This document shows positions 1-40,887 of a stretch of 40,887 bases of DNA, piece by piece. The DNA comes from a virus. Position 1 is the stretch's first letter. Each line of letters starts with the position of its first letter. The notes under the pieces were generated by a model. The model was not told the origin of the DNA and did not search any database. It saw only the letters and a program-made list of their open reading frames with translations. The stretch lies in the IMG/VR virus record IMGVR_UViG_3300045988_136193; one strand, 5' to 3'. Made by a program: the position numbers and the translations under genes.

Positions 1-51
1 GAAATGGTGCCGATTATGTGACTCGAACACACGACCCACGCATTACGAATG
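1..51 (-). repeat. att core direct repeat (left copy). It reads as the 3' portion of a tRNA-Thr(CGT)-like gene on the minus strand.
   Basis: Positions 1-51 are identical to 40837-40887. The reverse complement reads as an anticodon stem-loop (loop TTCGTAA, anticodon CGT), a T-arm (GTGTG/TTCGAGT/CACAT), an acceptor 3' strand, a discriminator A and CCA. Confidence 0.8.
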
Positions 52-135
52 CGTTTTTCACTCTTTTAATTTCCGTTAATTTCTTTTAATTCGCAACAAT
101 AAAACCCTTGATTTTACTTATATTTTAGATATACT

Positions 136-204
136 GCTTTTAATTTCCGTTAATTTCTTTTAATTGCTTTTAATTATAAAATTAGGGACAGATTAGGGAC
201 AGAT
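136..204. promoter_or_regulatory. P'-arm-type integrase-binding repeats (attagggacag x2 plus a ttttaatttc block) just upstream of int
   Basis: A 57-bp block at 148-204 is near-identical to 40707-40763. The tandem 11-mer attagggacag occurs at 181-191 and 192-202. A partial copy, ttttaatttccgttaatttcttttaatt, lies at 64-91. Confidence 0.6.
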
Positions 205-208
205 TTAT

Positions 209-1459
209 ATGGTTAATAAAGCTACAAAACAAAAAACTAAATTTAAGGGCGTATATTACCGCCAACACCCAACACGTAGAAATGGTGTTCGGTATGATAG
301 ATATTTTATTATCCGTTATTCTATAAACGGTAAACAGCGTGATGAGGGGTATGGTTGGGAATCAGAGGGCTATACTGAAGCTAAAGCCGCCGCCGAAGTG
401 GAAACAATCCGCAATAATATAAAAAACAAAACCGGTTATTTTAGCCTTAAAGAAAAGGTAGAAATTGCCGAGGCAGAAAAGAAAGCCACCGACGCCGCAC
501 TTATTATACAAGAAAGAGAAAATATAACTTACCGGCAATTTTATGAGAACATATACAAACCAAGCTATATTGATAAAAATAAACCAAAAGAGGGGAAAGT
601 TGGCGCACATATAAATCATATATTACCAGTTATTGGCAATATGCGCCTGATTGATATTAAGCCGATACACCTTGAAACAATTAAAGCTAATATGACAGCT
701 GCCGGACGCGCTCCAGCAAGTGTTAATAAAGTGCTTGTATATATAAGTCACGTATTTAATATGGCTAAAAATAATGATTATTTTGCAGGTGATAATCCTG
801 TTTCAAAAGTAAAAAAAATAAAGATAGATAATAGACGCATACGTTTTTTATCCAAAGAGGAGGCGGCAAAACTCTTTGAAAGGTTAAGCAAAATGGAAAA
901 GCCTACTGTTTTTGATATGTCTTTACTTGCTCTGTGTTGTGGTTTGCGTGCTGGCGAGATTTTTAAATTACAAGCGGTAGATATAAACTTTAGTATTCGT
1001 CGCCTTTATGTTCGTGATCCAAAGGGTGTAGTTAATAGGGCTTTACCTTTGCCACAAATTGTGTTTGATATGTTGCGCCGCCGGTGCGCCGGATTAAAGC
1101 CCGATGATTATTTATTTATGAAAACAGACGGTTCAAAGCATATAAATAGTGTCTCAGACCAGTACCAGCGTATAGCAGATAGTCTTTTTAATCAAAATAT
1201 TACAGACAGCCGCAATAAAGTAGTATTTCATACATTACGCCACACCTTTGCCTCTTGGCTTGCAATGGACGGCGTGGATATTAACACTATTAGTGAGCTG
1301 ATGGGACACGCCACACTTGAGATGACAAAGCGTTATATGCACCTTGCCCCTAACAAATTTGACAGCGCTGTAACGTGTTTAGAAAATCCATTATCAATGG
1401 AAAATATCAGCGGCACACTTACTCATTCAGCCACACAACCACAATCAAAAGAGTTTTGA
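209..1459 (+). CDS. int: Tyrosine recombinase / phage integrase
   Basis: The C-terminal catalytic region reads HTLRHTFASWLAMDGVDINTISELMGHATLEMTKRYMHL, giving the R..H..R..Y signature. The gene sits next to the att repeat. Confidence 0.95.
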   Translation: MVNKATKQKTKFKGVYYRQHPTRRNGVRYDRYFIIRYSINGKQRDEGYGWESEGYTEAKAAAEVETIRNNIKNKTGYFSLKEKVEIAEAEKKATDAALIIQERENITYRQFYENIYKPSYIDKNKPKEGKVGAHINHILPVIGNMRLIDIKPIHLETIKANMTAAGRAPASVNKVLVYISHVFNMAKNNDYFAGDNPVSKVKKIKIDNRRIRFLSKEEAAKLFERLSKMEKPTVFDMSLLALCCGLRAGEIFKLQAVDINFSIRRLYVRDPKGVVNRALPLPQIVFDMLRRRCAGLKPDDYLFMKTDGSKHINSVSDQYQRIADSLFNQNITDSRNKVVFHTLRHTFASWLAMDGVDINTISELMGHATLEMTKRYMHLAPNKFDSAVTCLENPLSMENISGTLTHSATQPQSKEF

Positions 1460-1635
1460 AAGCTCAGTTTATCCAAGCCAACCACCGCTTTTACCTCAGT
1501 AAAGCATTTACGGCTATAAAATTCACTTTTCTTACCCTTATTAAATTCCGATACAGGGCGGTGATACCCCATTACGCGTGTCCATATTTCGCATTTTTGC
1601 CGTTCTTCATCTTTTAATTCTATGTTATTTGCCAT
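1423..1635 (-). CDS. Small (about 70 aa) NrdD-like glycyl-radical-domain protein
   Basis: The motif TRVMGYHRPVSEFNKGKKSEFYSR resembles the RVCGY....WNxGKxxE...R glycyl-radical loop at the C-terminus of class III ribonucleotide reductase. An ATG at 1635 follows a GGAGGT RBS. The 1662 start in the ORF track is probably an N-terminal extension. Confidence 0.55.
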   Translation of the reverse strand: MANNIELKDEERQKCEIWTRVMGYHRPVSEFNKGKKSEFYSRKCFTEVKAVVGLDKLSFQNSFDCGCVAE

Positions 1636-1685
1636 TGTCATTACCTCCATTAAATCTGCCACCGGATAATTAGAAAAATTAAGCC

Positions 1686-1922
1686 TTAATTCTTTTCCTT
1701 ACATAGTTCAAGTTCCTGTCTCAATTTATCAATCCGTCCGATCCATTCCCAAGTGTTGGGGTATTCGTCCGCCGTCAAATTTTCCAATTCTGCCGCCACA
1801 GACGCGCCAGCAATAGGATAAACAGGGCAAAAGTCATAATGTACCGTTACGCATTGATGAGAGCAAGCTATCACGCTTTGCGTTAGGACGGCTATAAATA
1901 ACAGCCTTAGCCTTTGCCACAT
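1686..1922 (-). CDS. Outer-membrane spanin (Rz1-like lipoprotein), overlapped with the i-spanin
   Basis: A signal peptide with lipobox VIAC is present. The gene overlaps the 3' end of the upstream TM protein in another frame, matching the classic Rz/Rz1 arrangement, and sits in the lysis cassette. Confidence 0.55.
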   Translation of the reverse strand: MWQRLRLLFIAVLTQSVIACSHQCVTVHYDFCPVYPIAGASVAAELENLTADEYPNTWEWIGRIDKLRQELELCKEKN

Positions 1923-2100
1923 CTTCGACCTCCTTTTGTTTAGCCTTTGTTGTAATTACCACTTGTTGCACGGCTTTTAATTCGCATTCAGCGGCAACAC
2001 GTTTTTCAACTTGCCGGTTACTCCACCAAAAAAACAAGCTAAGCCCCACCGCTAAACATACAGCACGTAGGATTATATCAATTATTTTCGCTTTCATCAT
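1834..2100 (-). CDS. Inner-membrane spanin (Rz-like)
   Basis: There is an N-terminal TM segment (IIDIILRAVCLAVGLSLFFWW) followed by a charged, helical periplasmic part. The gene is downstream of the holin and endolysin and overlaps the lipoprotein ORF. Confidence 0.55.
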   Translation of the reverse strand: MMKAKIIDIILRAVCLAVGLSLFFWWSNRQVEKRVAAECELKAVQQVVITTKAKQKEVEDVAKAKAVIYSRPNAKRDSLLSSMRNGTL

Positions 2101-2425
2101 CGCACTTACCCCTTACAATATCCACTAAAGATTTTATTGTATGTAAAGGTTTATTCGCCAAAAGCCTCAGCAAGCCGCCAACGCTATCAAATATTTCACG
2201 ACTAAACGAACAACATCCACCTATGATTGCGAAAGTCAAATATTCGTTGACATCTAAGCCCATACATATATTACCCACAATCAAGCTCAGCGTAATAGAC
2301 GCAAACACCTTTTTCACTTTATCGGTGGTTGATAGCTGTTCTCCACTCCAAAATACCGATAAAACGCCAAACACTGCGCCAACAACACCAAACTCAAGCA
2401 ACAATTCTTTTATCGCCTTAAACAT
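2078..2425 (-). CDS. Holin (three predicted TM segments, charged C-terminus)
   Basis: The protein is 115 aa with hydrophobic segments LLLEFGVVGAVFGVLSVFW, VFASITLSLIVGNICMGL and LTFAIIGGCC, and a charged tail. It lies immediately downstream of the endolysin. Confidence 0.65.
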   Translation of the reverse strand: MFKAIKELLLEFGVVGAVFGVLSVFWSGEQLSTTDKVKKVFASITLSLIVGNICMGLDVNEYLTFAIIGGCCSFSREIFDSVGGLLRLLANKPLHTIKSLVDIVRGKCDDESENN

Positions 2426-2438
2426 TCCTTATACCCCA

Positions 2439-2879
2439 CTAATCAATATTATTAAAAAACAAGTGGTCTCCGATAACCACGCACGGTGTTTTACCTTTTG
2501 CCCAATTCGGTTGTACGCAAGCCTTAGGATTATAATAGTGCGTAGCGCCTTTGGTTATATCCTCAATTTCACCATCGCAAACCTTTTGTGCAATATCTAA
2601 ACATTCCGCAAATTTTGGATTCGCGGTTGTTACCTGTATAATGATTTTCCGGTTAGGATCGTTTTTGTTCCAGCAAGAAAATTGCCACGGTCTCAAGCAA
2701 GTTGCCGCAATCGTAGCCACCTTGTAGTTACCGATATTACGCCAACCGCACATTTTTTTACGTTTTACTCTATTTAAAACAACACAGGCAACGGCTATTT
2801 TGCCTTGCCTGCTTTCACCACGAGCTTCGCCATATAGCGTGCGAGCAAGTGTCTCTACATCATTAAAATTATACTCCAT
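2439..2879 (-). CDS. Endolysin, SleB/CwlJ-like cell-wall hydrolase (Hydrolase_2 family)
   Basis: The signature reads ARTLYGEARGE...AVACVVLNRV. An ATG at 2879 follows an AGGA RBS. The 2909 start in the ORF track is TTG. Confidence 0.85.
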   Translation of the reverse strand: MEYNFNDVETLARTLYGEARGESRQGKIAVACVVLNRVKRKKMCGWRNIGNYKVATIAATCLRPWQFSCWNKNDPNRKIIIQVTTANPKFAECLDIAQKVCDGEIEDITKGATHYYNPKACVQPNWAKGKTPCVVIGDHLFFNNID

Positions 2880-2958
2880 TGCCTTTATCCTTATAAATGG
2901 TAAAGGCAATACTTTTTGGCATTAAGTCTTATAATAATACTATATCTGTTTTCAAGAT

Positions 2959-3129
2959 TTAATCAATACATTTTATTTTGTTATAATCAGCAAGCGTGAT
3001 GTATTTACCAACACAAGCCGCCAACTCACTATCAGATAAATAACCCATTTCATAAAGGCGCGCTATACTTTTGGCTATCTTACAACCCTTGACAATAGCC
3101 AAAACAGCGGTGTCAAATTCGGTGTTCAT
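2959..3129 (-). CDS. Small hypothetical protein (56 aa), below the ORF-track cutoff
   Basis: An ATG-to-TAA ORF (MNTEFDTAVLAIVKGCKIAKSIARLYEMGYLSDSELAACVGKYITLADYNKIKCID) fills the gap between the endolysin and the RT-downstream ORF. No homology was recognised. Confidence 0.25.
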   Translation of the reverse strand: MNTEFDTAVLAIVKGCKIAKSIARLYEMGYLSDSELAACVGKYITLADYNKIKCID

Positions 3130-3412
3130 CTTCCGGTGCGTCCTTTAATTCAGCTTCAAGTTTGCGAATTTCTTGGCGGCGTTCGTCAGCTGTCTGTTCT
3201 ATAACCTCGTATTTGTCAAACATTGGCAAATCAACATCCGGGAACAGTTCACGGAATTTTCGCGCCAATTCCCAAGTAACTTTCCTTGCTGAATAATCGT
3301 ATGCGGCTAATTCTTGATGACAAGCATTTAACCGACATTCAATTTCAGATTTTGTTTTCTTTTTTCCATCCATAGTTTTGTTTCCTTTCCAAATAAACGG
3401 CGCATATTCCAA
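3113..3412 (-). CDS. Hypothetical protein downstream of the DGR RT, possibly a DGR accessory. The start may be Met14 at 3373.
   Basis: An ORF overlaps the 3' end of the RT gene. It is charged and helical. No family was recognised. Confidence 0.3.
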   Translation of the reverse strand: MEYAPFIWKGNKTMDGKKKTKSEIECRLNACHQELAAYDYSARKVTWELARKFRELFPDVDLPMFDKYEVIEQTADERRQEIRKLEAELKDAPEDEHRI

Positions 3413-4533
3413 ACAGTCCGCCGGGCGTTGCGCCGTAACATTGAGCCTGCCCAGCTTTCAAACGATTGTTGAAGTTCTTTTGCGCCTATCTTTCCGGCTC
3501 TCCACAATCGTATTTGTTTCTTAACCTTTCGGCGTTCTCTTGTAATGTTGCGCCGATAAGGTTTTTTGATGATTTTTCCTTTATCCGTAAAATGAAAAAC
3601 TGTTTTTAAGTATTTGAAACAGTTTCTTAAATTAACAATTTTTGTTTTATTCGGGGATAAGGTTATTTTTAATTTTTCGCAAAAACGCTTTATAATGGCT
3701 ATTGCTTTTAATAAAAGTTTTTTATCTTTGGCAATTATATAGCTGTCGTCCATATACCGACCAAAGAAAATACCGTGTCCGATACATTCAGCAATAGCGT
3801 GGTCTATAACGTTCGGGAAAATTATAGCGTGCATTTGCGAGGTTTCAGAGCCAAGCCCCAGTCCTTTATCTCCGTAAGCGTCAACAAGGTCATCAATCAA
3901 TTTTAAAAGCCTTTTATCCTTAAAATATTTACGATAAAGAGCCTTTAAGGCTGGGTGGTCTATGTTTTCAAAATATCCTTTATAGTCCACCAACAGGATA
4001 TAACCGTTGTTTCCATACTTATTGAAGTGCCTTGTTAAATGCTTGATTAACCGATTTTGAGAAAATATAACACCTTTTCCTTTTTGACTTGCGCCGTTGT
4101 CATAAACAAGCGACCGCGTATAAACCGGATATAAAACATTTTTGCATAAAGCCTTTTGCACGATTCGTTCATAAAAACGCACCGCTGAAATATGGCGTAT
4201 TTTGCCGCGTTCGCAAATCGTAAATTTTGAAAAACCTTTTCTAATATCTTTTCCGTCCGTCATATCCCGATAAAGTCTTTCGGTGTTTAACAGCTGATGA
4301 ATACTCCAACTTTGGACGCTGGACTTCCATAAAACATTCTTCTTAGCTAAATCAGCGGCTTCAAATAAATTTATGCGATTGCATACGTTTGCATAATTAT
4401 CATATTTTTCTAAAAACAATTTGCGCCGTTTTATTCTTTTTGCTAAACGGCGTTCAAATCTTTTACTTCGTCTTGTCATAAAATACCTTAAAAAAATAAA
4501 CTTTGCGAGGCACCGAACGGAATTATACCACAT
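3328..4533 (-). CDS. Reverse transcriptase, diversity-generating retroelement type
   Basis: RT motifs are present: YILLVDYKGYFENIDH, LGLGSETSQ (the DGR-specific [ILV]GxxxSQ) and FFGRYMDDSYII (YxDD). The likely start is the ATG at 4479 after an AAGG RBS. The gene is adjacent to the TR. Confidence 0.9.
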   Translation of the reverse strand: MWYNSVRCLAKFIFLRYFMTRRSKRFERRLAKRIKRRKLFLEKYDNYANVCNRINLFEAADLAKKNVLWKSSVQSWSIHQLLNTERLYRDMTDGKDIRKGFSKFTICERGKIRHISAVRFYERIVQKALCKNVLYPVYTRSLVYDNGASQKGKGVIFSQNRLIKHLTRHFNKYGNNGYILLVDYKGYFENIDHPALKALYRKYFKDKRLLKLIDDLVDAYGDKGLGLGSETSQMHAIIFPNVIDHAIAECIGHGIFFGRYMDDSYIIAKDKKLLLKAIAIIKRFCEKLKITLSPNKTKIVNLRNCFKYLKTVFHFTDKGKIIKKPYRRNITRERRKVKKQIRLWRAGKIGAKELQQSFESWAGSMLRRNARRTVWNMRRLFGKETKLWMEKRKQNLKLNVG

Positions 4534-4725
4534 ACTGCCACAACATAAAACAAGCGTCCGTCCGCGTTTTTCTTGCTATGCACTCTCAATTTTTGAGGGC
4601 GACCGTTGTTCAGCGTCAAAGTTCCTATTCGTTTCTAATGAAAACAGGTTTAACGTTCCTTCCTCTTAAATGCACGGTGTTCGGCTGTTTCCAGCTTACT
4701 AAGACAGGCTTTAAGAAATTTTTTA

Positions 4726-4852
4726 GGAATCAGAGCGGCGCACGAATCCAAGTGTTGGACGTATTGTTAGTGTTAGAAATACCGTTGCCGTTGACATTGC
4801 CAGCGATTGCAGAAGTACCACCGGACACAGAGCAGAGCCACCAGTTCACACG
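4726..4852 (-). repeat. DGR template repeat (TR), noncoding, between avd and RT
   Basis: This 127-bp repeat is homologous to 5359-5485. All 12 differences are plus-strand T in the TR, which is A on the coding minus strand, versus A/G/C in the VR. No non-adenine substitutions occur. Confidence 0.9.
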
Positions 4853-4881
4853 CGCGCAGATACAACATTAAACCTTATTGT

Positions 4882-5289
4882 TTACGCGGAAATAATCTTC
4901 GCATTTTGGCTTGCGCCCTTAATAAGATTTATTTCATCAAACAACAAACTTGTTATTTGTTTCAAATTTTCCGCATTAACGCTTTGTATAGTCCGCACCA
5001 TACAAAGCATTTTATTTTCCAGTTGATAGCAGTTAATTAGTGCTTGTTGCAAATATTTCTTGCGAAGTGTTAATTTTTCTTCCGTATTCGGAAATATTGT
5101 GTTTGAGGCAACAACATTATCTAATAACTCACTAACTTTTAAAATAGCGTCTTGAGCTAACATATAACGCCATTTTTTGGGGACGTGGTTGTCATTCATT
5201 AAATATTGGATAACCGCAACTTGTAGTTTTTGAGCCGTAACTATATATTGAAGTTTTGTTGTTTTACGGTCTTTTGCATATACTGACAT
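4882..5289 (-). CDS. avd: Avd-like accessory variability determinant
   Basis: The protein is 135 aa, basic and helical. It sits between the target gene/VR and the TR/RT in the canonical DGR order VR-avd-TR-RT. Confidence 0.6.
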   Translation of the reverse strand: MSVYAKDRKTTKLQYIVTAQKLQVAVIQYLMNDNHVPKKWRYMLAQDAILKVSELLDNVVASNTIFPNTEEKLTLRKKYLQQALINCYQLENKMLCMVRTIQSVNAENLKQITSLLFDEINLIKGASQNAKIISA

Positions 5290-5313
5290 TTTTTAGTAAC
5301 CTTTAAAAGAATA

Positions 5314-5337
5314 GCGGTCGGGATAATACCCGACCGC
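5314..5337 (-). promoter_or_regulatory. GC-rich hairpin immediately downstream of the VR, a DGR homing hairpin/cruciform candidate
   Basis: A perfect 9-bp inverted repeat gcggtcggg/cccgaccgc with a 6-nt loop lies about 20 bp 3' of the VR end, in the avd-target intergenic space. Confidence 0.6.
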
Positions 5338-5347
5338 CGTTTTAGTG

Positions 5348-6391
5348 TTAAGCGATATGGAAGCAGAGCGGCGCACGAATCCAAGTGTTGGACGTAATGG
5401 TAGTGTCAGAAATACCGTCGCCGGTGACACCGCCAGCGACCGCAGAAGCACCACCGGACACAGAGCAGAGCCACCAGTACACACGACCAAACAATAACCG
5501 CCCACGATAACCGGCAGATTTAAATAGCGGCCATTGACACCACGGACCATAATTTTCGCATTGTGGAAATGTTGACTTTACCGAATGAATCATTCCGCCG
5601 TATGCTTCAATTTCAGACGGCGCAAAAATAAGCCCACGTCCTACCCACGCTTGCCCGTTATCATCATTCAATGCGGCAGTTGCAGAATAACGTATTCCCA
5701 TATGCACGCGCTGTTCTACCATACGCGAGCGCAATTTAGAACTGAATAGTTGATAATATCCAGCACCGGCGGCATTATAGCCGCAAGCCCCGACAGGATT
5801 TGAGCTTGCATTGTTTACGCCGTTCAATACCGCATAAAGTTTACTCGCAATCCACGGGTGCGAAGAATACGCCGAACCGTTGTTATTGTTGGTATCATTC
5901 CACGTTACATTCTCATCAGCCAATGAAAAACAGGTAAAATGATGAGGCATTTCCGTGTCGCCAGTTCCATAATAAAGGTCAATACCGGCAATATAAATCT
6001 TTTTATTTTTGGCGGCAATAGCATTTCCGGCAACCGTTCCGGCAGACATACTGTCATAAAAATAGTCCCCCGGATAAATACCGGCAAAGTTATTTGTTGC
6101 CGCGCGTGCGTGCAACCAATCGGCAACATTGCCATATTTAGCAATTTCCGCGGCAAATTTTTCTTGCAGGTTTACACCATCATAAATCCCTTGAGCTATT
6201 TTTTGAGCTATTTTCGCCTCAGATTGCAAGCCCAATAAAGAATTATACTTAGTAACACCGTCTCCTATTTTAATTTCCCCGGTGTCTGTTTCATAAAAAA
6301 ATTCGCCTAAACGCAAAACCTCGTTTTGTGATTTTGCCGCCGCACTAGAGCTTTGACGTACTCTAATGCGTCTTGTAATTACATCAGTCAT
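5348..6391 (-). CDS. DGR target: distal tail fiber / receptor-binding protein with a C-terminal variable region
   Basis: The N-terminus has the motif LGEFFYETDTGEIKIGDGVTKYNSL, common in phage tail-fiber N-termini. The C-terminal ~42 residues are encoded by the VR. Confidence 0.8.
   Translation of the reverse strand: MTDVITRRIRVRQSSSAAAKSQNEVLRLGEFFYETDTGEIKIGDGVTKYNSLLGLQSEAKIAQKIAQGIYDGVNLQEKFAAEIAKYGNVADWLHARAATNNFAGIYPGDYFYDSMSAGTVAGNAIAAKNKKIYIAGIDLYYGTGDTEMPHHFTCFSLADENVTWNDTNNNNGSAYSSHPWIASKLYAVLNGVNNASSNPVGACGYNAAGAGYYQLFSSKLRSRMVEQRVHMGIRYSATAALNDDNGQAWVGRGLIFAPSEIEAYGGMIHSVKSTFPQCENYGPWCQWPLFKSAGYRGRLLFGRVYWWLCSVSGGASAVAGGVTGDGISDTTITSNTWIRAPLCFHIA
5359..5485 (-). repeat. DGR variable repeat (VR) at the 3' end of the distal tail-fiber gene
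   Basis: The sequence matches the TR except at 12 TR-adenine positions. It encodes the last ~42 residues of the 347-aa protein. Confidence 0.9.
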
Positions 6392-6418
6392 AGTTTATAT
6401 CCTCTATTAAAATTTAAG

Positions 6419-7678
6419 TTAAATAACTCCACCAACTATTTCATCGGTAGTTGAATCATCAGGAGTACCGCCAAAAATTTCAGCATAGCCAAGCAATTCC
6501 TCAGCCTCAGCAAGAGCATTATATGTGTTTGACTCGCTGGTTGCCGCCGCGGTTGCACTCTTTGCCGCCGCGGTTGCACTTGCGTCAACAAGTGTTTGTT
6601 TTTCCGCCGCGTTCGTATTAAAATCTGCGAGTTTTCCAGCTGTATAAGCGTCAATTTTTGGTTCAATAGTATTGGAAACATAGTTATTGATATTGGTCTT
6701 CACCGTACTATTCACATAACTTTCAATACTAGGCTTTGTTGTGTTATTCACATACGCAACAATATTGGGCTTTGTTGTTCTTTCTATGTAACTGTCTATT
6801 TGCCCTTGCGTGGTATTTACAACATAATTATCAATATTTATTTGTGCCGCCTCTGTAACAGTTGCCTCCGCAGTCTCTAGCACCTCTTTCGCCGCCGCAA
6901 TAGCCGCCGCCTCCACATCTTCTGTTGCTTGTGTAATAGCGCTTTGAATATTTGCCTCCGCAGTTTCAACAGTTTGCGAAACACTTGCCTCAGCCGCACT
7001 AACAGCATTATTTACCTCAGCAATAGCTGTATCTTTTGTGTTATTGATTGCTGTTGTAGCCGACGTTTTTGTTTCGTTAATTTCGTTTTTTGCGGCATTA
7101 ACATAAGCTGTAACCTCAATAAGCGTTTTCTCCGCGCTTTCAACTGCCGCGGTTGCATTATCGGCGGCAGTTGTAGCCTCGTTTGCCGCCGCTATTGCTT
7201 GCCCAGCCACTTCGGTTGCACTATCTAGCTTGCTATAAACTTCCTTTAACAAATCCTCAGGAGTTTGATTGCCGGAAATAGTAACCTTTAAACAGCGATC
7301 AATAATTTCTTGATGTTGCTTTAGTATAGCCGTTATTTTATCAAAAGCGGTTTCTATTGATTCAGACGGCAAGCGTCCAAATTCTTTATAATCTGTAAGT
7401 TGTTCAATCGGTATATTATATATAATTGTCAGCTTATACCCAGACAAAGGCGCAACAAGCATTGTCAGTGTGCCATTAACCACGCCAGCGTCAGTAATTG
7501 TAAAGTCGGTATTTTCCCTCTTTACAACTTCATTTTTGCCGTCAGCGTCAGCCAACACAACTTTAATCTGCTTTGTGCCATCATCATTTGCGAAATAAAT
7601 AAACGGCACCGGGAAATTAACCGTTACACCATCGCCAGTATAAACAGCCCTTACAGGCATACTTGCAGGTATAGTCAT
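6419..7678 (-). CDS. Tail fiber protein with a T7 gp17-like N-terminal tail-attachment domain
   Basis: The N-terminus reads VYTGDGVTVNFPVPFIYF. An Ala-rich coiled shaft follows, then tandem ~13-aa repeats (xYVxNTxxPxIxx). Confidence 0.7.
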   Translation of the reverse strand: MTIPASMPVRAVYTGDGVTVNFPVPFIYFANDDGTKQIKVVLADADGKNEVVKRENTDFTITDAGVVNGTLTMLVAPLSGYKLTIIYNIPIEQLTDYKEFGRLPSESIETAFDKITAILKQHQEIIDRCLKVTISGNQTPEDLLKEVYSKLDSATEVAGQAIAAANEATTAADNATAAVESAEKTLIEVTAYVNAAKNEINETKTSATTAINNTKDTAIAEVNNAVSAAEASVSQTVETAEANIQSAITQATEDVEAAAIAAAKEVLETAEATVTEAAQINIDNYVVNTTQGQIDSYIERTTKPNIVAYVNNTTKPSIESYVNSTVKTNINNYVSNTIEPKIDAYTAGKLADFNTNAAEKQTLVDASATAAAKSATAAATSESNTYNALAEAEELLGYAEIFGGTPDDSTTDEIVGGVI

Positions 7679-7760
7679 TATATCTTTCCTTTTCTAAAAG
7701 AGTTGAAATAAAAAAAGAGCGGCAAGTTGCCTTAACCGCTTAACCCAAAACATAATAATA

Positions 7761-7786
7761 AAAGGCGGTGTACCACCACCGCCTTT
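7761..7786 (-). terminator. Rho-independent terminator after the giant gene
   Basis: A 10-bp stem aaaggcggtg/caccgccttt with a 6-nt loop is followed on the minus strand by a U-rich tract (ttattattatgtttt). Confidence 0.6.
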
Positions 7787-10700
7787 ATTCATCATCAGAA
7801 TCCCTTAATGAATACGGACTCCAGCCAAGCCACAACAATAACTCTTTGCCATATTCGCCCTCGTCGGCGTATTCACCGGCATTTTCCGCAACATCTTTGG
7901 CATATTTAAGCGGCAAGCCGGTAACTTCACCAATAGGCTTAATAACGTCTAACACGTCCTCAAGATCCATTTCGTCATCAGCGAACTTTAGTAAATCGTT
8001 TTTTAAATCCTCTATTGAACCCCAAAACGGCACTAAATCGCGCACAGACATACGTGTTGTGAACATATTACTGTTGTCCGTTATCCAGTTATAAACGTTT
8101 TCAAGCACTTTGTTGAGAATAAACCAACCATTGAGCGAACCAAGAACAGCGGCGCGCAAGTCATTATCTTTGTCCCATCTAAAGCCATCACTCACAACTT
8201 GAAAGAATACCGGCAATAAAACGTGATATATAAATATTGTTTTTGCCGCTTTAGCTTTACTCATTCTACCTGTTGCCAAACCGCGTATTGCGTTAATTTC
8301 CTTACGTAAATACTGGTTTTGCGAGCTGGTGAACATCGTAAATGCACGCAGTGCCGAGTTGCTTTGCATATAGCTTTGTTGGCTCAAGCGTCCAGATTGT
8401 TGCGTTTCGTCCGTTATCCGCTCAAAAGCCTCAAGCGCTTTGGTTTTCGCCTCTTTTTCACTCATACCGGCTTTCAAGTTTTTATTCAATTCAGACTTAT
8501 AGAGCGCCCAGCCACCCATATAAATTGCGCCTCTATCGCCAAACTTAATGTTAAACATCAGCAAATCATTCCATTTGATTTTGCCTTTTGCCTTTTTCAT
8601 TTTAGCAAATAGATTGCTTTTACTTATTTGATCGAAGTCGCGGATAATATCCGTGTCGCGCGTTTTCATTAAAGTTGTGCCGCCAAGCGTCCGCATAGCC
8701 TCTTTCGGGTGTGCAAAAAAGTCAGCCACACCGGCAATAAAATCCTTTGTGCTTACATTTTCCCAATAAGCAGGGAAAGAGGTAAGCTGTTTTATTGCCA
8801 AACTAGGTTTAACTGCCAGCACCGACTTAGCGTAATTTGCGCGCACTTTATTCCACCTTTTACCCCAAACGTCAACTTTATCATTGCCATTGTTGGCAAG
8901 GTTGTCAATTTCATAAGCTATGCGTTTATTCATTTCTGCCCCAAACAAAGAATTTATGATGCCTTTAACATCCTTATTTGCCAGTACAGCGTTAATATCG
9001 GTCAGTTTATCCATATAGCCCATATAATGATTTTGCTGGTTAATATATTTATTCAAAGCCCTGAATGCACCTTGAATATTGATAACACCAGTACCGGCAA
9101 CCGCCACTCTTTTCTTAGCGCCGCTAAAGCTAGCGTAGCCGTGTGTGGTTTTATCGTCAATCGTTACACCGTCAACGCTCATTGCACGTGGTGTGTAATA
9201 CTTTGACTTAGGCAGGCTCATACCGAAATGTTCTTCATAAAAGGCATTAAACCGCTCATAATTTTCATTATAAAACTCAAATATAGCGTCAGCCACCGCC
9301 AAATCATCAGTGGTTAATTCGTCTTTAACCTTATTTAAGAACGCTTTATTGTATTGATTGACAGGATCGTTAATCATAATCTCACGCGTGTCATCATCCA
9401 AAGACTTCATATAAATATCTATAAGTTGGTCTTTGGTAAACGTGCGCTTGAACGGTTGCCATTTTTGATATTTTGGATTCCGTTCTTTTGGATCAATTAA
9501 GCCGCTCCATTCAATCACAATCTTTTTATCCAACTCAGTGTTCATATAGTGTGTAACACTTTGCGCGTTGTTCATTGTGCCGGATAAAAACTTTTCCAGT
9601 TTTTGGCTGATAAGCTCACTATCTGCCGCAATTCCGGCATATTTCTTTTGTTCTGCCTCAAACATATCTAAATCATCTGATAACGCAGATTTTCCAGTTT
9701 GCGAACGTTTATCATTCATAGAAAGCGTATCAAGTAAGCCGCCCCAGCTTTGCTGTGTCAAGCCAAAACGCGCCAACCGTTTCTTGATTTCCGAGCTTTC
9801 AATGTTCGGATTGATTGCGCCATAGTTGGTTAAAACATTTTTAGCGCGCTCAATCATTTGTTTTTTGCGTTCACGCTTTGCATCGCCGGTGATTTTATCA
9901 GTCAGCCGCCCCATATTGTAGCTTTCAGCCAAGCCGTCATACAGCTTTAAGAGTTCATTGTTGCTAATTTTGCCTAAGTTATAAGAGAGTAGGCGGTTTT
10001 CAAAAATCAGCTGTTCAATATCAACATCACCGCCGGATTTCATTTGTTCCTCAATCAAATCAACGTTTTCTTGTAGTTTTTGCTTAGCCTCATCTTTGTT
10101 CATTGTCGCCAATTCACGATAACGAGCAAAAGCGTCATTAAGCCCTTTGCTTGGAAAACGTCCAACAAGTTTGCCGCCGTTTGTACGCGGTTCACTCCAT
10201 TTAAGCAGTTTTTCAACTCTAGCTTTGACCTTATCACGGTTAAAGTTTAAGCCGTCCAGTTGATTGCGTAAAACAGTATAGTCCCATTCAGTCAACACCT
10301 CTCTGTTATTCTTAGCCGGTTTGTTTTCAAACTCTTTTAGAGCCTCCACAAACTCTTTATTTTTCATACCGTTACGGAGTTTTTGAATAAGGTTTTGCAT
10401 ATCCGCCTTACTCATTTTGCCCTCATAAAGCATTTGCATAGCACGGTTGGTTTGCCATTGTGAGATATTGCCGCGCTCCAGCATTTGCCCCATTTTAAGC
10501 GTGCTTGCTTGCATAGCAAAATCTAAGCCTTTACCGCCCAGCATTTCATCAAAGGTTGCACGCACTTCGTCCGTAACCTTAATACCACTCAGGCGCTTTA
10601 CCTCATACCAAAGACTACTAATCCACTTCTTAAAGCGAGCAAATGCACCCTTTAAAATTTGGTTAGGCGTACGCCCATCGAGCAAATAAACCTCAAACGT

Positions 10701-13700
10701 ATCAGCAAACTTTTCTTCTTGTTCACGTGTCAGCGTGCCGTTTTCAACCCCAAGATATTTATAAATTTCAGCCAACTGTTCAGCCGTCTTTGGATTATCA
10801 GCAAATTTTTGCATATCGTGTAAAAAGAAGTGTCCGAGTTCGTGAATAACCGTTGACGCGTCCGCGTTTTCAAAGGCAAAAATAATGTTTTCATCGCCGC
10901 GTTCAACAAACGCCCCACGCGGAGAAACACCATCTCCGGTTGTTTTTTGATATAGCCGATAATTATTTTCAGGATCAACTTCTATTGTCTTAAATAATCT
11001 ATCAAATGCGGCATCTATATTTGCACGTTCCATTTCATCTGCAGGATAGATCGGCAGCATATAATCGTCCATATTTACTGTTTCACCAGATTTTTCAGCT
11101 CTCCCCAAAGCCGTTAAATACTCGTTTACATCTAAGATACTAAGTTTTGCATGCCCATCCAAAAAGTAATTAAACCAACCATTGGACGCAATTTTATCAT
11201 TTATATAGCTTGCAAAAGCTCTTGCCCCCAATTCTGTTTGCTTTGTCCAATATCCTTTTCTATCTTTAGTTGCTCTGTTTAGCTTATTAGCAGTATCATA
11301 GTATTTACTAACTTTGCGCCAAGAACTAGTACTTTCATCTAAAGTGCCTAGTTGCTTTAATTTATATTGTAAATCAAAAAATATTGCGGCCAAGTCCGCT
11401 GTGCGGCGGCGTTCCTCAATCATATCTTGGAAGTCATTTAGATATTGTTTGCTTTTACTACTGTCATAATTTTTTCCCATTGCCACTAAATTATCAATAA
11501 ACTTATTGATTTCCGCCGAATTTTTTGCTTTTTCAAACTTTGTTTTTATTTCATTGGCACGATAGTCAATAATGCGTTTTATGTGTGAAACTTGGGCTTT
11601 ATATCGGCTTTCAACTTCTGCATCAGACATATCTGCTGTTGAAATTTGGTTATAAAGATTGCGAATAGCATCGTATGTTTCTGAGCGCAAATTTCCTTGT
11701 TTTTCTAGTTCTAGGGAGGGTGTACCACTAAAGTCTTTTCCCAAAGACTGATCGCCAAAATAATAATCTAAAGCGTGCCACCATTCATGAGCTAATGAAC
11801 CGGCACCATTTTTGCGAGTAAGGTTTATTTCATTAAATTCTGGTATAAAATGCCCAGCAGTACCGGCACGACCTTGCGCACCAAATGCAAGCCCCAATTT
11901 CCCCTCTAATCCTATTGCTTTAGGTGGTATTCCCAATATTTCAGTCATATCCAGTAAGCTATCATAAGTTAAATTCAAAAATTCTTGCCGTTCTGATTGC
12001 TTAGTCCAATTTCCAAAATTGATTCCTCTAAAGCCAAATGTTTCCATTAAAGCCCCTGGATTAACATTTTGATTGTTTTGCCGGCGAGGCAATCCTTTAC
12101 GCATGCCAGAAAATTCAACAGTTTCTCCTTGTCCTTTAAGGTATGGCTTAACCAATTCATAAGCATTTTTTGCAAATTCAGCCGCTTTTTCTTCTGTGCT
12201 AAAATTTAAATCACGTGAAATTGATTTACCATTGTTATCAACAACAAACCAACCATCTTGGTATGCTTTTTTAACAACCATAAAATATTTTTGCCATGCC
12301 TCTTCAGCAGTTTTTGTTTTTTCCTTATCTTTGGGAGCTTTTTCAAAATCTTCAACAATAGAGTCAAGTTTAGTCAAATCATAGCCGGTTAGCATCATTG
12401 AGCTTATAAATTTATTGCCACCGGCGACCAACGCTTCGGCATTGTATTCTTTATTTTCTCTAAATATGCGGTTAGGAATTTTTTCTTCACTTGGAAAGAC
12501 ATTGTTCAGAATATCATAATTTATCCCCATATCTTCACGCCATGCGGCAATATCATCTTTATGTGTTTTGGCATATTCAATGGTTTTATCCATTGTTCTA
12601 TGTACAATATCATAAAAACGTTTGGAGTTTTGCAATGTATCATTGACATTTTTAGCTGGTTTTGCATTGATTGAGTTATAAACATAAATAACCAAAGCGG
12701 CAGCTCTGCCATTAACCCCCTGAACTTGCAATTTTTCAATGCTTGGTTTCGGATAAATATAATTTTTAGTAAGGTATTTATGGCGCAAAAGATCATTCAT
12801 TCCCTCTAATTCCGCCCAATTATACACTTTAGTATTGTGTTTAAGATTGCCTAACAAACTATCTCCGGTATCTTCAATTTGTTTTTTAGGTTTATATTCT
12901 TGTTCTATTTTTTTATTTTCACTTTTAGTGCTGAATAATGGCAGTTCTTTAGTTACACCATCTTGTTTTTCTGCATAAGAAAATAAATCATCAACTTGTT
13001 TTCTCACAGAAATAGGCAAAGGTTTTGCCTCATTGTTTATAGGATTTGCAAATAAATCACCGGTCAAATTATCGTTTTTACTACGTTGATAATATATATT
13101 AGGGTTATTAACATCAAAATGGCCACTATTATTTACAGATTTTATTTGATTAGGCTCAAACGCTCCATATATATTATATTTTGGAATAATTAAACCATTA
13201 TATCCTGCTTGTTGCATTTTTTCAGAAAAAAACTCTGGATTTTCAGACCTATATCCAAGAACATACTTTGCCCAGGAATCATTGACCCCTATGTCTTTTT
13301 TTGGCAAAAAACTTTTACCCAAAATGTCTTCAAGTTGCAAAGCACCCGCTTTATTTTTTAACACAAATGGATTTTTTAATTGTAGGTATACTGGCATAGA
13401 AACACTATAGCCTTTTTGCTTTATCCACTCATCCCCTTTACCAAAATAGAACATTTGCCCCCAATAACTTCCTTTTCCTATTTTGCTCTTATCAAAAGTA
13501 TCAAACTCTGCATTTGTTCCGTGATACACAACAAGCGGTCTACCCTGTTTATCAACAACTTTGCTATCACCAAACCATTCATAAAAGGCGCGCAAACCCT
13601 CCGCGGTTTTTGCTATACGATTGCCGTTACTGTTGGTTGCCCACCGGTCAACACCATTTATACTTATCTTTTCGTCTATATAAGTGTTGACAAAATCAAT

Positions 13701-16700
13701 TAAATCATCTATAATAACATCATTACCGCTGTTGTTTGCGACTGTCGCTTTCGCGCCTGCCGCGAAGTTCCCCAGGGAATTTCCAGCGGTATTTGTTTTA
13801 CCAACTTTTAAATCATAAGCGGCAAGGTTTTTATCATTATTTCCCTCAATTTCTACATCAGTTAAATCTTTGCGCCCACCGGATAATTCTTTTACCGTAA
13901 TTTTTACAATATAAGTTTCAGCCGGCGAATCGTTGTCTTTTTGAGATTGTATAACATTTGCGTAACGATGTATCTTGTTTTTAGAGCCGTGTTTTTCGTC
14001 ATTATGCGTTTTAACCAGTATCGCACTATCAAATATATCAGCAATATTAGCAATGCACTCTTTGCCTAATATACCGCCAACATTACCGCCAAGCCGGTTG
14101 CTTGTTGACTTAAACATTTTGCTAAGCGCATTTTTAGATAAAGTAACTGTTTCACCTCTCGCGCTGTTTTTCAAAACACGCGCGCCGTTAGCGTTTCTCT
14201 TAACCTTAGTGTCCAGCGCGGCAACAACATCATCAAGGCTAATATCTTTGCTTTCGGCACGTTTAGCAAAAAAGCGGTTAATTTTAACCGCTTTTACTTT
14301 TTCGTTTTCTCTACCTTTGAGTTCAGGGTTTATATCCTTGCGCTCATATTCCAGCTTTTCCGCGTCAATTTTGCTTATCTTATCCGTCAAATCCTTAGCC
14401 TCTTGAAACAACGTAAAATCATCATCAATACTAACATCGTTTGCATTTGTCTCAGATTCATACTGTTTAGCATTCTTACTGTATTCCTCAGCCGCTTTGT
14501 TATAAGCCGCCTCAGCCTCCTCAGCACTCATACCTCTATAATCCACGCCAAGCATATCCATTTGTTCGGCAAGACTGTTGACATATTCAGTCATAGAAAA
14601 AGGGTTACCATCTTGGTATTGATAGTGTTTTTCACCAAACAGCTCAGTGCTTATTGCCTCCAATAAATCATTTATGGTTGGACGTTCAGAGTAAGAGGGG
14701 AAATATCCGTTTTCCCAAGCCGCCAGCGCAATATCATCAAAGCTATTGCCGGTTTTATTATTGATAAGCCCAATACGTTGTTTTTTTGCATCCATATTTT
14801 TTAACTCACCGCCAACATCTTTCAGTCCACCGCGCTTAATAATAAATGTAATCAAGCTGTCGCCTTTGTTTTCCTTTTCAATTTTAGCAATCTTGTTATA
14901 CAGCCTATCATCGACCAAAGCCTCAAACGGATTAACATTTTGCGGATTGATTCGCTTAGATTTTTTAACGTTTTCTACTTCTTCTTTAAAGTTCAAAACG
15001 CCCATAATGGTTTGCACGCGCTTGTTAATAGCCTTAACAGATTCCTCAGCGCCTTTTGTTTCAAACCATTTTTTTGCCATTTCAGCGTTGAAATTTGCCT
15101 TATTCAAATCACCATAGCGCGCACGAGCGGCAATACCTTTGCGTAACGCTTTTTTCTGTTCCGATGTCCAGTTTTCCGGCACAACACTCATAATGTCATC
15201 AATTTGTCGTTGACGCAGGGCATAGTTATCCGTAACCGGCACACCTCTCGAAAAGTCCTCATAGCTTTGCCGTGTCAGATTCAAATTCCAGCGCTTACGT
15301 ACCTCCTCCGTGCTAACACCCTCAGCCCTAGCAATCGCAACAGCACGCGCCGCCAAAACGCGCGCCGCATTATCAGTAATCGCGCGATCATAACCGGCAA
15401 CGTCCATTTTATCAAAGTATTCATTATAAGTTTCATTAAAGCCATTACGCGCGTCAATATAGTTTGCGGCAATATCAATGGTTTTGTTAATATCCTCATC
15501 ACTCATACCGTATTTTTCTTTAAGCATAGCACGTGTATCAGCAGTCAGACTTTCAGCAGTCAAACCGTCCGGCATAACATCAATCTCAGATTCTTTGCGT
15601 AACAGATTTGTAATTTGTTCGTCATAAGCCGCGCCCTGTTGCAACAAAGCATCTTGCACATTGTCAGCTACAACTTGCAATTCTTCATTAGTTAATTCCG
15701 GCGTATTTTCTTTCAAAATGTTCTTAATTGCCGTATTATCTTTGGTAATTTTTTGGTTATATATGCTTGTGCCTATACCGCCCATACCGGCACCGGGAAC
15801 AGCACCGGCGGCAAAAGCAAACAAACTTTGGCTTAAAATCTCGTCCATACTGTAACTGGAAACATCATTATAGTTTTCCCACAGCATACCAGCGCCCTCT
15901 TGCATAAATTCCTCGCCGCCCTCAGTAACAGCGCCTTTAACCGCCGCGCCGAAAATGCTTTGAGGGTGTCGGGAGGCAATTTTACCGATAGCCGAGCGTC
16001 CGACTTTGCTTTTTAAGGTTTTAGCAATAGACGAGTTAATAACTTTATTGCCGAGCTGTTGAATAGGTTTCACCTTACCAATACCGAGCAAAAGCCTATC
16101 ACCCACAAATTCAAGTCCGCCCTCAATCGCACCGGCAACCGTAGCGTCCGTGCTTGCGTCATTTGCGCTTTCACCGGCGGCAACTGCCTTGTCAAAATAC
16201 TCAGTATCTTTAAGTGCCGCATAGGTTGTGCCTATTGCCGCCGCGGCAACAGTTGGGTTTTTTGTAGCTAAAGCCACCGCCGCCGCCTCCGCAGTGCTTA
16301 CAATACCGCTACTTGCGGCAATAAAAAACTTGTCGGCATTATCCAGCTTTTCATCAGGACGCATAATTTGTGCGCCTTTGTTGAAAAACTTTTGCGCGCG
16401 TTCTCTTAGATTTTGGATATAGGCAATTTTTTCCTTTTGCCGACGGATAATATTTTGCTTTTCTTCATCGCTAAATTCTTTATCACCAAAAAAGCTCCAA
16501 TCGCCATTTTCCCAATCCTCAACAAGTTTCATACGCTTTTGGTATCTCAAGCCCTTATCAAGCACAAGAGAATCCACTAATTGCCCAGTGTGTTCAACAG
16601 CTGCGCGGTTAAAGTCTTGAAAAACTTCCTCTATGGATTCGCCCGCAATTTGTGTGCCTGTCCACACCTTACCAAAGAAAGAGTCTTTATTTTTGCCGCC

Positions 16701-16880
16701 GTGTTGCGTATCAATCGCAAATTTAGCGTCAGTTGCGTCCATTCCGAGCGGCACATTATACATTTGTTGGGTTTCAGCGTCCATAACAGATTGAGTCATA
16801 GGCTCACTATTCTCAATTTCCCATCGCGGTTGAACAGCTTTATTGTCCGTTGTAACTGTATTTTCAATTTCCCAAGCCAT
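7785..16880 (-). CDS. Giant 3031-aa virion/ejection-associated polyvalent protein
   Basis: A single uninterrupted ORF of 9.1 kb. The motif VVYHGTNAEFDTFD...SYWGQMFYF...YGAFEP suggests an H-Y-E class ADP-ribosyltransferase-like domain. LAHEWWHALDYY and VIHELGHFF are two HExxH zincin motifs. Its position matches the T7 gp16 internal-core protein slot. Its start is translationally coupled (TAATG) to the upstream gene. Confidence 0.85.
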   Translation of the reverse strand: MAWEIENTVTTDNKAVQPRWEIENSEPMTQSVMDAETQQMYNVPLGMDATDAKFAIDTQHGGKNKDSFFGKVWTGTQIAGESIEEVFQDFNRAAVEHTGQLVDSLVLDKGLRYQKRMKLVEDWENGDWSFFGDKEFSDEEKQNIIRRQKEKIAYIQNLRERAQKFFNKGAQIMRPDEKLDNADKFFIAASSGIVSTAEAAAVALATKNPTVAAAAIGTTYAALKDTEYFDKAVAAGESANDASTDATVAGAIEGGLEFVGDRLLLGIGKVKPIQQLGNKVINSSIAKTLKSKVGRSAIGKIASRHPQSIFGAAVKGAVTEGGEEFMQEGAGMLWENYNDVSSYSMDEILSQSLFAFAAGAVPGAGMGGIGTSIYNQKITKDNTAIKNILKENTPELTNEELQVVADNVQDALLQQGAAYDEQITNLLRKESEIDVMPDGLTAESLTADTRAMLKEKYGMSDEDINKTIDIAANYIDARNGFNETYNEYFDKMDVAGYDRAITDNAARVLAARAVAIARAEGVSTEEVRKRWNLNLTRQSYEDFSRGVPVTDNYALRQRQIDDIMSVVPENWTSEQKKALRKGIAARARYGDLNKANFNAEMAKKWFETKGAEESVKAINKRVQTIMGVLNFKEEVENVKKSKRINPQNVNPFEALVDDRLYNKIAKIEKENKGDSLITFIIKRGGLKDVGGELKNMDAKKQRIGLINNKTGNSFDDIALAAWENGYFPSYSERPTINDLLEAISTELFGEKHYQYQDGNPFSMTEYVNSLAEQMDMLGVDYRGMSAEEAEAAYNKAAEEYSKNAKQYESETNANDVSIDDDFTLFQEAKDLTDKISKIDAEKLEYERKDINPELKGRENEKVKAVKINRFFAKRAESKDISLDDVVAALDTKVKRNANGARVLKNSARGETVTLSKNALSKMFKSTSNRLGGNVGGILGKECIANIADIFDSAILVKTHNDEKHGSKNKIHRYANVIQSQKDNDSPAETYIVKITVKELSGGRKDLTDVEIEGNNDKNLAAYDLKVGKTNTAGNSLGNFAAGAKATVANNSGNDVIIDDLIDFVNTYIDEKISINGVDRWATNSNGNRIAKTAEGLRAFYEWFGDSKVVDKQGRPLVVYHGTNAEFDTFDKSKIGKGSYWGQMFYFGKGDEWIKQKGYSVSMPVYLQLKNPFVLKNKAGALQLEDILGKSFLPKKDIGVNDSWAKYVLGYRSENPEFFSEKMQQAGYNGLIIPKYNIYGAFEPNQIKSVNNSGHFDVNNPNIYYQRSKNDNLTGDLFANPINNEAKPLPISVRKQVDDLFSYAEKQDGVTKELPLFSTKSENKKIEQEYKPKKQIEDTGDSLLGNLKHNTKVYNWAELEGMNDLLRHKYLTKNYIYPKPSIEKLQVQGVNGRAAALVIYVYNSINAKPAKNVNDTLQNSKRFYDIVHRTMDKTIEYAKTHKDDIAAWREDMGINYDILNNVFPSEEKIPNRIFRENKEYNAEALVAGGNKFISSMMLTGYDLTKLDSIVEDFEKAPKDKEKTKTAEEAWQKYFMVVKKAYQDGWFVVDNNGKSISRDLNFSTEEKAAEFAKNAYELVKPYLKGQGETVEFSGMRKGLPRRQNNQNVNPGALMETFGFRGINFGNWTKQSERQEFLNLTYDSLLDMTEILGIPPKAIGLEGKLGLAFGAQGRAGTAGHFIPEFNEINLTRKNGAGSLAHEWWHALDYYFGDQSLGKDFSGTPSLELEKQGNLRSETYDAIRNLYNQISTADMSDAEVESRYKAQVSHIKRIIDYRANEIKTKFEKAKNSAEINKFIDNLVAMGKNYDSSKSKQYLNDFQDMIEERRRTADLAAIFFDLQYKLKQLGTLDESTSSWRKVSKYYDTANKLNRATKDRKGYWTKQTELGARAFASYINDKIASNGWFNYFLDGHAKLSILDVNEYLTALGRAEKSGETVNMDDYMLPIYPADEMERANIDAAFDRLFKTIEVDPENNYRLYQKTTGDGVSPRGAFVERGDENIIFAFENADASTVIHELGHFFLHDMQKFADNPKTAEQLAEIYKYLGVENGTLTREQEEKFADTFEVYLLDGRTPNQILKGAFARFKKWISSLWYEVKRLSGIKVTDEVRATFDEMLGGKGLDFAMQASTLKMGQMLERGNISQWQTNRAMQMLYEGKMSKADMQNLIQKLRNGMKNKEFVEALKEFENKPAKNNREVLTEWDYTVLRNQLDGLNFNRDKVKARVEKLLKWSEPRTNGGKLVGRFPSKGLNDAFARYRELATMNKDEAKQKLQENVDLIEEQMKSGGDVDIEQLIFENRLLSYNLGKISNNELLKLYDGLAESYNMGRLTDKITGDAKRERKKQMIERAKNVLTNYGAINPNIESSEIKKRLARFGLTQQSWGGLLDTLSMNDKRSQTGKSALSDDLDMFEAEQKKYAGIAADSELISQKLEKFLSGTMNNAQSVTHYMNTELDKKIVIEWSGLIDPKERNPKYQKWQPFKRTFTKDQLIDIYMKSLDDDTREIMINDPVNQYNKAFLNKVKDELTTDDLAVADAIFEFYNENYERFNAFYEEHFGMSLPKSKYYTPRAMSVDGVTIDDKTTHGYASFSGAKKRVAVAGTGVINIQGAFRALNKYINQQNHYMGYMDKLTDINAVLANKDVKGIINSLFGAEMNKRIAYEIDNLANNGNDKVDVWGKRWNKVRANYAKSVLAVKPSLAIKQLTSFPAYWENVSTKDFIAGVADFFAHPKEAMRTLGGTTLMKTRDTDIIRDFDQISKSNLFAKMKKAKGKIKWNDLLMFNIKFGDRGAIYMGGWALYKSELNKNLKAGMSEKEAKTKALEAFERITDETQQSGRLSQQSYMQSNSALRAFTMFTSSQNQYLRKEINAIRGLATGRMSKAKAAKTIFIYHVLLPVFFQVVSDGFRWDKDNDLRAAVLGSLNGWFILNKVLENVYNWITDNSNMFTTRMSVRDLVPFWGSIEDLKNDLLKFADDEMDLEDVLDVIKPIGEVTGLPLKYAKDVAENAGEYADEGEYGKELLLWLGWSPYSLRDSDDE

Positions 16881-18616
16881 TATTTTTGCCCTCCAAATTG
16901 TTTATATTTTTCGTAACTCACTTCTTCAATCGTGCCGTCAGCGCGCACTAAGCCGTATTTACCGCTTGCCGCGTCATACGCAGTGCCTTTGTAGCGTGTA
17001 TCACTAACCGGTGTGCCAAGCCTTGAATTATCAATATTGTTGGTGTTGCCATAAAGATTGCCGCCGTCCAGCACCTTGTTAGGCTGTTGCTGTTCCGGCA
17101 TACCCGATAAAAAGCTAAATCTGTCATTTGCCATTTGCCGTATTGTGGTATCTTGTGCATTTTTGAAAAGAGCGCGTTTTTGTGCGCCGTCCTCAAGCGC
17201 CACCACATCAGCTACGCTGTTTAGTCCGTTGGCTTGCGCCGTTTTTAGAAGATTACTATTATAAAGTTGATAAGCCTTAACACTAATACGCGCATTGTTT
17301 ACCGCATCTTGTTTCAAGTCAGCCGAAAGGTTTTTGCCTTTTTTATTACGCTTAGCAATTTGTTTAGTATTTTTCAGCCAGCCATTATTTTCCAAGTAAT
17401 TTTTAACCTCACTCATACCCAAATCACTGGTAAACCAGCCAAAGTTATCAGTGGATAGTTTATCAATTTGCCGTCCCCACGTATCGTTTAATGGCATAAT
17501 TATTTGATCCAAAACTTTTTTACCCTCCGCAACACTCATAGCCTTAACAGATAAGGCGCTATAAATTTTATTTTGTAGTTTCGCATAGTCCTCAGGTTTT
17601 GCCTCAGCGTTACTGGTAATTTGGGCAATTTCGTCATAAAGATTTTCTTTAATCATCACCTTTTCTGTTTCGTCCGGCTGTATCAATTTGCCGTAACCGT
17701 TCAAAGATTTTATTAGGCTTTTATACTCTTTGCTCGCCCCTTTAGGCATACGGCGGTTAATTTCCGCAATAGAAAGATTATTTGTTGCGCTTTGATTCAA
17801 TAAATCATATTCGCTATGCAGTTGATTAAAGGTGTCCAAATACTCTTTTTGCTTACGTAAGCCCTGTATTTTGGCTTTTGCAAAGTCTTTGAGTTGCTGT
17901 TTTTCCTTTTCATCGCTAACGTTGGCAGTGATAGCGTCCAGTGCCGCATTAACTTCATCGTCCCCCCAATCCTCCGGCGAGCTATCCAAAAAGTTATTAA
18001 CACTTGCCGCGGTTCTTTTTTTATTGTAATCCTCAAGGGCAACATCATACTCATACCGGCTAATAGAGCCGTCATTAAGCATACCACCCAAATCAGCACG
18101 CACGCGGTTATCAATTTCAGCCGCATAAGCTGGGTTGGCGCTTGCCGCCATTTCCGCCGCCTTATCGCGCTCACGAGCGGCGCGTAATCTGTTTTCACGT
18201 TGCAAATCTTGAGTTTGTCTAAAACGCAGGTTAAGTATTGTCTCTTTATCGTCCAGCGCGGTCATTGATTGATATTCTTTTGCAAAACGGCTATCAATAT
18301 TTTTCCCATATTTTTTATTTATTTTATCCATTGCTTTCTCATAAGCCGCCAAACGCATACGCGGCTCAGCAATGGCGTTTGCCTCATTTAGCGCGTTTTT
18401 CTGTTCCAAAGCACGGTTCGTATAGTCCTCGTTCATATCACGCTTAGCCGCCTCATAATCAGCTTTTGCATATACATCAGCAACTTGCGTGCCAAAGTTA
18501 GTAAGATTTTTAGCCAATTCAGCAGTTGCGTCATATTTCTCAACATAATGTTGTGTTGGGTTCATAGAGGTCGGGTTTGCCCTAACTTGCTGTGTATATG
18601 TATTATTTAAAGCCAT
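16880..18616 (-). CDS. Internal virion / ejection protein (T7 gp15-like position), coiled-coil rich
   Basis: A GGAG RBS precedes the gene. It lies in the structural operon between the tail-tube genes and the giant protein. No enzymatic motifs were recognised. Confidence 0.5.
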   Translation of the reverse strand: MALNNTYTQQVRANPTSMNPTQHYVEKYDATAELAKNLTNFGTQVADVYAKADYEAAKRDMNEDYTNRALEQKNALNEANAIAEPRMRLAAYEKAMDKINKKYGKNIDSRFAKEYQSMTALDDKETILNLRFRQTQDLQRENRLRAARERDKAAEMAASANPAYAAEIDNRVRADLGGMLNDGSISRYEYDVALEDYNKKRTAASVNNFLDSSPEDWGDDEVNAALDAITANVSDEKEKQQLKDFAKAKIQGLRKQKEYLDTFNQLHSEYDLLNQSATNNLSIAEINRRMPKGASKEYKSLIKSLNGYGKLIQPDETEKVMIKENLYDEIAQITSNAEAKPEDYAKLQNKIYSALSVKAMSVAEGKKVLDQIIMPLNDTWGRQIDKLSTDNFGWFTSDLGMSEVKNYLENNGWLKNTKQIAKRNKKGKNLSADLKQDAVNNARISVKAYQLYNSNLLKTAQANGLNSVADVVALEDGAQKRALFKNAQDTTIRQMANDRFSFLSGMPEQQQPNKVLDGGNLYGNTNNIDNSRLGTPVSDTRYKGTAYDAASGKYGLVRADGTIEEVSYEKYKQFGGQK

Positions 18617-18627
18617 ATCGTTTACTC

Positions 18628-19125
18628 CTATTCATTAAACAAGCCGCCAGCCGAGGCAGTCCCCATTGCACTGCTAGCGCCGTTGATAATAGCGTTTAAC
18701 CATCTGTTCTTTTTAGCGGCTTTAGCGTTTGCCAATAATTGTGCCGCCTCGCTTCTTGATTTTTGCGCCTCATACATCGTAGCTACATAAGCAGTATGAT
18801 TATTATAGCGAGCCATCATATTATCAAGTTCAGCCTCTTGTTCTGAGCGCATTTGCACATCAATTAGTGTACCGCCTGTTATACCGCTTTGTGCCGTAGT
18901 AGCGCGCAATCTTGAAAGCTCCAAATCGCGCGCTTTTCTATCCATATCCTCATTATAAGCGTCCGCGTTGGCTTGTGCCGCCGCGTTGCCCTCATAAATA
19001 TCACCCTCTAAATTTTTTAAGGCGGCTTGTTGTTTCAACTGTTTAATTTGCGAGTTGGTTTGAATCAGACTATTTGCAAAATTCAATCCAAAACTTGCCG
19101 CCGCCGCTAATGCCGCACCACTCAT
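18628..19125 (-). CDS. Small internal virion protein (gp13/14-like position)
   Basis: A GGAGG RBS precedes the gene. The protein is Ala/Gln-rich and helical. Assignment rests on synteny. Confidence 0.45.
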   Translation of the reverse strand: MSGAALAAAASFGLNFANSLIQTNSQIKQLKQQAALKNLEGDIYEGNAAAQANADAYNEDMDRKARDLELSRLRATTAQSGITGGTLIDVQMRSEQEAELDNMMARYNNHTAYVATMYEAQKSRSEAAQLLANAKAAKKNRWLNAIINGASSAMGTASAGGLFNE

Positions 19126-19136
19126 ATTTAGCCTCC

Positions 19137-21419
19137 TTAATAAATTTCAAATTCAAAAACGATTGCCTGCAATGTAAAAGGCAACGGATACGGTTGCACA
19201 AATATAAGTTGCTCCGCCTCCTCATAGTCCCCATTAAACGGTGAAAGCTCAATATCACCGCTAAATAACGGTATCGGATTGTCTAAGTTATCACCTCCGG
19301 AGCGTGTCAAAGCGTCCTTGAGGCTGTCCATAGTATCACCAAACATACCGCCCATAGAGTTATAAACCCTAAAGCCAATTTGATTTATGCGCTTTTTCCG
19401 CGCCCTTGCGCTACTTTCACCATCCCCCTCCATAGAGGTTGGGATAATAACGCCTTTATATGGTAAGCCCACAATCGCAATTTTACTTTGCGTTTGCAGG
19501 GTAACCGTCCATTTTCCATTAACTTGCTTAACTTCTTGCTCCGGTTCAATACCACCCTCAGATACAATACTTACCGTGCGCCCTGCTAAATGATCTAAGC
19601 CGGTATTGATAACACTAAACGCCGTATTGGAGGTATAAACATTGCTTGCGTCCAAATAACAAGCCTCTTTTTGTGCCTCCAATAAACTATCAATACAATA
19701 TTGTTTATATTCCTTAGCTGTATTGAAATCGGCTATTGTCTTTGAGAAAAAGCCTTGAAACGGATTTTGCAAAAATTCAAGTCCATAGTTATCAACACTT
19801 GCGCCATTTATAATACGTTTGCGCTTAACACATAAGGCAAGGTTAGCGCTATCCGCGGCAATACTTTTAATTTCACCGTCCGTTTTAATTCTATACCAAG
19901 CCAAGCCCTCTTGTGCCGGATTATACAAGCAACACGAAAGTGCGCCGTTACTTTTCAGACAATAGATAACATCAAATGGTTCTTTAATATGCACCATATC
20001 TGTTATACCCTCAACGCAAATGTGCTTTGCATAGGTTTGTATTGTATCACTATCATATTGATAATTGCTTGCATTATAAGCAAGTGTGCTGGTGTCCGTG
20101 CCGGTAATATCAACAAACACAAATCTTTGCCCAATCCGCACCGGTTGAATCATTCGGCAACCATCGTGCGTTTGTTCAAACGAACGGCAGTTGCTAACAT
20201 AAAACAAATCACTGGTGTTGCTTTCTCCGATTGCTACAATATTAACGTCCGTGCCGCAAATTAAATCTTTTGCACTTTCCAGCCATTTAATAGAGCCGAC
20301 ACTCACACCGCTTGAAACATTAAAGCTAAAGCCTGTTTCATAGGTAATAGCACCAAAATCCTTTTCCTTAAAACTCTCAAAATCATCAGTCCAACTAAAC
20401 CATATACGGTTATCACGTGCCACACAAAGCCGCTCACGATGAAAACAACCACAAGTCGGATAACCATATTCTTCACACCAACTGCCAAATTTCCATTTCC
20501 AAGTTTTACGCGTCTCACCAACGGCGGCAAACGGTATAGGTAACAGCACCTTAACCACACAACTTTTACCGTCTTGTGAAATAGATTTTATTTTGCCTAT
20601 ACCATAACCGCAATCTTCATAAACCCAATTTAATTTTCCGTCTGTTGCTGTTCCCTCAGTATGTTTTGGCGCGGTATCGCCGGTTGTGCCAGCCGCGGCG
20701 GCGCGGTATGTTTTATAATTAACCACAACACGTTGACCTGCTGTAACACTTTTACCCTCAGCCCAGCTGTAAATTTCATTAAAATTGATAGGTTCAATAT
20801 AAAACAAACCGCCGATATGTCCGGCTTTGAATATTGCTTTATTTGCCGTAATAACTACATTATCGCCGGTTTGCGCACTTGCATAAACCCTATCCTCACT
20901 TTCAGTGTTTAAATCCTCAAATCCGCCGTCCTCAGCATAATCAACCTCATTGAGCGAAAAAGAGCCGTTGGCATTACGCTCCAAACGTTGCACCGGATAT
21001 TTTTTTTGAGTTTGAAACAAATAAACCACATCACCGGATTGTGCGCTTTTTAATGCTGGTGTTCCTCTATTATCAAATAAATCAGCCAAAATGTATGGCG
21101 TTGTTAATTCTAATGGGTTATTGTTACCGTCTTTAAGTTGCACCCCATCACGATAAAACCGAACATAACGGTTGCCAAACTCCAATACATAAACATCGGT
21201 ATCATTATAAGCAAAGCGCATAAGTAGTGTTTCCGTATTGTTTTTTGTTTTGCTTACATAATCCATACCGCCCCTAAAATATGCCGCGCCCTGTATGGTG
21301 AGTAGCATATTATCACAAACGCGACAACCGCTATTGACTTTTGTAACATCATCACGCCCATACAAATCAGGACTAACCTCACCGGCATTAAAGGCTCGTA
21401 AAACTCTTTTTTGTACCAT
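19137..21419 (-). CDS. Putative tail tubular/nozzle protein B (T7 gp12-like position)
   Basis: The protein is 760 aa and beta-rich. It follows the 214-aa gene with TAAATG stop/start adjacency. The call rests on synteny and size only. Confidence 0.4.
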   Translation of the reverse strand: MVQKRVLRAFNAGEVSPDLYGRDDVTKVNSGCRVCDNMLLTIQGAAYFRGGMDYVSKTKNNTETLLMRFAYNDTDVYVLEFGNRYVRFYRDGVQLKDGNNNPLELTTPYILADLFDNRGTPALKSAQSGDVVYLFQTQKKYPVQRLERNANGSFSLNEVDYAEDGGFEDLNTESEDRVYASAQTGDNVVITANKAIFKAGHIGGLFYIEPINFNEIYSWAEGKSVTAGQRVVVNYKTYRAAAAGTTGDTAPKHTEGTATDGKLNWVYEDCGYGIGKIKSISQDGKSCVVKVLLPIPFAAVGETRKTWKWKFGSWCEEYGYPTCGCFHRERLCVARDNRIWFSWTDDFESFKEKDFGAITYETGFSFNVSSGVSVGSIKWLESAKDLICGTDVNIVAIGESNTSDLFYVSNCRSFEQTHDGCRMIQPVRIGQRFVFVDITGTDTSTLAYNASNYQYDSDTIQTYAKHICVEGITDMVHIKEPFDVIYCLKSNGALSCCLYNPAQEGLAWYRIKTDGEIKSIAADSANLALCVKRKRIINGASVDNYGLEFLQNPFQGFFSKTIADFNTAKEYKQYCIDSLLEAQKEACYLDASNVYTSNTAFSVINTGLDHLAGRTVSIVSEGGIEPEQEVKQVNGKWTVTLQTQSKIAIVGLPYKGVIIPTSMEGDGESSARARKKRINQIGFRVYNSMGGMFGDTMDSLKDALTRSGGDNLDNPIPLFSGDIELSPFNGDYEEAEQLIFVQPYPLPFTLQAIVFEFEIY

Positions 21420-22061
21420 TTACTCTACTCCCCATTCGTCAACAATACGTCCTCTAAGCCAGTTGCCAGTTGGTTTTGGTCTAAGCGGTATTTCAAGCGC
21501 ATTACATCTTAGCGCGTCATCTAACGCGCCTTGTTTCAAACGGCGCAGTTCTTCAAGGGCGCTTGTACTTTGTTTGATTCTTTCGCAACATTCAATCGCT
21601 AAATCCAACGCCAAAACTTTACAAAAACAAGCGTCATAGCTTGTTACATCTTCATTTCTATACTTATATTCAATAATCAGCGGCGGTTGATAGCGTGTAT
21701 AAATTTTATTGCCGCGGATTTTATAAAACGGTGCGTAGCGTTCTGTTAATTCAACGCCTGAATATCCGGTAAATCTATCGTTAATGGTGATAATACCCAA
21801 GCAATCGCTAGGGGTTTGATAAACATATTTATAATCTTGATATAAAATACTTTCGCTTTCTTCTAAAAAAGCCGCCGTATCTCTTTTTATGCAACAATTC
21901 CAATTATAAGCACGTATCAAATTATCACGCACCAAACGGTATGCCGCACTCATTTCCTCAGCGGTATTTGTTTTATCGTCAGCAGAAATATTATGTTTTC
22001 CACCCAAAGCGCGGATTGCCGCGTTAATAACGTCCAATTCTGTTGTAAATGTTGCACTCAT
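21420..22061 (-). CDS. Putative tail tubular protein A / adaptor (gp11-like position)
   Basis: An ATG at 22061 follows a GGAGG RBS; the track start at 22100 is TTG. The conserved 100-bp leader lies upstream. The call rests on synteny. Confidence 0.4.
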   Translation of the reverse strand: MSATFTTELDVINAAIRALGGKHNISADDKTNTAEEMSAAYRLVRDNLIRAYNWNCCIKRDTAAFLEESESILYQDYKYVYQTPSDCLGIITINDRFTGYSGVELTERYAPFYKIRGNKIYTRYQPPLIIEYKYRNEDVTSYDACFCKVLALDLAIECCERIKQSTSALEELRRLKQGALDDALRCNALEIPLRPKPTGNWLRGRIVDEWGVE

Positions 22062-22165
22062 TAAAGCCTCCAAATAGGGGATATTTATGCCCCTTAACAA
22101 GTTGTTAAAATTTGTTTTGCGCCGTTAGTTTTTCGCAGGTGTAGCGCCATCTACATCAAGAAAAG
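22062..22165 (-). promoter_or_regulatory. Conserved ~100-bp leader element, copy A, upstream of the tube-A-like gene
   Basis: The sequence is about 93% identical to 26711-26813. It ends in ggaggcttta-ATG and contains the hairpin aagggg-N9-cccct just 5' of the SD. Confidence 0.6.
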
Positions 22166-22185
22166 AGGGGGTTTACGCCCCCTCT
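22164..22185 (-). terminator. Rho-independent terminator after gene 22191-22553
   Basis: An 8-bp stem agaggggg/ccccctct with a 6-nt loop is followed by ttttctt on the minus strand. Confidence 0.55.
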
Positions 22186-22190
22186 AAAGT

Positions 22191-22553
22191 TTAGTTGTCA
22201 GATTTTTTCCCCTTAGCATCGCCGTTCGGCTTAACTTCTTCGCCGTTTCCAGTAGTTACAACCGCTGGAGCGGCAAGTTTAGCCTCAGCTTTGGCAATCT
22301 CAGCTTGCAAATTTTCCGGTGTTTTAGTGTGCCAGTTTGCAATTTTGAGTTCTTTGGCGCGCATTCTTAAAGCAACTTCGTCCTCTTTGCTAATAGTAGC
22401 ACCTGTTTTGGTGTTATTAACAGTAGGTTTAGAGCCGCCAATGCGTTCAAAGTTTGGGTTACTGTCCAACAGTGTACCAGCCTCAACTGTTTGTCCTTTG
22501 TGGTAAAACTTAAAGTTATAGACTGTATCATTTTTAGCAACGTACTCAACCAT
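22191..22553 (-). CDS. Hypothetical structural protein with a Lys-rich C-terminus
   Basis: A clean ORF in the head module. No motif was recognised. Confidence 0.4.
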   Translation of the reverse strand: MVEYVAKNDTVYNFKFYHKGQTVEAGTLLDSNPNFERIGGSKPTVNNTKTGATISKEDEVALRMRAKELKIANWHTKTPENLQAEIAKAEAKLAAPAVVTTGNGEEVKPNGDAKGKKSDN

Positions 22554-22575
22554 ATCTTACCTCCGTTTGTTATAA

Positions 22576-22956
22576 TTAACCAACGGTGTAAGGTATGATT
22601 TTTACCTTGCCGCTAATTGCGCTGTCATTGCTTGCAAAAGCAACTTTAGCATAGTCTTTTACATAAGACGGAAAGCCGATTTCGGCAATCACTTCACCCT
22701 CAGCAAAAGTGGTATCACCACTAATTGTACGAGTGTGAGAGCCGAGTGCGCTATAAGTGCCGTCAACCGTATCAGATTGTGTGGCGGTTAAGGTAACAGT
22801 TTTGCCGTCAGCAATCGTGCAACCTCCCTCACCAGCAACGCACATAGCAAATACGTGTCCAAGTGCGCCACCGACCATAATACCGCGAGTTGCCGCAACA
22901 GAGGCGGCCGCGGTTGCCTCATCAATAAAGTTTTCACCATAAAAACCTATTTTCAT
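22576..22956 (-). CDS. Hypothetical head-associated protein (decoration-like candidate)
   Basis: The ORF lies immediately downstream of the major capsid gene and its terminator. It is Gly/Ala/Thr-rich. Confidence 0.4.
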   Translation of the reverse strand: MKIGFYGENFIDEATAAASVAATRGIMVGGALGHVFAMCVAGEGGCTIADGKTVTLTATQSDTVDGTYSALGSHTRTISGDTTFAEGEVIAEIGFPSYVKDYAKVAFASNDSAISGKVKIIPYTVG

Positions 22957-22991
22957 ATTTTTATTCCTTTATAAATAAAGATTGAAATTAA

Positions 22992-23017
22992 AGGCGCACC
23001 GTTGATAAAGTGCGCCT
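22992..23017 (-). terminator. Terminator/attenuator downstream of the major capsid gene
   Basis: An 8-bp stem aggcgcac/gtgcgcct is followed on the minus strand by a T-rich tract. Confidence 0.5.
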
Positions 23018-23023
23018 ATTCAT

Positions 23024-24007
23024 TTACCACGGCATTACGTAGTTAGATTCAGTGCCGCGTAACATTGTGTTTGTGCCGATAAGCGGTATATCGTTCCATT
23101 CTTGAATAACGTTTTTAATCTTATCGTCAGCCAAGACAGTACGCAATTTTTCATACTTAAACTGTCCTAAGTGAGTTTTCATACTACGGCTCATAACAAG
23201 CACAGTATCAGTCGGATCTGCCTCAATTCTATCAAGCAAATCATCAATCATTGCCGCTGTAACATCTTTATTGTTAGCCGGATCAATATTGACAATCATA
23301 CCCAAACAATCAGGACGTGCAACTTGATAGCCTAAATAGGCTTTCCAAGTAGCCTCAAAACCGATTTTACCAGCGTCAGCACCGGTTGTGAGTTTATGAC
23401 GTTCACCGCCGTTCAGCCAATCCATAACCATTACTTCATCACTGTTTTCCCCAACAGGGCTGACAAGTCCGCAGTTTTCTTCTTTGTTTTGACGAATAGC
23501 CATAATAGAGTAGTTGGTATTGTTCGAGCCGCCAGCGTCAATGATTGTGCGCTTTGTAGCGTCAGTACCAATCAATTTATTGTAGGCAAATGATTTTTTA
23601 TAAAGATTTTCATAGATAAAGTTGCATTCAGTTGCTTTACCAGCGTCATTTAACACAATTGGTGTACGCTTAGCAAAGTAGATTTCAGCGGCTTTGCCTC
23701 CGTCTTTAGTGTTATTGGCAATCAAAATAGCTTTTTCTTCCGATACGCTCATTTCGCCAGCCAATACGCCTAAACGTTCCTGTTTCATAATGGTTTTAAT
23801 ATCCATAACAACGTTTGGAGCGTCAAATTCACGGAAAGAAGCACCGCTTACGCCAGCAACTTCTTCGTATTGATTAAATAGACCGTGAGTAGCAGTCATA
23901 AACGGGACAGTCTGCAAAAATTTCAACTCTTTCATAAAGCTGTTAATCAGCATCTGCTGAGTTTTACTGTAACTCAAGGCCACTTGCTGTAATGTATCAT
24001 TACTCAT
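23024..24007 (-). CDS. Major capsid protein
   Basis: The protein is 327 aa. It follows an acidic scaffold-like gene, with an AAGGAAAA RBS and a terminator hairpin between scaffold and capsid. A strong terminator lies after it. The call is by position and size. Confidence 0.55.
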   Translation of the reverse strand: MSNDTLQQVALSYSKTQQMLINSFMKELKFLQTVPFMTATHGLFNQYEEVAGVSGASFREFDAPNVVMDIKTIMKQERLGVLAGEMSVSEEKAILIANNTKDGGKAAEIYFAKRTPIVLNDAGKATECNFIYENLYKKSFAYNKLIGTDATKRTIIDAGGSNNTNYSIMAIRQNKEENCGLVSPVGENSDEVMVMDWLNGGERHKLTTGADAGKIGFEATWKAYLGYQVARPDCLGMIVNIDPANNKDVTAAMIDDLLDRIEADPTDTVLVMSRSMKTHLGQFKYEKLRTVLADDKIKNVIQEWNDIPLIGTNTMLRGTESNYVMPW

Positions 24008-24020
24008 TTAGTTTTTCCTT

Positions 24021-24050
24021 GTTAAAAAATATGGAGGCGTTATTGCCTCC
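24021..24050 (-). terminator. Hairpin plus T-run between the scaffold and capsid genes (partial terminator)
   Basis: A stem ggaggc/gcctcc is followed by atattttttaac on the minus strand. Confidence 0.4.
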
Positions 24051-24072
24051 AGTTGATAAAAAGCATATTTCA

Positions 24073-24708
24073 TTAACCGCGTTTGCGTGAAATATACCCC
24101 AGAAGGCTCTCACTATCTTCACTGTTGCCGCCGCTAATGCCGCTATAATCGGTTTGAGTTTTACCCAACAGTATCATCATAGAGAGTGCCGCCTCCACTC
24201 CGATTGCCTCGGAGAGTCCTCTTAATTTGTCCTGATCCAGTTTCATTAAGGACAATCCTTTATTCATCAGGCTTTCATTTTCTTTTTTACTTTCGCCCCA
24301 ACTATCAACTACTTTGTTGTAGCCATCAGTAAAGGTTTGTTTGGCTTGTGCCTCATCAGCCGCCATAACCTCAGCCACATTTTGCACTATTGTTTTTGCG
24401 GCAATAGGATCTAATTGGCATTTATGAATAAAGTTAATTAAACTTTTTTGTTCGTCTGTATCCATCGGCAAGCCATAACCGCTTGCGTCATCAGGATAAC
24501 CACACGATTTTCTAAAAGCTAAAACCGCGTTTGCATCGTCAGCGTTCGGATAAACTAAACCCCCAGTGTTTTTATCATCACTAGGGGTTTCAGTTTCTTT
24601 TCCGCCGGTTGATTCCGGTAATGTTGTATTATCCGCCGGTGGAGTTTCCGGCGGTGTAATTTGCTCGATTGTACCGTCAGTAACATTTTCGTTTTCATTA
24701 TCAGCCAT
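24073..24708 (-). CDS. Scaffolding protein (acidic)
   Basis: The N-terminus is acidic, low-complexity and Pro/Thr/Glu-rich. The gene lies between the portal and the capsid. Confidence 0.5.
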   Translation of the reverse strand: MADNENENVTDGTIEQITPPETPPADNTTLPESTGGKETETPSDDKNTGGLVYPNADDANAVLAFRKSCGYPDDASGYGLPMDTDEQKSLINFIHKCQLDPIAAKTIVQNVAEVMAADEAQAKQTFTDGYNKVVDSWGESKKENESLMNKGLSLMKLDQDKLRGLSEAIGVEAALSMMILLGKTQTDYSGISGGNSEDSESLLGYISRKRG

Positions 24709-24710
24709 AT

Positions 24711-24977
24711 TTAAGCTCCTAAATATTGTTTAACAATTTGCTCCACAGGTGTATTGATAAAATAATCAATTCTCTCAAGCACCGTAGCGCGCCCAGTAGC
24801 CACCAGTACCTTGCTTGTGTCAAGGTTCGGTGTTATTTTTCCGCTCATATCCGTTGGTATGGATAATTGGCAGAAATTTCTCAAATCTTGCATAACAACC
24901 TTGTTCTTTGCCAGCTCAGTATAAGCCGCTTTCAGTTGTTCAACTGCAATCTTCACATCTTCTTTAATATTCGCCAT
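24711..24977 (-). CDS. Hypothetical small protein between the portal and scaffold genes
   Basis: A clean 88-aa ORF. Confidence 0.4.
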   Translation of the reverse strand: MANIKEDVKIAVEQLKAAYTELAKNKVVMQDLRNFCQLSIPTDMSGKITPNLDTSKVLVATGRATVLERIDYFINTPVEQIVKQYLGA

Positions 24978-24991
24978 TTCAAAACCTTTTG

Positions 24992-26710
24992 CTAATAGTT
25001 TCCACTTGCCAGCTTATTATCATAACGAGCGCTCACGTCACCGGCAACGTTCGCCGCGCCGCTATCAATAGCAGACGCTATTGCCGCCGCATTGTCAGCC
25101 TCAGCCTGTTGTTCTGCCAAATCATTATAGTCATCTTCGGCAAGCAGGTGATCCGCAGGCATACCGTTTGCACTTGCCATTGTGGTTAAACATTTATAAC
25201 TCTTAAAAGCCAATGGTATATGCCGGTCAAAGTTAGACAATCCGATAGCGGCTTGCATTGTGGTTGCAATACCGTTTGCCTTAATCAATTCTTGTGCCTT
25301 ATGCTGTTCACCCTCATATTGAATAGCCGCATACGGCTCATCAGAATCCATTAACGCTTGTAATTCCTCAGGCATATTATCAGGCAATTTGCCTTGCCGT
25401 TTCATAATATCCAACTCACGCGCAACCATCGGATCTAATAGTTCGTTTTCAATCGGGAATACGTTAATACTCATAATCATTGCACGTTCAGAGGCACGTT
25501 GGTTTATTTCAGTTGCCGTCATTTTGCCTTCTTGATAATACATCATATAGAGCGGCACGAGGTAAAAATCCTCAATACCTTTATTGACAAGCTCCTCCAT
25601 TTCAACACCAAGCCGTGTATTATCGCCGGTTTGTAATGGTTTTAAAAGTTCTCGCCCCTCACTATCAAGTGTGCCAGCCATAATAGCACCGGCAACCGGC
25701 ATTAAACCACCAAAAGCCGCATCGTTCCGAGCCAAAAGAGGGGGATCAACAGCTTTTTCAGCGGCTTCAATCGTTGATTTTCTAACGCGTTGCAACATCT
25801 TAATATCGGGTAAAGCCTCTAAAGATGGTGAGTTTGAATAAATATCATAATCCAACTCTTGATAACGCGTAAACATATAAGGGCAGGTGAAAAACTTGCC
25901 GCTATCCAAAACCGCCGGTTTATTCATATCATTAAGGATAAGATAAGACTTGTAGCGATATTTTGTAACAATCTTAGTGCCATCAGGACGCTCCAAGATG
26001 TCTTTATATTTATCTATTTCCTCTTTGGTTAATTTGCATACAACGTGGATAAGGCTCAATTCACAAAACTTATTTGCCTTAATTTTACTCCACACCTCAG
26101 ATGGTATAACCTTTTCCGGTTCAATACCTTTATTTTTTAATGTTTCGCAAACTTCCCAACCGCTTTTAATCACCTTACGGAAACAGGTTTTAATTGTGCC
26201 ATCTTTGTATAAAACAGGATAAAAGTCTTTAATATTAACCGATTCGTATGTTGCGCCATCACCATCTTTATCTTCATCAACAAACATCACACCCAAGCCA
26301 AGTTTGCCATATCCGCGCCAAGTTTTAATAATAGCCTTATTAAATCCGGCGTTTGGACGGTAACGCATTTCAAAAACAGCGTCCGTTAGTCTTTCCAACC
26401 AACTTGTAACCTTTTGATTATCTTTTAATCTGTTTAGCGGCGCGGTAAATCTGTGCCAGCGTTGATTATTTGGCGTAACCGTAGATTGCAAAGCCGCTAC
26501 AAACTTTGGTAATGCCCTTTGTGCGGTAGTTGAGTAAATCTTATCATTCCACACCTTTTTAGCCGCATACTTTTTGGTGATAAAAGCATTAGCAGGATCT
26601 ATCATTTCCATAATCGTTTGCCATACAGACTCTAACGGCTTACGATTATTTTCCAGTTTGCCTAAATCTTTAATGTATTCTTGCGCCTGTTCTTTGTTGA
26701 TTTCAAACAT
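24992..26710 (-). CDS. Portal (head-tail connector) protein
   Basis: The protein is 572 aa with an acidic C-terminus. It is the first large gene after the terminase block. It carries a GGAGG RBS and the conserved leader upstream. Confidence 0.55.
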   Translation of the reverse strand: MFEINKEQAQEYIKDLGKLENNRKPLESVWQTIMEMIDPANAFITKKYAAKKVWNDKIYSTTAQRALPKFVAALQSTVTPNNQRWHRFTAPLNRLKDNQKVTSWLERLTDAVFEMRYRPNAGFNKAIIKTWRGYGKLGLGVMFVDEDKDGDGATYESVNIKDFYPVLYKDGTIKTCFRKVIKSGWEVCETLKNKGIEPEKVIPSEVWSKIKANKFCELSLIHVVCKLTKEEIDKYKDILERPDGTKIVTKYRYKSYLILNDMNKPAVLDSGKFFTCPYMFTRYQELDYDIYSNSPSLEALPDIKMLQRVRKSTIEAAEKAVDPPLLARNDAAFGGLMPVAGAIMAGTLDSEGRELLKPLQTGDNTRLGVEMEELVNKGIEDFYLVPLYMMYYQEGKMTATEINQRASERAMIMSINVFPIENELLDPMVARELDIMKRQGKLPDNMPEELQALMDSDEPYAAIQYEGEQHKAQELIKANGIATTMQAAIGLSNFDRHIPLAFKSYKCLTTMASANGMPADHLLAEDDYNDLAEQQAEADNAAAIASAIDSGAANVAGDVSARYDNKLASGNY

Positions 26711-26813
26711 AAAGCCTCCATATAGGGGATATTTGCACCCCTTAACAAGTTATTAAAATTTGTTTTGCGCCGTTAGTTTTTCGCAGGTGTAGCGCCAACT
26801 ACATCAAGAAAAA
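26711..26813 (-). promoter_or_regulatory. Conserved ~100-bp leader element, copy B, upstream of the portal gene
   Basis: A near-identical copy of 22062-22165 with the same hairpin-SD-ATG arrangement. Confidence 0.6.
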
Positions 26814-26833
26814 GTAACAAGCAAGGCGAATGC

Positions 26834-27187
26834 TCACACTCCTAAAATTGTTGGTTGCCCCAGCGTCCCATTGTCGTTTGCCATAGGCGCGCCGCGTTTG
26901 CGTCTTGAGGCGCGGTTGTGAACATCGCCCACATATTGTTGTAATATTTCATCATTCACCGTTTCACTGGTTACAGGTATATTTGTGGTATTATTACCAA
27001 TTTGTGCGGTTTGGCGTCCGTTATTGGTGACAGCACTAGCTAAGCGTAAAGCCTTTTGTTCCGGCGTTTCTTGTGGTTGACCTGTCCTAGCGTTAGCATT
27101 GTTAGCGTTTGAATTATCCGCGGATTGTACTTGCTTTCTTACACTAGGAACTCCAGTTTTCTTTAACCTTCTAATTAGCTTTCCCAT
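26834..27187 (-). CDS. Basic low-complexity protein, paralog B
   Basis: The start is MGKLIRRLKK, parallel to the MGKSIKK start of the paralog. The C-terminus LQQYVGDVHNRASRRKRGAP...LGV matches LQYVSDLRTRKSRRNRAS...LGV in the neighbour. Confidence 0.5.
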   Translation of the reverse strand: MGKLIRRLKKTGVPSVRKQVQSADNSNANNANARTGQPQETPEQKALRLASAVTNNGRQTAQIGNNTTNIPVTSETVNDEILQQYVGDVHNRASRRKRGAPMANDNGTLGQPTILGV

Positions 27188-27188
27188 C

Positions 27189-27674
27189 TTATACCCCCAG
27201 CGCTGTTGTGCCACTTAATTTATTCACATTGCTTGAGGCGTTGCCATCTGTGTTATTTGTGCTAGCTCTGTTGCGTCTTGATTTCCGAGTACGCAAATCA
27301 CTCACATACTGCAATAATCCATCTGTTTCAGCGTCAATTTCAGATGTTTTCACTTCTGGTGTCTTTTCAGCATTTACCCCAATAACACTGTCAATGTATT
27401 TTTCTTTATTCACATTGACAAAACCATTTTTACGACCTGTTAAATCAACAGAACCCATTGTTGCAATGTTTCCTGCGTTAGCGGCTACATCAGTTACCTT
27501 TCGTACCGCGCCTTTAACATCACCTTTAGCTAAGCTACCAACTGCGCCGACTGCTGAACCGGTGGCATTTCCAACACTTTTAACCATATTTGTGGTTGCT
27601 TTTACAGCCGGTTTAGCCACTGCCTTAACAGTTTTGGTTATTGCTTTGGTAACTTTTTTAATGCTTTTACCCAT
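27189..27674 (-). CDS. Basic Lys/Ala/Thr-rich low-complexity protein, paralog A
   Basis: A strong GGAGG RBS is present. The protein shows KxxK periodicity and shares the C-terminal motif with 26834-27187. Confidence 0.5.
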   Translation of the reverse strand: MGKSIKKVTKAITKTVKAVAKPAVKATTNMVKSVGNATGSAVGAVGSLAKGDVKGAVRKVTDVAANAGNIATMGSVDLTGRKNGFVNVNKEKYIDSVIGVNAEKTPEVKTSEIDAETDGLLQYVSDLRTRKSRRNRASTNNTDGNASSNVNKLSGTTALGV

Positions 27675-28085
27675 TTATAGCCTCCTTTTGTTAGTTGCTA
27701 GTTTTTTTTCATAAAGCCAAATTGTTTTGCCTTTTTCCGTTCCAATAGGCTTACACCCAAGAAACTTATGCATTTTTGTTTGTATTTTGCTTTTTTTAGA
27801 TAGCGTAAACATAGGCAAACCACGTTCAGCCACCTTGCCGATAATTTGTTTGGCATATTTCAAATATAAAGGGCTTATCCTCTTATCTGGTGTAAACCAA
27901 ATAAAATAACTGTTATCTATATATTCAACCGCCATCACACACTTATATTCACCAACGATAATAGTATAAGCCTCACCGTTTTCTAACCCGGACTTATCCG
28001 GGTCATTTTTCCATTCAACCTTGCCAATATCGTTAAAGACAATGCTTTCTACATCGCCTTTTTCATATTTTCTAACTATTGCCAT
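27675..28085 (-). CDS. Hypothetical protein
   Basis: A 136-aa ORF immediately downstream of TerL. No motif was recognised. Confidence 0.4.
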   Translation of the reverse strand: MAIVRKYEKGDVESIVFNDIGKVEWKNDPDKSGLENGEAYTIIVGEYKCVMAVEYIDNSYFIWFTPDKRISPLYLKYAKQIIGKVAERGLPMFTLSKKSKIQTKMHKFLGCKPIGTEKGKTIWLYEKKLATNKRRL

Positions 28086-28087
28086 TG

Positions 28088-29578
28088 CTAACCTCTATTA
28101 TACATTACCGTTTGATAAGGCGTTGCGTTTTCGTTAGGAAAAACGCCGCTTATATCAAACAACCGTGCCAGCGCGTCAATCATATCATCGTGATTAACAG
28201 CCGGATATTTCAAGTATTCATCATCAATAAAACTTTGCGTAAAATCTTTAATTTCACCATCAACGGTTATCATCGGCAACCGAGTAGGGAAAAAGATTTT
28301 GCCCTGTTCAAATAGCGGTTGTAGTCGTTCAATTCTTTGTTTCTTTGCCACGTTACCGCCAAGCCGGTTGATATTAAACCGATAGTGTCGCGTTTCCATT
28401 TCAGCCTCAATATGTTCTCTATCGGCTTGTTGCCCGTAGCTTTCATACCAAACAGCATTTGGCTTATACATTTGCACCAGCCTAAAAAGCCAGTTTGTGC
28501 GCTCCGATAGATTCAGCCTATCGCGTATGCCGTCAATCACATAGTAGTTGCCGTCTTTACCAAAGCCCAGCACAATCATTACTGTATAATCGCTTTTCTT
28601 ATCTTTAGAGCTTGCCGGATCTACCACTATGTAGCGGTTCATTGTTTCCCAACCCTTACCATCATAATATTTTATCCATTCCGGCATAAAATAGCGGTTA
28701 TTAGCAATAGATGGGTCTAAGAGCATTTGCGTCCCAAAGGTTGCCGCGCCCATTTCAACGCGCTTAGCTTTCAAATCCTCCGGTGATAAGAAAACGCTGG
28801 TATTAAAATCCGTTGCGTCCGTCATTGCCGGATAAATTCGCGGCTTAACGCTACCCTCCTTAATAATTTCATTATACGTATCATTGTAGGCATAAAATGT
28901 GCCTATCATAATTCTTTTGGCGGTTGCCGAGCCTAAGTTTAAGCTCATTCTGAAAGCCGCTGTGGTTTTCAAAATTTGCTCCGGCGTATTCACGCTTTCC
29001 AACGTAACAAGGTCATCATATTTCAAACGGTCATAGTGCATACCGGTTGGCTGTCCTTCAACAACACCGCAAGCCTCAACAGTCATTTCCTTACGTGTAC
29101 TGTTGCGCTTTACACAGATTTTATCTTCCGTCCATTTCGGACTTTCCTTTTTCGGATCAGCGTAAAAAACATCAGGAAACAGAGCTTTTAACAGCTCATT
29201 TGTTTCAAGCGTGTTTTTTATCTGTATCACAAACGCCCTTGCAATCGGCAACTTATGTGAAAAAATCCCGATTGTTATTTCGGGATCATTCAAAATTTCA
29301 AATATTGTGTGCGCGTATGTAATAATTGTGCTTTTAAAATGTCCGCGCGCCCATAAGTCTAAATAACCATAGGGTTTTTCTTGAAATTCCCTACACCTAT
29401 CCAGCACCCATTGATTGTTGGCAAAACTAACTCCAAGCACATAAACCAGCAAAAAGAACAAATCATTTTTCGCCAGCGTCCTCCACGCGTTCACTTTTTC
29501 CTGATCGGATAACCGCGCTAAGGATTGCATTAACTCCTTGTATTGCGCTATCTGTCGGAGCAATATCAACTTTTCCAT
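28088..29578 (-). CDS. terL: Terminase large subunit
   Basis: The Walker A-like motif LWARGHFKST is present. The C-terminal nuclease motifs read VVDPASS...DYTVMIVLG...HDDMIDAL. The start could instead be the ATG at 29530 after a GGAG RBS. Either way the gene overlaps the terS 3' end. Confidence 0.9.
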   Translation of the reverse strand: MEKLILLRQIAQYKELMQSLARLSDQEKVNAWRTLAKNDLFFLLVYVLGVSFANNQWVLDRCREFQEKPYGYLDLWARGHFKSTIITYAHTIFEILNDPEITIGIFSHKLPIARAFVIQIKNTLETNELLKALFPDVFYADPKKESPKWTEDKICVKRNSTRKEMTVEACGVVEGQPTGMHYDRLKYDDLVTLESVNTPEQILKTTAAFRMSLNLGSATAKRIMIGTFYAYNDTYNEIIKEGSVKPRIYPAMTDATDFNTSVFLSPEDLKAKRVEMGAATFGTQMLLDPSIANNRYFMPEWIKYYDGKGWETMNRYIVVDPASSKDKKSDYTVMIVLGFGKDGNYYVIDGIRDRLNLSERTNWLFRLVQMYKPNAVWYESYGQQADREHIEAEMETRHYRFNINRLGGNVAKKQRIERLQPLFEQGKIFFPTRLPMITVDGEIKDFTQSFIDDEYLKYPAVNHDDMIDALARLFDISGVFPNENATPYQTVMYNRG

Positions 29579-29990
29579 TGTGCTTTACCTCAGTTGTGCC
29601 ACTTAAATCCACATTTACTTTTTCCCCATACTTTTTAGGACTCATACGCGCCATAGCAAATTTGCGTGCTTCAATCCTCAGCCTTGCTTTTGCCACTTCG
29701 TCTTTATCGCTAGGGCAATCATCGGCAATGCTTAAAATTTCATCAAAGAAATAATCCGCGCGCGCCGCTTGCGCGTCCGTGTAGTTATCCCGAAACTCCT
29801 CACTGTTCAACCATTCATAGACCTTGTTAAGCGGCAAATTTTTATCAAGACATACTTCACGCAATGATTTACCATTTCGCATTTCTTCAAAAATGCGTTC
29901 GGCGTTAGCCTTACTTTTCCATTTTGCCTTTGGGCGTCCCATCTTTTGTTTGGGTTTTATCGCCGGTTTGTCCTTTGTTTTCCCTTTCAT
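29463..29990 (-). CDS. terS: Terminase small subunit
   Basis: The N-terminus has an HTH (SLREVCLDKNLPLNKVYEWL). The motif ARADYFFDEILSIADD...KKYGEK is typical of TerS. The internal ATG at 29990 has a GGAGG RBS; the track start is 30002. Confidence 0.65.
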   Translation of the reverse strand: MKGKTKDKPAIKPKQKMGRPKAKWKSKANAERIFEEMRNGKSLREVCLDKNLPLNKVYEWLNSEEFRDNYTDAQAARADYFFDEILSIADDCPSDKDEVAKARLRIEARKFAMARMSPKKYGEKVNVDLSGTTEVKHNGKVDIAPTDSAIQGVNAILSAVIRSGKSERVEDAGEK

Positions 29991-30084
29991 TGCCGCCTCC
30001 ATAATTGGAAAGAGCGGCGGTGTGGTTGAGAGCGCCGCCGCTCACTTAATGCTTAAAGTATTGCCTTTAAGTTATGCCAAACAA

Positions 30085-30116
30085 AAAGACGCAAGTGTTA
30101 AAATCCTTGCGTCTTT
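30085..30116 (-). terminator. Rho-independent terminator between the late regulator and terS
   Basis: An 11-bp stem aaagacgcaag/cttgcgtcttt is followed by a T-rich tract on the minus strand. Confidence 0.5.
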
Positions 30117-30244
30117 CAGCCAGAGTGTAAAAACCCTAGCTTATTATCTTTATACTTTAATTCACCCGATTGTGTAAAATGAAAAAGTGTCAAATAATGT
30201 AAAATGTTGTCAAATGAGTGTAAAATAAAATAATAACTTGTTGA

Positions 30245-30634
30245 TTATAAATAGTTTTTCATTTCAACAAGCAATTTTTTAAGCGCTTTTCTTTGGTATA
30301 TATCCAACATTTGTCGTGTAAATCCGAGCTTACAGCACACAATTTTCCACGGCTGAGGGCGTTCCCTCATACGCGCCGAAAGCAAATCATATTCAAACTT
30401 TGATAGCTTACACATAAAATTGGCGTCCATATACCAGCAATCAGCAATATCAATATTAGTGGGGCGAAAGCGTGGATTTTCCGCGTCCTCAGCCGTTCCC
30501 TCCGTAACAATAAACAACCACATATAATTTTTTGCATAATCAGGGCGCTTTTGTGATGGCAACGCCGCCAGCGTTTCAAAATAGCGCATAACCTCAATCT
30601 TAACATCCTCAATCGTGTTTATTTTTCTCAACAT
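30245..30634 (-). CDS. Putative late-gene transcriptional activator (ArpU/RinA-like, sigma region-4-like C-terminal HTH)
   Basis: The C-terminus LSKFEYDLLSARMRERPQPWKIVCCKLGFTRQMLDIYQRKALKKL resembles a sigma-70 region 4/ArpU HTH. The gene lies just upstream of terS. An ATG at 30634 follows a GGGAG RBS. Confidence 0.45.
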   Translation of the reverse strand: MLRKINTIEDVKIEVMRYFETLAALPSQKRPDYAKNYMWLFIVTEGTAEDAENPRFRPTNIDIADCWYMDANFMCKLSKFEYDLLSARMRERPQPWKIVCCKLGFTRQMLDIYQRKALKKLLVEMKNYL

Positions 30635-30640
30635 AGACAA

Positions 30641-31232
30641 AACTCCCTAAACTCTCAACCAGTAAATAGACAGAAATTTAATAACATTGCTAAAAACGCG
30701 CCTCTATCCTTGCTGAGCCAGCGCCGATAGGCGCAATAAGCAATCGGAAGATTGCGCACTTCTTTTGCGCTTTTATAGCGCAAATCCCCCATAATGCTTG
30801 CCAGCGCAGTCTTTTCAGGGCGTTAGTCCGAAAAGGCGCGCTTATCGTCAGGCAAGCATTAACCTTTTTATCCACAACGCCAGTGGATTTATCCACAAGT
30901 TGTGCAACCTTTTCCTTTCTCCCATACCCTCTAACCATATCCAAAATCCTTTAATCCTCAAACCAAATACCTTAAACCAAATCCCTAAAACCCATAAAAT
31001 ATATTTTTATTTTTCTTTTTGGTTCTTTTTCTTTTGTTTTTTGCATTTTTGCCACCACTGGTAACGAGTGGTTACCACTGGTGAACAATTTTTTAATTAA
31101 GAATCGTTTTACTGGGTTTGCGCCCTGTTTTTTGAAAAATAAATTTTTTTGGTGTCCGCTGGTTACCATTGGTAACGAGTGGTTACCTCTGGTAAGTTTT
31201 GGTAACTGTTGGTAAATTTTGGTAAAATTCAT
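30641..31232. promoter_or_regulatory. Origin-like noncoding region: two DnaA boxes, an AT-rich tract and a TGGTAAC/GTTACCA iteron array
   Basis: The consensus box TTATCCACA occurs at 30868-30876 and 30889-30897. A T-rich tract spans 31000-31050. At least 10 TGGTAA(C)-like sites lie at 31059-31085 and 31160-31226, including two GGTAACgagtgGTTACC palindromes and about 10-bp phasing at 31190-31226. Confidence 0.55.
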
Positions 31233-31235
31233 ACA

Positions 31236-31523
31236 CTACGCCCCTTGTTTTTTGGTGCGTTTGCGCGTTTTTGCCGTTTCTTGATTGCGTTTTTTAATCG
31301 CCTCATAGCGGCGCGCGTTTGCATCCATTGCACTTTTGAAAGAGTTAAATAAAACACGTGCTGTTGACGAAAGTTTTTTGACGTCCACCGCCCCATACAT
31401 ATTATAGTCGTGCATTGCGAGTACCGCCTCTTTGAATAAATCAGCGTCCTCATCACGCATTGCCTCTATACTATCAGCAGGGACAACCCAGCCTGTTTTT
31501 TTCCTCTCTATATCCTCAACCAT
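31236..31523 (-). CDS. Hypothetical basic protein
   Basis: A TAGGAG RBS is present. The C-terminus is basic. The gene is adjacent to the iteron array. Confidence 0.45.
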   Translation of the reverse strand: MVEDIERKKTGWVVPADSIEAMRDEDADLFKEAVLAMHDYNMYGAVDVKKLSSTARVLFNSFKSAMDANARRYEAIKKRNQETAKTRKRTKKQGA

Positions 31524-31548
31524 ATTTTAAGACTCCTATAAAAATAAG

Positions 31549-32319
31549 TTATAAGTTAAGACAACCTTGCGCGGCGTTTGGCTTGCCGTGCTTTGTATTA
31601 AATTCATTAAGCCGATTGCGGATTATTTCCGCATATTTCGGCTCTTTTTCCATAACAATAAACCGCCGCCCCAAATTGCGCGCCGCCACCGCGGTTGTGC
31701 CGGAGCCTGAGAACGGATCTAAAATTAAATCGCCTTTGTTGGTATAATACTCAATAAATGGATACATTGCCTTTAGCGGTTTTTGTGTTGGGTGTTCTGT
31801 TCTCTCATTTCCGCTACATACAGGCAACATAATATAATTCGGCTGTTGTCCGTTTTGATAATTAAACGTCAGCTTTCCGTCCGGTTTTTGCAACATAACC
31901 GCAACCTCCCAGCCGTTTTGAAATTTCACCTTGCGCGCTTGCGGCGCAGGATTTTGTTTTATAAATGCAAAATATCCTTTACATTTAAATCCATATTCAT
32001 TTTGCAAATAGTGAGATAAAAAGTTAATTCTATCCACATCAAAAAAGGCAACGAGCATACCCCCCCCTCTTAATTTTGGCACGCATAAATCAACCCACCG
32101 CTTTGTAAAATCCATAAAATCATCAAATCCGGCAAACTTATCCCATTGTCCAAAATCGTGTGTAATCGCTTTGGCTTTGCCATATTTTTGCCCGTTGCCG
32201 TTACGGATTATTTTTGTATCGTTGGCAATTCCATACGGCGGATCGGTCAGTATCATATCAACCGAGCCGTCCGCCACGTTACCTAACAATTTGAAACAAT
32301 CCCCCTCCAAAATGCACAT
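31549..32319 (-). CDS. DNA methyltransferase, N6-adenine/N4-cytosine type, beta-class (orphan)
   Basis: Motif IV MILTDPPYG precedes motif I LILDPFSGSGTT. The ATG at 32319 has an AAGGA RBS. No restriction partner was found. Confidence 0.85.
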   Translation of the reverse strand: MCILEGDCFKLLGNVADGSVDMILTDPPYGIANDTKIIRNGNGQKYGKAKAITHDFGQWDKFAGFDDFMDFTKRWVDLCVPKLRGGGMLVAFFDVDRINFLSHYLQNEYGFKCKGYFAFIKQNPAPQARKVKFQNGWEVAVMLQKPDGKLTFNYQNGQQPNYIMLPVCSGNERTEHPTQKPLKAMYPFIEYYTNKGDLILDPFSGSGTTAVAARNLGRRFIVMEKEPKYAEIIRNRLNEFNTKHGKPNAAQGCLNL

Positions 32320-32345
32320 TTTTCTTATCCTTGCGGTGGTGTAAG

Positions 32346-32804
32346 TTACATATCTAAAGCCTTGCAATAGGTGTCTGTAACCAATTCTTGCTCTTCGCGG
32401 TCGGCGACATTCATTTTACGTAGTTTCAAAACAACGCGCATAATTTTAACATCAAAACCGGCACTCTTAGCCTCAGCGAAAACATCGCGTATATCATTAC
32501 TTACATCTTTCTTTTCTTCCTCTAGGCGCTCAATACGCTCAATCAGACTACGCAATCTATCTTTGGCAATACCACCAACCTCAGTGTCTTTTTCTTTAAC
32601 GCAATCCATCACCGGCTCATTTTCCGGTTCAGGTTCTCTGCCCAGCACCTTGCCAACTCTTGTTTCGCTATATTTGCTATCATTTTCCATAGTCTTTTGT
32701 TCCTTTTGATATTCAAATTGATTTACAATGTCCGTAGGCACACCAAATGTAGCGGCCAACGCCTCTGCCTTTTCACGTGTGCAATTCATTTTCTTTTTGT
32801 GCAT
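32346..32804 (-). CDS. GapR-like (DUF2312) nucleoid-associated DNA-binding protein with an N-terminal extension
   Basis: The C-terminal ~75 aa read LRSLIERIERLEEEKKDVSNDIRDVFAEAKSAGFDVKIMRVVLKLRKMNVADREEQELVTDTYCKAL. This aligns with the GapR/DUF2312 pattern (IE.LEEEKK.i..dirD.yAEAK..GF.vK..R.....RK). Confidence 0.6.
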   Translation of the reverse strand: MHKKKMNCTREKAEALAATFGVPTDIVNQFEYQKEQKTMENDSKYSETRVGKVLGREPEPENEPVMDCVKEKDTEVGGIAKDRLRSLIERIERLEEEKKDVSNDIRDVFAEAKSAGFDVKIMRVVLKLRKMNVADREEQELVTDTYCKALDM

Positions 32805-32916
32805 TATTTAAGCCTCCACGTTTTGCTATGTCTCTCAATAACCGCGCATACGCCGCAAATCACAACCACCAGCAACGGTATAAAAGCCAATAGTATTGCT
32901 GTCATTTTTGCGCCTC

Positions 32917-33207
32917 TTAAAGTTTTTCGCCGGTTGCTAAAGAATATTGTCCGCAAATTTGCCATAGTTTGCCCTTAATGCGGCTTTGACAAACTTCTAT
33001 GCCCATATTAAAATCGTTATTTTCCGGGTTAATACAAAAAGCCGCCTCCACATCTGCTGTTATTTGCCCGTTTGGATATTCAAAAGTCCATTCGCAGATT
33101 ACGCCGGCTTTTACCGCCGCAGGTTGTGAGTAAGTTGTAACTCGTTTTTTGAAAATTCGTTCAATGTCCTCATTCGTATATTTAATCTGTAAGTTTTTCT
33201 GTTCCAT
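32917..33207 (-). CDS. Hypothetical protein
   Basis: A 96-aa ORF in the leftward early operon. Confidence 0.4.
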   Translation of the reverse strand: MEQKNLQIKYTNEDIERIFKKRVTTYSQPAAVKAGVICEWTFEYPNGQITADVEAAFCINPENNDFNMGIEVCQSRIKGKLWQICGQYSLATGEKL

Positions 33208-33362
33208 AGTTACCCCCTATGCGATAATATTTTTAATTTTATTGTCATTATACCGTTGCTGTTTTTGTAAATTTCTTTACAAACTCTTTAACCAGCGCAA
33301 TCAGCTTTTTGTTGCCTTTATAGCCTTTTGTAGCGGTTTTATAGCAATACCGCCGTCCGCTC

Positions 33363-33596
33363 TTAATTTCCCATATTGTCATTTTCATTATCCTTTTCAG
33401 TTTCGTTAATATTGTAAAAATCGTTAGGCTCAACTTGCCCACCGCTCCACTCATAGATTTTTTGCACGGTTTCTTTGTTAGGTATAGCCTCGCCCAAAAC
33501 CCACCGCCGAGCCACACAATGCCTTACATCTAGGTATCGTGCCAAATCAGCAACGCGTTTATTGTTTTTCTCTAAATAAGTTTGAAGTGTTATCAT
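33363..33596 (-). CDS. Cro/YdaS-like HTH regulator, first gene of the leftward operon
   Basis: The motif LARYLDVRHCVARRWVLGEAIPNKETVQKIYEWSGGQV matches the YdaS/Cro-like family pattern. A GGAGG RBS is present. The gene is divergent from the XRE repressor gene. Confidence 0.6.
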   Translation of the reverse strand: MITLQTYLEKNNKRVADLARYLDVRHCVARRWVLGEAIPNKETVQKIYEWSGGQVEPNDFYNINETEKDNENDNMGN

Positions 33597-33741
33597 TTGT
33601 TATACCTCCAATTTCAATAATATTCTAAAAAAGAATATAAAGTCAATATAAAAATGTTCTTTTTTATAACATTTTTATTATAACCTTGTTTTTTATTGAA
33701 AAATGTTCTTTTTTAGAGTATAATTATTAACATAAAGAACG
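33597..33741. promoter_or_regulatory. Divergent promoter/operator region of the immunity switch
   Basis: Operator-like sites are tattctaaaaaagaata (33621-33637), atgttcttttttataacat (33654-33672) and gttcttttttagagtat (33705-33722). Plus-strand TTGAAA (33696-33701), a 17-nt spacer and TATAAT (33719-33724) lie ahead of the XRE gene. Confidence 0.6.
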
Positions 33742-33756
33742 GTGTTGAGGTTTGTT

Positions 33757-34113
33757 ATGTTTAAGAATAGGGTTAGAGAAATACGTAAATTACGCAAGAT
33801 GACTCTAGAGGAGCTTGCGGAAAAACTTAATGTGTCTTATTCAGCCATTCAAAAACTGGACGCTGGAACGGTTGACCTAGATACACAATGGATAAGGAAA
33901 TTATCCGTAGTGCTTGACGTTAAGCCTTACGAGTTATTACCTCTTGATATGCAACCGGAAGAAATTACACCGGAAGAAAGAGAAATTTTGCGTATGATCC
34001 GAAAATCAACCACACCACAAGGCGCAGATAATAACCATATACCGAGCCAAGCGAGCGTGGAAAAACATACTCCGCAACCGAGCCAACCACCGCATAAATC
34101 AAATGAAAGGTAA
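33757..34113 (+). CDS. XRE-family HTH transcriptional regulator (CI-like maintenance repressor candidate)
   Basis: The HTH reads LRKMTLEELAEKLNVSYSAIQKLDAG. The ATG at 33757 has a GAGG RBS. A Pro/Gln-rich C-terminal tail follows. Confidence 0.7.
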   Translation: MFKNRVREIRKLRKMTLEELAEKLNVSYSAIQKLDAGTVDLDTQWIRKLSVVLDVKPYELLPLDMQPEEITPEEREILRMIRKSTTPQGADNNHIPSQASVEKHTPQPSQPPHKSNER

Positions 34114-34118
34114 TTAAA

Positions 34119-34631
34119 ATGAAAAAATCAGTATTGTTATCTCTTATTTTATTATCCGCGTGTGCATTTCAACAAAACATCTATTCATATAAGCCAATAG
34201 ATACAGACCGCAAGACGGTTGCTATATCAGCGGCAAATTTATCAGAAATGCACCAAGCCTTGAAACAAGCACTCATGAACGCCGGATATAAATTATATGT
34301 AAAGAACGATAATAAAGACAGTGGCTATTTAAAACAAACCTCACAATATGAGTTATCAGACAATATTATAATCAATCCGGCGGTGTCTTGCGGTGCTTTA
34401 TCTTTTGAAAATGGTTACTCTTATGCAATATCATTTATTGATCTAAAAACCAGTGAAGAAGTTTTTAGTATGCAAGGAAAAGGCTGTTATAACGATATTA
34501 TGGATAACTTTGTTGCCTTAATAAACAATCGCTATAATAACTCTGGTATGTATAATAGTGGCGCGCAGGAAAAAGAGCCTCCGGCAACACCGGTGTTGCA
34601 AGTCGGGGGGGTTCCATTGTGGAGCAAATAG
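34119..34631 (+). CDS. Lipoprotein (superinfection-exclusion / lysogenic-conversion candidate)
   Basis: The signal peptide MKKSVLLSLILLSAC has the lipobox LLSAC. The gene is co-transcribed with the repressor and lies upstream of a terminator. Confidence 0.6.
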   Translation: MKKSVLLSLILLSACAFQQNIYSYKPIDTDRKTVAISAANLSEMHQALKQALMNAGYKLYVKNDNKDSGYLKQTSQYELSDNIIINPAVSCGALSFENGYSYAISFIDLKTSEEVFSMQGKGCYNDIMDNFVALINNRYNNSGMYNSGAQEKEPPATPVLQVGGVPLWSK

Positions 34632-34816
34632 CTTTTACACTTTTCTTTATAATCGCTGTATATATTGCGATTCCTATGATTTTATTTTTAACATACACGT
34701 GCTTAGGCATATTAGGTGAGATTTTAAATAATGAAGATATAAAAGACATACAAGAAAGTATTTTTACTAAAAAACTTAATGATTTTTTAGTAAAATTATA
34801 TCCATTTTTAAGGTAA
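34619..34816 (+). CDS. Small membrane protein (one or two TM segments)
   Basis: The hydrophobic segment FTLFFIIAVYIAIPMILFLTYTCLGILG is present. The gene overlaps the lipoprotein stop. Confidence 0.45.
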   Translation: MEQIAFTLFFIIAVYIAIPMILFLTYTCLGILGEILNNEDIKDIQESIFTKKLNDFLVKLYPFLR

Positions 34817-34843
34817 ATCACCCCTTGCAATAATTTTTTTCCA

Positions 34844-34875
34844 CCGCGTAAAGCCTTTATTTACGCGGTTTTTGT
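34844..34875 (+). terminator. Rho-independent terminator ending the repressor-lipoprotein unit
   Basis: A 9-bp stem ccgcgtaaa/tttacgcgg with a 7-nt loop is followed by tttttgttt. Confidence 0.7.
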
Positions 34876-34895
34876 TTCCCTGTTAAAAAAAATAT

Positions 34896-34956
34896 TACTT
34901 TTTAGAATATTTTTTTATTGACATCTGATTTTTAATGTTCTAAAAAAGAATAAATT
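34896..34956 (+). promoter_or_regulatory. Early rightward promoter with flanking operator copies
   Basis: TTGACA lies at 34918-34923, then a 17-nt spacer and TAAAAA. The operator tgttctaaaaaagaata (34936-34952) overlaps the -10, and tttttagaatat (34899-34910) lies upstream of the -35. The motif is the same as in 33597-33741. Confidence 0.5.
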
Positions 34957-34982
34957 AACATCAATTAAGGGAGATTAAAGTT

Positions 34983-35306
34983 ATGTCAAACTTACTAAAT
35001 AAAATCAAATCATCACCAACACCAAAATATTATTCGGGTGAATTTGAGGCAAACACACCGCACCAAATTCCTGTTGATGTTTTTGGGCATATGAAAAACC
35101 GCACACTCAAAATCCACCGCATTGCTTTGTATGTTTGTGCCGCCGCGGTTACACTCTTTGCCGCTTATAATATGCACGAATGCAACAAATCTTTCGATAA
35201 TTGTTTGCACTTGCTGGAACAAATAGAAGTCAACAGCGCAATCCTAGACCAAGAAATCAATGAACTTTCACAAGCTATTAACGGTGTGGAGGTTGATTAT
35301 GAATAA
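34983..35306 (+). CDS. Hypothetical protein with one TM segment
   Basis: An AAGGGAG RBS is present. The TM segment is IALYVCAAAVTLFAAY. Confidence 0.5.
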   Translation: MSNLLNKIKSSPTPKYYSGEFEANTPHQIPVDVFGHMKNRTLKIHRIALYVCAAAVTLFAAYNMHECNKSFDNCLHLLEQIEVNSAILDQEINELSQAINGVEVDYE

Positions 35307-35532
35307 TTGGCAACCTTATCCGCAAAACAAGCCGGAACAAACAACGGCGGCAGAAATGGCAGATTATGCTGTGCTTGTGCCAAATCCTAACCGTGTTAAT
35401 AAAACCGGCTATAATGAACACACGCCGCGTTATCAACTCTATCTTGCATTTTGGCTAGGGGATAGGTTTGTCGGTGAAGATATGCGCGAGCTGAATGTTC
35501 ATTATTACATCACATTACCATCACATTCATAA
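35299..35532 (+). CDS. Hypothetical protein
   Basis: The ATG at 35299 follows a GGAGG RBS and overlaps the upstream stop. The track ORF 35260-35532 is an N-terminal extension. Confidence 0.45.
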   Translation: MNNWQPYPQNKPEQTTAAEMADYAVLVPNPNRVNKTGYNEHTPRYQLYLAFWLGDRFVGEDMRELNVHYYITLPSHS

Positions 35533-35546
35533 AGGAGGCTTATTTT

Positions 35547-35801
35547 ATGGTTAATATAGCAAAACTCCGCGCAGACCTTGAGGCGGCTTTACCGCCAATA
35601 GTAGCGCGCCGAAAAATAGACTACTATTTAGGCGGTTTATATAAAGGTGAAACAATGGCTGTTTATGATAGTCAAGGCAAAGGCATTAAAGATCCTGTGC
35701 GTATGGCAGACGGCAAAGTCGGCTACCTCAAAGATAACCTTATCGACTGGTTTATTTCAAAAGTGGAGGCGGCAAATGACATACCTAACGAAAACAGCTA
35801 A
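35547..35801 (+). CDS. Hypothetical protein
   Basis: An AAAGGAGG RBS is present. Confidence 0.5.
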   Translation: MVNIAKLRADLEAALPPIVARRKIDYYLGGLYKGETMAVYDSQGKGIKDPVRMADGKVGYLKDNLIDWFISKVEAANDIPNENS

Positions 35802-36054
35802 AGAACTTACTCAAAAATATCAAAATAACGAACTGCCTGCCGGACATTATTACTTTTGTGTCGGCGATATTACCCCAGATATCGGCTATTATAAACCGGC
35901 AGACACAGATACCTTTATTTTAGAAAGGCGGAAAAAATTCGGATTACCCGCGCCGCAACCCAAAATATATAACGGAACAACAACATTTGTCGGCGTGTTG
36001 AAAACCGTAACAATTCTAGCTCCTGTATTACCATATCATTGCGAGGAAGAATAA
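35776..36054 (+). CDS. Hypothetical protein
   Basis: The ATG at 35776 follows a GGAGG RBS. The track ORF 35647-36054 has a long, unlikely N-terminal extension that overlaps the previous gene. Confidence 0.45.
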   Translation: MTYLTKTAKELTQKYQNNELPAGHYYFCVGDITPDIGYYKPADTDTFILERRKKFGLPAPQPKIYNGTTTFVGVLKTVTILAPVLPYHCEEE

Positions 36055-36302
36055 TGGAAATCACCATACAAGACCAGCTCCGCTGTGTAGAGCGAGAAAT
36101 AAACAAACGCCAGTCTGTTTACCCGTGGTTGGTTGCTCGCGGTAAAATGACTAAAGGCACTCAAGATAAAGAAATTGCCACGATGCAAGCTGTTTATCAT
36201 ACGCTTGTCTTAGCCGAGCGAGTACACCTCCACCGCCGTTTTAACCAAAAGCAAGAACAATTAAAGACTGAGGAGGTAAAAAGCAATGTTCAAGAATTTT
36301 AG
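36054..36302 (+). CDS. Hypothetical protein
   Basis: The ATG at 36054 follows a GAGGAAG RBS. There is a TAATG overlap with the upstream stop. Confidence 0.45.
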   Translation: MEITIQDQLRCVEREINKRQSVYPWLVARGKMTKGTQDKEIATMQAVYHTLVLAERVHLHRRFNQKQEQLKTEEVKSNVQEF

Positions 36303-36558
36303 AGCGTTTATAAGGTGCAACACGCCTATCATTATCCGCCGCAAAACGCTGGAAAAAATGCTGGAAAATATGATTATCCGCTATGTTAATAACGTAATTA
36401 ACGTAATGGATAAAAACAACTTTAGCATAATAAATCCCGTTATTCGCGATTTAGAGTGCTTACGCAAAAACACGTGGGATCAGGATAAAATCACTCATAT
36501 ACAAAACTGGTTACGCAACAATTTCAAATACGCAAGGAAATACAGCAATGACAACTAA
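36286..36558 (+). CDS. Hypothetical protein
   Basis: A GGAGGT RBS is present. Confidence 0.5.
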   Translation: MFKNFRAFIRCNTPIIIRRKTLEKMLENMIIRYVNNVINVMDKNNFSIINPVIRDLECLRKNTWDQDKITHIQNWLRNNFKYARKYSNDN

Positions 36559-36826
36559 GAAAATAAAACCCATCAAATTTAATGAAATCAAATTATCGGA
36601 TACAGTAAAGGCAGATGACTTTATAGATATACGCGCCAATGTGCCGGAAGATATGGCAGAATTTTTTGATAAACACAAAAAAACCTTATTGCCGCACATT
36701 TTACCGCTTGTGGTAGTAATGAATCTAACAGGGCAAGTTTGCTTTTCGTGTTATATCGCCGTCAACGGTAAACGCTATGCTTTTGCTATCGGTGAAAGCG
36801 CGTCAGACGGCACACCATTAAATTAA
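36548..36826 (+). CDS. Hypothetical protein
   Basis: An AAGGAAA RBS is present. Confidence 0.45.
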   Translation: MTTKKIKPIKFNEIKLSDTVKADDFIDIRANVPEDMAEFFDKHKKTLLPHILPLVVVMNLTGQVCFSCYIAVNGKRYAFAIGESASDGTPLN

Positions 36827-36837
36827 GGAGGTATATT

Positions 36838-37077
36838 ATGGTTGAGATTAACGAGGGGCAAATATACCAACGCCCAAATGGTGCAAAACTACTAATAACC
36901 AGCTCAACACCTGTAAGGGAAAAAATATTAAATGAAAAAGTTGAGGGGCTTTATTGTTACATTACACCTTTTGGCTACACAAGCCACATTGCCGATAGTG
37001 TTCTTATTGGCTTAAAACTTATTGCCGAATATCAAACTTGGCAAGAGGCTGTTAATAGCAAGGAGTTTAACGAATGA
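36838..37077 (+). CDS. Hypothetical protein
   Basis: A strong TAAGGAGGT RBS is present. Confidence 0.5.
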   Translation: MVEINEGQIYQRPNGAKLLITSSTPVREKILNEKVEGLYCYITPFGYTSHIADSVLIGLKLIAEYQTWQEAVNSKEFNE

Positions 37078-37466
37078 TAATAGGTGGATTTAAGAAAAAC
37101 ATAGCGTCATATAACGATAGATTAAGATTTAGAGTTTGGGACAAAAGATTGAACCGGTATCTAGGCGAATATGACCCAATTCAGATGATAATGAGCAATG
37201 GTAATCTCGCCTATTTAGATGACTACGGAATGAAATTTTATGAAGTTGAACAATGCACCGGTTTAAAAGACCGGAACGGCACCTTTATTTACGAAGGCGA
37301 TTTGGTTAAAGATAAAGACGGATATATAGCTTATGTTGCTTGGTTTAATGGTGCTTGGTGGTTGAAGTCAGAACCCAGTCAAGCAATGGACAGAGAAAAT
37401 GAAGAAAACTACGCAGAATTTGAAGTTATAGGCAACATACACGAAAATAAGGAGCTATTAAAATGA
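37074..37466 (+). CDS. YopX-family protein
   Basis: The hallmark motifs FRVWDK...CTGLKDRNGTFIYEGDLV...EVIGNIHENKELL are present. Confidence 0.75.
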   Translation: MIIGGFKKNIASYNDRLRFRVWDKRLNRYLGEYDPIQMIMSNGNLAYLDDYGMKFYEVEQCTGLKDRNGTFIYEGDLVKDKDGYIAYVAWFNGAWWLKSEPSQAMDRENEENYAEFEVIGNIHENKELLK

Positions 37467-37717
37467 GTAAAAATATAACAAAATATTTGAGAACAATAGC
37501 AGTATCCGAATTTTCCAGTAAAAGATGTTCAAGAGATTGTCCATTCTGTAAAAAACATAATGGATTATATCGCTGCTATTTGCACTCATCTGGCAATTTT
37601 TTTGAAGACATAGAAGGTTTTGACGGTTATGATGATATTGATTCAAGAGAATATTCTGATGCAGATACGTACGGCTTTAAAAGAACAGATGGTTGTTTGA
37701 AAGTATTCGGAGAGTAA
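37463..37717 (+). CDS. Small Cys-rich hypothetical protein
   Basis: A CSRDCPFCKKHNGLYRCYLH cluster is present. The C-terminus is acidic. Confidence 0.4.
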   Translation: MSKNITKYLRTIAVSEFSSKRCSRDCPFCKKHNGLYRCYLHSSGNFFEDIEGFDGYDDIDSREYSDADTYGFKRTDGCLKVFGE

Positions 37718-37721
37718 AAGA

Positions 37722-38324
37722 ATGACTGATTTAACGCAAGATTGGAAAGACGGCAAACTGAAAGAGGGCAACTATTACATAAAATTGAATACTGGAGAGG
37801 TCGTTATTGACTATTACAGATGGAATGAAGATTTTGACGAATATTCTAGGTATATATTTGATTATCACAATGATGACGATATTGCCACAGTTATCCAAAA
37901 AGTTCCTGATTATAACCTTTGGCAAAATATGTGGAACACCGCCGATATGGAACACAAAGCCAATAATAAATTGCTTAAAAATGTGGAACGGCTTGAAAAA
38001 GAAAATAAAGAGCTTAAGAAACAAGTTAATCATTTAAGTAAAACGCAAGCACGGCAATTTATGGATAATCAGAAATTGCAGGTAAGAGCTGAAAAAGCCA
38101 AAGATGTTGTTGACATTACCACAGCAAAGAAAATTAAGCAATTCAAAGAATTGTTGAAAGACCTACAATCAGAGGCTATTGACGCATTAACAGCTATTCA
38201 AAACGATTGTGAAAGTGATGATTTTTCTATCTTTAATTATCCCGAAGTGCAAACTTTTTATACACTTTCAGAAAAAATTGATGAGGAGTTAAAAAATGAC
38301 AGAAAATGTAACAATAACCTTTGA
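37722..38324 (+). CDS. Hypothetical protein with a coiled-coil segment
   Basis: A 200-aa ORF. The central region is heptad-like (LLKNVERLEKENKELKKQVNHL). Confidence 0.5.
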   Translation: MTDLTQDWKDGKLKEGNYYIKLNTGEVVIDYYRWNEDFDEYSRYIFDYHNDDDIATVIQKVPDYNLWQNMWNTADMEHKANNKLLKNVERLEKENKELKKQVNHLSKTQARQFMDNQKLQVRAEKAKDVVDITTAKKIKQFKELLKDLQSEAIDALTAIQNDCESDDFSIFNYPEVQTFYTLSEKIDEELKNDRKCNNNL

Positions 38325-38490
38325 ACAAGACAGTAAAAAAGCCGTTGCTAAAATGACTATTGACGGCAACCGTGTTACTTGCACCTTAGATTTTGAACCA
38401 TCGCTCGAAACAAAAGATATGAATAAACCGGCGGCAACCTATGTAAAACTTGCCTTTGAGTTTATCAAATTTCTCAAAGGAGGGAAATAA
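38296..38490 (+). CDS. Hypothetical small protein
   Basis: A GAGGAG RBS is present. The gene overlaps the upstream gene's end. Confidence 0.4.
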   Translation: MTENVTITFEQDSKKAVAKMTIDGNRVTCTLDFEPSLETKDMNKPAATYVKLAFEFIKFLKGGK

Positions 38491-38538
38491 TGAGTAAAAA
38501 TGATTTTATAGATGAACTCAATAAAAGGAGCAGAGCCG

Positions 38539-39015
38539 ATGACTAAAGAAATCCTTGACGCTTGTTGCGGTGCCAAAATGTTCTATTTTAACAAAGACAA
38601 TCCTAACGTTTTATTTATGGATAAGCGCCTGATTGATACTTTTTTATGTGATGGGCGTAGGTTTGAAATCAAGCCGGATATTATAGGTGATTTTAAGAAT
38701 ATGCCTTTTTCAGATGAAAGTTTTAGCCTTGTTGTTTTCGATCCACCGCACTTACACAAAGTTGGTGATAACAGTTGGTTAGCCATAAAATACGGAAAAC
38801 TACAAGACGATTGGCAAAACGAATTGAAACAAGGTTTTAATGAGTGTTGGCGTGTCCTTAAAAAAGGCGGTACTCTTTTATTCAAATGGAATGAAACAGA
38901 TATACCGGTGAAAAAAATAATTGATTTATTCGGTGTTGAACCTTTGCTTTTTAATAAAAGGGATAAAACGCACTGGATTGTATATTTTAAGGGGGGGGAA
39001 AGTAATAATGGCTAA
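38539..39015 (+). CDS. Small phage Dam-like DNA methyltransferase (about 158 aa)
   Basis: The N-terminus has ILDACCGAKMF. The motif VVFDPPHL is the (D/N)PP(Y/F/H) motif IV. WRVLKKGGTLLF is also present. The ATG at 38539 follows an AAAGGAG RBS. Confidence 0.55.
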   Translation: MTKEILDACCGAKMFYFNKDNPNVLFMDKRLIDTFLCDGRRFEIKPDIIGDFKNMPFSDESFSLVVFDPPHLHKVGDNSWLAIKYGKLQDDWQNELKQGFNECWRVLKKGGTLLFKWNETDIPVKKIIDLFGVEPLLFNKRDKTHWIVYFKGGESNNG

Positions 39016-39388
39016 CACCTTAAAACTTGTCCTCACGGATCATTGGTTTGAGGAAATAAAATCAGGCAGAAAAACGCACGAATATAGGGAGTGCAAATGG
39101 TTTTGGATAAAACGCATAATAATGGGCGTGCAAGACAGAGAGGATATTTACCGTTGGACAATAGGAGATAGCGATTTTGAGAACTTACCAAGAGATATAA
39201 ACGAACACTTTTGGGGATATGGCTTTATGTATGGTTTTTGTTATGTGGAGTTTCAAAAAGCATATCGTAAGAACGCAGAAAAAATGCTTTTTAACGTAAG
39301 AAATGTAACGATTATAAACGGAAAAAGCACCGACTTAAATACAGATAAATGGGTTTTTGACATTGAACTAGGGGAGCGTATAAAATGA
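39008..39388 (+). CDS. ASCH-domain protein
   Basis: The motif LKLVLTDHWFEEIKSGRKTHEYRE matches the ASCH/PUA-like N-terminal pattern. The ATG at 39008 follows a G-rich RBS. Confidence 0.5.
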   Translation: MANTLKLVLTDHWFEEIKSGRKTHEYRECKWFWIKRIIMGVQDREDIYRWTIGDSDFENLPRDINEHFWGYGFMYGFCYVEFQKAYRKNAEKMLFNVRNVTIINGKSTDLNTDKWVFDIELGERIK

Positions 39389-39633
39389 TGACATCTTTAG
39401 AAAAAGCCTTAATTACAAAACTTGAAGAATTGGCCTATGAAAATGAACAGCTTGCTAAACAAAATAGCCGCCTCACAAAAGTTGTTGAGTATGCACAGGG
39501 CTTATGCGAACAGCTAGTTGCAAGTAAAGCCTCAAAAACAGACGCGCCGGATCAGTGTGTGTATTTTAATGATATATCTATTACCGGTATTCTAAAAGAC
39601 ATTAACAAGGCTTTGGAGGTTAATAATGAATAA
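39385..39633 (+). CDS. Hypothetical coiled-coil protein
   Basis: An 82-aa ORF with an ATGA overlap to the upstream gene. Confidence 0.45.
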   Translation: MMTSLEKALITKLEELAYENEQLAKQNSRLTKVVEYAQGLCEQLVASKASKTDAPDQCVYFNDISITGILKDINKALEVNNE

Positions 39634-39694
39634 AGACCAGCGCGGATTTTATTAAACTAAAAGACAGCTTAACCGGAAAAAGGAGAAAACAAAA

Positions 39695-39898
39695 ATGAAC
39701 AGAAACGTTTATATAATTATTTATAAGGGCGGCGACGGTTTAGAACAAGCCGGTAATGAATGTTATGATGCGCCTTGTCAAGCTCAAGAGAAAATTATAC
39801 AACTTGAAAAACAATATGGTAAATCTATGAAATTTCAGTTATGCAAAATTTCCGTTTGGCAAACAGCAAAAGGTGGAATCGCAAAGGTAGGAGAGTAA
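39695..39898 (+). CDS. Hypothetical small protein
   Basis: An AAAAAGGAGAAAA RBS is present. Confidence 0.45.
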   Translation: MNRNVYIIIYKGGDGLEQAGNECYDAPCQAQEKIIQLEKQYGKSMKFQLCKISVWQTAKGGIAKVGE

Positions 39899-39899
39899 T

Positions 39900-40451
39900 A
39901 TGGAAGTATATGGTTATATCATTGTAAAATCAAAATCAACCAAGTATGCCGCCTTTTTATCAAACGCCGGAGGAGTAACTTTTGATATTCGTGATGCCGA
40001 GCAATACACTCTTAAAGAGGGTTTAGCTATGCAAAAGTCAAATAAATATATGGTTTGGATTTCCACGCTTGAGTTAGAAAAATACAAAATGATTGTTGCG
40101 CCGATTGATAATATAGAACAAATGGATGCAGATGCCGAGTTTGCTTGTGAGTTATATACTTGGTTGCTTAATTCGGATTTAGGGGAAGCTTTTACTTATG
40201 GTTGTTGGTGGGGTAATATGCCTTATTGGGGATATGAAATAGTTGACACTCCACGCGGTGAAAAGCAAAGTTTTGAACACAACTTTGAGGACGAGCAAGG
40301 CAATGTATTAAATCTACCGGAAAAATTTAAATATATATACCACGAATATTGCCATCAACGAACACGCGGCATAGAGGGGGATAGTTTTGAGGGAGAATTA
40401 TATTTTCCTCTCCCAAGCGGTAAATATATGTGCTGTCATTATGAATGTTAG
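39900..40451 (+). CDS. Hypothetical Trp/Cys-rich protein
   Basis: A TAGGAG RBS is present. The 183-aa protein is the last gene before the att region. Confidence 0.5.
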   Translation: MEVYGYIIVKSKSTKYAAFLSNAGGVTFDIRDAEQYTLKEGLAMQKSNKYMVWISTLELEKYKMIVAPIDNIEQMDADAEFACELYTWLLNSDLGEAFTYGCWWGNMPYWGYEIVDTPRGEKQSFEHNFEDEQGNVLNLPEKFKYIYHEYCHQRTRGIEGDSFEGELYFPLPSGKYMCCHYEC

Positions 40452-40600
40452 CTAACATCCGAATCGGATTTATAACGTTTTGCTACCTCCGGCAAGACGT
40501 TATTTTTATGTCATCACAAACCGCCGAATCTACTAGGAATCAATCTAACATATTGAATAATCAAATTTATTGTGTGCCATTGGCTGTATTTAAAATCAGT

Positions 40601-40674
40601 ATAATGTTACAAACACCACATAATGTTGTAAATAATGTTACACAACCATTTTGTTGACATCAGCAAAATGGTTG
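40601..40674. promoter_or_regulatory. ATAATGTT direct repeats and an 11-bp-stem hairpin in the P-arm region
   Basis: The motif ataatgtt occurs three times at 40601-40640. The hairpin has stem caaccattttg/caaaatggttg and loop ttgacatcag (40643-40674). Confidence 0.35.
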
Positions 40675-40706
40675 TAAGTCGTAAAAAAACGAAAAATACT
40701 GATAGA

Positions 40707-40763
40707 TTTTAATTTCTTTTAATTGCTTTTAATGATAAAATTAGGGACAGATTAGGGACAAAT
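40707..40763. promoter_or_regulatory. P-arm-type integrase-binding repeat block (attagggacag x2)
   Basis: The block is near-identical to 148-204. Tandem attagggacag copies lie at 40740-40760. Confidence 0.6.
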
Positions 40764-40812
40764 TTCTAAAATCAGATATTTTTACCGCCGTTTGTTGTTA
40801 GATAAAAAAATA

Positions 40813-40836
40813 AAAGCCTTGATTTTTCAAGGCTTT
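40813..40836 (-). terminator. Rho-independent terminator immediately downstream of the tRNA 3' end
   Basis: A stem aaagcctt/aaggcttt with an 8-nt loop is followed on the minus strand by ttatttttttatc. Confidence 0.6.
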
Positions 40837-40887
40837 GAAATGGTGCCGATTATGTGACTCGAACACACGACCCACGCATTACGAATG
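40837..40887 (-). tRNA. Partial tRNA-Thr(CGT)-like gene, anticodon arm to CCA, truncated by the window edge. It is also the right att core copy.
   Basis: On the minus strand the sequence reads ca-TTCGTAA-TGCGT (anticodon CGT), variable region, T-arm GTGTG-TTCGAGT-CACAT, AATCGGC-A-CCA. It is identical to 1-51. Confidence 0.7.

Follow-up and report, generated by a model that had tools for sequence, protein, structure and literature searches.

Why should a temperate phage carry 70 residues of an anaerobic (class III) ribonucleotide reductase (RNR) while lacking the rest of the enzyme? The question is raised by a 40,887-nt viral sequence (IMG/VR record IMGVR_UViG_3300045988_136193), the whole of which was analysed here and is referred to as the window. 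An earlier reading of the letters alone (the sequence-only reading) had noticed a small gene in a position between the integrase gene and the lysis cassette and had interpreted it either as a spare glycyl-radical module for host NrdD after oxygen damage, by analogy with GrcA/YfiD, or as a decoy. The ORF map bears out the position, and the exact repeats at both ends identify the window as a whole prophage, with the following features around the gene.

1..51: att core, 51 bp, an exact direct repeat of 40837..40887 and the 3′ part of a host tRNA-Thr(CGU) gene
209..1459, plus strand: tyrosine integrase gene int (ORF; Pfam Phage_integrase match on the identical gene in L001)
1423..1635, minus strand: the small gene, a 70-aa stand-alone NrdD-type glycyl-radical protein (ORF, Pfam NRDD, homologues, selection)
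1426..1500, minus strand: C-terminal tail …EVKAVVGLDKLSFQNSFDCGCVAE, variable, containing a CxC pair and ending in -AE (by comparison with host-lineage operon copies)
1564..1578, minus strand: codons of the glycyl-radical motif R20-V-M-G23-Y24, with the Gly23 codon at 1567..1569 (Thermotoga maritima alignment; invariance)
1643..1648, minus strand: ribosome-binding site GGAGGT, 7 nt upstream of the ATG at 1635 (direct sequence reading)
1686..2909, minus strand: lysis cassette, directly upstream of the small gene on the same strand
1834..2100 and 1686..1922, minus strand: overlapping o-/i-spanin-like ORFs of the cassette
2078..2425, minus strand: holin-like ORF
2439..2909, minus strand: Hydrolase_2 endolysin
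40837..40887: second copy of the 51-bp att core

The small gene and int are convergent and their 3′ ends overlap by 37 nt, an arrangement also present in L091, L092, L094, L095 and L179–L181. The late/lysis transcription unit has the small gene as its final ORF, and a scan for a promoter or terminator of its own returned counts like those of shuffled sequence, with no gene-specific site. In host contig L172 the junction holds a complete tRNA-Thr(cgt) gene. That the phage had inserted into nrdD and brought a substitute 3′ end was considered and rejected: the att core is a piece of tRNA-Thr and lies on the other side of int. The phage was also said to encode neither an RNR nor its activase, and indeed no nrdD or nrdG was found by tblastn of the window with full-length NrdD, NrdG and two phage radical-SAM proteins (best E = 0.13), nor does the window contain a credible ORF bearing CxxxCxxC.

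The proposed ORF of about 70 codons behind a GGAGGT ribosome-binding site is confirmed on the minus strand; it begins with the ATG at 1635, its stop codon ends at 1423, and it encodes the 70-aa protein MANNIELKDEERQKCEIWTRVMGYHRPVSEFNKGKKSEFYSRKCFTEVKAVVGLDKLSFQNSFDCGCVAE, of which the peptide quoted in the sequence-only reading represents residues 19–42. The likeness to the glycyl-radical C terminus of NrdD, for which that reading had suggested a profile search, was recovered with Pfam NRDD (PF13597; 32.4 bits against a gathering cut-off of 26.2, E = 5.5e-8), where residues 12–45 match positions 530–562 of 562, confining the match to the last ~33 positions of the profile. Five NCBIfam NrdD equivalog models also match, solely at their extreme C termini. 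In an alignment with T. maritima NrdD (4coi residues 616–645) RVMGY falls on the RIVGY loop, the series R20-V-M-G23-Y24 … N32-K-G-K-K-S-E38 … R42 is invariant across the family, and the family alignment shows the core of the split-RNR small subunit described below, ER.xCE[IV]WTRVMGY.RP…FN.GK..E…R..F, to be present in the window protein.

What the protein contains is the radical loop and a C-terminal tail, with neither zinc ribbon nor barrel. C15 is the only cysteine upstream of the loop, in keeping with the claimed absence of the ribbon; the ten-stranded α/β barrel with a thiyl-radical cysteine on the same chain is missing from the 70 residues; and no NrdD homology occurs elsewhere in the window, so the remainder of the enzyme is absent as had been stated. 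An AlphaFold2 monomer model shows no autonomous fold (mean pLDDT 55.5), as would be expected if the segment became ordered only upon docking. A zinc site on the small subunit, built from C15, C44 and the CxC pair of the tail, was considered and set aside as not general in the family, about half of whose sequences have C44 and about a quarter of which have cysteine pairs in the tail.

A gene this small, overlapping int by 37 nt, might be taken for a non-functional remnant of a degraded nrdD, or for an ORF that arose by chance on the strand opposite the int 3′ end. We give this explanation a vanishingly small probability and regard it as already refuted on sequence grounds by the number of homologues, the flanks and the selection. 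The gene has its own ribosome-binding site and start codon, and the flanks hold no NrdD homology in any frame, leaving no trace of the degraded larger gene that the sequence-only reading had allowed for. More than 1,000 stand-alone homologues share the same narrow size range (52–78 aa, within a family of 50–80 aa), and several phage lineages whose integrases differ keep the gene in the same position. Among 156 different nucleotide sequences, synonymous codons change freely but 18 residues of the core never do, the glycyl-radical motif being unchanged in 156 of 156, and the window gene differs from L012 by 20 synonymous versus 2 amino-acid changes; these patterns indicate that the family is under strong purifying selection. 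A chance ORF is excluded because more than 1,000 homologues exist and the core stays invariant despite free synonymous variation, and we conclude from these comparisons that the small gene is no decayed remnant.

The usual place of the small gene in Proteobacteria is between a loop-less large nrdD and the activase gene nrdG, for example on Cupriavidus necator H16 pHG1 and in Ralstonia solanacearum, Bradyrhizobium and Paracoccus. In 66 of 80 GTDB loci it is an independent ORF that has a start codon of its own and is flanked by nrdD and nrdG, the same order recurs in L007–L010 and L174–L177, and the loop is encoded as a separate small gene in the phage's host and in hundreds of proteobacterial species. 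The large subunits end …CPxCDEE…, without any R[VIT]xG[YFW] motif; they stop just after the zinc site, and the alignment of the large subunit with Prevotella copri NrdD reaches no further than the zinc-site CPKC. In a fused relative (L088), large subunit, linker and small protein are collinear in one ORF. Because the small gene is separate and the large nrdD lacks a glycyl loop, the class III RNR of these bacteria is, by all indications, naturally split, with the radical on a dissociable ~7-kDa subunit.

That misassembly or frameshifts in metagenome-assembled genomes (MAGs) had produced the split was rejected: finished replicons of cultured strains have the same order with separately annotated coding sequences, and the frames and spacers of split operons differ between genomes. 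Long stop-to-stop frames in high-GC genomes proved to be merely out-of-frame overlaps. On pHG1, whose nrdD/nrdG genes were reportedly the subject of work by Siedow et al. in 1999, the small gene is H16_RS32675 (WP_011154154.1, 66 aa), with the RefSeq product name ‘anaerobic ribonucleoside-triphosphate reductase’, the large subunit is encoded by H16_RS32680 and NrdG by H16_RS32670. C. necator relies on the pHG1 nrdDG genes to grow anaerobically on nitrate; the searchable literature yielded no description of the operon gene as a separate radical subunit.

The host is a common, uncultured gut species of Alphaproteobacteria with such a split operon. The prophage sits at tRNA-Thr in host contigs of 110 kb and 437 kb. 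MAGs labelled ‘Alphaproteobacteria bacterium’ encode proteins 99% identical to the host AlaRS, and P0269, a small protein encoded within an nrdD–small gene–nrdG operon, falls within the accession ranges of the same MAGs. To the question of whether the likely host has nrdDG, the answer is that the host species carries nrdD (699 aa)–P0269–nrdG, P0269 being tied to it via AlaRS identity and accession-number proximity and not via one contig. In L174 the gut host's genes for large subunit, small protein and NrdG occupy 2857–4956, 5001–5213 and 5225–5932. The 699-aa large NrdD comprises an ATP-cone, the catalytic barrel and the zinc site, whose ligands (CPKH…CPIC) thus reside on this chain, and it ends ~16 residues past the last zinc-site cysteine without an RVxGY; the 70-aa small protein supplies the RVMGY radical loop and a C-terminal tail.

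The phage protein is 71% identical to P0269. Over the core CEIWTRVMGYHRPVSEFNKGKKSE[F/Y]YSRKCF the two differ solely at F/Y, and they diverge at the N terminus and in the tail. The window tail is of the same type as those of host-lineage operon copies (…DNDCGCTLAAE), and prophage copies mimic lineage-specific features of the operon copies of their hosts, tails included. Prophage-type and operon-type copies can occur together, as in one MAG with one of each (locus tags IKN71_05615 and IKN71_06515).

Orphan copies are not confined to this phage: the small piece occurs without nrdD or nrdG in about 280 viral contigs, which come from the gut, the rumen and environmental samples, and both genes were absent in 77 of 80 viral contigs with the small gene. 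Its usual place there is as the last gene after the lysis cassette, adjoining the integrase, and no residue in the core separates orphan or phage copies from operon copies. As megablast of window positions 1–6000 against 50,697 GenBank phage records gave no match, and tblastn of the small protein gave only two weak hits, no cultured phage appears to carry the gene.

We propose, with a probability of roughly 0.6, that the product of the gene acts in trans as a glycyl-radical subunit of a class III RNR that is naturally split, and that the phage carries it as an extra copy for the host. Since the host NrdD never has the loop and a separate gene encodes it, the phage gene would probably be an additional copy of the normal, probably obligatory, small subunit of the split enzyme. 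The spare-module idea thus pointed in the right direction, and its analogy with GrcA/YfiD was imprecise, given the lack of a GrcA-family match and a host NrdD that is already loop-less. Under our proposal, host NrdG, a radical-SAM enzyme, would abstract the Cα hydrogen of Gly23 on the free small protein, which would then insert its loop into the NrdD barrel beside the finger-loop cysteine of the MCCR motif and support NTP reduction. Oxygen would cleave just the cheap, exchangeable small subunit, and the prophage copy would enlarge or replenish the pool of this consumable part, so that, in a gut habitat where oxygen appears transiently, dNTP synthesis could be kept up to serve the lysogen, phage replication or both. 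In canonical NrdD the glycyl-radical domain is a mobile, rigid-body-like element (PMC11226230). We infer that a second copy would be of advantage even to a host already having one; late expression would be odd for a function in dNTP supply, and the divergent N terminus and tail may confer altered or antagonistic behaviour. A wider generalization, for which we consider the odds slightly better than even, is that a large part of the Proteobacteria use a two-component class III RNR in which NrdG charges a ~7-kDa radical protein off the enzyme, and that several lineages of temperate phages have repeatedly captured this 200-bp ‘radical cartridge’, which would recharge host NrdD.

The decoy of the sequence-only reading would compete for NrdG or for the NrdD barrel and thereby lower or re-tune host RNR, for example in superinfection exclusion or host shut-off. 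Such a role would suit an orphan without partner genes in the phage, with an N terminus and tail that diverge from the host copy and a position suggestive of late-operon expression. Against this, the protein retains all residues that are invariant in cellular operon copies, including the radical glycine and its neighbours, no phage-specific substitution splits orphan from operon copies, and the phage, having no RNR of its own, needs host dNTPs. A protein whose core differs from the host's at one residue would presumably be activated and dock as the host's does, and we regard the decoy as disfavoured and unlikely. Rescue of the classical GrcA type, in which the protein would replace the oxygen-cleaved C terminus of a full-length NrdD in this or alternative hosts, can draw on the YfiD and T4 Y06I precedent, on the cleavage of NrdD by oxygen at the radical glycine (PMC3019208) and on the existence of fused full-length relatives (L088). 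It nonetheless seems improbable to us, as the NrdD of the identified host is loop-less from the start, the split operon is present in most genomes that carry the family, and the GrcA/Gly_radical family is unmatched.

A further thought comes from L135, L136, L147, L149, L150, L152 and L155, in which the small gene directly follows two translationally coupled radical-SAM genes whose products have Cys-rich C termini; the coupling in this one phage group hints at other possible partners. The small protein might accordingly serve some other radical-SAM enzyme as substrate or partner, RiPP-like or as a radical carrier of another kind, with no role in ribonucleotide reduction. We give this little credence: the window has no such gene, the core is identical to that of operon copies flanked by nrdD and nrdG, and the radical-SAM proteins in question, which have the same combination of Fer4_12 and Radical_SAM Pfam domains as NrdG, may be no more than activases of the phage.

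Whether any enzyme besides pyruvate formate-lyase (PFL) has spare parts is an open question in reviews of glycyl-radical enzymes (PMC13450708, June 2026; PMC8683613), and we found no description of an extra, exchangeable radical subunit for RNR in the searchable literature. If the split-subunit proposal is true, the protein would be the first autonomous glycyl-radical cofactor for an enzyme other than PFL and a minimal auxiliary metabolic gene product that raises dNTP supply without the phage encoding an enzyme; the gene would be among the smallest auxiliary metabolic genes known, specifying a consumable enzyme part, not an enzyme. The nrdD/nrdG-adjacent family in the tractable C. necator H16, R. 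solanacearum and Paracoccus denitrificans, in all of which the radical loop is demonstrably missing from the large subunit, makes the spare-part question directly testable. The family also alters the cataloguing of class III RNRs: one survey discards sequences under 400 residues (PMC9531940), and surveys that drop short sequences would count split NrdDs as complete, though they are unable alone to hold the radical.

Among known systems, E. coli YfiD and phage T4 Y06I are spare parts for PFL (PMC8683613). Like GrcA/YfiD and Y06I, the window protein is a small stand-alone counterpart of the glycyl-radical segment of a large enzyme, presumably activated by that enzyme's own activase and acting in trans, and like Y06I it is phage-encoded (PMC8683613; PMC13450708). 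Unlike GrcA/YfiD it is homologous to NrdD and not to PFL, as seen from the NRDD match; a Pfam search at E <= 10 returned NRDD and one spurious family only, with no match to Gly_radical (PF01228) even at that threshold. It is also shorter (~70 versus ~127 aa), and with a host partner that lacks the loop its cellular homologue would be a regular subunit, not an emergency replacement.

With canonical single-chain NrdD (E. coli, T4, P. copri and T. maritima) the small protein shares the RVxGY loop followed by FN.GK..E…R and a surface tail, as well as the collinearity seen in L088. It differs from them in being a separate polypeptide, the zinc site (CPxH…CPxC) remaining on the large subunit, and in two family-specific traits, a nearly invariant cysteine three residues before the tryptophan and a variable tail, often with a CxC pair. 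The small ‘nrdD’ gene of proteobacterial operons (H16_RS32675) belongs to the same family and has the same core, whereas the window copy is a prophage orphan beside lysis genes and int. RNR genes in pieces are familiar from phages, where introns, inteins and homing endonucleases interrupt them (Aeh1 nrdA-a/b and phiAS4 nrdD); there, mobile elements have split the gene and both pieces lie adjacent in the phage (PMC3653736), whereas the window phage has the 70-aa piece only, the remainder being supplied by the host.

A stand-alone viral NrdD C-terminal module is also found in the archaeal virus ANMV-1 (AJP62049.1; PHROG 4132), a 144-aa ‘anaerobic ribonucleoside triphosphate reductase’ with the loop SRIVGYLRPVNQWNKGK, 45% identical to the window protein over the loop; unlike the window protein it keeps a CxxC…CxxC zinc ribbon, is twice as long and belongs to an archaeal host. 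In class I RNR a stable radical is held on a separate, dissociable small subunit, NrdB/NrdF. The split class III enzyme proposed here would follow the same functional logic of a radical on a separate subunit, with another fold and another chemistry: a glycyl radical generated by a radical-SAM activase in place of a di-metal tyrosyl radical.

A profile search confirmed the proposed likeness of the small protein to the C terminus of NrdD. Pfam NRDD matched at 32.4 bits (gathering score 26.2, E = 5.5e-8), confined to profile positions 530–562 of 562; five NCBIfam NrdD equivalogs aligned by their extreme C termini, with scores far under whole-protein cut-offs, and PHROGs returned phrog_4132 (unknown function) and, weakly, the NrdD phrog. 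The Pfam search gave no match to Gly_radical, the pyruvate formate-lyase (PFL)-type domain. The reading frame and its ribosome-binding site are as the sequence-only reading described them:

1423..1635, minus strand: small-protein ORF, 70 aa (ATG at 1635, stop codon ending at 1423; ORF reading)
1643..1648, minus strand: GGAGGT ribosome-binding site, 7 nt 5′ of the small-gene ATG

Its placement between integrase and lysis genes also held: the integrase (209..1459) is convergent with the small gene, overlapping it by 37 nt, and a cassette of Hydrolase_2 endolysin, holin-like ORF and overlapping spanin-like ORFs lies immediately 5′ on the same strand. The scan recognized no promoter or terminator of the gene's own. 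As tblastn with complete NrdD, NrdG and two phage radical-SAM queries found no ribonucleotide reductase (RNR) or activase in the window, which likewise holds no credible CxxxCxxC ORF, the prophage lacks both, as had been supposed. An AlphaFold monomer showed no confident fold (pLDDT 55.5), which is compatible with a protein that folds on binding.

The protein belongs to a large family. A protein search yielded 1006 related cluster representatives, the full number of candidates that it scored; the 120 matches listed are all 52–78 aa long with an NRDD Pfam match. The core, ER.xCE[IV]WTRVMGY.RP..FN.GK..E…R..F, is near-invariant, the N terminus and tail are variable, and a Cys lies three residues N-terminal of the Trp in 148 of 151 sequences. 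Among 156 distinct core DNA sequences (from 168 fetched loci), 18 of the 34 core residues never change and all synonymous codons are used, including six for Arg; across 34 codons the window gene and its relative in L012 differ by 20 synonymous and 2 amino-acid changes. The remnant of a larger degraded gene that the sequence-only reading allowed for, or a chance ORF, is thus excluded, since core residues are invariant while synonymous codons are free to vary, and the flanks hold no NrdD homology. This codon pattern marks the small gene as a real member of a constrained family. Among the variable tails (1426..1500 in the window gene), about a quarter have a Cys pair (CGC, CAC, CTC or CC), which recalls the redox-shuttle cysteines at the C termini of class I/II RNRs. 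About a third of the tails finish in -A(A)E, and operon and phage copies show both features.

Cellular contigs place the small gene between a ~700-aa NrdD (ATP-cone plus NRDD) and the radical-SAM activase NrdG. This large NrdD terminates as '…FSICPKHGYLSGEHKYCPICDEEKKAAKIKALKASNVA*', just past the zinc ligands and without the radical loop; 35 nt separate it from the small gene, which has its own Shine-Dalgarno sequence. Scanning one GTDB genome per species, we found at least 598 stretches encoding the small protein, mostly in Alpha-, Beta- and Gammaproteobacteria with a few in Omnitrophota, and in 66 of the best 80 loci it is a separate ORF with nrdD directly upstream and nrdG directly downstream. 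No R[VIT]xG[YFW] motif occurs anywhere in four representative large subunits. Alignment of the host's large subunit with Prevotella copri NrdD stops at the zinc-site CPKCGS, and the small-protein profile aligns to residues 616–645 of the 651 of Thermotoga maritima NrdD. Long stop-to-stop frames in high-GC genomes proved to be out-of-frame overlaps. One fusion is genuine: a single ORF (L088, ~3946..6228) joins the NrdD barrel and CPSCDEEK, by way of a ~30-aa linker, to …RQRCEVWTRVMGYHRPV…, which proves the small protein collinear with the NrdD C terminus; this NrdD clade thus contains fused as well as split forms.

An artefact of metagenome assembly was rejected because the same arrangement occurs on 162 PLSDB replicons, among them Cupriavidus necator H16 pHG1, Ralstonia solanacearum megaplasmids, and replicons of Bradyrhizobium and Paracoccus denitrificans. 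The split-enzyme architecture is well supported. The pHG1 operon reads:

L182 1271..4347: H16_RS32680 (676 aa), H16_RS32675 (66 aa), H16_RS32670 (activase)

RefSeq puts the symbol 'nrdD' on the 66-aa product and names the 676-aa catalytic subunit just 'ribonucleoside triphosphate reductase'. Published tags for C. metallidurans CH34 give nrdD as Rmet_5137 and nrdG as Rmet_5139, skipping one gene, Rmet_5138 (PMC2864759); accounts of these operons appear to have missed the small gene. Copies unlinked to nrdDG also occur in some cellular genomes of gut and rumen Alphaproteobacteria and Sutterella (L003–L006, L017, L025, L038–L041, L060), beside FtsZ, ParC/GyrA, cold-shock genes or metabolic enzymes with no obvious prophage context; they may represent a second, separately regulated copy on the chromosome.

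The window is one complete 40.9-kb prophage, bounded by an exact 51-bp direct repeat (att; 1..51 and 40837..40887). The repeat is the 3′ portion of a gene for tRNA-Thr(CGU), which is complete at the junction in two host contigs, of 110 and 437 kb (L172, 10942..11017), with housekeeping genes beyond it. This phage recurs across many assemblies of gut metagenomes. Its other genes include:

3328..4533, minus strand: reverse transcriptase (RVT_1), part of a diversity-generating retroelement
4882..5289, minus strand: 135-aa ORF within the retroelement
5348..6391, minus strand: Mtd_N-like target protein of the retroelement
7785..16880, minus strand: 3031-aa ORF; a near-identical L001 gene has the phage 'polyvalent'-protein domains LPD3, ART-PolyVal and LPD1
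31549..32367, minus strand: prophage-encoded N6_N4 DNA methylase
32346..32804, adjoining the methylase: 152-aa ORF matching a GapR_DNA-bd protein in L171

The retroelement (3328..6391, minus strand), recognized here from its genes, is also carried by the related prophages L179–L181.

Flanking AlaRS is 99% identical to 'Alphaproteobacteria bacterium' NCBI MAG proteins (MCI7486296, MCI5635183), whose accessions lie numerically near those of P0269 (MCI7486576, MCI5634150), a 70-aa member of the family that occurs on 853 contigs and lies in an operon, nrdD(699 aa)-P0269-nrdG(235 aa). Accession proximity and species-level identity thus indirectly assign this operon, with its nrdD and nrdG, to the prophage's host, a link consistent with its occurrence in nearly all gut/rumen Alphaproteobacteria loci. 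The 699-aa NrdD likewise ends …CPICDEEKKAAKLKKLKASNAA*. Phage protein and P0269 are 71% identical, with a single differing position in CEIWTRVMGYHRPVSEFNKGKKSE[F/Y]YSRKCF and a DCGC…AE tail in common.

Relatives are encoded on 284 IMG/VR contigs, and 77 of the best 80 lack both nrdD and nrdG within 6 kb (exceptions: nrdD adjacent in L117 and 3.8 kb off in L129/L130). The gene usually comes last in a same-strand run of holin, endolysin and spanin genes, and in many cases an integrase converges on it: a window-like tyrosine type (L001, L091, L092, L094, L095, L179–181), a tyrosine enzyme of another type (L114) or a serine recombinase of the large kind (L102, L105, L109). Variants particular to a lineage's cellular copies recur in its prophage copies: Sutterella operon copies read '…SSFNTGKKGEFYERKCFVESKCGLSK' and orphans '…ERKCFVESKCHLDEK', and '…CxC…AAE' tails are common to the alphaproteobacterial copies. 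One MAG holds both prophage-type and operon-type copies (IKN71_05615, IKN71_06515). In one group of viral contigs the small gene directly follows a pair of radical-SAM genes (336 and 432 aa) that are translationally coupled (L149 3746..7061; likewise L135, L136, L147, L150, L152, L155); their products have Pfam Radical_SAM plus Fer4_12 and Cys-rich C termini, and a 291-aa protein without a Pfam match follows the small gene. The pair could be a phage activase or a different radical partner.

Activation of glycyl-radical enzymes requires the radical domain to leave the barrel, and oxygen breaks the polypeptide at the glycine that bears the radical (PMC3019208, PMC13450708). In P. copri NrdD this domain comprises zinc site, buried loop and surface tail, and is very mobile with largely rigid-body behaviour (PMC11226230); YfiD and T4 Y06I are activated by PFL-AE as free proteins in solution and afterwards complement PFL (PMC8683613). 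This mobility and precedent make a separately encoded loop-plus-tail mechanistically plausible. We infer that the free 7-kDa protein would be charged by NrdG and dock in the loop-less barrel, limiting oxygen damage to a cheap, exchangeable component. A 213-nt phage gene alone would then raise the supply of the host enzyme's consumable part, which may serve the lysogen (a moron-type role) or late replication.

The closest functional analogue is GrcA/YfiD/Y06I; the sequence-only reading drew the comparison with GrcA/YfiD. Its interpretation is supported in part and sharpened here: with no Gly_radical match, membership of that family fails, and the partner NrdD never carried a loop. By sequence, the nearest relatives are unnamed small 'nrdD' CDSs in the nrd operons of Proteobacteria, which pipelines label 'anaerobic ribonucleoside-triphosphate reductase' without assigning them a role of their own. 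ANMV-1, a virus of an ANME archaeal host (KP703175.1), has a gene for a free-standing NrdD C-terminal module of 144 aa (AJP62049.1; L178 2713..3147) that keeps a CHDC…CPKC zinc ribbon with a SRIVGYLRPVNQWNKGK loop and probably corresponds to phrog_4132. In openly searchable full text we found no description of a split NrdD radical subunit or of an NrdD spare part; a June 2026 review knows spare parts for formate lyases only (PMC13450708), and a large RNR phylogeny dropped sequences under 400 residues (PMC9531940), a filter that would keep this family hidden. We classify the small protein as a new form of autonomous glycyl-radical protein, a kind already known.
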